From Eledone cirrhosa (lineage: Eukaryota): a DNA stretch of 64,000 bases. The notes under the pieces are model-generated. The model made no database searches, had not been told where the DNA came from, and saw only the letters and a program-made list of their open reading frames with translations. The first letter of the stretch is position 1, and the number at the start of each line of letters is the position of its first letter. The translations under genes and the position numbers were made by a program. Shown here piece by piece: positions 1 to 64,000 of the stretch. The stretch is taken from positions 182,652,001 to 182,716,000 of the forward strand of contig OZ024743.1 of NCBI GenBank assembly GCA_964016885.1, written 5' to 3'.

Positions 1-10
1 CCCCCCCCCC

Positions 11-159
11 GTGCATTACTGGTGCTTTATTTTATCGACCCCATAAGGATGAAAGGCAAAGTTAACCTTGGCGGGATTTGAACTCAGATCGTAAAGCAAC
101 GTAACTCTATACTGCAAAGCATGGCATCCGACCCTCTACCGATACTGCCAATCCACCGC
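11..159 (-). mobile_element. tRNA-derived SINE, same family as 52563..52744
   Basis: Minus strand has A-box-like TGGCAGTATCGGTAG, B-box GAGTTCAAATCCC and central GCCTTTCATCCTTATGGGGTCGATAAAATAAAG; near-identical to the copy at 52563; decayed relatives near 2530-2680, 48480-48620 and 48670-48830. Confidence 0.8.
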
Positions 160-860
160 ATCTTGTCTTAAATTCATCCTGATATTATTCTGTGTCAGTA
201 AAAATTAAATCTGTGGAATTTGTTACAAGTTAATGTCCTAACAAAGGAATGACTTAATATAGTTGAAATTTGAAGGTAACTTGAGTCATAGACTTCATCT
301 GTAATTTGATTTAATACCACTATCTATTCCTTGGGTGCCTTTAGTGAAGTACCCTCTGTTGCAAGCATTTAGGTCAAGTCTTCAGTCTAAGGATAATTGC
401 CTCACTTTCTCCCAATAATCTCATAGACCTTGGAATGGGTTATGAGCACTACCCTTCCACTTCTGACTGCAATTTTTTTTTAAATACTTTAAAAATATTA
501 ATGGTGGAAGCTCCTTATTACAACCATGGATAATGTTATCAACTGGTTATTGCTATGAAAATGGGTGGTTTCAAAACTCTTTATTTGCTTAATGTTATCA
601 ACCAGTTATTGTTATTGAAAAGGCTTCACACCAAAGTGATCTCAATAACTGGTTTCCACTGTATGTCATTTATTTGAGATTAATTCTCAAGCAACATAAT
701 TTATATACAAGTATCTACTACATTCATCTTTATTAAGATGACCAAATACACTAGAGTTAATTCAGAACAAACTATATGGTTAAAATAAAGTTAATAAATA
801 TAAAAATGTTGAAAGTACAACATTGTTAATCTGATTTAATAATTGTGTGTTTCTTTGCAG

Positions 861-968
861 GGGTTGAAATTGAGCCAGCTGATGGAGACCCATCAGAAGC
901 ATACAGAATTATATTTGATATCACATTTTTCTTCTTCATCATTGTCATTTTGCTGGCTATCATTCAGG
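861..968 (+). CDS. RyR: Ryanodine receptor exon: end of pore loop plus S6 helix
   Basis: ttctttgcag acceptor and gtaagt donor; translates (G)[35 protein letters not shown](G), colinear with Ry[37 protein letters not shown]. Confidence 0.95.
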
Positions 969-1237
969 GTAAGTCAGAAATAATTCAATAAAATAACTCT
1001 TAATTTGAAAATATATTTCAATGTTTAGATTCTACTGAATGATATTTTTCTTGAGGGCCTTTTTGAGGCAATGTTTTAAGGTTAGATGCCTTTCTTGGGA
1101 GCCAATTCTTTTCGTTGCCTCTTATGAAACACACAGATATGGTATACCTTTTCTAAATAAGATATACATGGTACATTTAAATGAAAACTGTGTATTCTTG
1201 CAGATGAAGAGAATGTTGATCTAAACCTTAGGTATGG

Positions 1238-1800
1238 TGGGAAGATGAAACGTGTAAAGACATTCTGTTATCTGGGAGACATCTTGAATGGAGAAGGTGG
1301 ATCGGACTCAGTGACAGTAGCTAGAATGATATGCACATGGAAGAGGAACTGTGTGGAATGCTGAAAATGAAGGGGAAGGTGTATGCTGCATGTGTGAAAA
1401 GTGTCATAATTTATTGGAGCAAAGCATGGATGATGTATGAGAAGCAGCAGAGAAGTCTGGAAGAATGTAAATGAGAATGATTTGGAGGTTGTGAATAATT
1501 GCTCAGGGAGAAGGGGATGAACAATGAATTGAAGAGGATGATGGCAATAAAGCCAGTAATGGAATGAGATGGTTGGGTCATATGTTGAGTAAGGATGAGA
1601 GTAACTGTGTGATAGGAGTGATGGAAATGAATGTGGAAAGAAATAGAAGAAGGGGAAGACCAAGAAAAACATGGCTAAAGATGATGGAGGAAGAAATGAA
1701 AGCCAGAGGACTAGTGATGAGGCTTGCAGATGATAAAGCAAAGTGGAGAAGCTTGTCATTGTGCCAGTAAAGCTAACCCCTTAAGGGAGAATGGCCTTAA
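1238..1800 (+). mobile_element. Decayed RTE LINE 3' fragment in RyR intron
   Basis: Relic motifs FCYLGD, MRWLGHML and RRRGRPRKTW with frameshifts. Confidence 0.75.
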
Positions 1801-2395
1801 AATGCTTATTGCTTTTTAAATTTGACTAAATAACACTATCTATAAATATTTGTTTATTCATCGTATATATTCAAATATAAGACAACACCTTATTGCAAAA
1901 ATATGGGCAAAAATCCAAACACCATTTATAAGCCAAGGCAGGTAATCTCTATATGGTCACACAATCTGCTAGAAATGACAGCTAAATCTCCCACAGATCA
2001 CACTCCACTGAGAAAGATAGGTAAAAATATAATCCTAGATATCCCTAAAAAGATGGGATCAGAGTAGCCATATTGAGCTATAAATAGCAGATTACACTAC
2101 TGTTGTGGGATGAATGCAACTATTTATTTTTTTGATTTACTAGCAAAATTTTCATTTTGGGTTACACAATCTATTACTATTTGAAAATTGTGTGCTACTT
2201 TTTATAAAATTGATCTGGCAACAATCATAGTTGAAATGTCTTTAATCCTAGATATGCTCAGACAGGGCTGATCTGGAGTTAATCCATAATAACAACAATA
2301 ACTAGAAATATACAGCCACTGCAACATGTTTGAATATAATAATATTACTCGATACTATCATTCATGATAATATATGGCTTTCAATTCTGCTACAG

Positions 2396-2460
2396 GTTTG
2401 ATCATTGATGCTTTCGGAGAGTTGAGAGATCAATTGGAGCAAGTGAAAGAAGATATGGAG
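2396..2460 (+). CDS. RyR: Ryanodine receptor exon
   Basis: tacag/gtaaat boundaries, phase matches previous exon; (G)LIIDAFGELRDQLEQVKEDME. Confidence 0.96.
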
Positions 2461-3453
2461 GTAAATTGATTCTTTAAACCATTTCTACTGTCACTGTTTT
2501 AACCCTTTTCTTTTAGCATTTTTAAGATGGTGAAGTGGCAGTGTCAGAACATCAGATAGAATGGTTTGTGGTTTTCATTCTGGCTGTATGCACTCTCTGA
2601 GTTCAAATTCCACTTATGCCAATTTTGCCATTCATCCTTTCGAGGTCGATATAAAAAATACCAGTCCAGTATTGGGGTTGATTCTTCATTTATATCTTAC
2701 TCTCTCTCTCTCTCTCTCCATGAACCACTTTACTGAGTACGTTTATCATATAAATCACCAACACCAGGAGGTTAGCTGAAAAACATATATGTATACTAAT
2801 AGAACACCTGCTAAAAATGCTTAATAATTTATTGATTACAACATTCTATGTAAAGATATTTGAATCTTCAATTTTCTTGACCTTCTCCTTTTTATCACAC
2901 AAGCCATTTCTGTATTTCATTTTACATTCATTGAAATCAATTACAGTAATTTTCTTCCATATTTCTTTTAATCATTATCAAATATATATATGCACTAAAT
3001 TATGATGACTTTGCTTTTTTAAATTGCATTTGTGATAGTATTTTACACGTTTTTATTGTATGTAAACTTCCCCCCTTTGTATTTGTCCCCTTCTTTTGTG
3101 CCCCTGTGGCTAATAAAGAAATATATCTATCTATCTAACTATCTGCTATTGGGATTTGTGGTTTGTTGTTCTTAGGTCAGATAGACCATCAACTAGAGAT
3201 GTGGTTAGGTAGGTAGATATATAGCTAAATAGATCGATAGTTATGTATAGAACCAAGTAGATAAATAGACAGATAGATAGCTAAAAATAACAGCAGGCAA
3301 TCTTCAACATGAGACTACAACAGAAACTACACTACCATTGTGGTTAACAGTAAGATTGAACTCAGGAACTAAGCACTTAAACTACTTAACCACATGTCTA
3401 TTCCTGTGCTTATTTTAGAAATGAATGTGATTATTTCCCTATTTTGTTTTCAG

Positions 3454-3554
3454 TCTAAATGTTTCATCTGTGGTATCGGCAAGGAATTCTTTGACAAAGT
3501 TCCGCATGGTTTCGACACTCATGTAATGAATGAACATAATTTTGCAAATTATAT
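3454..3554 (+). CDS. RyR: Ryanodine receptor exon, C-terminal zinc-binding motif
   Basis: tttcag/gtgagt boundaries; [33 protein letters not shown](M). Confidence 0.96.
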
Positions 3555-3823
3555 GTGAGTACATTATCAATCACTTTTTCTTTTGTGTCAAATACTAACC
3601 TTATACAAAGCTCACCCAAGACCTTCAATGAAATATTGTTTCCCACATCTGGAACAGTAAATACAACACATATAGATATCCCATATATATATATACAACA
3701 CATACTAGACATCCTAGATATATATACAATGATATATATTACATATACAGGTATCCTAGATATGTATAAAATAATATATACTACACATCTATATAAAAGT
3801 ATATATATATATTTATTAAAATA

Positions 3824-3899
3824 ACAGATTAAAGTTTAAGCAAAGAATCGCTGCTTTCACCCTTAACGGGATCTTCTGAAACTAAAAACATCAATCTGT
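3824..3899 (-). ncRNA. Type I hammerhead-like ribozyme with variant core (copy A)
   Basis: Sense sequence ACAGATTGA-loop-AGTTT CAGAAGA TCCC gttaa GGGT GAA AGCAG cgattct TTGCT T AAACT t TTAATCTGT; three helices around a CxGANGA/GAAA core; repeated at 28934..29009. Confidence 0.65.
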
Positions 3900-4394
3900 G
3901 AACGCAGAAGTAAATATTTCGAAAAACGTTGCAACCGAAGGAAAACAGGAAGTCGATACTTTGGTTCGTGAAGACGTTCCCTGGCAATGAATGGAAAACA
4001 GTGAAGATAATACGTCATTATGTGGAGCGATGAGAACAATTACACGCAAAGACAAAACCACGTTTATGGTATAAATGATGTCGTAGACTAATATTCTATT
4101 TAGGAAACCGAATGATTCTCGGCTTCGGAGTTAAGAATAAAGTAAATAAATTAGTTGAACGAAAATGACAGAGGTTATTAAAATCAATAATAATTAATAT
4201 ATACATACACGCATCAATATATGTACAAACACGTGCATACATGAAACCACCCACCATGCATGCAAATACATGCACGTACACATTAACACGCGCACACATA
4301 CGTAAACCTGCACGACACCTGTACCCGCACACAGGCGAACGTATACACCAAATACACATAGAAAATATATATATATGTGTGTATACATATAATT

Positions 4395-6192
4395 ATCATC
4401 ATCATCATCATCACCGTTTTACGTCCGTTCTTCCACGCTTGCATGGGTTAGACGGGTTGTCCTGTTGTGGGCAGTGTCTGGTCGGCTGACCATGCCTTGC
4501 TCATACAGGAACTGATCTGGCTTGATTTCTACAGCTGGATGCCCTTCCTAACACCAACCTCATTTACAGTGAGTGCTGGGTGCTTTTTCGTGGCGCCTAC
4601 GCGTCCACTTTACAGTGTGGGCTGGGTGCTTTTTTGCCGTGGCACCTCCACGGCCACCTTGCGGTGGGGGGGGGGGGGGCATATTGTTTATATGCTTCAG
4701 CATGTACCCATGGGAGGTCGGGTACCCAGTATTACTGCGTGACGCCAGAAGTCACGGTCGTGTGTCATTGACTTTGAGAGGTGTAGTTGGGTAAGGTCGG
4801 CTTTTATCACCTCATCCCAAGTCATCTTGGGTCTCCCCACTCCGCGGTTTCCATCAACTTCTAGTGCTCTGCACCTTTTTATGCAGCTGTCATCCTTCAT
4901 ACGCATCACATGTCCATACCAGCGTAACCGCCTCTCCTGCACGCAGCATTTGATTCCTCTTATGCTCAGTCTCTCTCTCAATTCCTTTATGCTTTGTCGT
5001 TCACGTATATTACTGTTACACATCCATCGGAGCATGCAGGCTTCGTTTCTCTCTAATCTACGTAAGTCTTCCACCTTCAGCGCCCAGGTCTCACTACCAT
5101 GCAACATCGCTGTTCGGATACACGCATCATACAGTCTGCCTTTCATTCTGAGGGAGAAGCCTTTTTCAGCTAGCAGTGGTAGTAGTTCCCTAAACTTCTT
5201 CCATCCCGTTCTTACCCTAGTTATTGTACTTTCTGAGCACCCACCTCCGTTGCTAATTCGGTCACCTAGGTAGCAGAAGCTGTCTACTGTTTCTACAGGG
5301 CCCTCCCAGAGATTGGTGGTACTTGTTTCCTGTGGCTGTTTGCTTGCTGTTTCAGCACAGCTGCTGCATGTGAATCCTACATTCTTAATTAAGCTTCCTG
5401 AGATCCCGCTACATCTCTTGTGTACCCATTGTTTGCATTTGGGGCAGAGAATGGAGTTCCTACCTACACCTTTCCTACATACTGAGCAAGGCCATTTCCC
5501 TGAGGGGATCTGGGTTCTGTTTTCTCGTCTACTTACAAGGACCTTAGTCTTTGTCATGTTGACTTTGAGGCCCTTTCTCTCTAGTCCCTGCTTCCAGGTT
5601 TGGAATTTATTCTCTAGTTCTACCATAGATTCAGCTATGAGTGCGAGGTCATCAGCATACAGGAGTTCCCATGGGCATCCGGTCTTAAACTCCTCCGTTA
5701 TTGCCTGCAGGACTATGATGAACAGGAGAGGGCTAAGAACAGAGCCCTGGTGGACCCCAACCTGTACGCTAAATTCCTCGCTATACTCATTGCCAATCCT
5801 AACTTTGCTGACTGCTCCCCTATACATGGCTTGTACCGCTTTCACAAGCCATTCATCTACTCCTAGTTTTCTAAGAGCCCACCAGATTACTGCACGTGGA
5901 ACTCTGTCAAAGGCTTTCTCAAGGTCGACAAATGCCAAGTAGAGTGGCTTACTTTTAGCTAGGTACTTTTCCTGTAATTGCCTCACAAGGAAGAGGGCAT
6001 CAGTGGTGCCTTTCCCTGGTACAAACCCAAATTGCATCTCGTCTATATTCACCCGGTCCCTAATCAGCTGTGCTATAACTCTTTCTGTTACTTTCATGAC
6101 CTGGTCCATCAACTTTATACCTCTATAGTTTCCTCTATCTAGTGCATCGCCTTTACCTTTGTAGCAGTTGACAATGATGCTACTGCACCAAT
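4395..6192 (-). mobile_element. Young 5'-truncated RTE-clade LINE (RT, PHD finger, C-terminus, 3' tail) antisense in RyR intron
   Basis: Uninterrupted frame with YRGIKL, QFGF, FVDLEKAFD, GVHQGSVLSP, YADD, YLGD, RLRWYGHV, GRPKMTW; tail ends in (GAT)n; the first ~78 aa of the listed ORF are microsatellite read-through. Confidence 0.95.
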
Positions 6193-6608
6193 TATATAAA
6201 CGTATATAAATACACACACATAAATACATAAATAATGCACACACACACACATACCTACAGGTAAATACACATATGTTCACCATACGCATCAACCAAAACA
6301 CAAAGTACACATATACACACCTTACATACGTGCATACACGCATACACACATACACACACAAACACAAATACACATATACACATAACCATATACACATATA
6401 CCAGTATATATAATATAATATATACACCTAGAACAAATACAAGCCTATATATGTACGAGAAAGTATACATACCAACACAAAACATACAGGTAAGGTATAC
6501 TTACCTATACAAATGACAGCTATGGACACAGTTTTTCTTTAAATTAAATCATTAAAAACTTATGGCTTGTTGTTTTCATCTAATAAAAATCCTTATATCT
6601 TTTGATAG

Positions 6609-6660
6609 GTTCTTCTTAATGCATCTTATCAACAAACCAGACACAGAGTACACTGGACAA
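6609..6660 (+). CDS. RyR: Ryanodine receptor exon
   Basis: tttgatag/gtatgt boundaries; (M)FFLMHLINKPDTEYTGQ. Confidence 0.96.
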
Positions 6661-7310
6661 GTATGTTTTTCTTTCTGATTATTTGTTATTATTTTACTTT
6701 GTCACTCCTACTTGTATTATTTATGTTATTAACTTCTTCAAAGGGATTCCTATAATTAAACACATTCACTACCTTTACTAGTTTATTATTGTGTGTGTGT
6801 TTCTGTCTGCCATCTTTATCCATTGACATCCACTTTTCCTTTTTTTCATCTAGGATATGTTTAATAAAATACCAGTCAACTACTGGTGTCAATACATTTA
6901 CCCAGTGGCCTTGTTTATGTTAGAAATTATATGCATGGCTTTGAGCCTATGTTAGAAATTAATATTTCTTCAGTCATTATATTCCTTCTTCTCAAATCTC
7001 ATTTTTCATTTAAGTTAATTATTATATTCTGGCAAGTCAATGAAGGAGCCTCTATATGATCTCCCAGCCTGCTTGAAACAGCAGAACAATCTCCCTGAAA
7101 TCCCTCCATGTTGTCTTTAAAAAGAAAGGACATTGGATAATGTAGTCCTGGAAAACAGAAAAACATATTGGATGATAGGACGGTCATGGTCTCAATGTCT
7201 GCTATAAGATTTATCTGGATATATATTTCATCAAATTGCATTTTTCTAGAAATTATTGTTTTAATTATATGCTTTAATATATTGTGAAATTGGTCTTTTT
7301 TATGTTCCAG

Positions 7311-7409
7311 GAAACCTATGTTTGGGAAATGTATCAACAGCGCTGCTGGGACTTTTTCCCAGTTGGTGATTGCTTTAGGAAACAGTATGAAGATGAAGCT
7401 TCTAGCTGA
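7311..7409 (+). CDS. RyR: Ryanodine receptor terminal coding exon
   Basis: ttccag acceptor; [32 protein letters not shown]-stop, the typical RyR C-terminus. Confidence 0.97.
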
Positions 7410-8305
7410 AAACAGAGCTGATCCATTTAACTGTGATTGATGTTAGGTAGTCTATCAACTACAGGTCAAGAGATGTTCTTACCCTAATGATGGACCACAG
7501 ATACCATCTGAATTTTATAAGACAAAGATAAAAGTATTTTGACAACAGACAATTTCTGAAACAATTACAACAATTATATCCACAAATAGAACATTTCAGA
7601 GCTGCCTCTGTAAGTTTGTGTGTATTTGTGTTTGAATATATGAGGTCTGGTATTCTGGAAGTAGCTTTAAATGTACATGTGGATCTGTCTCCAGCTATTC
7701 ATCATGGAGACTATAAAGCAGAACTGTGGCCAAACATACCTTAAAAGAAAATGCAAATATATACATGTATTTTAATTTTTGTGTTTGATAACAATACTTA
7801 ACCACTTTGATTCTTCTGATTCAAGCGCCCCCCCCCCCCCTCCCATCCTTCTTAATTGCAAATTTCTTTGAGATTTTAGTCCTTACCTTTCTTGGACCTT
7901 ACTCTTTTCTTAAATTAAACAAAACAAATTTCTGCACGTGTCAATACAGATATAAATCAAAGAAAGAAATGAAATATTGTTGAAAAATAAACAAACCCAC
8001 CAAATTTTCTTATGATAGATTTTTATAAGTATTTTTTGAACTATATGGAAAATAAAAATAAAAAAATCCAGAAAAATGGAGATATTGCTATAATTTGATA
8101 TTTAAAACTTTTACCCTGATTTTCCATTTATGAAGTTTGAAACGGAGAACTTCTGAATCCAGTTTGTAAGTTCTCAGGTCCAGCTTTTGTCCTTTTCAAA
8201 AATGAAAAACAAAAATAAAGATTTTAAAAATTGATTTTTTTTCCCCTAACTTATTGCATGTTTTCTGGACTTTTTTTTCTACCAAAATACTAGTTGTTTA
8301 TAAGT

Positions 8306-8308
8306 ATG

Positions 8309-8401
<93 letters not shown>

Positions 8402-8413
8402 TATATATATGTG

Positions 8414-8487
<74 letters not shown>

Positions 8488-8595
8488 ATGTGTATATATA
8501 TATATATGTGTGTGTGTGTGTTTATATATGTGTGTGTGTGAGAGTGTGTGTGTGTGTGTATATATATATATATTTATTTATTTATTTATTTATTT
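8306..8595. repeat. Compound (TA)n/(TG)n/(TTTA)n microsatellite, probably within the RyR 3' UTR
   Basis: Directly visible; AATAAA hexamers occur on both sides, so the UTR end is not resolved. Confidence 0.9.
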
Positions 8596-10404
8596 ACTAA
8601 TTGTGATATTAAAGTATTAATTAAGAAAATGACATTTTGGCAGATTGCATAGATATAAACTAAGTAATAGCTCAATACTGATTTGATAGTGTGATATATA
8701 TTTTTCAATAGTAGGTTTTCTTAGAATAGGTTAACAACTAGAAATAAAGTTATCTATATTTCTTTAAACATGATGGTCTATTATAATTAATATATAACTA
8801 CTCAATGGTTCCTATGTTTTTGTACCACAATTGATAAATTGTGGTGAAATAAAACAAAACTGCACTTGTGATATCATTTTAATTCCTTATGGCTGCAGCC
8901 ATTATAATACAGCAGTTACTTCTGGGAAACTGAGTTTGAAACTTGGTTTCAATTAGAACAGCTTCACTTATTTTTGAGAATGCCCCGAGTGAAAGGTACA
9001 AATGTTACAACTCTCCATTTCCCCTTCTTTGTACCTTTAACATTTCTTGCCTAATTAAGAAATAATTATTTTCACTCTCTTTCTTTGTTTCCATAAAAAC
9101 ATTTCTTCACTTTCTCTTCAACCACCATCCATTCCCTTCCAAAATGAAGTAAGGATGGACAACAAAGAAATTAAGAATATATTTTGTCACACTCTAACTT
9201 GTAAACTTATGAAACATTTCTTTACAAACATTTTATTCCATGAGTTGGCTGTTTCTTTGGAAATGTACCAAATAAACTTTCGTTGTTTGACTTGTTACAC
9301 AATATCTTACACAACTGTAATATTCTAACAACTAAAAGTCAAGACAAACTGATTAAAAAGTTGTTTAGAAATTATTTTGTCCAATCTTGTAATTTTTTTT
9401 TTTTTTCAGCTGCTAAGTATATTCCAGTGTTGTAGAGACCAGAACTATTGCATACATAATCAGTGCTTTCTTAGCTTCCATGTTGATGTCAAATTTTCTA
9501 AAAGTAGAAAGAAGGCTACAGGAAGATGCACTTATCTTGTAAGATGGTACTACTGGTGTCACAATGAAAAGCTCCCAGCTTACCCTGTGAGGTCATAATG
9601 CCAGAGTTACAATAACATGCTTTCCGTACACACAACAAAGTGATTGGCATTAGGAAGGGCATCCAGCTGTAGAAAACATGCTCCTAGTACATGCTGTAAA
9701 GTTATTGACATTAGGAACAGCATTCAGCCATAGAAACCAAGCCAAACAGGCCATACAAGCAGACCTGACACACAACAACCCATCTAACCTGTGCAAACAT
9801 GGAAAATAGACATTAACTGGTGATAATGATTACCAGTAGATCAGGATCAAACTATTTGTGATAGCTAGTGTATGACAATTCATGTGGTTAAGAAGGCAGC
9901 TTGACAATCATGAAGCTCAGGTTCAATCCCACTGCATGGCATCTGATACCATAGTCATATATTATCCCAAACTTTCACTGAGATTGAGTAGACAGAAAAG
10001 TGATTGGAAAGTCATCTGATTGACTGTACCTGTAATTCAAAAGCCAGATTTTTTATACACTGTATCATGCTGATTCTACCTAAATATTATATTACGAATA
10101 CATGTGTCTGAAGCATTAAATATTCTAAAATAACTACATACAATCCCTATATAGAGGTATGAGATCTGAGTAGTCAGCAGATTAGATTATTGGCACTATT
10201 TTTGTTTATTTTTTTAGTCTTTTAGATTGTATTGATTGTATTCATAGCCTTCAAATGCCCCCTGAAACTGGTAACTATGACGCAGTTAATATTCCTATTG
10301 AATGGTTGCCAGGTATAGGAAGAATCAGATATTTTATACAAGTGAAATAGCAATTGTAATTCTAATTTCAACCTTCAAATTTGCAAAAATATTAACCCCA
10401 ACAT

Positions 10405-11832
10405 TTCATCATCATCATTTTTACGGCTCTTTTTCCCTGCTTGCATAATTTGGACAGGTCCTTCTCAATACAGCAAATCTTACTTGTTGCATCCTTTCAT
10501 CAACTCTTCTGTGAGTTTCAGTGATTTGAGGTCAGCTCTCACAACCTCTGCCCAGGTCTTCCTTGGTCTACTTCTATTGCAGCTTACTACCACTCATGTT
10601 TCCTGGCACCTCTTCACCCACTTCAGATTCCTCTTAAACCCAGTTTCTTCCTCAACTCATTCAAGCTCTGCCTTTCTCTTACATTTACGTTGCACATCCA
10701 ATGAAGCAAGGCTACTTCATTTCTCTCCAGCCTACATGTCTTCTGCAGTCACTGCCCATGTTTCATTATCATGCAGCATTGCACTTCACACACTGACATC
10801 ATGTAGGGAGAAACCTTTTGTTGTTAACAGTGGGAGTCACTCTCTAAATTTCTTCCACGCTATCATTATTCTAGTTATTATGCTCTCAGAGTACCCTCTT
10901 CTGCTGCTAATTAGGTCACCGAGATAGAAGCTATTAACCACTTCGAGACATCCTACATGCAATTGGAAAAGATTTATATCATCAACACTCTTCTCCTTGA
11001 TTACCCCAGGGGATCTTTTACATACAAAGTCTTCTCTTCCTATTAGTCTACCTGTTATCCAACTCTTGCCACTATCATCATTTGGTTTAATGTCTTCTTT
11101 ACATGTCACAAGCATTGGACATTTTGGTAGCCTCTTTCAAATCATTTCTTCAGAGTTAGGTTTTAGTCCAGCTTCCAGGCTTATGTGAGTGTCCTCTTCC
11201 CATGTCTTATGTGGGTGCCCTCTTCTCCATCTACCAGGGTCCACAATTTTGATACATCGATGTATCTACCCAATTTGTCCTCAATTTTGGTGGCTCAACA
11301 CTCGCTACCATACAACAGCACAGATCGAACACAGACATTAACCATACTGCCTCTTGTTTCTGCTGTATCTGCCTTTAATTCTGTTACACCTTTTATGTAC
11401 CCAGTGCTCACATCCCTCACAGAAGAGTTGCTTCTGACACCAGAGTGACAAACACCACAAGGCCACTTTCTAGTTTCATTCAGCTTGCCCAGGTAGGAGT
11501 CATAGACAATAATTTTTGTCTTCTTCATGTTGACCCACAGACCCTTTTAATCCAGATTTGACTTCCTGACTAATAGTTTTGCCAGGAGTGTATCCAGGTT
11601 TTCAATGACAAAGTCATCTGCAAACAATAGTTCCCATGGGCATCCATTTCAGAACTCATGGAAGAGAGCCACCACAATAATGAAGAGCAATGGGCTCAAC
11701 GCAGACTCTTGATGTACACCAACTTCAACACTGAAGAAGTCGCTATATTGGTTGCCCACTTGCATTTTACATACATAGATTGCACAAGCTGGACAACTGA
11801 TTTATACCAAGCTTCCTTATTGCCCACCATAG
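10405..11832 (-). mobile_element. Old rearranged RTE LINE (RT and 3' part)
   Basis: Relics WWAIRKLG, CPWELLFADD, KWPCGVC, FYLGDLIS, WKKFRE and a (GAT)n tail near 10405. Confidence 0.8.
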
Positions 11833-11833
11833 T

Positions 11834-14150
11834 ACTTTTTCTTCTTCTTGTCATGTGGCATATGCACAATAGTTAGAAAGGTAGATCGCGATTGGTGAGC
11901 TAGACAAAAGCATCATTTGTATTATTATGGATTGCCTTCAGGCCACAGTAAAAACATCTGAGGGGACAATGCTGAACAACATGCAACACTGTTTAGTCAG
12001 GTTCCCCATAGCCACATGCTAGGCTGTCTTTCATTTTCCATCGATGGAGATGATGGGCTGTCCTAGCATGTGTTGTGTGGATCAATTAAAGGACACCCAT
12101 TGCTTTCTAGGATGGTCGAAACCAGTTGGTTTTGATGTTGGATCCTGGAAGAGGTCTTGATTGGCAAATTTGGACTCATTCCGTGATCTTCACCACTCTT
12201 TCTTCAAATCAAGGTTATTGTTTTGAAGAGTCTTCATTGATTCCCAGAATGGTTTGTGTGATTTCAAGCACATATTGTGAAGGTTTTCCAGGTCTTCATG
12301 GGTGGGAAGGTTGGGCTTGGATTTGGTAAGAGGTGCTGCTTCATGGATGATCTGACACCACATGTGAGAAGGAGCTATATGAGAAAGGGTAGGCAGCCAC
12401 TGAGTAGGTGTAGATTTCAGTGTGCCAGATACTATTCTCATTGATGAGTTGAGGATGGTGCCAACTTGCTTTGCATGGCAGCTACCTACCCAAACGGATG
12501 AACAGTATTCTGCAACTGAGTATGAAAGTGCTAAGCACACAGTTCAGAATGTATGTACATCAGGCCTCCAGCTATTTTCTGCTAACTTGCAGATGATATT
12601 AATCCTGGTCTTGAGCTTTCCGGCAACCCTCTTTAGATGCTCTTGATAGGTCAGGCTACAAACCAATGTTACACCAAGTTTGTCTGATGCTGAGATGGAA
12701 GCTGAAGTTTTCCTGGTCATATCAGTCATGTAGATGTTAAAGAGCATTGGTGCTAGGAGGGAACCTTGGGGAAGGCCATCATTCAGGGTTCTAGATGAAT
12801 TTGTTTGACCTCCTAGTGACACTCTGAATCTTCTGTTACTGAGTATAGAGGCAAGGATGTTCACAGTTGCCTGGTACTTGATGATATGACAGGCCTTCAG
12901 GAGGAGGCCGCCTCTTCATACAGTATATATGCAAAAAAGAGATCAATCAGAGCATCCCGTATTGAGACCTCATTGGTAGCCAGCCTTGATGAAGGTAGTA
13001 AGGGCAAATACTTGATCAGTGCAACTCCTTTGTAGTCTGAAGCTTGCTTGTTATTTAAGCAGGGTTGGTTCTACTAAAGGACCAAGCCTAACCAAGAGGA
13101 GCTGTTCAAATAGCTTGTAAGAGGTACAGAGGAGAGAGATTGACTGGTAGCTTGCAGATCGTCTGCAGGTTTCCCAGCTTTCAGGATGGAAATGACCTTG
13201 GCTTCTCTCCAGATCGTTGAGATAACTCCAGTTGAGTGGATGACTGTGAAGAGTGAAGCCAGCCAGTCATGGACAATTGGACCAAGATTCTTAAGGAATT
13301 CAGGATATAATGTCAATGATTCCTGCTTCCTTGCCTTCTTTGGTGGATAAAAAGTCAGTATCTATCTTACTTATGGCGTAAAATTTAGCAAGTGGGTATC
13401 CTTGGTGAAGATGAGTAGGCTGCTGAGAGATTCTTATGGACTTCTTGGTGTGCTTCTTTGGTTGAAGGTACATTAGAGTTGAGAAGTAGACATGATGCAA
13501 CTGCATTAGTAGTTACTTTTTGTGGCAAGTGCTGAATGGGAGATGCTGCACCAAGTCACCTAAGGAGATTCCATGCTTTCCTAATAGAGTGAGTATAATC
13601 CAACTCTCCACTGATTTTTGCTATCATGTCCATCTAGCTGAGACAAGAGAGTCTAAGTGTTCCGTAGCAATGTCTAGATCACCTGAGGTTTCATAGCTCT
13701 TGACAAGTGCTTCAGATTCTAGGAGCCAACATGGAGTGAAAGATTGACAGAAATCTTGCGGGATATGATTCTTGGCAGCATCCTTCAGAATCTTACAGAA
13801 TGAAGTATAATTCTTGGGAACAGGTTCCAAGTTGATGATTTGTTCCTCTACCTCTGAGCTGATGGATTCCCTGTCAGCCTTCCAGAATGTTCACTATTGT
13901 AGTGGCTTGGATTATGCTACAGGAATCTCAATGCCGATGTGTATCATAGCTGGTCTGTTAGCTGTGGGGGAAGTGAGGGAGTATCTCGCAAGAAGCCTGA
14001 ACAGGATTTGAAGAGGTGGTAGAGGTCTGGGTTGTAATCCTTCCAGCGACTAGAATGGAATGTGCCAGGTTGTTTGGCATCATGGAGAAGATAGTGGTCA
14101 CTGGTGCATGTCTCCAACTGTTCCCCAGTCAAGTTGTCTGTGGTATAGCT
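11834..14150 (-). mobile_element. Decayed Vingi-like (Ingi/I group) non-LTR element
   Basis: APE end HDAKQPGTFHSSRWKDYNPDL, WREAKVISILKAGK, GLPQGSLLAPMLFNIY, ALSYSVAEYCSSVW, TLKSTPTQWLPTLSHIAP, decayed C-terminal CCHC, (AAG)n tail; clade assigned from remembered motifs only. Confidence 0.7.
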
Positions 14151-14169
14151 TCATGAAGAGAGGAAGCTC

Positions 14170-14745
14170 ATAGACGATAGTGATAGTCAGGTCCCCAACT
14201 TTCACAGTAGAAATAGATATGTCATACCAGTTTCTAGCCAGGCAGATAGAAACTTATCAAACTTAGCACAGACAAGTGGGTCTTTGAGCTTCTATATTCT
14301 TCTTTTTGGTATTAAGGGTTTAAGAAATGGCTTTTCAAACTTCAGGCTAAGGCCGCAGGTTAAAAGCTTGTACTGCTGCACACATTCCTCTCCTGGAATT
14401 ATTTTAGCATCTTTGACTGCCCATAAGTCTCTCTTCCATACTAGGATGAAATCAATTTGACTAAGGTTTCCACTTGAATTATAAGTTATAAGATGACTCT
14501 CCCACTTACAGAAGAATAAATTAACAAAACTGCAAACTCAAGCAACCATTCACCTTCAGCATGGGGCTCTCCCTATCCAAAACCACTATGCACACCCTCG
14601 TAGCCATCAGCATATTGTCCAATGTGGTCATTCCAGTACCCATGCAGCAACAGGAACTCCTGATCTTCATCTCAAGATAGTACCATGAGGAGATCATCAT
14701 AGAAAGCATCTTTTGTAGTTTGGTCATGACGAACCTATGGGACAT
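14170..14745 (-). mobile_element. RTE LINE AP-endonuclease relic
   Basis: Relics NAEGEWLLEF, TYNSSGNLSQIDFILV and DAKIIPGEEC. Confidence 0.65.
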
Positions 14746-15103
14746 AAATCGTGAGCAAAGTTAGATTTTTTTCAAATTTTTTCCAAACCTATATTCAACT
14801 GAAAAGCCGTCTTTTAGCTTTCAAACCTTCCGTCTCCATATTTTCTTGAATATCTTGTTCCATCTTGTGTTTGTCACTAATAACTAGCTTGTGTTGGCTG
14901 GCACATTACTTACTATTTATTACAGTCTATCTAAAATGACCAGACTTTCCAACACCTCACACACTTTCCATTTTATCTCTCATTCAATCCAGCATCATTA
15001 AAACATTGCTTTTGCAGTTAAAATAACCTGTGTAAACAATCAATTCAGTTATATTTGGCAACAGACTATTTTAAACTATTTACCTTCCCTCATAGTCACC
15101 TTG

Positions 15104-17800
15104 TCAGCAAGGTGTTATGGAAGATCCCACTCAGGATCCTTAGAGCGACCTGGGTGCCGGTAGCCGATGCCCTTACTTCCTCGATTCAGAGCACCCTGGA
15201 CTCCAATTGAGCCAGCGACTGGGAGTGACTCTTCTATTTTGTCCCACTCACCCTCGGCCTCCCCAGCACTGGCGCTGACCGAGGCGGCTGGTCGACGGCA
15301 GCCTTTATCAAGGCCAATGTTTCGTCCTTTGGGCAAGCGCCCATTCCAAGCATGCCCAAGGGCGCCACACACCCACTCTCAGGTGCCCCCCCCCCCAATC
15401 CTCCACCCCTGAGGCCAGTGCCAAGAATTTGCGTGACCGCGTAAATGCCAAATTAATCATGGGTGATGTCTCGGCCGCAGTCAGAGTGGTTGCCTCGGAG
15501 GACACTGTCCTCCAACCCATCGAGGAGGTCCTGGATGCCCTGTGACTCAAGCACCCTGATTCACCCAAGATCTCAGACCCATACCCCCAACCAATCCCTA
15601 CTTGCTCCTTGTGGCTTCTGACGCAGACATCATGTCCGCCATCAAGTCCTTCCCAGATAGCAGCAGCGGAGGTGCTGATGGTCTCCAACCTGGCCACCTC
15701 AAGGAGTTGCTATCCCCACTCTCCACTGAGGCCGGGCGCCCCCTTCTGAGTGCAAGTGTGGCACTCACCAGCTTATAGGCTTATCCATGGCGTCCTGGAT
15801 CCTCACGCCCAAGGCCTCTTTTTTTCGGCTAGCCTGACCACTCAGGAAGAAAGGGGGTGGCATACGCCCCATCGCTGTGGGCAATGTCTTCTGGAGGCTG
15901 GCTGCCAAGGTGGTCTGCAGGTCCATAACACCAGAACTGGGTGAGGAGTTCAGTCGGCGTGTCCAGTGGCTGTGAGGGGGCCGCACATGCAATCAAGCAG
16001 TTCTTCAACAGCTGCCCACCAGAACCGGCATCCAGGCACCTCATTGTCAAGCTTGACATAAGGAATGCCTTTAACAGCATACGCCGGGACCATCTGCTCG
16101 ATGCTTGCCTCAGCCGAGCCCCCTCTGCTACCCTCTGGCCTACCTGTTGTATGCAGCCCCGAGCATGATCCTTGCTGCTGATACGGTCATACCTTCGGCC
16201 ACTGGAGTCCAACTGGGTGACCCTTTGGGCCCCCTCCTGTTTGCCCTTGGTATAGACTAGATTGCCCAAAGTATCACAGCTCCTCACAACGTTTGGTATC
16301 TGGATGATGTTACGTTGGCAGGCCCGTAGAGACTGTCTGCCATGACCTACAATCAGTGATTCCTGCCCTGGCGGGAGACCTCCAGGTCAACTCGTCCAAG
16401 TCGGAGGTGGTGAATGTCAGCGACGATGCTGAGAGCTTTGCAGCCTCCACTTCGGACGTGCGGTCCATTCTCCACCAGGTACAGGTGACCGTAAAAGAGG
16501 ATGTCCTCGTCCTTGGGTCACTGATCCACCCACCAGCCATCCGCTCCACCATCAGATCCAGACTCCAGCAACTCATGACCCTCACGAGCCAACTGGGCTT
16601 GATTGATGGCCACCCAGCACTGTTCCTGTTGAGGAACTGCTTCACCATGCTGGAGCTCCTCTATAGCCTTCACAGCACTCCGTGCTACACCCACGCATCT
16701 CTCCTCACTGACCTCGATACTTGTATTCGAGCAGCAGCCGAGGAGATATGCAACGTCAGGTTTGACGACATTGGATGACTAACAGGCCACTTTACCTGTC
16801 AGGTATGGTGACTTTGGCCTCCGGTCTCTGATCTCACTGGCTTTGCCGGCGTTTCTTTCGTCGGTAACCTCATGCCGCGTCCTCGTCAGCAGGGTTCTCC
16901 AAAACACAATGGAACCCTCTGTGATCAGGGAACATGAAGCCACCTGTGAGACGTGGGACCAGCTGAGACTTAGCCCAGTAGACATCCCTCCTCCTCCCCT
17001 GCTGACGTCAAGTCCACCCCAAAGCATTTGGGATGCCATCCAGTGCAGCCTGGCTTCAAACAGGCTCACGTGCCAGCACCGCCTTGCCTGTTTTCATGCG
17101 ATCTCCAAACCCCACGGTGGTGCCTGGCTCCATGCCTTGCCCTCCTTCTCCACTGGCATGCAGCTAGACAACAATAGCCTGTGCATCAGCGTTTCCTTGA
17201 GGCTTGGCCTCCGAATCTGCGAGCCACACCAATGTCGCTGTGGATCCACCGTGGACTCTTTCGGCCTCCACCCGCTTTCCTGTCGCCACAGTGCCGGCTG
17301 CCTTCCACGCCATGGTACTCTAAATGAGGTCATAAAGCATGGCTTGGATGCTGCAGGCTTCCCTTCCCAGCTCGAGCCAGTGGGGCTGGACCGAGGGGAC
17401 GGCAAACGGCCAGCTGGCATGACCATCTTCCCGTTCCACTGTGGCAAACCCCTCATCTGGGATGCTACTTGCACCGACACCTTCTGTAGCCACAGCCTGG
17501 TGCAGTCTGCGACTAACCCAGGTTCTGCTGCACGTTGGGCTGAGGAGGCCAAACTCTTCAAATACCAGTCACTCTCCGACAGGTTTGTGGTTGTACCCTT
17601 GGCAGTGGAGACTTCTGGTGTCCTTTGCCCTAGGGCTACTTACCTACTCACCACCATAGGTGCTGAGCTGGCCAGTCGCAGGTGTGAGCCTCACAAGCTG
17701 GAGTGGTTTTCCAGCGCGTCTCCCTTCCCGTCCTCCGGGGAAACGCCTTCTCTATTCTGTCTGCCGGGGCTGTGGGGAGACCACCAATATGATTGACTGA
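15104..17800 (+). mobile_element. CRE-clade non-LTR retrotransposon (RT plus restriction-like endonuclease), inactivated
   Basis: RPIAVG, KLDIRNAFNS, GVQLGDPLGP, WYLDD, then zinc knuckle CRCG..DSFGLHPLSC, RHGTL, KRPAG, IWDAT, K..KY, PLAVETSG; several stops and frameshifts; visibly more GC-rich than flanks. Confidence 0.88.
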
Positions 17801-19149
17801 CTTGTCATTTTATCAGTCAGATGTTTTTAGTCATCATTCGAACAATGATATTTGGTTGAATTCTTCTCTGTTCTAGAGCCTGCTCCATTTTTAACATTTG
17901 GTATTCAAAAATTATATTTTATTATATGTTTGTTACTGGCAGAGATTATATAAATGTTAAAGGTCAAGAACACTCTTCAGCTGTGTCAAAGACATGTCAA
18001 TCTCCCTAATGTTGGTGACCTACATGAAAAACGTACCCAATACACTTTGTAAAGTGGTTGGTGATATGAAGGGCATCCTGCCAAACAAAGAATTGATAGG
18101 ACTCTTCAGCTGTGTCAAAACGGAACAACCTCCTTGCAAGATGCAGGCTCTTGCTCACCTGAGCACCGAGTATTGTGCAACAATGTAAGCAAGCAAGATG
18201 CAGACCCCTAGCCCATCTTAGAGATCAGTAGTTCTGTTTGAGTCCTGACACAGACTGTAACGACCCATCCAACCCTTGCTAGCAGAAGTAACAAACATTA
18301 AATGATGATGATGATGATGATGATGGCTTTGCGAGATTTTAAAATAATCCTAATTAAAAGCAATGAATGGGATTATTTCAGCATTTTTTTTTTAATTCAA
18401 ATACAGCCGCAATTTACAAAAAGTTACATGTGACTGTATGATCAAAGGCTGAAGCCAAAACCTTATAAACACAAAAGGAATGTAACATTCTTTAACCACA
18501 TTACAATTAATGTTTTTATTGTTTTTTATCAGATACACCAATGACTTTATTTGAAGAACTTCTTAGAGTTAGTTGTGTAAATACAGTCTCTTCAAACATT
18601 CATTCCACTGATGCATGAAAATCTCAGCATGCAGTTGCCAACTCAGTAGCCTAACTGTGACAGGGGGTGGAGCTGTTCCAAGTGACACATTTATGGAAGC
18701 AGCCCTTTTGGGTCTGTTGTATATTTGAGTATGTAGGTGGAGATGGAGTGGTAAACTCAAAGACTGCCCGGATGGCACACACTCTAACTATGCCACTGTA
18801 CCAACTTATTTATGCTGTTTGAGGACTTGTCTGTTAATGCTGGACTGTTGTGGGTTGGAGAGGGTGCTCCTAATGTTGAGTGATTAGCCCTAGCCAATCA
18901 ACACCTGGGAGGATTTTTAACTGAGAACTCAAAAGAGCCAGAACAAATACTGCAAGGCATCTAATTTGATTCTCTAACAATTCTGCTGACCCATACTGGC
19001 ATTTTATTAGGGGAATTGGAACTCATGATAAATAAGAGTAGATATTGAACTGCTTCGTGTCTTAGAACCTGTGCCTTAGCTCTGACAGTGCAAGGCTTTC
19101 TTTTCAACACTCCAACAATTCTGCTTGTAAATTTATCAATGGTTCTTTG

Positions 19150-19305
19150 CAGTGGTATAGCTAGTGTGTACAGTGGTATAGCTAGAGTGTGTACAGTGGT
19201 ATATCTAGAGTGTATACAGTGGTATAGCTAGAGTGTATACAGTGGTATAGCTAGAGTGTATACAGTGGTATAGCTAGTGTGTGTACAGTGGTATAGCTAG
19301 AGTGT
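19150..19305. repeat. ~22-bp minisatellite, about 7 copies
   Basis: Unit TACAGTGGTATAGCTAGAGTG(TG/TA) visible in tandem. Confidence 0.9.
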
Positions 19306-20427
19306 GCATAGTTTGGGGCAGCCCTATAGCAGTAATTTGATACTCTCCTTAATAGAGTTTCTTTCACTCCATGAAGCGGCCACCAAGAAGCTGACCTTGG
19401 TGGCCTCGTAGATAAGTTTCCACTATAAATCGGTTTTCTAGATGCCAATATGTCTGAGATTTTGACATAGCAAATGGCCATTTGCTTATTCTTGTTTCCT
19501 GGAGTCAAATGAGGGAATACTGATAAATAGCCTGCTCCCAGTCAATCCAGGTAATTTCAGAGTTCATATCAACCAGCTATGATGTAGTGGTCAACTGTTT
19601 CACACACCAACCCCTTTGAGTCTCTCTCTCTCTTACCTCTCCCTCTCTTGGTCTCTCTCTCAGCCAGGTCAGCAAAATTTATCTCACTAAGAGAAGTTTG
19701 GTGAATACATTTTTAATAATACCTTTGCAAGCATAATATATACATAACATAATTAATTACACAACATGCGGAATTTCAGGATCATATAAACATAACATTT
19801 TAAAAAATTGTTCTAGCATAATCTTTAGCTCGGACTCTGTTAATTTTTAATAATTTCTTTTTATTCTATCTCTCTCTCTTTTATTCATGCTTGCTTAGTG
19901 TAATATAGTTTTCTGTACTACATGTGATACAGTACTGGTGTTTGATTTATGGTGAGTAGAGCACGTACCATTAAAGAAGAGCCCATGAATATCTGGCATC
20001 CCCCACCCCACTACAAAAAACTACCAACACTTCTGAATTTTAGAAAACTCCTGCGCTCCACCTGAGGCTCAAAAGCTTCAACCTTGCAGAATCTCTTTCG
20101 AAGGCTCTGATGAGGAGCAATATTTTATAAGTCCCAAAGTTAGAAAAAGTTTGGATAAACATAATTTCCACTACCACCATCTCCATCTGTAGAAAAGTGT
20201 AAGTTTTAATACTATACTCTGCTATACACACATAAATATTACAATTGAGTGAATAAACTTGTTGATTTATCTTATTTCTTTTAAATTGTTTTATCGCTGA
20301 TTTCAGCCAATGTGATGCTCTGTATTTACATTTATATGTATGAGTATATAAATATAAACACAGAAACACACATCTACTCACACAAGTATAAACATATTAT
20401 TGTGTTAATGTTTGTATGAATAATAGA

Positions 20428-20555
20428 AGGGCCCAACAGGGTGACCCACTCGGACCTGCACTTTTCACACTGGCATTGATGACATCACCTAGATGGGAGT
20501 TGACTTGGATCTGAATGTCTGGTATCTGGATAATGCTTGCTTGGTGGGGTCCTCC
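20428..20555 (+). mobile_element. Short CRE-like RT fragment
   Basis: QQGDPLGPALFTL and NVWYLDN, matching RT motifs at 16200-16310 but divergent in DNA. Confidence 0.7.
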
Positions 20556-20689
20556 AGACAAGGTCCTTGTAACTGTGATTTCTCTCCAGCCGCGGTATAT
20601 CCTCTGCATTTAGCAGCCATGTCCCACTGTCATGCAATATCACATATCTCTCAGAGAAAATCCTTGTTGAGAACAGCAGTAGTAGCGCC

Positions 20690-22260
20690 CTAAACTTTTT
20701 TCTAGCATGTCTCTATTCTAGCTACTATACTTTCAGGGTAATCCCCCCCCCCCTTCACTATTAATTAGGTCACCTATGTTGCAAAAACTATCAACTACTT
20801 CTATGGTACCTGCCTAAGATTGGAAAAGGTTCATTTCACTGCTGCTCACACTACCTATTATTATTGTGCATCTACCACATTCAAAGTCTATCTTTTCCGT
20901 TGGTCTGCCTACAATCCCACTCTATCTCTGGTCTTCCCATGCTTTACATTACGTACATTGTATAGAATTTCTAACTGCTCCTTTTCTCCATATCAAACAC
21001 AGCTACTTCCTTGATAGAAGTGTACTCCTTCCTAAGACTTTGGTCTCAGCTAGGTTTATTTTGAGCCCCTTTCATTCTAAGTTCTATTTCCAAAGGAGGA
21101 ATTTTTTCCCAAGCCCTTCTACGGAACCAGACCATTAGCATATAGTTCTCATATAAACTCCTATGAACAGCCAGTCTTAAGCTCCTCAGTTGTGGCCTGG
21201 AGAACTATAACAAAAAGGAGGGGGGTAGGAAATGAGCCTTGAAAATCACCTGCACATTGAATTCTTCACTAAACTCATTACATACTCTCACTTTATTAAC
21301 AGTACCAATACATGGCCTGTATTGCACTCACAAACCACACATCTACAACCAGTTTCCTTCAGGACCTCCAGAGAATAGACCATGGTACTGTCTTTTCCAG
21401 ATCTGCAGAATCTAAGTGTAAAGGCTTACACTTAACTAGGAACTTCTTTTGAAGATCTCTCACTAAGAGATCATCTGTGGTGCTTCTTCCTGGTACAGAA
21501 CCAAACTGCATATCATCTAATTTTATTCTTTCCTTAATTAACTGTACTCTTTCCAAGAGACCCAGGAGCAAGATGGATGTATAACATCAATGAATTCAGT
21601 TGGTTTTGCTTGGGGATCCAGCCAGATCATTTAGAAACAGTTGCTTCCGATAGGACTCTCAGGAAGGCATGTCCAAGGACTCTGCCCACACGACACTTCC
21701 AGGAATGTGGATGAAGAAGAACACTGTCACTTTCATAACTTGATCCATCAGCTTAATGCCTAACATAGTTGCTCCTTTCTGGAGCATCTCCTTTTTCCCT
21801 TGTAACAATTGATTATACTGTTACATCATGTATTATCTGATTGACTACGTGGAGGACTAACTTGACTTATACTTCACTCAATCTTCACAATTATCATCCC
21901 GTACTAGTGTTTCTTGACCTCTTTCTTCTGAGCAACATTGAGATTGAGTATGCCCGGGTCATTCCAAACACATTTCTTCCCAATATCCCAATTAACACCA
22001 ACACATTGCTTCACAATGTGAAACATTTCACGCTGTTGATTCTCATGTCACAAAACCTCTTGCTTTCTGCTTCTCTCTATATGCTAAGTAAACCTGCCTT
22101 CTAGCTTCTCTTTTACTTACTTGGTAGAGTTCTTTCCAGTCTGTCTATGCATCTCTTAGTTTTAATGGCTCTACCTACAGTACTGTTCCAACACCAAGTC
22201 TCCTTTTATCTGGCTGGTGTCTTTCTGATGCCACAGTTCTCATCAGTCAGTTGGCACATG
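20690..22260 (-). mobile_element. Decayed RTE LINE internal region
   Basis: Relics MQFGSVPGRSTTD, DLEKT, LQATTEELKTGCS, VVDSFC. Confidence 0.8.
21555..21722 (+). mobile_element. 3' end of a different RTE lineage (Expander-like) nested in the decayed RTE
   Basis: RPRARWM..LGIQPDHLETVASDR..LPTR, (GAA)n tail, flanked by the degenerate direct repeat actgtactctttc / actgtcactttc. Confidence 0.55.
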
Positions 22261-22299
22261 GAACTTTCCATTTGCCCTCTATTTCATATATATCAAATG

Positions 22300-22925
22300 T
22301 TGTGTTCTGGAGAGGAGATTGCGTTGGTATGGCCATGTGATGCGTATGAAGGATGACAGTTGTATAAAAAAGTGCAGGGCAATGATGAAAATTGATGGAA
22401 GCTACAGAGTGGGTAGACCAAGAAAAACCTTGGACAAGGTCATAAAAACTGACCTTGCTCACTTACACCTCTCTAAGACAATGTCACTGGATTGAGATCT
22501 TTAGCGCCATGCAATTGTACAGAAGAACTGCCTTCCCTTACATACAAACCTACTGTCAGTAGGCACCTCTTAACCCAATATACACCTCACACACCCTACC
22601 CCATCCTCCCATTTCCATTCCGTCCACTGTGTCGATGACACAACAGTCCACACTGTAAAGTGGCCGTGTAGGAGACACGGTAAAAAGGCCCCCAGTCCAC
22701 ACTGTAAATGTGGTTGGTGTTAGGAAGGGCATCCAGCCGTAAAAAACCTGCCAGAGACACTTCCGTACGAGCGAGACACGGTCTCCCGACCATTCCTGCA
22801 TCAAATCGAACAAAACCGTTTAACCCATGCTAGCGTGGAAGATGGACATTAAACGATGATGATGATATATATATATATATATATGCTAGCATGGAAGATA
22901 GACATTAAACGTTGATGATGATATA
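22300..22925 (+). mobile_element. RTE LINE 3' end with a duplicated terminal ~35 bp
   Basis: RRLRWYGHVMR, GRPRKPW, hairpin tail; the ATGCTAGC..ATTAAACG(ATG)n terminus occurs twice, separated by (TA)n. Confidence 0.88.
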
Positions 22926-23827
22926 TATACATTTTATCCCCATCTCTCATACACAACACAGAGCCTTTCCAAATCAATATTTAACAGAGAGGTCCTTTAG
23001 CTTCCATATCCTGCTTTTCATGATTGTTTTCCATTTCTGATTCTGTCTAATTTTTATTTTGATGTTACTAACAACTAATTTGTGTTGGGTGGTGTGTTCT
23101 TCTCTGGGAAAGGACAGTATTCATTAGCATCTGGTTTACTTGATTGGTATGTGATCAACTGGCTGACTGTTAGTGTTGCAAATAGTTAGGTCATTTACAT
23201 CACTGAATTCTAAGAGCCTTGATCCCTTATCCTTTCTCAAGCTGTATCCATAGATAACACTTCAGTATAGCCATCTTGGTACTGCTTAATATCCTCACTT
23301 AAATCACCTAGCACATTGATGAGGTCTCTGACCACTGTTATTGAAGTCGTTGGTAAGAGGTCCTCATAAAAATAGTCTTTCTGTTCTATACTTAGTCATG
23401 ATCGTAATGCATACATGGAGATAACAGTTGTCATTCTATCACCTATGACTAATCTGAGCTTGATAATTTTATCATTTATTCTATCTACCTCAATTACTTA
23501 GTCTAGCCACTTCTCAGCTAGTAAAATGCCTACTCAACCTACTTCATTATCATTTCCTATTCAGAAGTGTTTATATCTAAGCTGCTGAGTTGTATTTTGG
23601 TAATAGCTCTCTGTACTTGAAATGTGTGATCACTTAATGACAATTGAGGGTTTCTTGCACTTGGTTAGGTAAGCCACCATGCTACTGTGTGCAGCACTAA
23701 CACGATTAATGTTATTCTTAAATACACAATTATATTTTTAATACTGCATGTTGTACTAGTCAAAACAGACAAAATTAATGTATATTAAACACATGAAATA
23801 TGCAGGAATTGAACCATACACCTGCTG

Positions 23828-24023
23828 TATGAGGGTCAGCTGAAAAGTTCATAAGCTGACGAAGATACTCTCATGGAATGACCAAATGAGGTTTATTTTA
23901 CAACATAGTCCCCAGAAAGAAACAATGTAGTTATTAATAAGAAGAGTTGAAATTAATGCATGCAAAATTTCAAAGCATCACTCATTCATAGTTAACCAAT
24001 GAAATTTTCAGCCAACCCTCATA
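23828..24023. mobile_element. Mariner-type MITE
   Basis: TA-flanked imperfect TIRs TATGAGGGTCAGCTGAAAAGTTCA / TGAAATTTTCAGCCAACCCTCATA. Confidence 0.8.
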
Positions 24024-24124
24024 TACCAGAAAACTGCATAGATCCAACATGAATAATCAATATTAGTATGTAGAATGCATCATTTTATTTTAATCATCCT
24101 CCCAATACCATCACCTCAAAAAGG

Positions 24125-24225
24125 TTAGTTCTGTTTATTCTCGTTAAGTTGCCGTCGTACCTCCTCAATTATACTTGCAATTGCCAAAGTATCAGAATGA
24201 CTGTGATCAGGACATTCGAGATGAC
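24125..24225 (-). CDS. DHDH: DHDH-like oxidoreductase exon 7 (terminal)
   Basis: aaag acceptor; (G)HLECPDHSHSDTLAIASIIEEVRRQLNENKQN-stop; AATAAA at 24089..24084. Confidence 0.9.
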
Positions 24226-25557
24226 CTTTTAGGAAAAGACAGAAACAATAAGAAAAAAATAATTAAAACAAAAATATTTAGCAACAAAAAAAAGACAAAA
24301 TATTCAATTAATTTATGGGCATTAAGGAGTTTACTTAAAATGATTCTAAGTTCACACCGACTACATGGCACCTCGGGCAAATGTTTCCATTATAACTTCA
24401 GATTGACCAATGTTTTATGAGTAGAATTTAGAAAACAAACTACAGAAACTTATCATATATCATCATCACTTAACACCTACTTTCCCTGCTAGCAAAGGTT
24501 TGATGGGTCTACATAGACCAAATCAGTACTGAAGTGGGGCTACTGACCTCCCAGACAGACTGGCGGGTCTACATCTTGTCTACGGACAGTTTTATGTTCT
24601 ACTGAGTGCACAGGAGAAGTTGTCATGTCTTTAACACAACTGAAAGATCCTACCAATCATTTGTTTGGTTAGCTTTCTGTGACTCGATGCATTTCCTATC
24701 ACCAACCACTTTACAGTGTGTACTGATATATATATATCATCATCATCATCACCATTTAACTTTTCCATGCTGACATGGGTTAGACAAGTTATTCTGTTGT
24801 GAGCAATGCCATGTCAGGTGACCATGTGTTGCACATACAGAACTGATTTTGGCTTGGTTTCTACAACTGAATGCCCTTCCTAACGCCAACCTCATTTACA
24901 AACTACATAACACTAGGTACATTAGGGTATTTAGTATTGCTCAAAGGATGGAGGAACTCAGAAGAGTCAATGGTCATCCAATAAGGTGTACATATGTATA
25001 TGTTTTTTAATGTTTTTTATATGTATATAGTGGAGGTCCCATAAACAATGATACCCAGTTACTCAGCAACTGTGTTGGCAATAGGAAGGGAACCCAGCTG
25101 TAAAACCTTGCTTCAATTTCTTGTGACAACAGGACAGGAAACGATTTCATTGAAGGTATTGTTAATGGTAGCATCAGGACTTGTGAAGCAACTAGATCAT
25201 CCTATGAAATGATATTACACATAAAAGTATATCACACATTGTGGTGACTAATACATATGTCTAGGTACATTAAAAGACTTATTTGTGTATGTTATATCAC
25301 AAATACAGAACAATAACATCATTGGTTGCAGGTTTTTATGGACTAACCACTGGTTCACTATATTTGTGGCAATGAAAGTGACAAGAAAGTATCTGTAATT
25401 TACTGCAGAACAAATATTGCTAAGGATTTTGTTTGAAGGACACTTTTTTTTTGTTTGTTTGTTGTCACTGCTCAGCAGAAGTTGTAGTAGTGGCAGTGGT
25501 GTAGTAGTTTTTCAACACTTATCCAGATATATGGTAGCAGTTATAAAAGTCACTTAC

Positions 25558-25708
25558 CTTTCTCTAGACATTGACGGACGCATTCAGCCTCATAAGCCAT
25601 CCCAGAACCATTGGGGTAATTATACTTAGCATCAGTCTTGGGGAGTGCAAAGTTCCTTTCTTCTCCATTCACTACAATTTTGTTGGCACTCCAAAACGGT
25701 GAATGTAT
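25558..25708 (-). CDS. DHDH: DHDH-like exon 6
   Basis: AG/gtaagt boundaries; IHSPFWSANKIVVNGEERNFALPKTDAKYNYPNGSGMAYEAECVRQCLEK. Confidence 0.92.
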
Positions 25709-25767
25709 CTGTTAAAACAGGAACAAATATCTACATTAAAGCATGTTAGATTAATTTTCTTGACTAC

Positions 25768-25841
25768 TATTGGGTCGTCAAGTATGAAATTTGTAGACAA
25801 AAAAATAAATTTCTACAAATTACATACTTGACGACCCAGTA
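25768..25841. mobile_element. Minimal TA-flanked foldback (mariner-like TIR pair)
   Basis: TGGGTCGTCAAGTATGAAATTTGTAGA ... TCTACAAATTACATACTTGACGACCCA, one mismatch. Confidence 0.7.
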
Positions 25842-26036
25842 TATTATAGATGTTGGATTACGTCCAATAAATTAAGGAGTAAATTAACTTAAAGGTTAAA
25901 TTTAACACAATAAATTTGTTTAATAAGTTTCAGATTTAACCAAACAGTTATGACATCTGTTAAATTTAATTCTTGAATAACTAACAATCAATTTATTTGA
26001 AAAAATGATTCATCCCTAAATAAAAATATTTCTTAC

Positions 26037-26161
26037 ATAAATGCTGCCTTCAGTTCCATAGATATATGCATCAGTTCTTCCTGCCAAAGCAGTATTATAG
26101 GACAAACAGGCTCTTGAACCATCTTTGTAAGTCAGAATGATATTGGCAGACTGGTCGACAC
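26037..26161 (-). CDS. DHDH: DHDH-like exon 5
   Basis: AG/gtaaga boundaries; (G)VDQSANIILTYKDGSRACLSYNTALAGRTDAYIYGTEGSIY. Confidence 0.92.
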
Positions 26162-26702
26162 CTTTTCCAAATAAAAATTATTTTTTGTTATTACAAAAAC
26201 ACAATCAGAATAGGAAAGCCTCCATAGTAAAAAATTGTTATGATAAACATCAATATCATCATCATCTATATTTCATCTCATGCTTACACAGCTAAGCAAT
26301 ACAAGAATATTTTGTCATTACATGTGTATGGCTGAATAAACTCAACTGTAATCTAAAAAATCAGAGAATGTGTACAGTGATGAGCTAATAACAGAATCAA
26401 TGGACTATTCTTCAAGGAAGAAATAACAGAATCAATTCAAAATCTTAGTTTTGACTTCAACTCCTACAACACCAAACTACATTTCTTCGGTATATATTTC
26501 CTCCAATTTGATTTATGCTAACATAGACTATCACTAATAAAAACACTCTCCTCTTCAGTAGAATGTTATGTGTGTAAAACAGTCGTATAATCAGATTATA
26601 CTCATACATATGATAACATACACAACAAATTACATCATATGCTGAGTGATATGTATAATTAAACATTTAGTTTTGATCAAAACATCCTGGATGTTTATAA
26701 GG

Positions 26703-27023
26703 CAGAGATTCCCAATGTGTAGAGCACACTCCTACAGGGAGGTCAATTTGAATATTTAAGGGGGACAATTTGAAAATGATGTTAATGAGAACAAACTTCA
26801 GGTTTTATCATATTACTTTTACACCAAGGCAACTTTGGAACAAATTACTGTCAGAAACTCCTGTCTCCTCTACACATGTTATTGTGCATCTGGCACCACC
26901 TATATGCCAATTTGTTTACACTTTGCAGTTGATTATTGTTGTTTTCAAATCAAGGGAAGGCTGGTATAACAATTTTTGAGATGTTGAGGTGGGGCATGGT
27001 GCACAAAAAGTTGGGAAACATTG
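26703..27023. mobile_element. Probable hAT (Charlie-like) MITE
   Basis: Ends CAGAGATTCCCAA / TTGGGAAACATTG; flanking 8-mers ttataagg and ttaaaaag match at 6 of 8. Confidence 0.5.
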
Positions 27024-27559
27024 TTAAAAAGTGTCTACATTTAAGTCAGAGAGTACATAAATATAACTATTTACAGAATTTCAATGTGACTACATGCAAT
27101 TGTTTTCATTTTTTATTTTCTTTCTTTCCTTTCTTCATGTCATTATGCTATTGTAAATGTATTTTGAAATTAATATAGTTCAATTTCTGTTTGGTTAATT
27201 ACGCTCTTCATGCGTCAACTATTGTTCATGGTAATTAAATCTTATGAATTATTGAAGTGCTGGGTGATTTGAAGTTTGAAAATGTGGGGAACCCAAATGC
27301 AGAAATTAATCATAACAGTGATTCGCTATAAATAATAGCGTAGAAAATTAGGTAAAGTACCCTTAGAGACAAAAAAAAAATGACTACTATTCACTACTAG
27401 CCACTTTTCTTTTTTACTCAATTTTCCAAGCTATTATTTATAACAATCAACTGTTGTTGCAGTTATTTTTGGCATTTGGTATTTCCATATTTTGATATTT
27501 ATAATAATACTTTTAGAATAAAGTCTCACATTGCTCTTTTTCTTTTTTAATTGATTCTA

Positions 27560-27960
27560 AAAGTTAGGACCAAGTCCAAGTCCAACCTGTCCCAGTGGGA
27601 GAACGTAATTAAGTGGTTTAACTCCTTCAAATCCCCAAAAGCGAAGTTCACGCAATTCAACATTGTAAATTTTTATCTGCCGATCTCAGAGACGCTGTTA
27701 AACAAAGCTTTGGACTTTGCTACGACTTACACTACCATCCATGTTTTAGACAGGAAAATCATCGCTCACTGCCGGAAAACCCTCCTCTTCAACAACGGAG
27801 TAGCCTGGGCAAAGAAGTCAACCACTTCAGAACTATTCGACATCTCCATGAGATCGTTTGACAGTGCTAACGTATGTGACTTGGTTGGCCTTTTTATCTT
27901 AGACATATTACGTGTTAGATTCCCGGACTTCCACACGGGAATATACCGCAACGATGGCCT
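27560..27960 (+). mobile_element. Penelope-like element RT fragment (Naiad-type)
   Basis: FNIVNFYLPISETLLNKALDFA, RKTLLFNNGVAWAKK, FDISMRSFDSANVCDLVGLFIL, GIYRNDGL (decayed YRDDG). Confidence 0.85.
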
Positions 27961-28181
27961 GGATAACCAAAGATGCGGGTTCGACTCCCATGTACGTCAA
28001 TATTCATCTTTTTCCATTTCTCTGAGGGTTCCAAACCCCACTATCAGGATAAAATTTCTTTAGTCAAAAAATACGGTGAAAGCTTCTATTTTCTAATATT
28101 AAAATTGTTCGCTGTTTCAAAACATACTTGTCATCATACTTGCTAACAATGTAGCTTCTAATTTGAATGGAAGGAGATGGA

Positions 28182-28253
28182 TGATGTGTTGGTGTAATGG
28201 TAGCACAGAGGTCTGGATAACCAAAGATGAGGGTTTGACTCCCATATACGTCA
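28182..28253 (+). pseudogene. tRNA-like cloverleaf (pseudo-tRNA or SINE head), partly duplicated from 27959
   Basis: Acceptor GATGTGT/ATACGTC, D-arm GTGT-AATGGTA-GCAC, weak anticodon arm with loop CTGGATA, T-loop TTCGACT in the upstream copy. Confidence 0.6.
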
Positions 28254-28392
28254 GTACTCATCTTTTTCCATTTCTCTGAGGGTTCTAAACCCCACTATCA
28301 GGCTAAAATTTCTTTAGTAAAAAAAATACAGTGAAAGCTATATATATATATACAGATATATATATCTATACATATATATATATCTATACATA

Positions 28393-28427
<35 letters not shown>

Positions 28428-28933
28428 CTATACATATATATATATATCTATACATATATATATATATTTATACATATATATATCTATACATATATATATC
28501 TATACAAATATATATATATCTAAACATATATATGTATATCTAAACATTCTTCTCTGCTAAAATGTATCACTAGAGTTGTTCCAGCCATCCATCCATCCTT
28601 ACTAATCTCCGAAGGTATTTTAGCCTACATATTGTTGTTAATATTAATGATGTTCCCTGCTGTATTAGCGATAAATTTTCGAGGGTTTTTCTTAGTAGTT
28701 TTCATGACATTATTATTGTTAATTTTACTGATGTAGTATTAACTTGGATATTTACCATGCGGTATTCTAATTCTATTGTATCTCTCTCAGTTATTTACCA
28801 TGCGACCCTCAGTTCCTACCTCACAAGTTCCCTCCCCCTACCCCCACACACACCATAGTCTATTCGACCTAGCATGCCATTTCCACTGCTGCTGCTACTA
28901 CCTGCCTAACTAACTCTCTCCTCCTCTGCGTTT

Positions 28934-29009
28934 ACAGATTGACTTTGTTAGTTTCAGAAGATCCCGTTAAGGGTGAAAGCAGCGATTCTTTGCTTAAACT
29001 TTAATCTGT
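28934..29009 (+). ncRNA. Type I hammerhead-like ribozyme with variant core (copy B)
   Basis: Identical to 3824..3899 in all helices and core; differs only in the stem I internal loop; followed by AATAAA. Confidence 0.65.
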
Positions 29010-29109
29010 TATATTAATAAATATTTGCTCTTCGGTTCTTATATATTTGATATATATTTTCCTTATCGAGCCCTCTTTGGATTTTAGTCTTCAATTTTAT
29101 TATTATTAC

Positions 29110-29800
<691 letters not shown>

Positions 29801-32302
29801 TAGTCAGATAGATTTTATCCTCATTATAGGACGTGACAGATGGACGGTCGTAAACACAAAAGCCTTCCCTAGTGAGGAATGTACATCCCAACATAGCTTA
29901 GTTGTCAGTGACCTCACGGTCAGAACTAGATGAACCTGGAAACAGAGGCCAACCTGGAGAAGAAAGATCTGGAAGCTGAAAGACCCCTCAACCAGTAACA
30001 GATTTAAAGATATTTTACTCAACGCCTACGACAGTAAAGAAGAACAGATACAGACATTTAATGTAGAAGAGAACTGGAGTTCCTAAAATATAATTTACTA
30101 GAGGCGACAGATGAGGTCTGTGGCTGGAGTAAGACCTCAAGCAGGAGGAGAGTGACTTGGTGGTGGAACAATAAGGTAGATGAAGCAGTTAAGGCCAAGA
30201 GACAGGCATGGAAAGAATGGAAGAACGGGGTGAGCAGGGTACATTACATAGAGACCAAGAGGGAAGCTAGGCGACAAGTATACTTAGCTAGGAGGGAAGC
30301 AGAGGACAGAAAATTCAAGCATGTTTTGCAACGTGAGGACCAGAAACAGGAGGTATTCAAGATTGCGAGGCAGTGTGTCAGAGATAGTTGTGATGTCATT
30401 GGAGAGAAGTGTATCCGGAATGATAAAGGTGAGCTTGCCCTCACAAGTGCTGAGAAGAAAGATGCATGGAAGAGTCATTATGATAGATTACTAAATGAGG
30501 AGAATGCATGGGAAGAAGAGACCCTACCCCAAGTAGACCCTATAGAGGGGCCAGCAGTACAAGTCAGCAGCAGCGTAGTAAGTAAGGCAATCAAAGATAT
30601 GAAGATGGGGAAGGCAACCGGTCCATCGGGTATAGCTGCCGAGATGCTGAAGGCATCTGGGTCTGTAGGTCACACTATAACCACACGTATTGTTAACCAG
30701 GTAATACTAGAAGGTGTCATACCAAAAGATTGGTGCAGTAGCATCATTGTCAACTGCTACAAAGGTAAAGGCGATGCACTAGATAGAGGAAACTATAGAG
30801 GTATAAAGTTGATGGACCAGGTCATGAAAGTAACAGAAAGAGTTATAGCACAGTTGATTAGGGACCGGGTGAAAATAGACGAGATGCAATTTGGGTTTGT
30901 ACCAGGAAGAGGCACCACTGATGCCCTCTTCCTTGTGAGGCAATTACAGGAAAAGTACCTAGCTAAAATTAAGCCACTCTATTTGGCATTTGTCGCACTT
31001 GAGAAAGCCTTTGACAGAGTTCCACGTGCGGTAATCTGGTGGGCTCTTAGAAAACTAGGAGTAGATGAATGGCTTGTGAAAGCGGTACAAGCCATGTATA
31101 GAGGAGCAGTCAGCAAAGTTAGGATTAGTAATGAGTATAGCGAGGAATTTAGCGTACAGGTTGGGGTCCACCAGGGCTCTGTTCTTAGCCCCCTCCTGTT
31201 CATCATAGTCCTACAGGCAATAACGGAGGAGTTTAAGACCGGATGCCCATGGGAACTCCTGTATGCTGATGACCTCGCACTCATAGCTGAATCTATGGTA
31301 GAACTAGAGAATAAATTCCAAACTTGGAAGCATGGACTAGAAAGAAAGGGTCTCAAAGTCAACATGACAAAGACTAAGTACCACCAATCTCTGGGAGGGC
31401 TCTGTAGAAACAGTAGACAGCTTCTGCTACCTAGGTGACCGAATTAGCAGCGGAGGTGGGTGTTCAGAAAGTACAATAACTAGGGTAAGAACGGGATGGA
31501 AGAAGTTTAGGGAACTACTACCACTGCTAGCTGCAAAAGGCTTCTCCCTCAGAATGAAAGGCAGACTGTATGATGCGTGTATCCGAACAGCAATGTTGCA
31601 TGGTAGTGAGACCTGGGCGCTGAAGGTGGAAGACTTACATAGATTAGAGAGAAATGAAGCCTGCATGCTCCGATGGATGTGTAACAGTAATATACGTGAA
31701 CGACAAAGCATAAATGAATTGAGAGAGAGACTGAGCATAAGAGGAATCAAATGCTGTGTGCAGGAAAGGCGGTTGCGCTGGTATGGACATGTGATGCGTA
31801 TGAAGGATAACAGCTGCATAAAAAGGTGCAGAGCACTAGAAGTTGATGGAAACCGCGGAGTGGGGAGACCCAAGATGACCTGGGATGAGGTGATAAAAGC
31901 CGACCTTACCCAATTACACCTCTCAAAGGCAATGACACACGACCGTGACTTCTGGCGTCACGCAGTAATACAGAGTACCCGACCTCCCATGGGACAAGCT
32001 GAAGCATATAGACAATATGCCCCCACACCCCCCACCGCAAGGTGGTCGTGGAGGTGCCACGGCAAAAAAGCACCCAGCCCACACTGTAAAGTGGACGTGT
32101 AGGCGCCACGAAAAAGCACCCAGCACTCACTGTAAATGAGGTTGGTGTTAGGAAGGGCATCCAGCTGTAGAAATCAAGCCAGATCAGTTCCTGTATGAGC
32201 AAGGCATGGTCAGCCGACCAGACACTGTCCACAACAGGACAACTCGTCTAACCCATGCTAGCGTGGAAGAACGGACGTAAAACGGTGATGATGATAATGA
32301 TG

Positions 32303-32303
<1 letters not shown>
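29801..32303 (+). mobile_element. Young RTE LINE of the same subfamily as 4395..6192, with the PHD segment deleted
   Basis: Starts at APE end SQIDFIL; TWWWN, RT motifs to YADD, frameshifting deletion at 31378, C-terminus, hairpin tail, (GAT)n. Confidence 0.95.
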
Positions 32304-32371
<68 letters not shown>

Positions 32372-32385
32372 TATATACATATATA

Positions 32386-33046
32386 TAAAAGGCCTTAAAA
32401 TTAACCTAGCTAAGACTAAAGTTTTAGTTTGTAGGAAAGAAAATAAGGCGCTGGTCCCTTCCGGGAAATGGCCATTCTCAGTGTGTAACAAAGTGCAGGG
32501 CAATAAAGATAGATGGTAGCCACGGAGTAGGCAGACCCAGAAAAACCTGGGACGAGCTGATAAATTCCGACCTCACACACTTACACCTCTCCAAGACAAT
32601 GTCACTGGACCGAGACCTTTGGCGGTACTCAGTAATAGAGATGACACGCCTTACCTAAATACAAAGTAAAACCTACTACAGTCAGTAGGCATCTCTAACA
32701 AAATACACCCCCGTCCCACCACCCCCACCCCATCCACACCGCCCCTTTCAATGTAAAGTTATGTTGGTGCCACAACATCCAGGCCGAAACAAATGAGATC
32801 GTGTAGGTGTCACGACAAAAAACACACAGTCCACGCTGTAATGTGGCCGTGTAGGCAACACGGTAAAAACCTCCCAGTCCCACACTGTAAATGTGGTTGG
32901 TGTTAGGAAGGGCATCCAGCTGTAGAAAACCCGCCAGACAGTCCTATGCGAGCAAGACAACCACTCTTGCCTCAAGTGGGAAAACTCCCGTCCAAACCCA
33001 TGCAAGCGTGGAACATGGACGTTAAACGATGATGATGATGATGATG

Positions 33047-33048
<2 letters not shown>
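32386..33048 (+). mobile_element. Internally deleted RTE LINE 3' fragment (second subfamily)
   Basis: KGLKINLAKTKVL..SGKWP jumps directly to KCRAIKIDG..GRPRKTW; hairpin tail and (GAT)n. Confidence 0.9.
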
Positions 33049-33111
<63 letters not shown>

Positions 33112-33138
33112 ACATATACATATATATACATATATATA

Positions 33139-33460
33139 TTACGAATGTAAAGTTATAACTGACACCAATTCCTTCACCTATTTTGGCTCCACTTCCACCT
33201 CTTTTAAAGCTCGTCTTTATAACCATCATTCGTCTTTTAAATATAAACTTAAAAGAACCAACACGGCTCTCTCAGAACTCATACGGTCCTTGAAAGACAA
33301 AAATATTAAATATAGCATCTTTTTGAAGAAGTTCTCTATCCAAAATCTGCAATCTCTGTCTAAATGAAAAATTTACCATTATCTCTAATCTAGATTCTAT
33401 AATAAATAGACGCATTGACTTGTTTTCTATCTGCTTGCATAAATTCCATAAAACATTTCA
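33139..33460 (+). mobile_element. Penelope-like GIY-YIG endonuclease fragment (Naiad-type)
   Basis: YECKV..TYFGSTSTSFKARLYNHHSSF..TALS..LKDKNIKYSI, then after a frameshift KICNLCLNEKFTII..INRRIDLFSICLHK. Confidence 0.85.
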
Positions 33461-34224
33461 CAAAGTATACAGCTAATATTCAATTTTTTATCAATTTAGA
33501 AGCTTTTTCTCAAAGGCACATATATATATATACACTTCTTTTAAAAATATACCCATCTTTCTACCTTATTTCAAAGGTTATTATACATTCTATAATACTT
33601 GTCTACTCTTTCTACATCACCCCTATTTATCACTTCCCTTCTCTTCTTCTTCTAATGTCTAACCCCTAATCTGTACCTTTTCTCACTCCTGCCTAACATA
33701 GAATCAATTATTACATAATACAACACATTCTTACTTTATATCACCTTGTAAAAATCCTTCGTAAACATATACATTTTTTTTTACGTTAGATTATTCATCC
33801 TCAATTCATTATTCTTTTCTCCCTTTCATCTAACTCATTTTTTCTTCGCACATATTATCAAACCCCTCAATATACAAACCTTAACTTTACATTATTTTTC
33901 TCTTCGTTAATTTTCAAATTCTTTTAATTTATACATTATCTTCCAACGGTTTTCAACCTCTCTATGTAAAACAATATATCTTTCTCAGTTATAAAAGCTA
34001 TCTCTCTCTCTCTATCACCCATCTCTCCTCCTATCTCATCCTTCCTCATTATACTCCTCCCTCTCCACCTTCACTCTCATCTCCTCCTTTTTTTTCATCC
34101 TTTCCAAACCCCCCCCCCCCCTCTAAATAAAATATTTTTCCCAATATCACACATCAATCTAAAACTACTTCTCATATGTTGATTTAAAACTGAACTATCC
34201 ACAAGTGTTTTTTAACCTTCATAT

Positions 34225-34309
34225 CATGTCCTCCTGTTTTATCTGATGAAAACACAAATATTATTGCATGATGATATTTGTTTTTGAAATGCGCATAATA
34301 AAATACATG
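34225..34309 (+). ncRNA. Type I hammerhead ribozyme with canonical core at the Penelope 3' end
   Basis: CATGT-bulge-GTTTTAT CTGATGA [stem II ACAAATATTAT/ATGATATTTGT] GAAA TGCGCA TA ATAAAAT ACATG; palindromic stem III, AUA cleavage triplet. Confidence 0.85.
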
Positions 34310-34444
34310 GAACTCTTTTAACCATCTTTTGTTCTTATATACATATACATATATATATACATATATATACATATACATATATACATATATATATATACAT
34401 ATATACATATATATATACATATATATATCCATATATATATATAT

Positions 34445-37005
34445 CATCATCATCATCATCGTTTAACGTCCATCTTCCACGCTTGCATGGGTTTGGACGG
34501 GAGTTTTCCCACTTGAGGCAAGATTGGTTGTCCTGCTCGTATAGGACTGTCTGGCGGGTTTTCTACGGCTGGATGCCCTTCCTAACACCAACCACATTTA
34601 CAGTGTGGATTGGGAGGTTTTTACCGTGTTACCTACACGGCCACGTTACAGCGTGGACTGTGTTTTTTGTCGTGACACCTACACGTCTGGCAAGTTTTCT
34701 ATGGCTGGGTGCCCTTCCCAACACCAACCACGTTTACAGTGTGTACTGGGAGGTTTTTACCGTGTTACCTACATGGCCACATTACAGCGTGGGCTGTGTG
34801 TTTTTTTTTGTCGTGACACCTACACGACCTCATTTGTTTCGGACTGGATGTTGTGGTACCAACATAACTTCACATTTAAGGGGGGGTTATTTTGTTAGAG
34901 GTGCCTACTGACTGTAGGTTTCGCTTTGTACTTAGGCAAGGCAGGTCTTCTGTATTACTGTGTAGCGCCAAAGATCTCGGTCCAATGACATTGTCTTGGA
35001 AAGGTGTAAGTGTGTGAGGTCGGAATTTATCAAGTCGTCCCAGGTTTTTCTGGGTCTGCCTACTCCGTGGCTACCGTCTATTTTTATCGCCCTGCACTTT
35101 TTTATGCAGCTGTCGTCTTTCATGCGCATCATGTGACCGTACCAACGTAGTCTTCTCTCGAGTAAACAACATCTGATCCCTCTTATTTCTAATTTTTTCC
35201 TTAGTTCGTTTATGCTTTGCCGTTCACGTATATTACTATTACACATCCAGCAGAGCATGCAAGCTTCGTTTCTTTCCAGTCTGCGTATATCCTCTGCACA
35301 CAATGCCCAGGTCTCACTGCCATGTAACATTGCTGTTCGTATGCAGGCATCATACAGCCTGCTTTCATTTTTAGAGAGAACCCTTTAGCGGTCAATAGTG
35401 GTATAAGCTCTCTGAACTTTTTCCATCCCGTTCTGACTCTGGCTACTGTACTTTCAGAGCACCCTCCCCCACTGCTGATTTTGTCACCCAGGTAACGGAA
35501 GGTGTCCACTATTTCTATAGAACCATCTGGGCAATGGAAGGAGCTAGTATCCTGTGGGCACTTGCTACTTATTGCACCTGAGCACCGCCCACATATAAAA
35601 TCTACATTCTTAGCTTACCTGTGATCCCACTACATCTTTTATGCACCCATAATTTGCATTTGGGACATAAAATGGAGTTTCTGCCTACTCCTTTCCTACA
35701 CACTGAGCATGGCCATTTCCCAGAGGGGACCAGTGCCCTATTTTCCTTCCTACATACTAGAACTTTAGTCTTAGACAAGTTCACTTTATGGCCTTTTGAT
35801 TCTAGGCCATGCTTCCATGTTTGGAATTTCTTCTCTAGTTCAGCCATCGATTCTGCTATGAGCGTTAGATCATCTGCATATAGAAGTTCCCATGGGCAGC
35901 CGGTCTTGAACTCCTCTGTTATAGCCTGAAGAGCAATAATAAATAGGAGGGGGCTAAGGACAGACCCCTGATGAACACCAACTTTTACACTAAATTCTTC
36001 ACTATATTCGTTGTTAATTCTAACATTGCTGACTGTTTCTTTATACATAGCTTGTATAGCTCTCAAAAGCCATTCATCTACATCTAGTTTTCTAAGAGCC
36101 CACCAGATAATGGAGCAGGGGACTCTGTCAAAGGCTTTCTGCAAGTCAACAAAAGTATAGGGGTTTACTTTTAGCTAGGTACTTCTCCTGTAGTTATCGT
36201 ACAAGGAAAAGAGCGTCTGTGGTACTTTTACCTGACACAAACCCAAACTGCATTTCATCTAGATCAATTCGCTCTCTGATTAGTTGCGCTATAACTTTTT
36301 CTGTGACCTTCATGACCTGGTCAATTAATTTAATGCCTCTATAGTTTCCCCTATCTAGGGCATCTCCTTTACCCTTGTAGCAGTTAATGATGATGCTGCT
36401 ATGCCAGTCCTTCGGAACGACCCCATTCTGTATGACTTGGTTTACTATCTGGGTGACCATACTGTGCCCCACCAATCCAGATGCTTTCAACATTTCAGCA
36501 ACTATCTCCGAAGGCCCAGCTGCTTTGCCTGTCTTCATATCTTTGATTGCCTTACTTGTTATACTACCTTCAACTTGCACCGCTGGTCCTTCTATTGGAT
36601 CGATTTGGGGCAGACTATCTTTTTCCCATTTATTCTCCTCATTGAGTAGCCTCTCGTAGTGACACTTCCAAGCTACCTTCTTATCAGCATCAGTGATGGC
36701 AAGTATACCATCATCATTATGGACACACTTCTACCCGACAATATCACGATTTTCCTTGACACATTGTCTAGCAATCCTGAACACCTCACATTTTTGGTCC
36801 TCGCGTTGTAGAACATGCTTGAACTTTCTTTCCTCTGCTTCCTTTCTTGCAAAGTACACTTGTCTCCTATATTTCCCCCATCCCGCCATACTTTCCAAGC
36901 TTGCTTTTTGGCCTTGATTGACTCCTCCACCTTACTGTTCCACCACCATGTTACTCTCCTCCTGCCTATAGGTCTGCTCCAGCCACAGATTTCATCTGTC
37001 GCCTA
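34445..37005 (-). mobile_element. RTE LINE (second subfamily) with PHD finger, frameshifted
   Basis: TWWWN through YRGIKL, KAFD, YADD, GKWPCSVC..WVHKRC..CGRC, YLGD, RLRWYGH, hairpin tail. Confidence 0.93.
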
Positions 37006-37029
37006 CAGCATCGTACCCTGCTCATACCT

Positions 37030-38075
37030 CTATTTTGGGTGAGAATTTTCACAGCTGTTGGATGCCTTTCTTAACACCAACCACATTTATTGAGTGGGAT
37101 TGGGTGGTCACACTTATGAGGCATGTCTGGCCAGCAGACCTATAGTATGGGTACTGGGTGGGCATGTTATGAGGGAGGTTTGGCCAGTTGGCCGCACTGG
37201 CACCTGTGTTTCTCATAGCGGGGTCGTGGTTTTGACTGGGATTTCATGACAGCTGCATGCCCTTCTTAATCACAAGCCACGTTTACGGTGTGGGCTGGGT
37301 TGTTAACTTGGGTCTTTTGTTGTACATCATAGCACCAGAAGTCTCAATCCTGTGTCATCTCTGTCGAGAGGTTTAACTGAGCCAGATCAGCCTTTATCGT
37401 TTCATCCTACGTGTTCCTCTTCTGGGGCACCCTACAACCTCAAGTGCCCTACACTTTTTTATAGACCTGTCATCCTTTATGTGCATCACATATCCATACC
37501 ACTGCAAACAGCATTTGATCGCTCTTATACCCAGTTTTGCTCTCAATTCATTTACATTTTGCCCTTCACACACACAACTGTTACACACCCATTTGAGCAT
37601 GCAGGCTTCATTTCTTTCCAATCTATGTAAATCCTCGGCACACAGTGCTCATGTTTCGCTTCCATGTAGCATTGCTGTACGCACACAGGCATCATACAGC
37701 TTGCCTTTTATCTTGAGTGTGAGACCTTTTGTAGCTAGCAACGGCAGCAGCTCCCTGAACTTTTTCCAGCCTGTCCTTACTTTGGCAACTGTTCTTTTTG
37801 CACATTGACCACCACTGCTGATTTCATTACCCATGTAATAAAAGTTATCTACTATTTCTATGGGGTCCTCTGTGTATTTAAAGGAGCTTGAGGATTTTTG
37901 CAATGTTTACATATGAAGTCTAAGTTTGCATTTGGGACACAAAATTGAGTTTCTACCTACTCCTTCCCTGCATACAGAACAGGGCCATTTACCTGATAGG
38001 ATCAGAGTCCTGTTTTCTTTTCTGCTCTCTAGGATTTTGGTCTTTGCCAGGTTGACTTTAAGGCCTTTTATTTTC
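37030..38075 (-). mobile_element. Older RTE LINE 3' fragment with tail
   Basis: GKWPCSVC..ILCPKCK (PHD partly deleted), WKKFRELLPLL, MLHGSET, WYGYVMH. Confidence 0.85.
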
Positions 38076-38773
38076 AAGCTGTGCCTCCATAATATATGTA
38101 TAATATATTATATATATATCATCATTGTATGTATACATATGTATATATATGAGCCTCTTCTCTTTGCATTCAACAGAAGCAGTGATATTTGTTTGTGTTC
38201 TGCATAAACAGAGATTCTGCTGTTCAGCAGTTAGATGTGCAAAGATCCCTATTTTACTTTAAGAAAAAAAAAAGCATGTCTTAGTATCGGGAAGAGCATT
38301 TCGCCATAGAAGTTCACATCAAAATGTTTCATTCAATGCAAGCCAGCAAAGAAGAATATATGCAAAAATGATAAGATTACTCAGAGATGATAAATTACTG
38401 TATATACTATTTTACGTCTGAGAAACAATAAAAAATCTAAACCCCATTTATAAGCCAAACCAGGTTATCAACACATTTTGTTGAGATAGTGCAGTTTCTA
38501 AATTCTCATGAGTGAAGAATATATTTTGATATTTAAAATATTCAAAGTGTTGTTTAGAGTATAGTTTTTGTTTCACAACTCCATTACATAATGATTTCTT
38601 ACCAATTTCCAACAGTTTTGAAGGCTATATTCATTCAAAACATGAAAAACAAAAGGAAATACAAATTTCATATTTAAAGTGAAACTGGTGTAATATTTCC
38701 TTCCAAAGCAAAAATATTTTAGCACGTCATTTATGTAGAATTTTGAATTTGGTGAAAATCAGCAAAATTTTGA

Positions 38774-39114
38774 TCATCATCATCATTTCATTTTACGTCC
38801 GCTTTTTCCCTGCTTGCAAGGGTTGGACAGGAACCGATTCTGGCTTGATTTCTACAGCTGGATGCCCTTCCTAACACCAACCTCATTTACAGTGAGTGCT
38901 GGGTGCTTTTTTGCCGTGGCACCTCCACGACCACTTTGCAGTGGAATGATATGGACCCCAGTCCCTATCATCTCATTTCTACAGCTGAGTAAACTGGAGC
39001 AACGTGAAATAAAGTGTCTTGCTCAAGGAAACAACACATCACCCGGTCTGAGAATTGAACTCACAACCTTTCGATTGCAAGGCCAATGCTCTAACCACTA
39101 AGCCATGTGCCTCC
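38774..39114 (-). mobile_element. Full-length composite SINE: tRNA head, CORE-like centre, RTE-derived tail
   Basis: A box TGGCTTAGTGG, B box GAGTTCAATTC, CTTGAGCAAGACACTT..ACTCAGCTGTAGAAATG, tail near-identical to the LINE tail at 4520-4660. Confidence 0.88.
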
Positions 39115-39320
39115 ACTTATAATTCTTGTAATACATTTCCTCATTCAGTTATGTGTGTGAGTGTGTGTGACACAGAATTAAGTTTGTTTTTCTAAGCCTG
39201 TACACACACACACATTATCACTGAATAAGTAGACAGAATTAAATATAAGATAACTATGACAGTAGAAATATCAAAATCCCTAAAGAAGCAACTTGAAATT
39301 TTTATTAATGATATATTCAC

Positions 39321-39570
39321 CTGTATCTGCAATCTTTCCAACAGCAGTAATTTTCTCAGGTTTCTGTCTAAATATGAAATTTGCAAGCCATATTATATAT
39401 ACACCAATTTCCAAAACACCTCCACCACCCAAGGATAGGTCAGATACAGCTTCCTTTGAGAATATATCAACAAAGAAAGCTGCATCTAAGTAGCATATCT
39501 TTCCTATGGTTCCAGAGTTAATTTCTTGTCTAATGGCTTTGTAAGATGGGAAGAAGTTGGACCACAATGC
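39321..39570 (-). CDS. DHDH: DHDH-like exon 4
   Basis: ttcag/gtgaat boundaries; ALWSNFFPSYKAIRQEINSGTIG...LGGGGVLEIGVY...KPEKITAVGKIADT. Confidence 0.93.
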
Positions 39571-39844
39571 CTGAAAGAAAAAATGTAAAGTGATAACACT
39601 GGTGCCATGAGAAAATGCACCCAGTATACGCTGTAAAGATGTTAGGAAGGACATCCAGTCATAGAAACCATGCCCAAATAGAATATATCAGCAAGACATG
39701 ATTATCTAATCTGTCAAGTCTCAGAATGTGACAACCCAACTAACCCATGCCAGCATCAAAAATAAACATAAAATGATGATGAGGAAAGGAAAGAAGTAAC
39801 GAAATAAAGAGAGTGAACTAAAAATGAAAAGAAAAGAATGATAA

Positions 39845-41101
39845 AAATTTGAGACTTTTTTTCTTTTCAGGCACTTTTAATTGACCTATATAACTCACTA
39901 TTATAGATCCTTGGTATGGTTATAATAAGTTAACATGTCAAATATTTTTTCTAGGTTGAAGGTTCGGGCTGCTACAGCACAATACATGTATGACTACCTG
40001 TCAGACACCACATACTGTCTCAGCTGACTGGTTCCACAATGCAGCCAGGACATGAGGACAACGTGAGGCTTGATATAAAACAAAGTTTTGTGTCAAGCTG
40101 GGCAAAAAAAAAGCTGCAGAAACCTATGAAATTGTCAAAACTGTTTACGGATTAACTTTCATGAGCCAGGCATGGAGCAGGTGAGGGACGACGAGGAGTG
40201 TGGCAACAAGAGGGATATCAGGATGCCAAAGTTGGTAGACAAAATTCGCAAATTTCTGGACAAGAATTGTCGTGCATCTCTTCTGACGATTGCTAGACAA
40301 TTTGAAGTGGCTGAGAGCACTGTGCACAGAATCATTCATGACAATCTGAACATGTGAAAATTTTGTTCCCAGGGTGCTCAATAAAGATCAAAGGCAGAGA
40401 TGCGTTGATGACAACAGGGAGATGGTCGAGTGGATCACTTCAAATCCAAGTGTCCTTGAGTCTCTGGTAAACTGTGACGAGAGCTGGGTCTACTGTTATG
40501 ATCCAGAGATTAAGAGACAGAGTGCCCAGTGGAAACATCCTGACTCCCCAAGACCAAAGAAGGCCAGGCAAAGCAGGTCCTATTCTTCGATAGCCAGGGC
40601 ATCATCTACATCCATGCCCCCCCCCCCCCCCCGACCAGACAGAGTCGCACAAAGAGTACTATGTAGAGGTTTTGAGGCAGTTCAGAAAGAGGTTTCATTG
40701 CAAGAGACCAGAACTCTTCAAGTTTGGTCAGTGGCACTTGCACCAGGACAATGCCCACTGCTACAAACCCATCCTGGTAACCAGCTACTTGGCTGATATG
40801 GGGATCATGACTGTCCCTTATACTCCCTACAGTCCAGACTTAGCCCCATGCAACTTCTGGATGTTCTAGAATCTGAAGGATAAACTCAGGGGTATCCGCT
40901 TTGAGGATGCTGAGGAAATGAAGTGCCCTGGGCGCATTCACTTTGGAGGACTACAAGGAGGCCTTCTCGAAGGGCTGGAACACTACAAATGCATTGAAGT
41001 TGGAGGATCCTACTTTGAAGGAGACTAGAGTTTTGTGTTGATCTGAGTTAAATAAATGTCTCTGATAAAAGTCTCAAAACCTCTTGAGTGTACCTCACAT
41101 A
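39845..41101 (+). mobile_element. Decayed mariner (DD34D-type) transposon
   Basis: HTH relic, CDESWVYCYDPEIKRQSAQW, HQDNA, PYSPDLAPCNF; partial TIR match TTTGAGACTTTT / AAAAGTCTCAAA. Confidence 0.9.
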
Positions 41102-42534
41102 GAGAGGGGTGGTGACATTATAATAGACATATTTTATTTCTATTACTTCTCTTCATGTTATCCTGTCATATGACCTTCAAATTTTGACCATTGCATACTG
41201 GTCATAGAAGAGGACTATGACTGAGAAGGAGGCAAACAAATTGCCATGTTAAATATAGTTAAGACATTTTTTTATAGCCAAGCAGCAGTCGCCTATAGGT
41301 GGATGCTGATATACAATTTGCCATGACAAGCATTTGTCCCAGAATCAATTAGCTAACATTATTAGAAGTTTTCTTTCTGTGCACCATTTCACTTTATCAG
41401 AAAATATATTAAAATGAGTTTGTTAATTCAACTGTTTATAGTATATTTACTAGTAGACAGATTGATGCAAAAATCTGCAGTATAAGAAATAATCTTTAAT
41501 TTTAATGTGATGCAGTCATAGTGCTGCTTTGTACTTTTCAAGAATGTATTGTTAATGCTGTTTGAGTAAGGAGATTTAACTTTTCTCACACACTGACAAA
41601 GAAAATAATTATATTGATGCATACTTTATTCTATCTTCTAAGTAAATGGGGAGAGAGGAAAAATGTTACTACTATTGGGGAAGGGGCTGGTATTTATCAG
41701 TTTGAGAGCCTCTGCATTAACTCCTAAACCCTTTTTATACCAACACACCTGAAACAGTCCCTGGCTCTATGATACAAAATTTCTTTATTTTTAATTTTAT
41801 ACTTACAAATCTTCCATCAAAATTTTATGTAAAAACCTTTAAATTATGTTCCAAACACCAGCTTAATAATGAGAAAGCTAGTTATATTACAAAATGCAAC
41901 AAAATTCCGGATTATTTTCAAAATTATTTGAAAATCACAGGTAGTGTTTTCATTAGAAATATGGCAAAGAAAAGCTTAATTTTTTTACTAATTGGAGCTT
42001 GATTAAAATATATAATTTCATCTAGCCTCATGACACAAGCAAACATATAAGCCTCCTCAGTTCTGATTTGAAATCATATTAGTCTATCATGTCTGCAAAC
42101 TATTCCTTCATATATTTTGTTGTATTTTTCTTACTTTCTTCCTTTTAATTATCTGATGACCTTCAATTTTCTACAATTATCTTCCCCAGTAGATGCAGCA
42201 TTGGTTAAAGAGTTCATTTTACAACCATTAGGTGCTGGGTTCAATCCCATTGCATGGCATCTTGAACAAGTGTCATTTACTTAAGCCCTGAATCGATCCA
42301 TGCCTTCTGAATGAAATTAGGAAGACAGAAACTGGAAGCCTGTCAGATGGATTGTACCCAGAATTCAAAGAGCCAGCCTTATCACACTGAATCTCCCTGA
42401 GAATTACATTAAGGTACACATGTCTGTAAAATGCTAAGCCACTTACATGTTAATTTCATAAGCAGGCAGTTCCATTGATAAAACAATTGAAACACTCATC
42501 AAAACCAACGGAGGTCCTTTCCATTATTCTTGTA

Positions 42535-44364
42535 CTGCTATCATCCTTTCTATCATGTTACCCCCCACCATCACCTTCAACACACTATTCAGTGTTAAGT
42601 ACAACCTTCTGCTATCATCCTTTCTATCATGTTACCTCCCACCATCACCTTCAACACACTATTCAGTGTTAAGTACAACCTTCTGCTATCATCCTTTCTA
42701 TCATGTTACCTCCCACCATCACCTTCAACACACTATTCAGTGTTAAGTACAACCTTCTGCTATCATCCTTTCTATCATGTTACCTCCCACCATCACCTTC
42801 AACACACTATTCAGTGTTAAGTACAACCTTCTGCTATCATCCTTTCTATCATGTTACCTCCCACCATCACCTTCAACACACTATTCAGTGTTAAGTACAA
42901 CCTTCTGCTATCATCCTTTCTATCATGTTACCTCCCACCATCACCTTTAACACACTATTCAGTGTTAAGTACAACCTTCTGCTATCATCCTTTCTATCAT
43001 GTTACCCCCCACCATCACCTTCAACACACTATTCAGTGTTAAGTACAACCTTCTGCTATCATCCTTTCTATCATGTTACCTCCCACCATCACCTTCAACA
43101 CACTATTCAGTGTTAAGTACAACCTTCTGCTATCATCCTTTCTATCATGTTACCTCCCACCATCACCTTTAACACACTATTCAGTGTTAAGTACAACCTT
43201 CTGCTATCATCCTTTCTATCATGTTACCTCCCACCATCACCTTCAACACACTATTCAGTGTTAAGTACAACCTTCTGCTATCATCCTTTCTATCATGTTA
43301 CCTCCCACCATCACCTTCAACACACTATTCAGTGTTAAGTACAACCTTCTGCTATCATCCTTTCTATCATGTTACCTCCCACCATCACCTTCAACACACT
43401 ATTCAGTGTTAAGTACAACCTTCTGCTATCATCCTTTCTATCATGTTACCTCCCACCATCACCTTCAACACACTATTCAGTGTTAAGTACAACCTTCTGC
43501 TATCATCCTTTCTATCATGTTACCTCCCACCATCACCTTTAACACACTATTCAGTGTTAAGTACAACCTTCTGCTATCATCCTTTCTATCATGTTACCTC
43601 CCACCATCACCTTCAACACACTATTCAGTGTTAAGTACAACCTTCTGCTATCATCCTTTCTATCATGTTACCTCCCACCATCACCTTCAACACACTATTC
43701 AGTGTTAAGTACAACCTTCTGCTATCATCCTTTCTATCATGTTACCTCCCACCATCACCTTCAACACACTATTCAGTGTTAAGTACAACCTTCTGCTATC
43801 ATCCTTTCTATCATGTTACCTCCCACCATCACCTTCAACACACTATTCAGTGTTAAGTACAACCTTCTGCTATCATCCTTTCTATCATGTTACCCCCCAC
43901 CATCACCTTCAACACACTATTCAGTGTTAAGTACAACCTTCTGCTATCATCCTTTCTATCATGTTACCCCCCACCATCACCTTCAACACACTATTCAGTG
44001 TTAAGTACAACCTTCTGCTATCATCCTTTCTATCATGTTACCTCCCACCATCACCTTCAACACACTATTCAGTGTTAAGTACAACCTTCTGCTATCATCC
44101 TTTCTATCATGTTACCCCCCACCATCACCTTCAACACACTATTCAGTGTTAAGTACAACCTTCTGTTATCATCCTTTCTATCATGTTACCCCCCACCATC
44201 ATCTTCAACACACTATTCAGTGTTAAGTACAACCTTCTGCTATCATCCTTTCTATTATTTTACCTCCCACCATCACCTTCAACACACTATTCAGTGTTAA
44301 GTACAACCTTCTGCTATCATCCTCTCTGCCTTGTTACTTCCCACCATCACCTTCAACACACTAT
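42535..44364. repeat. 74-bp tandem satellite, about 24.7 copies, in DHDH intron 3
   Basis: Unit CTGCTATCATCCTTTCTATCATGTTACCTCCCACCATCACCTTCAACACACTATTCAGTGTTAAGTACAACCTT; ORF track periodicity is also 74. Confidence 0.98.
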
Positions 44365-44543
44365 ACTCATTCAGTCTGCTCGAAACAAACTAAATCAATT
44401 ACACACTACCATCTTAAAAAGGGAAGTTGCATCAATTAATCTTGCCCTAGATGAAACCATCTCTGAGAAATAAATATGACATAGTTGTGGCTCTTGACCA
44501 AGGCTCTGCTTGATTAGGACTGAAGAGAGCATAATTGACATAC

Positions 44544-44707
44544 CTCCATGAAAAATAATTCCTTTGAACTTGCAAGTTCAATCATACTTTCTGTTTCCTT
44601 GATGTTATTTCCACAGGTTTTCTCACACAATACAGGTTTGCCATTGTTAAGCATAAGGGTGGAAAGAGGACAGTGGTAAATATTTATAGTTGAAACATAC
44701 ACCAAAT
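44544..44707 (-). CDS. DHDH: DHDH-like exon 3
   Basis: ttacag/gtatgt boundaries; (D)LVYVSTINIYHCPLSTLMLNNGKPVLCEKTCGNNIKETESMIELASSKELFFME. Confidence 0.93.
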
Positions 44708-44811
44708 CTGTAAGAAAGATAAAAGAAAATTTTTTCTTTCCTAAGTAATTTATTCATTCAAATGTGATAAACAGTGATAACTATTTGGTTTTCAGACCAA
44801 GTCAGTATTGT

Positions 44812-44876
<65 letters not shown>

Positions 44877-45349
44877 ATCAGCAGTAACAACTGTTTTAGG
44901 ACAATTTTTTCCATGCTTGCATGGGCTGAGATGAGACTTGTGTGGCAGGTTTTCTATAGCCAGATGCCTTTCCTAATGTCAAACTATACTTATTTTAAGC
45001 ATTGTATATACCAGTACACTAGAAAATGTACTGCTTATAAGGGATGTAAGCAACTGTTACGGCTTGTTTTTCATATACAGTACCAACCCAACATTTCCAG
45101 CAACTGGCATACACACATGTAGATACAGTACAATTTTTCTCTACTAAATTCTTTCACAAAGCATTGGTTGGCGCAGGGTAGAAATCACTAGCGCAAACTG
45201 CCACATGATTTTTCAAAGAACACAGATATAAGCTCTTTTGACTGGTAATAATAGGGTTCATTGAGTAGTACATGGTGACTGTGAATATGGCTCAAGGAAT
45301 GAAGAGGATCTACAACATTAACTTCAGAGAACCAATTAGCCACTTGATC

Positions 45350-47920
45350 ACCTTCGAATCAGTCAAACATATAAGCTAGATAGACTAGATAGACTGTTAA
45401 ATGTAGATTCAGAAAGGTTTTACAGTGTGTGTATGATGAGAATGCCAGAGGACAACTGAAGGTTTCTACAAGACAACCTAATGCATACCATAAAAGCTGA
45501 AGGATAAACCTGGAAAGACTGGAAGAAAGAGGGAAACAAAAAACAATATCAAATGACTAGAAGAGAAGCTAAATATCACATAGATTAGCAAAGAAAGAAG
45601 CTGAGCTAAGAGGCTTACAAGGCGATGTCGACATCATTATCATCATCATTTAACGTCTATTTTCCACACTAGCATGGGTTAGATAAACTGTCCCATTATG
45701 AGTCAAGCCAGGTCGGAAGACCATGTTTTTGCTCACACAGAACTGATTTGGGATTGGTTTCTACAGCTGGGTGCCCTTCCTAATGCCAACCACATTTACA
45801 GTGTGTACTGGGTGCTTTTTGTTGTGATACTTACACGACCACTTTACAGTGTGGACTGGGCGCTTTTTGTCATGATACCTACATAACCACTATACTGTGT
45901 GGACTAGGTGCTTTTTGTCATAACACCTACACAACCACATTTACAGTGTGTGCTGGGTGCTTTTTGTCATGACACCTACACAACCACTATACAGTGTGGA
46001 CTGGGAACTTTTTGTCATGACTCCTACACAACCACTTTACGGTGTGGGCTGGGCACTCATTGTCATGGCACCAAGATGACCACTTAGTGATCATAGTGTG
46101 GATTGGAGACTTGGGTGGGGGAGATGCATGGGGAATTGGGGAGGTAGATCTAGGTGGTGAGTTTTTAGGATTTGGGAGGGATGACTGTGGTGTGACAAAG
46201 TGTCAGTGTGAATCCAGACATTGTTGGGGAGAAGTAGATTCAGAATGACACTGGTGTATTTAGCTGCACTAACACTAAAAAAACAAGTGTGGGTGGCTTG
46301 CAAATGTTATGAGAGGTTTCTGAAAGTAGAAAATGAATGAAAGAAAGACTACCTTCAGTTAACCCAATAAAGTCTACCACCCATCAAAGTTGAGAGCCAT
46401 TAAGGGTATGAAAAGAAAAGTAGTCAGACCATGAAAGATAGTCACTGAGAGGTTGAATATATCCAGTGAAGTATGACCCAAGCTAGTCACTTGGACAGTC
46501 AATCAGGTAATACATGATGGTGCCATACCCATTGACTTGCATAGCATTATAATCATTAACTATTACAAGGGAAAGAGGGATACTCTAGAAATCAGCAACT
46601 TCAAAGGTTGATGCATCAAGTTATAAAAGTAACAGAAAGAGTTTTAGCACAGATTAGAAAAAGAATTAGCTTAGATGAAATGCAGTTTGGTTTGATGCCT
46701 GGACAGAGTATCACTGAAACCCTTTTCAGAGTGAGACAATTGCAAGAGAAGTTCCTAGAATCCACAATATCTATCTTTGATTGACCTGGAGAAGGTTAGA
46801 TATAGTAGCAAAATATACAGGACTCTGATCCCCTCAAGGAAATGGCCCTGTTCAGTGGATGACCAAATTAACAGTGGAGGTAGGTGTTCCATAAGTACAA
46901 TTGCCTGAGAGAGAACGGGATGGAAAAAGTTCAGGGAGCTACTGCCACTGATAACTACAAAAGGATTTTCCCTCAAAATGAAAGGCAGATTGTATGATGC
47001 ATGTATGTGAATGGAAATGCTGTATGGTATTGAAACTTGGGCTCAAGACCTTGTGCAAAGAAAAAAATGTGGCAAGCATGATTTGATGGATGTTTAATAG
47101 CAGTATACATTAATGATAAAGCATCATTGAACTCAGAGAGAAACTGGGGATAAGAGGGATCAGATACAGTGTGCAAGAGAAGAGACTGCCAAGGGTAAGA
47201 ACATGTGATGCATATAGAGGATGGCAGCTGTATAAAAAGGTGCAGGGAACTCAAAATTGTTGGAAACTATCAAAGAAAAAGCCCTCGGAAATCTTGGAAT
47301 CATGTGGTAAAAGCTGACCCCATGCAATTAAACTTCTCAAAGGAGATGATTCAAACTCAACTTTTCTGGTGATATGCTATACTGCAGAATACCTGCCTTC
47401 CCATGTGTATAGGATGAAACAAACCTGAAGAAAACAGCCTGAATCAATGTCCCTCATACACCTCCCCCAACTTCATATTACCCCACCTCATTTTCTAAGT
47501 ACCCACCTTAGACCTCCTCCACTTACTCCCTCAATCTCCACCCCACCTTGTGCATCCAACAATTCTAACCATCATGGAAAGGCAGCCATCCCTCTCCCTT
47601 CAATCAAATCCTTACAGCATGGAAAAGCAGCCTGTAAAGTGGTCGTGCTGGTGCCATGTCAAAAAGCACCCAGTCCACGCAGTAAGGTGGTCATACTAGT
47701 GCCACAATGAAAAGCACTGTCCACTCTATAAAGTGGTAGCGGTGGACCATGAAAAAAGTTCACAGTACACTGTAATGTGGTATTAGGAAGGGCATCCAAC
47801 CATAGAAAACTAAGTCAAAGACAGGGTCATCTGACCTAGCTAGTCCCATAACACGACAGCTTGTCTAACCTATGCAAGTATAGAAAATAGATGTTAAATG
47901 ATGATGATGATGATGATGAT
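45350..47920 (+). mobile_element. Old deleted RTE LINE interrupted by an opposite-strand tail insertion
   Basis: Relics WKDWKK, MQFGL, GKWPCSV, RTGWKKFRELLPL, hairpin tail and (GAT)n at 47900. Confidence 0.8.
45635..46090 (-). repeat. RTE-type 3' tail with about six tandem ~48-bp hairpin units
   Basis: Unit TTTACAGTGTGGACTGGGTGCTTTTTGTCRTGACACCTACACRACCAC repeated 45795-46085, next to the standard terminus. Confidence 0.85.
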
Positions 47921-48126
47921 AAACTAATGTATTATCTGGTTCTAATTTGTACAATTAGTCTACTGACAACAATCTGTATAATTAGAATGTATATGGGGAA
48001 ATCATAGAGATGTTTGAGAGGAGACAAATGGATTAAAACTAAAATCAATTTGAATAAATTAAAATATTTTAAAACTTTATAAAATAATATATTCAAGATT
48101 AGGCTAATAATAAAATTGCTTCATAC

Positions 48127-48238
48127 CTATGTCAGGATTTTTGGCAAATTCTTCATAGCTGTCATACACATTAGGTATATTAAATTCTTCAGCCAATTTC
48201 TTAGCCTTTTCTAAAGACTTGGACACCACTGCAATTAT
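48127..48238 (-). CDS. DHDH: DHDH-like exon 2
   Basis: ctctag/gtatga boundaries; IIAVVSKSLEKAKKLAEEFNIPNVYDSYEEFAKNPDI. Confidence 0.93.
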
Positions 48239-49416
48239 CTAGAGAAAAAAAAAATATGCAATTGGTTTTTGGTCGTTTGGGGCAGTAAGAATAATTTTGT
48301 TAAATGTATTAACAATTTACTCATACATGCATGCATGGTCCCGTAACTCATGAGGGAGTCATAGGGGTGCTGTATTGACAGTTGACATTTCTAGAACATT
48401 TTTAAACCTGGAGGAGCCTATCTCCTCAACAGGTCTGAATACAGCAGATTTCTTCCAGAGAAAGTGATATAGAAGAAGAATCGACCCCAGTACTTGACTG
48501 GTACTTATTTTTATCAACCTCAGATAGATGAAAGACAAAGTTGACCTCAGTGGGATTTGAACTCAGAGAGCAGAAACGAATACCGCAAAGCATTCTATCT
48601 ACATTCTAATGACTGCCAATTTGCCACAAATACACTACTAATATTTTGTTAAAATCATTAGTGCATTGTACAAAATGCCTTGTGGTATTTATTCTGGCTC
48701 TTTATGTTATGAGTTCAAATTCTGCCAAAGTCAACTTTGTCTTTTCATCCTTCCATAAAGTACCAGTCAAATACTAGGGTTGATTTAGTGATTAAGTCCT
48801 CCATCCAAATATCTGGCCTTGTGGCAATGTTAGAAGTAAGATTCATCTGAATGAAGTGCACATGTGGGACACAGTCATAACTATACAGAATGGTACTCTC
48901 TGATACATGCAAAGTTCCCTTGACAATGCAGAGGTAAATTCAAAATATCAGGGATAATAAATATTATGAAGGCAACAAAGTCTCTCTTTTTTTTTTCTTC
49001 CCTTTTTCCATTCATCTTTATCTCTATTATCTGACTTTGTTACCTCAATATTTACCTCATCTACATTGTAGCAGCTTCCTAAACATACCCACTTTTCATA
49101 TCCCACAATGCTTCAAGCAAACTAAAACACTATTATTATTGTTGTATTTATAAATCACCAATCACGCACTGGGGCCGATTTAATCCACTTTCCCTTCCCT
49201 AAAAATTGTTGGCCCTGTACCTAAATCAGAAACAATTATTATTGCTGTATTTTGGGAAAGTCATTCTGCCAATAAAGACACACACAGATTGTAATTGATT
49301 TCTTTATTATTATTTGATTGATTTGGATCCTTTTCAATGAGTCCCTCTGCAGCTGCTTTTTATGCTTGGTCTTTATACAATAGTGGTGAGTTTGGAGTCT
49401 ATGAGTGTGTTTTTCA

Positions 49417-49668
49417 TTTTTCATTTTACGTCCACTTTTCCCTGCTTGCAAGGGTGGGACGGGAACTGATTCTGGCTTGATTTCTACAGCTGGATGCACT
49501 TCCTAACACCAACCTCATTTACAGTGAGTGCTGGGTGCTTTTTTGCCGTGGCACCTCCACGACCACTTTGCAGTGGAATGATATGGACCCCAGTCCCTAT
49601 CATCTCATTTCTACAGCTGAGTAAACTGGAGCAATGTGAAATAAAGTCTCTTGCTCAAGGAAACAACA
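49417..49668 (-). mobile_element. 5'-truncated copy of the composite SINE
   Basis: Near-identical to 38790-39035. Confidence 0.88.
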
Positions 49669-50339
49669 TGTGCATGTATATAAATATGAATTTAATGACC
49701 ACATTACATACAATTTTGTCAGGTCCTGTCAGTACATAGGCAAAATCTATGTAATTAAAAACACATTATACGACCTTTTTTTTTTTCTTTTGAAGAAAAT
49801 TTGGTTGCTACTTCTAGCAGAGACAGCTTTGCTGACTGGTGGCTCCAACAATCTAGTCAGTTGTGAGATACATGTGAATCTTTAACATTTGATTTTTCTA
49901 CTTTTTGACATCTCAAGTAACAACACTCCCATCAGTTGAACATACCAAACTATTCTATGAGAACCCCAGCAAGACTTGGTTGCCTGGTTAAGAAATTTAC
50001 TTCATGACCATGTGGTTAGAGGTTCAATCCCATTGGATGACACTTTGGGTTCACCAATATCTGTTGATTGGACTTCGATAGATAGAAACTGCACAGAAGC
50101 CTGTCATATGTGTGCTTATGTGTATTTACACTGATCTAAAAACCAATGTTTATGTTATGTCTTTTTATGTCCTGTAAATTAGCAGTTCAATAAATAGAGA
50201 TCAATAAAATAAGTACCAGACTAAAATAAATACTGGAGCAAATATGATTGACTAAAAACATGAAAGTGTATTTGACCAAAGTCCAGTAAAAGAAATGAAT
50301 ATCTGTGGCTAGACACCAACAGAACCTTGTGATTTATTT

Positions 50340-52804
50340 ATTGTGATAACAGAAGATAGTTTAACTAGAAATTGTAATCTTGTAAACCTCACTGGCTAAG
50401 TAAGTTAATTCTTGGTAATAATACTAATTTATTTTTGTACTTTCCATTTAGTATTTTTGCTTCAATTATATTATTTGTAAGGGATTCCACTATTAACCTT
50501 GTTCCATTGTATAACTTTGGAATTTGTAAATTTTTCAAAAGAATAATTGGAGCTCCTTCCTTCAAATTCAATTCATGTAGTGGAAATCCTGATAATTCTA
50601 ATGAATTTAAGAAATCAACCAGAAAATCTACTGCTTCATTTATATCCACTACTTGATCTATAGAATTGTAGGTTCTTAATCTATGTTCTCCTACTTTGTT
50701 AATTGCATATTAATAGCATCAACATTCTCATTTTTAGTAGCTAAAATTATTCTGCCTGACATCCATTCTGTATTAGTGTAATTAATTGCAATGTCCTCAA
50801 AGATAAATGTTTCTAAATCAATTTCATTCTCAACACTATTTCCCACTGGTAATAATATCAAGTGATTGTCATCACTTGGGATCCTTTTTTCTCCTATTTC
50901 TAATAGTTTACATGCAAAATTCTGTAAGTCATTATTTCTTAGGATATGCACTTTCATATTAATTCTTAATGACAATTTGTGGAATAATAACCATAAATGA
51001 TAGATGTATATATTTCATCAGCTTTTGTACCTCTTGGTACTACTGGAAGTATTTGTCTAAAACCACCAGCTAGTAAAACCAAAAGGTAAATTATTATTTT
51101 TAATCTCTTTCAATGTTTTATCAACAGCCTCTAAAATCTTTTTGTGTGATATTGTAACTTCATCGCATACTAATAAATTACAATTTTCTAAGGTTATCCA
51201 AATTCGACTTTTTTCTAATTGATGTGAATTCATCAAGTATTAATGAAGAAAATGTAATTTAAACATTGAATGTACTGTTTTTCCATTATCTATTGAAGTT
51301 GCTGCTATTCCTGAAAAAGCAACAGCTATACTAATAGAACCATTCATTTTATTATTTGCTAGTAAAAGATTGATCAACGATGTGTTTCTAGCATCTAAAA
51401 AGTATAAGGTTTGTTCATTTTTATTGGTTATTGAATCAGTGATTATAGTGTAAATAAGTCTTTGTTCTTCATTTAACAATGGTTCATTCACATCTACAAA
51501 GTTTCTTATTTCTAAGTGTTTATTTACTCTTTCAATATTGTTTCCTTCTAGTTCTTCATAAGTTGGTTCAGACAGCCCTATTTCAATTAAAGCCTTTTAT
51601 CCTATTTCATATAAAAGAGCTTTAAGTTTGTGTAAAAGTTCACAGTATAATATTTCTTCTTGTTGATTGCCAATCGATTTAGAATCTCAACTGACATTGG
51701 TTGTTTAAATTCTTCATATAATACTACAGGATCAGAAGGATTGCAATGAATTAGAATTATTGCAAATAAGTATCTCACCTGATATGGCAGTTTGGTAGAA
51801 ACAGTTTCTCTAAGTGCTAGTTTTAGATGATTGTCATCTAACAACTCCCTGGCCAAACATATTTTTATGACTCTGAAAGATTTTGGACCTCTAGCAATAA
51901 TCTGAGATAATAACACCCTGTTTGATTAGGTGGTACAGTGTAAATTATAGAACATGTTAGCACAAATCTACCATTCAATCTTCTTTTCCATGTTTTATTG
52001 GAAATAAGAGTATAATGAGATGGAATGATCCTTACATAAGAAACTTGCATGTTCATCAATTTCGTTTAATTTGAAGAATGAAATTAAAGTAGTATTTTTT
52101 TTTATTTCTAATTCTTTGTTCAATATCATTACTGGTAAAGTATAATCTTTGGCCATTTTCTACATGTATATCCAATTGTTGAACAGTTGGGTATCACATG
52201 TGAATATTAAATTGAAGGATTTTCCATGCAGCCTCATTACTATTGAGATAATGTCCTGTTACCAACTTATTGACTTCATTATATTGGTCATTATTCCGTA
52301 TTCTTAGAACAGCAGCATCGTCACCTTTATTAAAGTACTTAGTTATATATACTATAGCTCTAACAGAGGAACAAAGTTCTACTTTGATGTGGCCTTTAAA
52401 TACTTTCAAAAGCAATGGATTGTAAGGTACAATCCACCTATTGTCAATTGTTTAAGTTTTTGTGTTTCTTGTTATTGTTCTTTCTCCATCTTCTGTTTTT
52501 CTCTGTCCATATTATGGATATCCTTTGACATCTGTCCTGGTTTCATTAATTAAATATTTGGGTGGTGGATTGGCAGTATCGGTAGAGGGTCGGACGCCAT
52601 GCTTTCCAGCATAGTTACGTCCCTTAACAATCTGAGTTCAAATCCCGCCGGGGTTGACTTTGCCTTTCATCCTTACGGGGTCGATAAAATAAAGTACCAG
52701 TAATGCACTGGGTAATTGCTGGCCTAGTGCCAAAAGTAGAAACAATTAATTAAATATTTGGGGTAATTTTTCATACATTTTCCATTATTCATACATGGAC
52801 AGTC
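50340..52804 (-). mobile_element. Helitron 1: old AT-rich Rep/Pif1 helicase relic
   Basis: YITKYFNKG, AVAFSGIAAT..GKTVHSMFK, GGFRQILPV, ILATKN, GFPLHELNLKEGAPIILLKNL..NGTRL, LPRI; many stops. Confidence 0.88.
52563..52744 (+). mobile_element. tRNA-derived SINE with 18-bp target-site duplication inside Helitron 1
   Basis: TSD ATTAATTAAATATTTGGG at 52545..52562 and 52745..52762; B box GAGTTCAAATCCC. Confidence 0.9.
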
Positions 52805-55800
52805 AATGTTGCCCAGAGTTCAACTCGGGGAGGTGGCCTGGTTTGAACTCCAAATGGCGGATCCTTCTACTTTGAAAATAGAATCGTTTTTCAATATTAC
52901 TCTAGCCCTGGCCGGCCATAGGATCCAACCTTTTTGCCAGACTCGGCATATGATGAGGTTTTATTACCACCGCTATCAGAAGCGATAAATTTGAAGGCAA
53001 TTTCTACCAATACTTGGTTTTTATTGCTCATAACAACATTAAATGACATTGAACATAAATGATAACTCTGTCAAAGCTCACAATACTGATCAAAGGACAC
53101 CAATGTCCGAATCATTTACGTCGCTTATTGATAGCATTAAAGATATGCATACATTAGCTCAAAGCTTCATTATAGACAATATTCAGGGTTGTTCCTCTGT
53201 TAGTGGTATCAATTGCAAATTTTATACCATAAGGATCGCACACTCGAGATGCAGCAACATACTGTTGCCCATGGCTGAATGCTGGATCATTCAAGTAGAC
53301 ACCGACTTGCTTGAAAGTCTGTCCCTGTGCCTTGTTGACAGTCATGGAGAAGGCCAAATTGACGGGAAACTGTCTCCTTTGCCAAATGAATGGCAGCAGA
53401 TCTTCACTTGGTCTCAGCATGATCCTCGGAATGAGAACCGATTCCTCTCTGCCTGGGAGTTTAGCTTCTAAAACTCTTCCGTTAATCAATCTCTCAACAA
53501 TCAATCAGGTACCATTGCAAAGACCCATTTTATGATTGATATTTCTAAGCAATATAATCGGCATTCCCCGGATTTCCCCCACATATTTTGAGGTTGAAAC
53601 CTTTTTCAACCTCAAAATATGTGGGGGAAATCCAGGTATTTGAAGTGAATTCAGATACTCAGTCGGAACATCCATATTGTTCTACTGATTAGGCTCCATT
53701 GCATCCGCACTGACGGTCAACCATTCCTCTCCAGGAAACATTCCGGCTACTTGTGAATTTATTTCATCGACCGTTGCATTCTTATGAGTTAAAATAACGC
53801 ATTCCGATATCCAGGAGATATTCTGCCAAAAAGCATTCAAATTAGGGAACACCCAGTCAATCAATGCTTGGTGGTCCAGTGGCATAACCAAATGGTCTGG
53901 GATTCTTACAGTCTGATTATCTCCAATGTGTGGCAATTCATCGTTTCCCAACTGCATCAACCATCGGCCGTATGTCTCAACCTCTTCGTTTTGCCCGATC
54001 ATACGAAGTCACATATTATCGTGTAATCGCAAAAACTCTGAAATGGTGCCACAATGGGGACTTTTTCAGACATGCATCGACAATTTGCGCTCTTTGAGCA
54101 TTCCTAACAATTGGTAGCACCTGTCTGAAATCGCCACCAAGAACGATAGTCTTACCACCGAATGGCAGGTCACTACCGCAGATATCTCTCATAGTTCTGT
54201 CCAATGCCTCCAGCAAATATCTGTGTGCCATTGGAGCCTCGTCCCAAATAATCAGAGACGTATTGCGTATAAGGCCCGCGAGTTCACTTTGTCCTTACAG
54301 ACACTCAACTCATCCGGAGCCAATGGAGCCTTGAAGCATGAATGGAAGGTCCTTCCACCACTTAGCAAAGTGGCAGCGATCCCACTGGTGGCCACAGGGA
54401 GAGCAATCTTCCTCTGAGCTCTGACTGCTGATAACATAGTGTTGAAACAGAATGTCTTGGAGCATCTATGAAAGCACAAAGTTGCTCATTAGTAGAAATC
54501 GAGTGGAGAACGCCATCAACCAATTCTCTCTGAGATTGGGTCAACATTGGCATACGTTCATCCACAATACGTTGCTGTTCCAGTGGATCAAACTGGAATA
54601 GTTCCCTCTGATCGAGTGGCACCCGTCTAAGCTGCAATCTCATGTTCAATGCTAAGACACGTTGCCGCATTTCTTCATCAGGAATTGGCAAATTGAAATC
54701 TGTTAAACATTTGAAATGAACTTCAAGCAGTTGCTCAATATTGAGCAAAACAATAGCTTTCATCACATTTTCATCATCGACCTGAAGATGATGCCTAAAA
54801 TCATAAGACATAATTCCCCATGGGCGTTCAAATAACTCTCTTCGGCAGGATTGCAGAATCCTAGAATCGTGACAAACAACTGCCTTATTTGAGCTGGCAT
54901 CTGTGTTGTTCCTGCAGCTTCCATGGCATTATTCCATTCAGCGTCATCCTGAAGGAGTCCCAGATGCTGACACACAGCCTGGTATGTTTCATATTCCATG
55001 CCATTGATTGTTTTCAAATCAGCGAAGCTCTGTTTACTTCTCGAAAAATCATTATGCAACAGAATTCGGAGATAAAACACATCACCAGATGCTGGATGGA
55101 CATTACAAACCCGTCCAATAGTCATGAATCTCAACTTTTGTTTTCTATCATTCCATTTCTTTCCCTTCTTATCCTACGTATAGTGCGAAGGGAAATCGCA
55201 GTAGAGTTGCCTTTGATCTGGGTTCAAAGCATGTTCCCTATTATGCTTGAACCACTCAGTCAATTCCGTCTTAGGAGGTGGTGCGTTAGCAATTCTTTCG
55301 ACACCTCTTCTAGTGTCCTGAAAACAGACCATTTGCCTATTCTCGTCAGTTTCTAAACGCTGGGTTTGCATTCATTGAGATCAAAATCGAACAATCTCCA
55401 GCAAGCTTCGCTAGATCCAATCGAGTGAACATCCTGGAACCTTCCAACTTCATCTCCTTGGTTCGCTTCCTCATTCCTGACATTCATCATTGCCCGATCA
55501 TGACCTTTGTAAACATATTTGAATAGATATTTGCAAGCTTTCACTGAGCTACAAATTTCCACATTAATATGACAACGATATTTCATAATCAAATATGGAT
55601 TGTGTTTACATTTTCGACCAAACCGCCATCGGCAGACGACCGTCTTCTGTATGAGGGATGAGCATCCTCATCGTTCCAGGAAATGTTCGTGACAAAAGAT
55701 TTCGGAAAGTGCTTACTGCATTGGCCATTTTTCATGCAAGGTGCTTTCCGATTTGCCACTCCGCATTGGTTGTGCACCATTGACTTTGCCACCAAGTTGC

Positions 55801-57540
55801 GTAGTGCCTCGTTCTCCGGAAGTTCAGCACACACAATGCTGTCGACATCCTCAGCACATCTCAATTTGCAATCTCTATGTAAAATGATCAGCAAATGTGC
55901 ATGTGGCAATCCTCTTTTTTGGAATTCAATTACGTATGTAAAAGCAACTATACCTCCAAAGATTCCCTCTTTTTCCACATCATCCATTATCTTTTTCAGA
56001 TATCCTTTGAATACTCTTGCCACAATATCAGGACGGTCCTTTGGCTGTTGTCCAATTTGCTTGTAATTGGCATCATCGGCTGTTATAGTATCCTGTATAT
56101 TATTATACAATTCAGCTATGATATGTTGCTGATGTGTAGCTATATAATTTAGCTTTTGATTTTCGATCTTTGCGAATGCCATACAACAGTATTCCTGGAA
56201 CAATCTGCGCATTTCTCTGTTGATTCCTCTCGTTCACGTAAAAATCGCAAATCGAATTATTGTGTCTATTGCCACCTCTCTGTTGATGCTGATTCTCATG
56301 ATCATCTAAATGAACAGACATGTTCCATCCATTTTCACCTTTTGGGAATAAAAGAACATAATGCAATCGATCGTATGCCCTATTTGACTCATTGATAGTC
56401 TTGAGACCACCATCTCTGCGATTGAGGACGATATCTCTCGATCCATGCTTATCGTCCATCAACACAGCAACTTCACGAAATCCTTCAGGGGCATTATATC
56501 GCCGTTCGTGTTGATTCCTTGGCACTGCGGCAGCCTTAATCACCAATGTTTGCTGCTGAACATTTTGCAGTTCAGCCACCAACATGAAATCCATAACATG
56601 AAATCCATAACATAAGGATTACACTGCCTAAGCCATGATTGCAAATCACGGATCAAATCACTTAACCTTTGCCGTTCAAGTTCAGTTATATTTCCCGGCA
56701 ACTTCATCCAACCGATCCTGATATCCTCCTCCGATTCACTATAATCTGGATCGTTAACGTAAATTTGAGCGAATCGAGGCCTCTCTCCTGGGGTAACTTC
56801 TAAATTACCGATACAATGATACCAACGGCCTTGAATGACTACATTCGGTTGCCATGCTCCACTCTCAAACATCTCACTAACTCTCTGCAATGCTAAAGCT
56901 AATGAATTGTTAATTTGCCGCGAACATTTGCGCAGTAATCTACCTTGGTCTCCTTGATCACCCCACATACTTAGTATTTTAAACTCCGCTGACTCCTCAT
57001 CATCCGGCATTCGCAAGGGTTCTAGTTGAACTGCTCCTTTATGACAGCACATTGTGGTCCACGTCTTTTCGTGCCTCCAAAGCAATGCTCCACAATGTGG
57101 ACACTCTGCTCGTCCACCAATCTGAAAATGACACGGTTGCCATGATCCATTTTTAATATCATTCGTTCGCCTTCTGGCCTCTTTACTGGAATGAGGAGCA
57201 CTTTGGCGACACATTCTCTGAACTTCTGTATTGCACTGGCGCTGTTCAGCCAGCTCCTCTTCATCCATCACAGCACGCCGTTGCTGCTGAATTCTGGCCA
57301 TCTGCTGATGATGCTCAGCCAGTTCATCTTCAACCATCGCAGCACGCCGTCGCTGCTTGGCTCCAGTGTTTCGTTGGCATTGTTCAGCCAGCTCCTCTTC
57401 ATTCATGGCGGCACATCTTTGCCTCTGAAGTTCGGCGTTCCGATGGCGCTATTCGGCCCGTTTTTCTTCATTGCTGGCTGCACGCCGTCGACGCTGTAGT
57501 TCACTGTTTGATAAAGTCGAATTGCTTTTATTATCAGTAT
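52805..57540 (-). mobile_element. Helitron 2: near-complete RepHel coding region, frameshifted; 5' boundary uncertain
   Basis: 23-aa N-terminal repeats, CPHCGALLW..CC zinc finger, HUH motif VIEFQKRGLPHAH, KYLFKYVYKG, Pif1 motifs [54 protein letters not shown]. Confidence 0.95.
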
Positions 57541-58293
57541 TCATTTCGAGCAATTGTCAAAAAATAACACAATAATAAATATAAAAGATGTCCGCCAATG
57601 TAAAAAAAGGTCCCTATTTACTCCCTTCACAACTCTGTGTATGTTAGACTGACAGACAGGCACACAGACAGATAAACTGCGTGGCGATTGTGGAACGCCA
57701 CACACATACACGCATGAAACGCGCACACTCACGCAAACTTGCACACGTACATTCACACATGTTGATAGTTTTTACTTTCTGTGGAACACTGCACACACGC
57801 ACACACACATAAACATACGCGCACGTACATACACACGCACATATGTTAATAGTTATTGCTTTCGTTCCCTCTTATTTCCACACACATCACACACATACAT
57901 AGTGTATCAAACACAGCGTTCAAACTCTCCCCTCTCACTCCCTCATTGGTATTATGCATATTAATTTCAGTTTGGCGTCGTTGAGGTGGGCGGAGTCGCT
58001 TGAAACCTATGAACCAATGATAATCGAGAATTATGACACACGGAATAATGACGTTGTTGAAATTAATATAAAGATTATGAAGTTTCCGATAGTTTTCGAG
58101 GCCATATACGTTCGAAACATCAACAGCCATAGGAAAAATATAAATTTTGCCTCCAAAGCGCAACGGGTGTAATAGTAACAATTTACCCAAAGTGTATCAA
58201 GTCATAGTTCCTTTTCACTGAATATGTAAATATAGTTTGTTTTTTCTCTTTTGTCTGTGATTTTTTTTTAACATGAATAGATTTTATTCATCA

Positions 58294-58422
58294 CTGGCGG
58301 CTCATCTTACTGAGGTGTCAGGTGATGCCCGTGAGGGTACCTCGATGTTTCAGCGCCTTAACCTCATCATTACCTGTGGTAATGCTGTGAGCGTGTTGGC
58401 TTGCCTCAAAGTGTGTAGTTAA
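58294..58422 (+). mobile_element. CRE-like element extreme C-terminal fragment
   Basis: LAAHLTEVSGDAREGTSMFQRLNLIITCGNAVSVLACLKVCS-stop, matching the QR.S....RGNA.S.L end of CRE ORFs. Confidence 0.65.
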
Positions 58423-58534
58423 CCCCTAAGGTATGAGATGCAGCCGATTGATGCACTTGGTGGTGAATTGTACCATCCCCCTCTTTTTTCTTTCCTTTAT
58501 CATTTTGTTCAATGAATTATATTATTATATTATT

Positions 58535-58890
58535 ATCATCATCATCATCATTTTACGTCCGCTTTCCCCTGCTTACAAGGGTGGGACGGGAACTGATTCT
58601 GGCTTGATTTCTACAGCTGGATGCCCTTCCTAACACCAACCTCATTTACAGTGAGTGCTGGGTGCTTTTTTTCTGTGGCGCCTACACGTCCACTTTACAG
58701 TGTGGGCTGGGTGCTTTTTTGCCGTGGCACCTCCACGACCACTTTGAAGCGGAAATGAGATGATAGGGACTGGGGTCCCTATCATCTCATTTCTACAGCT
58801 GAGTAAACTGGAGCAATGTGAAATAAAATGTCTTGCTCAAGGAAACAACACATCACTCGGTTTGAGAATTGAACCCTTCGATTGCAAGCC
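58535..58890 (-). mobile_element. Composite SINE copy with one extra tail hairpin unit
   Basis: Matches 38774..39114 but carries two ~48-bp units before the terminal motif. Confidence 0.88.
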
Positions 58891-59093
58891 CAATCTTATA
58901 CACATTGTATTTATTATATGTGTTTGTATTTTCATTCTGAAAGAATTGTGAACAATTTGTAATGTTATTTATACAACTGTAAATAAAACTTTTGTTAAAT
59001 TCCCTTTTGTTCAAAAAATTTCATTTGGAGAATATAATGTTTACATTAAAAATGAAAAAAAAAGCGAAAATTAAGGGAATGGGGAACGGCAGG

Positions 59094-59418
59094 CTCAACA
59101 ACTCGGTTTAGTTGGAATATGCCCCGCGTACAAAATGGCGAAGACATTTCTGCGGAGCGGCACCCGCTTCATCAGCCACTCTACCCCACCGCGAGATATA
59201 TCCCTCCCAATTTTGCAGAGGAAAACGTCAGTTCGGGGACTGAGGACACCAGAGCTCTCGGCGGTGACAGGTGAAATTCCGATAATATTCGTCTTTACGA
59301 ACGGCAGTGTCTAGGTTTGTGGATTGCGAACTTGTCGCGGCCCGTGGCGTCCTAGATTAGAGATTTAGGGTCAAGGCCGACAGACTCCATTTGTGATGGC
59401 AAATCAGCCGCCTCAAGG
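59094..59418 (-). mobile_element. CRE-like endonuclease/C-terminal fragment with internal deletions
   Basis: LEAADLPSQMESVGLD..SLI*DATGRDKF and PVTAESSGVLSPRTDVFLCKIGRDIS..EWLMKRV..RRNVFAILYAG align with 17340-17770. Confidence 0.8.
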
Positions 59419-60585
59419 CTCCGACAGTTGTACTTATTAAAATAAGTTTTCCTCTACTTCTGTTTCACTTGTCCCCGCTTTCCATCCGTTATTTTTAGAC
59501 GGTGGTCTCAAAATGTTAATGTTTACAAATATGTTGCCTGTGAGAACAGGCAAGAGAGAGTGAGATGAGGAGGAAGGGTAGAAGAAAATGGAAGGAGTAT
59601 AGCGGTACCATCTCCTAGTCGGAGCCCTCTCCAACGCAGAGCAGTATCACACAGAAAGTAAATATCACACTGACACTTCTCACATTTTCTGTCTGGCTCT
59701 ATCTCACTTTCCTTTCCCTACTATGTCAGCTACATACATTTCTCACTATCTTTCATTTATCAGCTGTCCATGTTGTTAGCAAAACTGAATAAAAAACAGT
59801 TACCAGTCTCATTTTTAACCATCCTATCTGCACGAAATGTTAAGGAACAATAAAGTTTTCTGGGTAATTAAAATGAACGTGCAGTAAATTCTTATATATA
59901 ACTTTGACAGTGACGGCCATTCTTAACCACAATTTCCCTCCCTGGGGCTTCCTGTAAGTAGGAAGAAATGAGAGTAAAGCAGGTTTGTTAAAAGTAAGTG
60001 TATAAAGAAGACATTGCGTGTAAAATTTGTTAACTGTCTTTAATTAAGTTTCTTTACATTCAAATTCAGCCTGGGTTAATTTTTTTTCACCTTTGCACTT
60101 TCGAGTTTCGGTAAAATAAAACGACAGCTAAGTAGTAGCAATCAATTCGATTTATTCGATTATACACCATTGTGTAAGAAATCATTAATAGGACTGTTGC
60201 ATAACAGAAAATGTTAAATGTTTTACCGAAAACTAGGTCTTTAAATTCGTTTGTACCATATTCCTGGTAAATAATACTTGCAAAGTTACGCTGTTTTACA
60301 AGAGAACCTTTGCGTTGTCGCTCGACCTCGTAGCGCACCTTACAGTCTTTAAAAAAGAAATATATAATGTAGGCTACATCTAGGTTAAAGAAAAGACGGG
60401 AAGGCCACAGCTGGAATACTTTCGATCGTAGTTGTAAATAATTACTTCGATTTTTTTTATACAAAGACAGTAATTTGGGGGAAGGAGAAAGTCGAGTAAA
60501 TCAACCCTAGTACTTAACTAGTATTTTAACAATTAGTGAAGAGTATCATTTAATGAAGTTAAAATATATTAACTAATCAACTTAC

Positions 60586-60669
60586 GATGTGCTCTGAAGA
60601 ATTCAAACACTGCAAAGCATTGCAGAAATCTCTTGCAATCAAACCAGCTGAGCAGATTCCCCAACGCAT
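60586..60669 (-). CDS. DHDH: DHDH-like exon 1 (trans-1,2-dihydrobenzene-1,2-diol / D-xylose 1-dehydrogenase family)
   Basis: MRWGICSAGLIARDFCNALQCLNSSEHI then gtaagt; Rossmann start; seven exons join in frame to 987 nt (328 aa plus stop). Confidence 0.92.
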
Positions 60670-60742
60670 TGTTTCAAACGAACTTCTCAACTTCGTTGGT
60701 AGAGCTGTTAAAAATATTAAATAAATCGGTGATAAGGTTCTC

Positions 60743-60752
60743 CTTTTATATA
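60743..60752 (-). promoter_or_regulatory. TATA box of the DHDH-like gene
   Basis: TATATAAAAG on the minus strand about 75 nt upstream of the ATG. Confidence 0.6.
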
Positions 60753-60894
60753 AGGCTGTCGGTACTTTTAAATTAGTGTCGGAACAAACACACACTTAAA
60801 CCATAACTTTCTTTTGTTCCTAAAATTTCTTTGGATCTTTATTTTAAACATAGAAGATTACTAGTCAGCAAAAAAAATATATATATATAAACTA

Positions 60895-63045
60895 CTAGCA
60901 GCCATACCCAGCGTTGCCCGGGTGTAAGTCTACCATTAGTAAATAATTTTTTTAAAGAGAAAACAACGTAGCACGAACCCCCCAAAAAACATTTATTTTT
61001 AACCATAAGAAGTATGTGTTGTTCGATGTAAAAACGATAAAATGTTATGGCATATGAAAGGTGAATGAGTGTAAAAGCGTGACATTGACGCGGTGAAGCT
61101 CCAAACGCAAACTATGCCACAAGGAAGTCAGCAGCCCAAAAGTGAGTCACATGGAATTTATGACAATAATGTGGGATGTTTGGCAATTCAGGGACTAAAG
61201 TCGTTGCGGGATGATGGAGATAATGTATGACGACTTTGAGTGAAAGGTACAAATAGGGGGGGAGGGGGGGTACCATACGTTTGCTACAGTAGAAACATGT
61301 AAATTTTTCGTTATGCATTGCGTATATGTAGGCATTCTAATGATTTATGTAGTTTGAAATGCTTACCATTCTGTATAGTTGTGGCTGCCAATAGAAACTG
61401 TGACGTTGCTTTCCTTAGACTGATTGCAGTGACATAGACCAAACATGAAGGACGCTCAAAATTTCTCAACACAAATTCTGCACCAACCTCGATTGCAAAA
61501 GTAACAGAGAATAACGAATAGCGATTATTACGCCAAAAGAAAAATGCTGAAGCAACTTTTATTGCACGAGATGCAGAAAACAAAACACAACGTTCGATGC
61601 GACAGCAAATAAATGCTGAGGCAACTGCTGCTGCTTGAGGTGCAGAAAACGATTCTCAACCCTCACTGCGACAGAAAGCAAATATCGAGGCAACGTCTAT
61701 TGCAGAAGATGCAGAGAACGAACCACAGTGTTCATTACGGCGGTATAGAAATGGGAGTCAACTTCCGCAGCTCGAGCTGTATCAGCCGAAACACAGCGTC
61801 AACTGCGGCAGCAAAGACATGTGAATCAACGCCTGCTGCACGCGCTGGCGAATCCATGGAAAACTGGCTCCATCAACCAAAGAGGAACGTGCATTTCAAT
61901 ACCGTGCAGCCCAAAGTGGTCACAACGTTTACAGTCGAAAATGTATGGTGTTATGAATTTCAAAAAGGCAGTATGTCTACAATTTGGTAATTATTGAAAG
62001 CAGCGAGGTATTTGATTGTTAGAAGACGGTTTGTGTCGCAGTGTTGATTACAGAACTTCTTGGTACACAATGTTTGTGGTTTTACCGTTCGGAGCAAATG
62101 CATAAAGGTTTCTTTTGCTTCCCACTCTGGAACATCCACCGTATAGCTGACCGTGCGAAAAACATGGCTCTTCTAGGTTTATTCCCGCGACGGACAATAT
62201 TTGCCCCTGAGACTTATTTATCGTCATAGCGAAACTACAACGAACTGGAAACTGGAGCCTCCTAAATGAAAAGGGGATCTCTGATGTTGACGGACAAAGG
62301 GGAATCCTTGGGATAAAAACATTTTCCCCCTTTCCACACCCCGAGAGAATCGTTGCCTCGATCAAGTTTTGCATTAGTTTATTTTCTGTAAGGCGGGTGC
62401 CGTTGCAAAGTTTTGGTGGGTGTAGATTCCTCAAAAGTATAATTGGGCATCCTTGCTTAAGTTCCAATCGATGAGATGGCAACCCGGAGGGGTTCAATGA
62501 GTTAAGAAACTCAATTGGGTAGTTAATGGGGTCTGTGACTGTATCGATGGACTTGTATGTACACGAAGCTGTAGGAAGAGACTTAAGCAGTTGACCGTTG
62601 ATTTTGTCGATAGTCTCATTTTTCGGAGCCAGTATTGCCCTTTCGCACAGTCAGTTTGGATTTTGGTAGTTAGTGCTCAACTCAGGGAATACTGCATCTG
62701 TCAAGTCGTCAGCACTGTCGACTAAAGCGCAGACCGGTTCGAGGGAGATTTTTCCATCTTCATCAAGTGGCACTTTGCCGTTCCCAAGTGTCAATAGGTT
62801 GGTAGCAAAATCTGACACTTGGTCACCAAGCATCCGAGCTCTCATGTTCGTAGAGAGCGTTAATGTTGTGACATAACGCCAAAGCGGAGATGACTTTAAG
62901 CATGCTCGAATAACATCAGCCATTGTTCCTTTGGGAATAACAGGGAGGGTTTGTCTAAAATCTCCGGATAAAAGGACAGCCACGCCTCCCATGGGATACT
63001 GGGAGTCTCTTATGTCTCTTGAAGTCCGGTCCAGTGCCTCCAAAA
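60895..63045 (-). mobile_element. Helitron 3: 3' portion with canonical terminus
   Basis: Helicase C-half (GDFRQTLP, ILAPKN, TINKSQGQ, HGQLY..SRV, NIVYQEVL-stop); ends CCCGG-GCAACG-CTGGG hairpin then CTAG followed by T; 5' extent unresolved. Confidence 0.9.
61500..61860 (+). pseudogene. Decayed ORF of tandem 23-aa STPR-like repeats, antisense inside Helitron 3
   Basis: ENNE*RLLRQKKNAEATFIARDA / ENKTQRSMRQQINAEATAAA*GA / ENDSQPSLRQKANIEATSIAEDA / ENEPQCSLRRYRN..; 69-bp period. Confidence 0.7.
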
Positions 63046-64000
63046 CTCTATAACAATTACATTATTTCCTCTAACAACTTTGTTACTACATTAAAACACT
63101 CATATCGCCTGCTAAATTGGTGACCTGACGTGATGAATATTGTAAATACAAAATATTCCTTTTAAAATAAATAAAAATTAGCAGTATTTTAAAACATTTT
63201 CGCCACGAGGAAATTTCAAAATGGCTATCACCACTACCAAATATATCAGCAGCAGCGACAACACGTGGTTAACTACTAACCAACAACAGGGAATAGCGAT
63301 GTGGCAGCCTTGTAACTTTACCGACGCAAGCACCATACCTTCTGTCTCGTTACCACAGGGACTCGAGAAATTAAGACATCAGTCTTCTCACCACTATGGC
63401 GTCAGACGTGACTGGCATATTGGTGACTCTAGGCTCTTCAACGCTCGACTTTGATTCTACAGAAGATTCACTGTGACTTTGCTTTAACAACAGCAACAAC
63501 AACAACAACTCTACTAGCTTCCTAGTAAGAGCGATCCCAAAGAAAAGAAAAAGTGAACTTTGTTTCAAGAAACAATTATTTATTTATTTCTCTATTTACA
63601 GGCAATGTCCGGACTAAATTCTTTTAGAACTGCATTATATGAAAAAAAAAATGTTTATCATTGTATATATGACTGCATCATTTTCCTTATCATTGTATAT
63701 ATGACTGCACCCACACATTCTTTGCTGTATTACATGCCTGCATATGCACACACATTTCTTTGACACACACCAACATGTTGTTGTTAGTATATGTTCTTCA
63801 AACGTAATATTCTGCGAGATCCCTTTTCACCTGGTTGAGGTGCCGACACATGCTAGCGACTCATAGAGCTTAATTCACCTGGACTCAAACAGGCACCGCA
63901 ACACGAGAACTGCTAATTGCAGCTGGATTCAAACAGTTCGCATCTCGTTGCACACTCATCGTCCTATAGCATAACAACCTCCATCTTGTTACTTTACCCG

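What the first reader, a model, noticed from the sequence alone, without database searches (positions are those of the whole stretch)
861..880. Ryanodine receptor appears to have Val instead of the invariant selectivity-filter Asp
Seen: the exon begins GG GTT GAA ATT GAG, i.e. (G)-V-E-I-E, and aligns without gaps to RyR GGGIG-D-E-I-E through FDITFFFF. Established: that Asp (D4899 in rabbit RyR1) is conserved in RyRs and IP3 receptors, and its neutralisation lowers conductance and Ca2+ selectivity. Inference: this is either a natural pore variant or paralog with altered permeation, or a one-base (GAT to GTT) error or rare allele. A-to-I editing cannot restore Asp from GTT. The rest of the C-terminus is intact. 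The upstream exon lies outside the window.
Basis: partly seen in the sequence, partly recalled or inferred. Interest (0 to 1): 0.75.

Follow-up and report, generated by a model that had tools for sequence, protein, structure and literature searches.

The report
Headless duplicate of ryanodine receptor tail
The valine is in the sequence, but it sits in a headless, rearranged second copy of the end of the ryanodine receptor (calcium channel) gene, likely a dead duplicate that likely moved as a DNA circle, while the complete gene elsewhere in the genome keeps the normal aspartate, so this is likely ordinary decay and not a new kind of channel.

Summary
The Val codon (GTT, 863-865) is there and aligns to RyR1 D4899. 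The genome holds this exon twice. The C2 copy reads GAT (Asp) and belongs to the only gene found with N-terminal and RyR-repeat domains. The window lies on C4 in a copy 0.42% diverged from C2 that keeps only the last 16 exons (592 codons). It is cut in mid-exon and fused, without a gap, to a satellite from the far end of the ~240-kb donor region: a circular permutation. Against C2 it has 5 missense and 0 silent changes, an in-frame 3-bp deletion and a +1 frameshift (the last in an error-rich contig tip). Contigs of three runs of one sample read A at 864; contigs cannot exclude T. No RNA could be laid. Verdict: likely an unprocessed pseudogene fragment, likely moved via a circular intermediate; not a pore variant of the working RyR. 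Earlier notes describe similar broken duplicate fragments of other genes in this genome; none of the 8 shown (of 110) concerns RyR.

The parts
863..865 (+). GTT (Val) codon at the RyR1 D4899 position; GAT (Asp) in the C2 gene (single difference T/A at 864)
861..968 (+). Pore-loop/S6 exon (12th of the 16 exons kept in the duplicate), AG/GT intact
2396..2460 (+). Exon 13 of 16 (S6 end, GLIIDAF), identical to C2
3454..3554 (+). Exon 14 of 16 (CFICG), identical to C2
6609..6660 (+). Exon 15 of 16, identical to C2
7311..7409 (+). Last coding exon with TGA, identical to C2
4391..6190 (.). 1.8-kb repeat insertion in an intron, present on C4 and absent at the C2 site
42535..44364 (.). 74-bp satellite, 24.7 copies here against about 116 kb at the matching C2 site
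1..64000 (.). The whole window lies inside the duplicated block (matches C2 392.28 to 392.10 Mb, minus strand, 97-99% per HSP). The block extends beyond the window: part B, C4 182637718-182724141 (exons 8-16, the +1 G, fold-back end in a retroelement); part C, C4 182873742-182886326 (exons 1-7, minus strand, ending in mid-exon; T>P, D>E, D>H, 3-bp deletion, K>E); then the 19-kb 48-bp satellite, the C2 392089416-392095537 piece and a retroelement tail to about C4 182913251.

Best explanation
The Val codon lies in a 5'-truncated, intron-containing duplicate of the last 16 exons of the ryanodine receptor gene, which is likely a non-functional pseudogene fragment that likely arose when a ~240-kb piece of the C2 locus was copied as a circle and inserted on C4, while the complete gene on C2 keeps Asp. 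Shown: two copies, 0.42% apart; Asp in the full gene; truncation in mid-exon; head-to-tail junction; permuted order once contig B is turned round; several lesions. Inferred: (1) one donor break fell inside an exon upstream of S1 and the other in a 48-bp satellite, and the ends were joined through a 6-base microhomology; (2) the circle opened in a retroelement it carried and entered C4, leaving element tails facing outwards at both ends; (3) without promoter, first exons and most of the coding sequence, the copy has drifted free of selection, and GAT>GTT is one of its neutral hits. About 0.8 for 'dead duplicate'; about 0.6, given that, for the circle route.
For: Two exon copies, C2 with GAT. 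PF02026: 4 of 4 matches on C2 (10 candidates scored). PF08709: one match on C2 at 392.607 Mb, three on C5, none on C4 (12 scored). tblastn with P0046 finds upstream exons continuing on C2 and none in the 60 kb before the window on C4 beyond the block; on C4, homology upstream stops at C2 392309535 in mid-exon and runs gap-free into the satellite that on C2 lies at 392059860-392088909, then into C2 392089416-392095537. Divergence: 212 of 50,865 non-tandem-repeat columns and 53 of 12,494. Coding differences over 1,781 bases: 5 missense, 0 silent, one 3-bp deletion, one +1 G; neutral expectation 3-6 missense and 1.5 silent, while a rough Poisson test gives P(5 or more)=4e-4 at an assumed dN/dS of 0.1. 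K>E hits a column with K in 144 of 147 aligned homologues (1 S, 2 uncovered). Flanks: a 3-kb probe on the B side is single-copy; probes before the first gap and on the C side have no second full-length copy, only repeat hits. Contigs of X1-X3 read A, and their 0.94 word share equals the 0.936 expected if only the C2 version is held.
Against: No RNA was laid (X4: nothing laid), so silence is not shown. All splice sites of the 16 kept exons are intact and in-frame Met codons (62, 70) precede S1 (codon 132). The +1 G lies in a contig tip with 16 small indels in 6,042 bases against 13 in 44,823 elsewhere, so it may be a sequencing error. 5:0 is also compatible with positive selection (P=0.32 under neutrality). 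T at 864 was seen in no run. T>P and D>E were not polarised. The permutation needs contig B to be turned round, which I infer from B and C abutting the same gap position as on C2. The opening is not a clean cut (1.4-kb overlap, fold-back, 195-base hairpin). Both copies break at the same assembly gap, a feature also seen with false duplications.
Confidence: 0.8

Rival explanations
1. Assembly artefact: the C4 block is a falsely retained second haplotype of the C2 locus or a chimeric contig, or T864 is a consensus error.
For: Both copies break at the same gap. 0.42% divergence could be allelic. Contigs of three runs of one sample show only A, and the word share fits C2 alone. Contig B's tip is error-rich. 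False duplications are usually bounded by gaps (PMC9516828, passages).
Against: The outer ends are not gaps: the exon-satellite junction and both retroelement ends are contiguous sequence leading into non-C2 flanks. An allele of an essential single gene is not expected to carry 5 missense, 0 silent changes and a codon deletion. Position 864 is 15 kb from the tip, where small indels are at background. Contigs collapse minor variants.
Confidence: 0.08
2. Expressed headless pore subunit: the C4 fragment is transcribed from a cryptic or satellite promoter, starts at Met 62 or 70 and makes a ~530-residue transmembrane-plus-tail protein with a Val filter that would leak or co-assemble with and damp the full channel.
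For: All six membrane segments and the C-terminal domain are inside the copy, splice sites are intact, and in-frame Met codons precede S1. C-terminal RyR1 constructs form channels (PMC5715910, passages), and a 656-residue C-terminal protein reached the ER (PMC2229395, passages). The frameshift may be a tip error. All five substitutions are missense.
Against: No promoter or first exon; the first exon remnant has no acceptor and abuts 19 kb of satellite. If the +1 G is real, translation stops in that exon, before the pore. K>E and the deletion hit the S2 region. No RNA evidence.
Confidence: 0.06
3. One reading: the working full-length RyR has Val, as a fixed variant or an allele, with the halves mis-paired across the shared gap.
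For: An assembly gap separates exon 7 from exon 8 in both copies, so the pairing of halves rests on scaffolding.
Against: The Asp half is gap-free with 326 kb of C2 sequence (391970501-392296818) and the full upstream gene is on C2. The Val half is gap-free with single-copy sequence placed on C4. Swapping the halves would need a reciprocal exchange of chromosome arms. All homologues with the pore segment have Asp; run contigs read A.
Confidence: 0.03
4. Real dead duplicate, different route: replication template switching, or a tandem duplication on C2 followed by transposition of a piece across its junction, or mobilisation by the Penelope-like element whose tails frame the insert. (Its confidence is part of the 0.8 above, not added to it.)
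For: Overlap, fold-back and hairpin at the ends. Both ends carry tails more like each other (98.4%) than like the C2 element (92-94%). Penelope elements have been reported to frame intron-containing host genes (PMC3846280, abstract).
Against: The order efghij-abcd is the diagnostic pattern given for circle-mediated duplication (PMC7188851, introduction). An RNA intermediate of over 100 kb with satellites is unlikely (inference). No target-site duplication can be read because the ends fall in TA microsatellites.
Confidence: 0.3

Closest known systems
eccDNA-mediated (circular-intermediate) duplication: Takahashi and Innan 2020, PMC7188851 (abstract, introduction, reference list read); cattle colour-sidedness, Durkin 2012 (seen only as a citation there)
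   Same: Donor kept, copy at another locus in circularly permuted order, head-to-tail junction absent from the donor.
   Different: A mollusc germline; the junction cuts a channel gene in mid-exon; the opening is complex (overlap, fold-back) and lies in a retroelement; the order depends on turning one contig.
Unprocessed (duplicated) pseudogene fragments in segmental duplications (general knowledge, recalled)
   Same: Introns kept, 5' part missing, near-identical to the parent, lesions at conserved codons.
   Different: Few lesions yet; the only frame-breaking one may be a sequencing error; silence not shown.
RyR1 D4899Q and C-terminal RyR constructs (PMC2668181, PMC5715910, PMC2229395; passages read)
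   Same: Same residue neutralised; similar C-terminal span (592 codons kept against 656 and 1,377 residues).
   Different: Those are engineered or vertebrate; here no transcript or protein is shown, and Val is not Gln.
Penelope-framed host gene copies in Adineta vaga (PMC3846280; abstract and first half of Results read)
   Same: Intron-containing host sequence bounded by retroelement tails in inverted orientation.
   Different: Insert here is about 125 kb on C4; no target-site duplication readable; the element is called Penelope-like from recalled motifs only.

Membership tests
Functional ryanodine receptor gene (C4 copy) | N-terminal domain (PF08709) and RyR repeats (PF02026) in the same gene | tested here: not met
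   matches on C2 (and C5), none on C4; homology ends in mid-exon
Functional ryanodine receptor gene (C4 copy) | GGGIGD filter | tested here: not met
   GGGIGV on C4, GGGIGD on C2
Functional ryanodine receptor gene (C4 copy) | Open frame through S1-S6 and the C-terminal domain | tested here: inconclusive
   +1 G gives a stop in exon 8 but lies in an error-rich tip
Unprocessed pseudogene fragment | Introns kept, intact parent elsewhere, truncated | tested here: met
Unprocessed pseudogene fragment | Loss of purifying selection | tested here: met
   5 missense, 0 silent, codon deletion; rough Poisson P=4e-4 at assumed dN/dS 0.1, small numbers
Unprocessed pseudogene fragment | No functional product | tested here: inconclusive
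   no contig of X4 laid; no raw RNA run of this organism listed
eccDNA-mediated duplication | Head-to-tail junction of the donor's ends, absent from the donor | tested here: met
   exon at C2 392309535 joined to the 48-bp satellite, 6-base microhomology, no gap
eccDNA-mediated duplication | Permuted order at an independent locus | tested here: met
   conditional on turning contig B, and on the scaffold placing it on C4
eccDNA-mediated duplication | Single clean opening of the circle | tested here: not met
   1.4-kb overlap, fold-back and hairpin; filed therefore as circle-like, not as a textbook case
False heterotype duplication (PMC9516828) | Duplicate bounded by assembly gaps | tested here: inconclusive
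   shared internal gap, but outer ends are contiguous sequence
False heterotype duplication (PMC9516828) | Haploid read depth on each copy, discordant pairs | not testable with these tools
   only run contigs were served for the holders
Penelope-mediated gene mobilisation | Element with RT and GIY-YIG endonuclease | tested here: inconclusive
   613-aa frame with YRDD and YFGST...RLYNH (motif meaning recalled); no Pfam or PDB hit; 246 homologues, the 120 listed unnamed or hypothetical, one with PF00078
Penelope-mediated gene mobilisation | Target-site duplication | tested here: inconclusive
   both ends run into TA microsatellites

The most novel reading that the evidence does not exclude
A circle-borne, very young duplicate gives this animal a natural pore-only ryanodine receptor subunit (about 530 residues, Val in place of the filter Asp, five missense changes and no silent one) that is expressed and joins full-length subunits, tuning conductance and Ca2+ selectivity of the heteromeric channel.
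Probability: 0.06. Interest if true: 0.7.

Novelty: new member of a known kind. Interest (0 to 1): 0.2.

Why it matters
It removes an apparent exception to a conserved channel residue and warns that RyR variant calls, gene models and read mapping in this genome are confounded by a 99.6%-identical partial copy whose two halves are likely scaffolded in the wrong relative orientation. The side result, a base-resolved, circularly permuted duplication between two chromosome-scale scaffolds with retroelement ends, is a modest example of a rearrangement route described in cattle, yeast and human. One search (ryanodine receptor + octopus + cephalopod: 11 papers, listing only) showed no paper on such a copy. 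It would matter more only if the fragment is expressed.

Tried and rejected
Insertion instead of substitution: rejected, the upstream exon ends GGGI-G^. Alternative Asp exon inside the C4 copy: none found by tblastn with 3 homologues over 184 kb or by the genome search (2 matches, 4 candidates scored). My first idea, a gap-bounded haplotig, was weakened when the outer ends proved gap-free. RNA: X4 (type not on record, share 0.18) gave nothing laid, which is no evidence; 4 of the 23 listed runs were laid, the RAD-seq and small-share runs were not; the upstream junction region was not read in any run. Crossover mapping in the retroelement: columns 392095535-392095735 are invalid because I mistook an inserted hairpin for an inversion, and I dropped them; beyond them the B direct arm follows C2 and the C arm follows the B inverted arm at most differing sites, but the inverted arm is C2-like upstream, so no simple single crossover is shown. 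Target-site duplication search returned only TA repeats. Pfam, PDB and Atlas gave no name for the element. The mafft alignment beyond window-extended position 234326 is meaningless (no homology) and was not counted. The frame test was mis-sliced and redone. No structure or complex prediction was run: it would not separate the explanations. No supplementary files were read; none is expected to bear on the claims.

Full report
Observation. The exon at 861-968 starts GG GTT GAA ATT GAG after a canonical acceptor and reads (G)[25 protein letters not shown]. The window is G000 C4:182652001-182716000. The upstream exon lies 1.3 kb before the window and ends RAGGGI-G^ in phase 1, so the junction is GGGIG-V-EIE. 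Residues 2-35 align gap-free to rabbit RyR1 4900-4933. Asp is at this position in 120 of 120 homologues listed (of 215 hits). Of 231 proteins held later, 198 have D, 31 lack the anchor motif and 2 are models missing the pore segment. In RyR1, D4899Q cuts conductance from 801 to 164 pS and PCa/PK from 7 to 1 (PMC2668181, passages). The best homologues of a neighbouring exon are molluscan; earlier unchecked notes call the genome octopod.

A second copy with Asp. The genome search found the exon twice (4 candidates scored). The C2 copy reads GAT. RyR-repeat matches are all on C2 (4 of 4); N-terminal-domain matches are on C2 (1) and C5 (3; likely the IP3 receptor, inferred), none on C4. C2 exons continue upstream in order. 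The last 16 C2 exons splice to 592 open codons with GT-AG sites throughout. C2 is the complete gene as far as these searches show; I did not read its whole 5' part.

Anatomy of the C4 copy (coordinates = C4 position minus 182652000, so they extend beyond the window). In 344 kb read there are two 200-N gaps, at -14482 and 221542. Contig part B starts at the first gap, 241 bases from where C2 has its own gap, and matches C2 392296577 down to 392094115 until 72141; a 74-bp satellite is 1.8 kb here and about 116 kb on C2. Beyond a fold-back, B continues in sequence not found at the C2 locus; one 3-kb probe there is single-copy. After the second gap, part C matches C2 392297021-392309535, that is the seven exons just upstream, in the opposite orientation. 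B and C thus abut the same intron position as the C2 gap, and I infer that B is scaffolded the wrong way round. Part C ends in mid-exon and passes without a gap, through a 6-base microhomology, into 19 kb of a 48-bp satellite that on C2 lies at the far end of the region (392059860-392088909), then into C2 392089416-392095537. With B turned, the order is 392094115 to 392309535, then satellite to 392095537: a circular permutation of a ~240-kb donor, the pattern described for eccDNA-mediated duplication (PMC7188851, introduction). Both outer ends lie in one retroelement (613-aa frame, RT-like and GIY-YIG-like motifs; 'Penelope-like' is my recalled label). Its tails face outwards, are 98.4% alike and 92-94% like the C2 element, and end in TA repeats, so no target-site duplication can be read. 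Inverted and tandem arrangements and microsatellite targets are typical of such elements (PMC8557442, passages). The opening is not clean: 1.4-kb overlap, a fold-back and a 195-base hairpin.

Divergence and lesions. The copies differ at 212 of 50,865 aligned non-tandem-repeat columns in B and 53 of 12,494 in C, 0.42% each, plus indels such as a 1.8-kb insertion at 4391-6190. Over 1,781 coding bases there are five missense changes (T>P, D>E, D>H, K>E, D>V), no silent change, a 3-bp deletion and a +1 G. K is present in 144 of 147 aligned homologues, and the deleted column is F in 89 and L in 53. D>H is in a variable linker; T>P and D>E were not polarised. Neutral drift predicts 3-6 missense and 1.5 silent changes; at an assumed dN/dS of 0.1, five missense changes have P=4e-4; 5:0 has P=0.32 under neutrality. 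The +1 G would stop translation in its exon, before the pore, but lies in a contig tip with nine times the background rate of small indels (16 in 6,042 against 13 in 44,823 bases), so I do not rely on it. Position 864 is outside that tip.

Reads. Of 23 runs listed, three of one sample hold 0.94 of the words of 500-1500, which equals the 0.936 expected if only the C2 version is present. Laid on 820-1000, each gave one 1,002-base contig with A at 864; X4 gave nothing. Contigs collapse variants, so this shows A, not the absence of T. It fits a duplicate that is hemizygous, absent from that sample, or simply collapsed, and it also fits an artefact. No RNA evidence was obtained.

How it most likely works. 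Shown: two copies; Asp in the complete gene; Val in a headless, permuted, lesion-bearing copy. Inferred: a recent break in an exon and a break in a satellite were joined, the piece entered C4 through a retroelement, and the promoterless copy drifts. Dead duplicate 0.8 (circle route about 0.6 of that), artefact 0.08, expressed headless subunit 0.06, Val in the working gene 0.03. Against an artefact: gap-free novel junctions, non-C2 flanks and the missense load; for it: the shared gap and the lack of T in run contigs (criteria from PMC9516828, passages). For the headless subunit: intact splice sites, in-frame Met 62 and 70 before S1, and C-terminal RyR1 pieces that form channels or reach the ER (PMC5715910; PMC2229395; passages); against it: no promoter or acceptor at the satellite junction, and further lesions.

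Comparison and verdict. It works like an unprocessed pseudogene fragment made by circle-like duplication; it fails the tests for a functional RyR gene and meets two of three features of eccDNA-mediated duplication. Earlier notes report broken duplicate fragments of other genes in this genome (unchecked, not used as support). New member of a known kind; interest 0.2.

Noticed in passing
G000 C4 182637718-182873541 (contains the window): This 236-kb contig is likely scaffolded in the wrong orientation: its start and the next contig's start abut the same RyR intron position as the gap on C2.
   Followed up: partly
window 42535-44364 and C2 392123616-392239761: A 74-bp satellite is 1.8 kb in one copy and about 116 kb in the other, although the flanks differ by only 0.4%: very fast array expansion or loss, or an assembly collapse.
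   Followed up: partly
window 4391-6190: 1.8-kb repeat insertion present only in the C4 copy; related pieces at 96-97% lie elsewhere in the block. A different insertion is C2-only near window 29122.
   Followed up: partly
L040:3453-5291 (C2 392093953-392095791): 613-aa open frame of a retroelement with RT-like and GIY-YIG-like motifs and an Asn-rich linker, no Pfam hit; an oppositely oriented related copy at 86% lies about 1.3 kb away.
   Followed up: partly
C2 392328578-392328495 and 392323013-392322927: Two similar EF-hand exons of about the same size in the full RyR gene, both hit by the same query regions: either consecutive EF-hand exons or mutually exclusive ones.
   Followed up: no
C2 392302671 and 392302662: Two AG acceptors 9 bases apart at the start of the large S2 exon; possible in-frame alternative splicing.
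   Followed up: no
G000 C4:312330488-312332207 and C4:312526162-312527855: The same repeat matches recur 196 kb apart with like scores, hinting at another local duplication on C4.
   Followed up: no
G000 C5:43416327-43478227: PF08709 matches without PF02026 matches on C5: likely the IP3 receptor gene.
   Followed up: no
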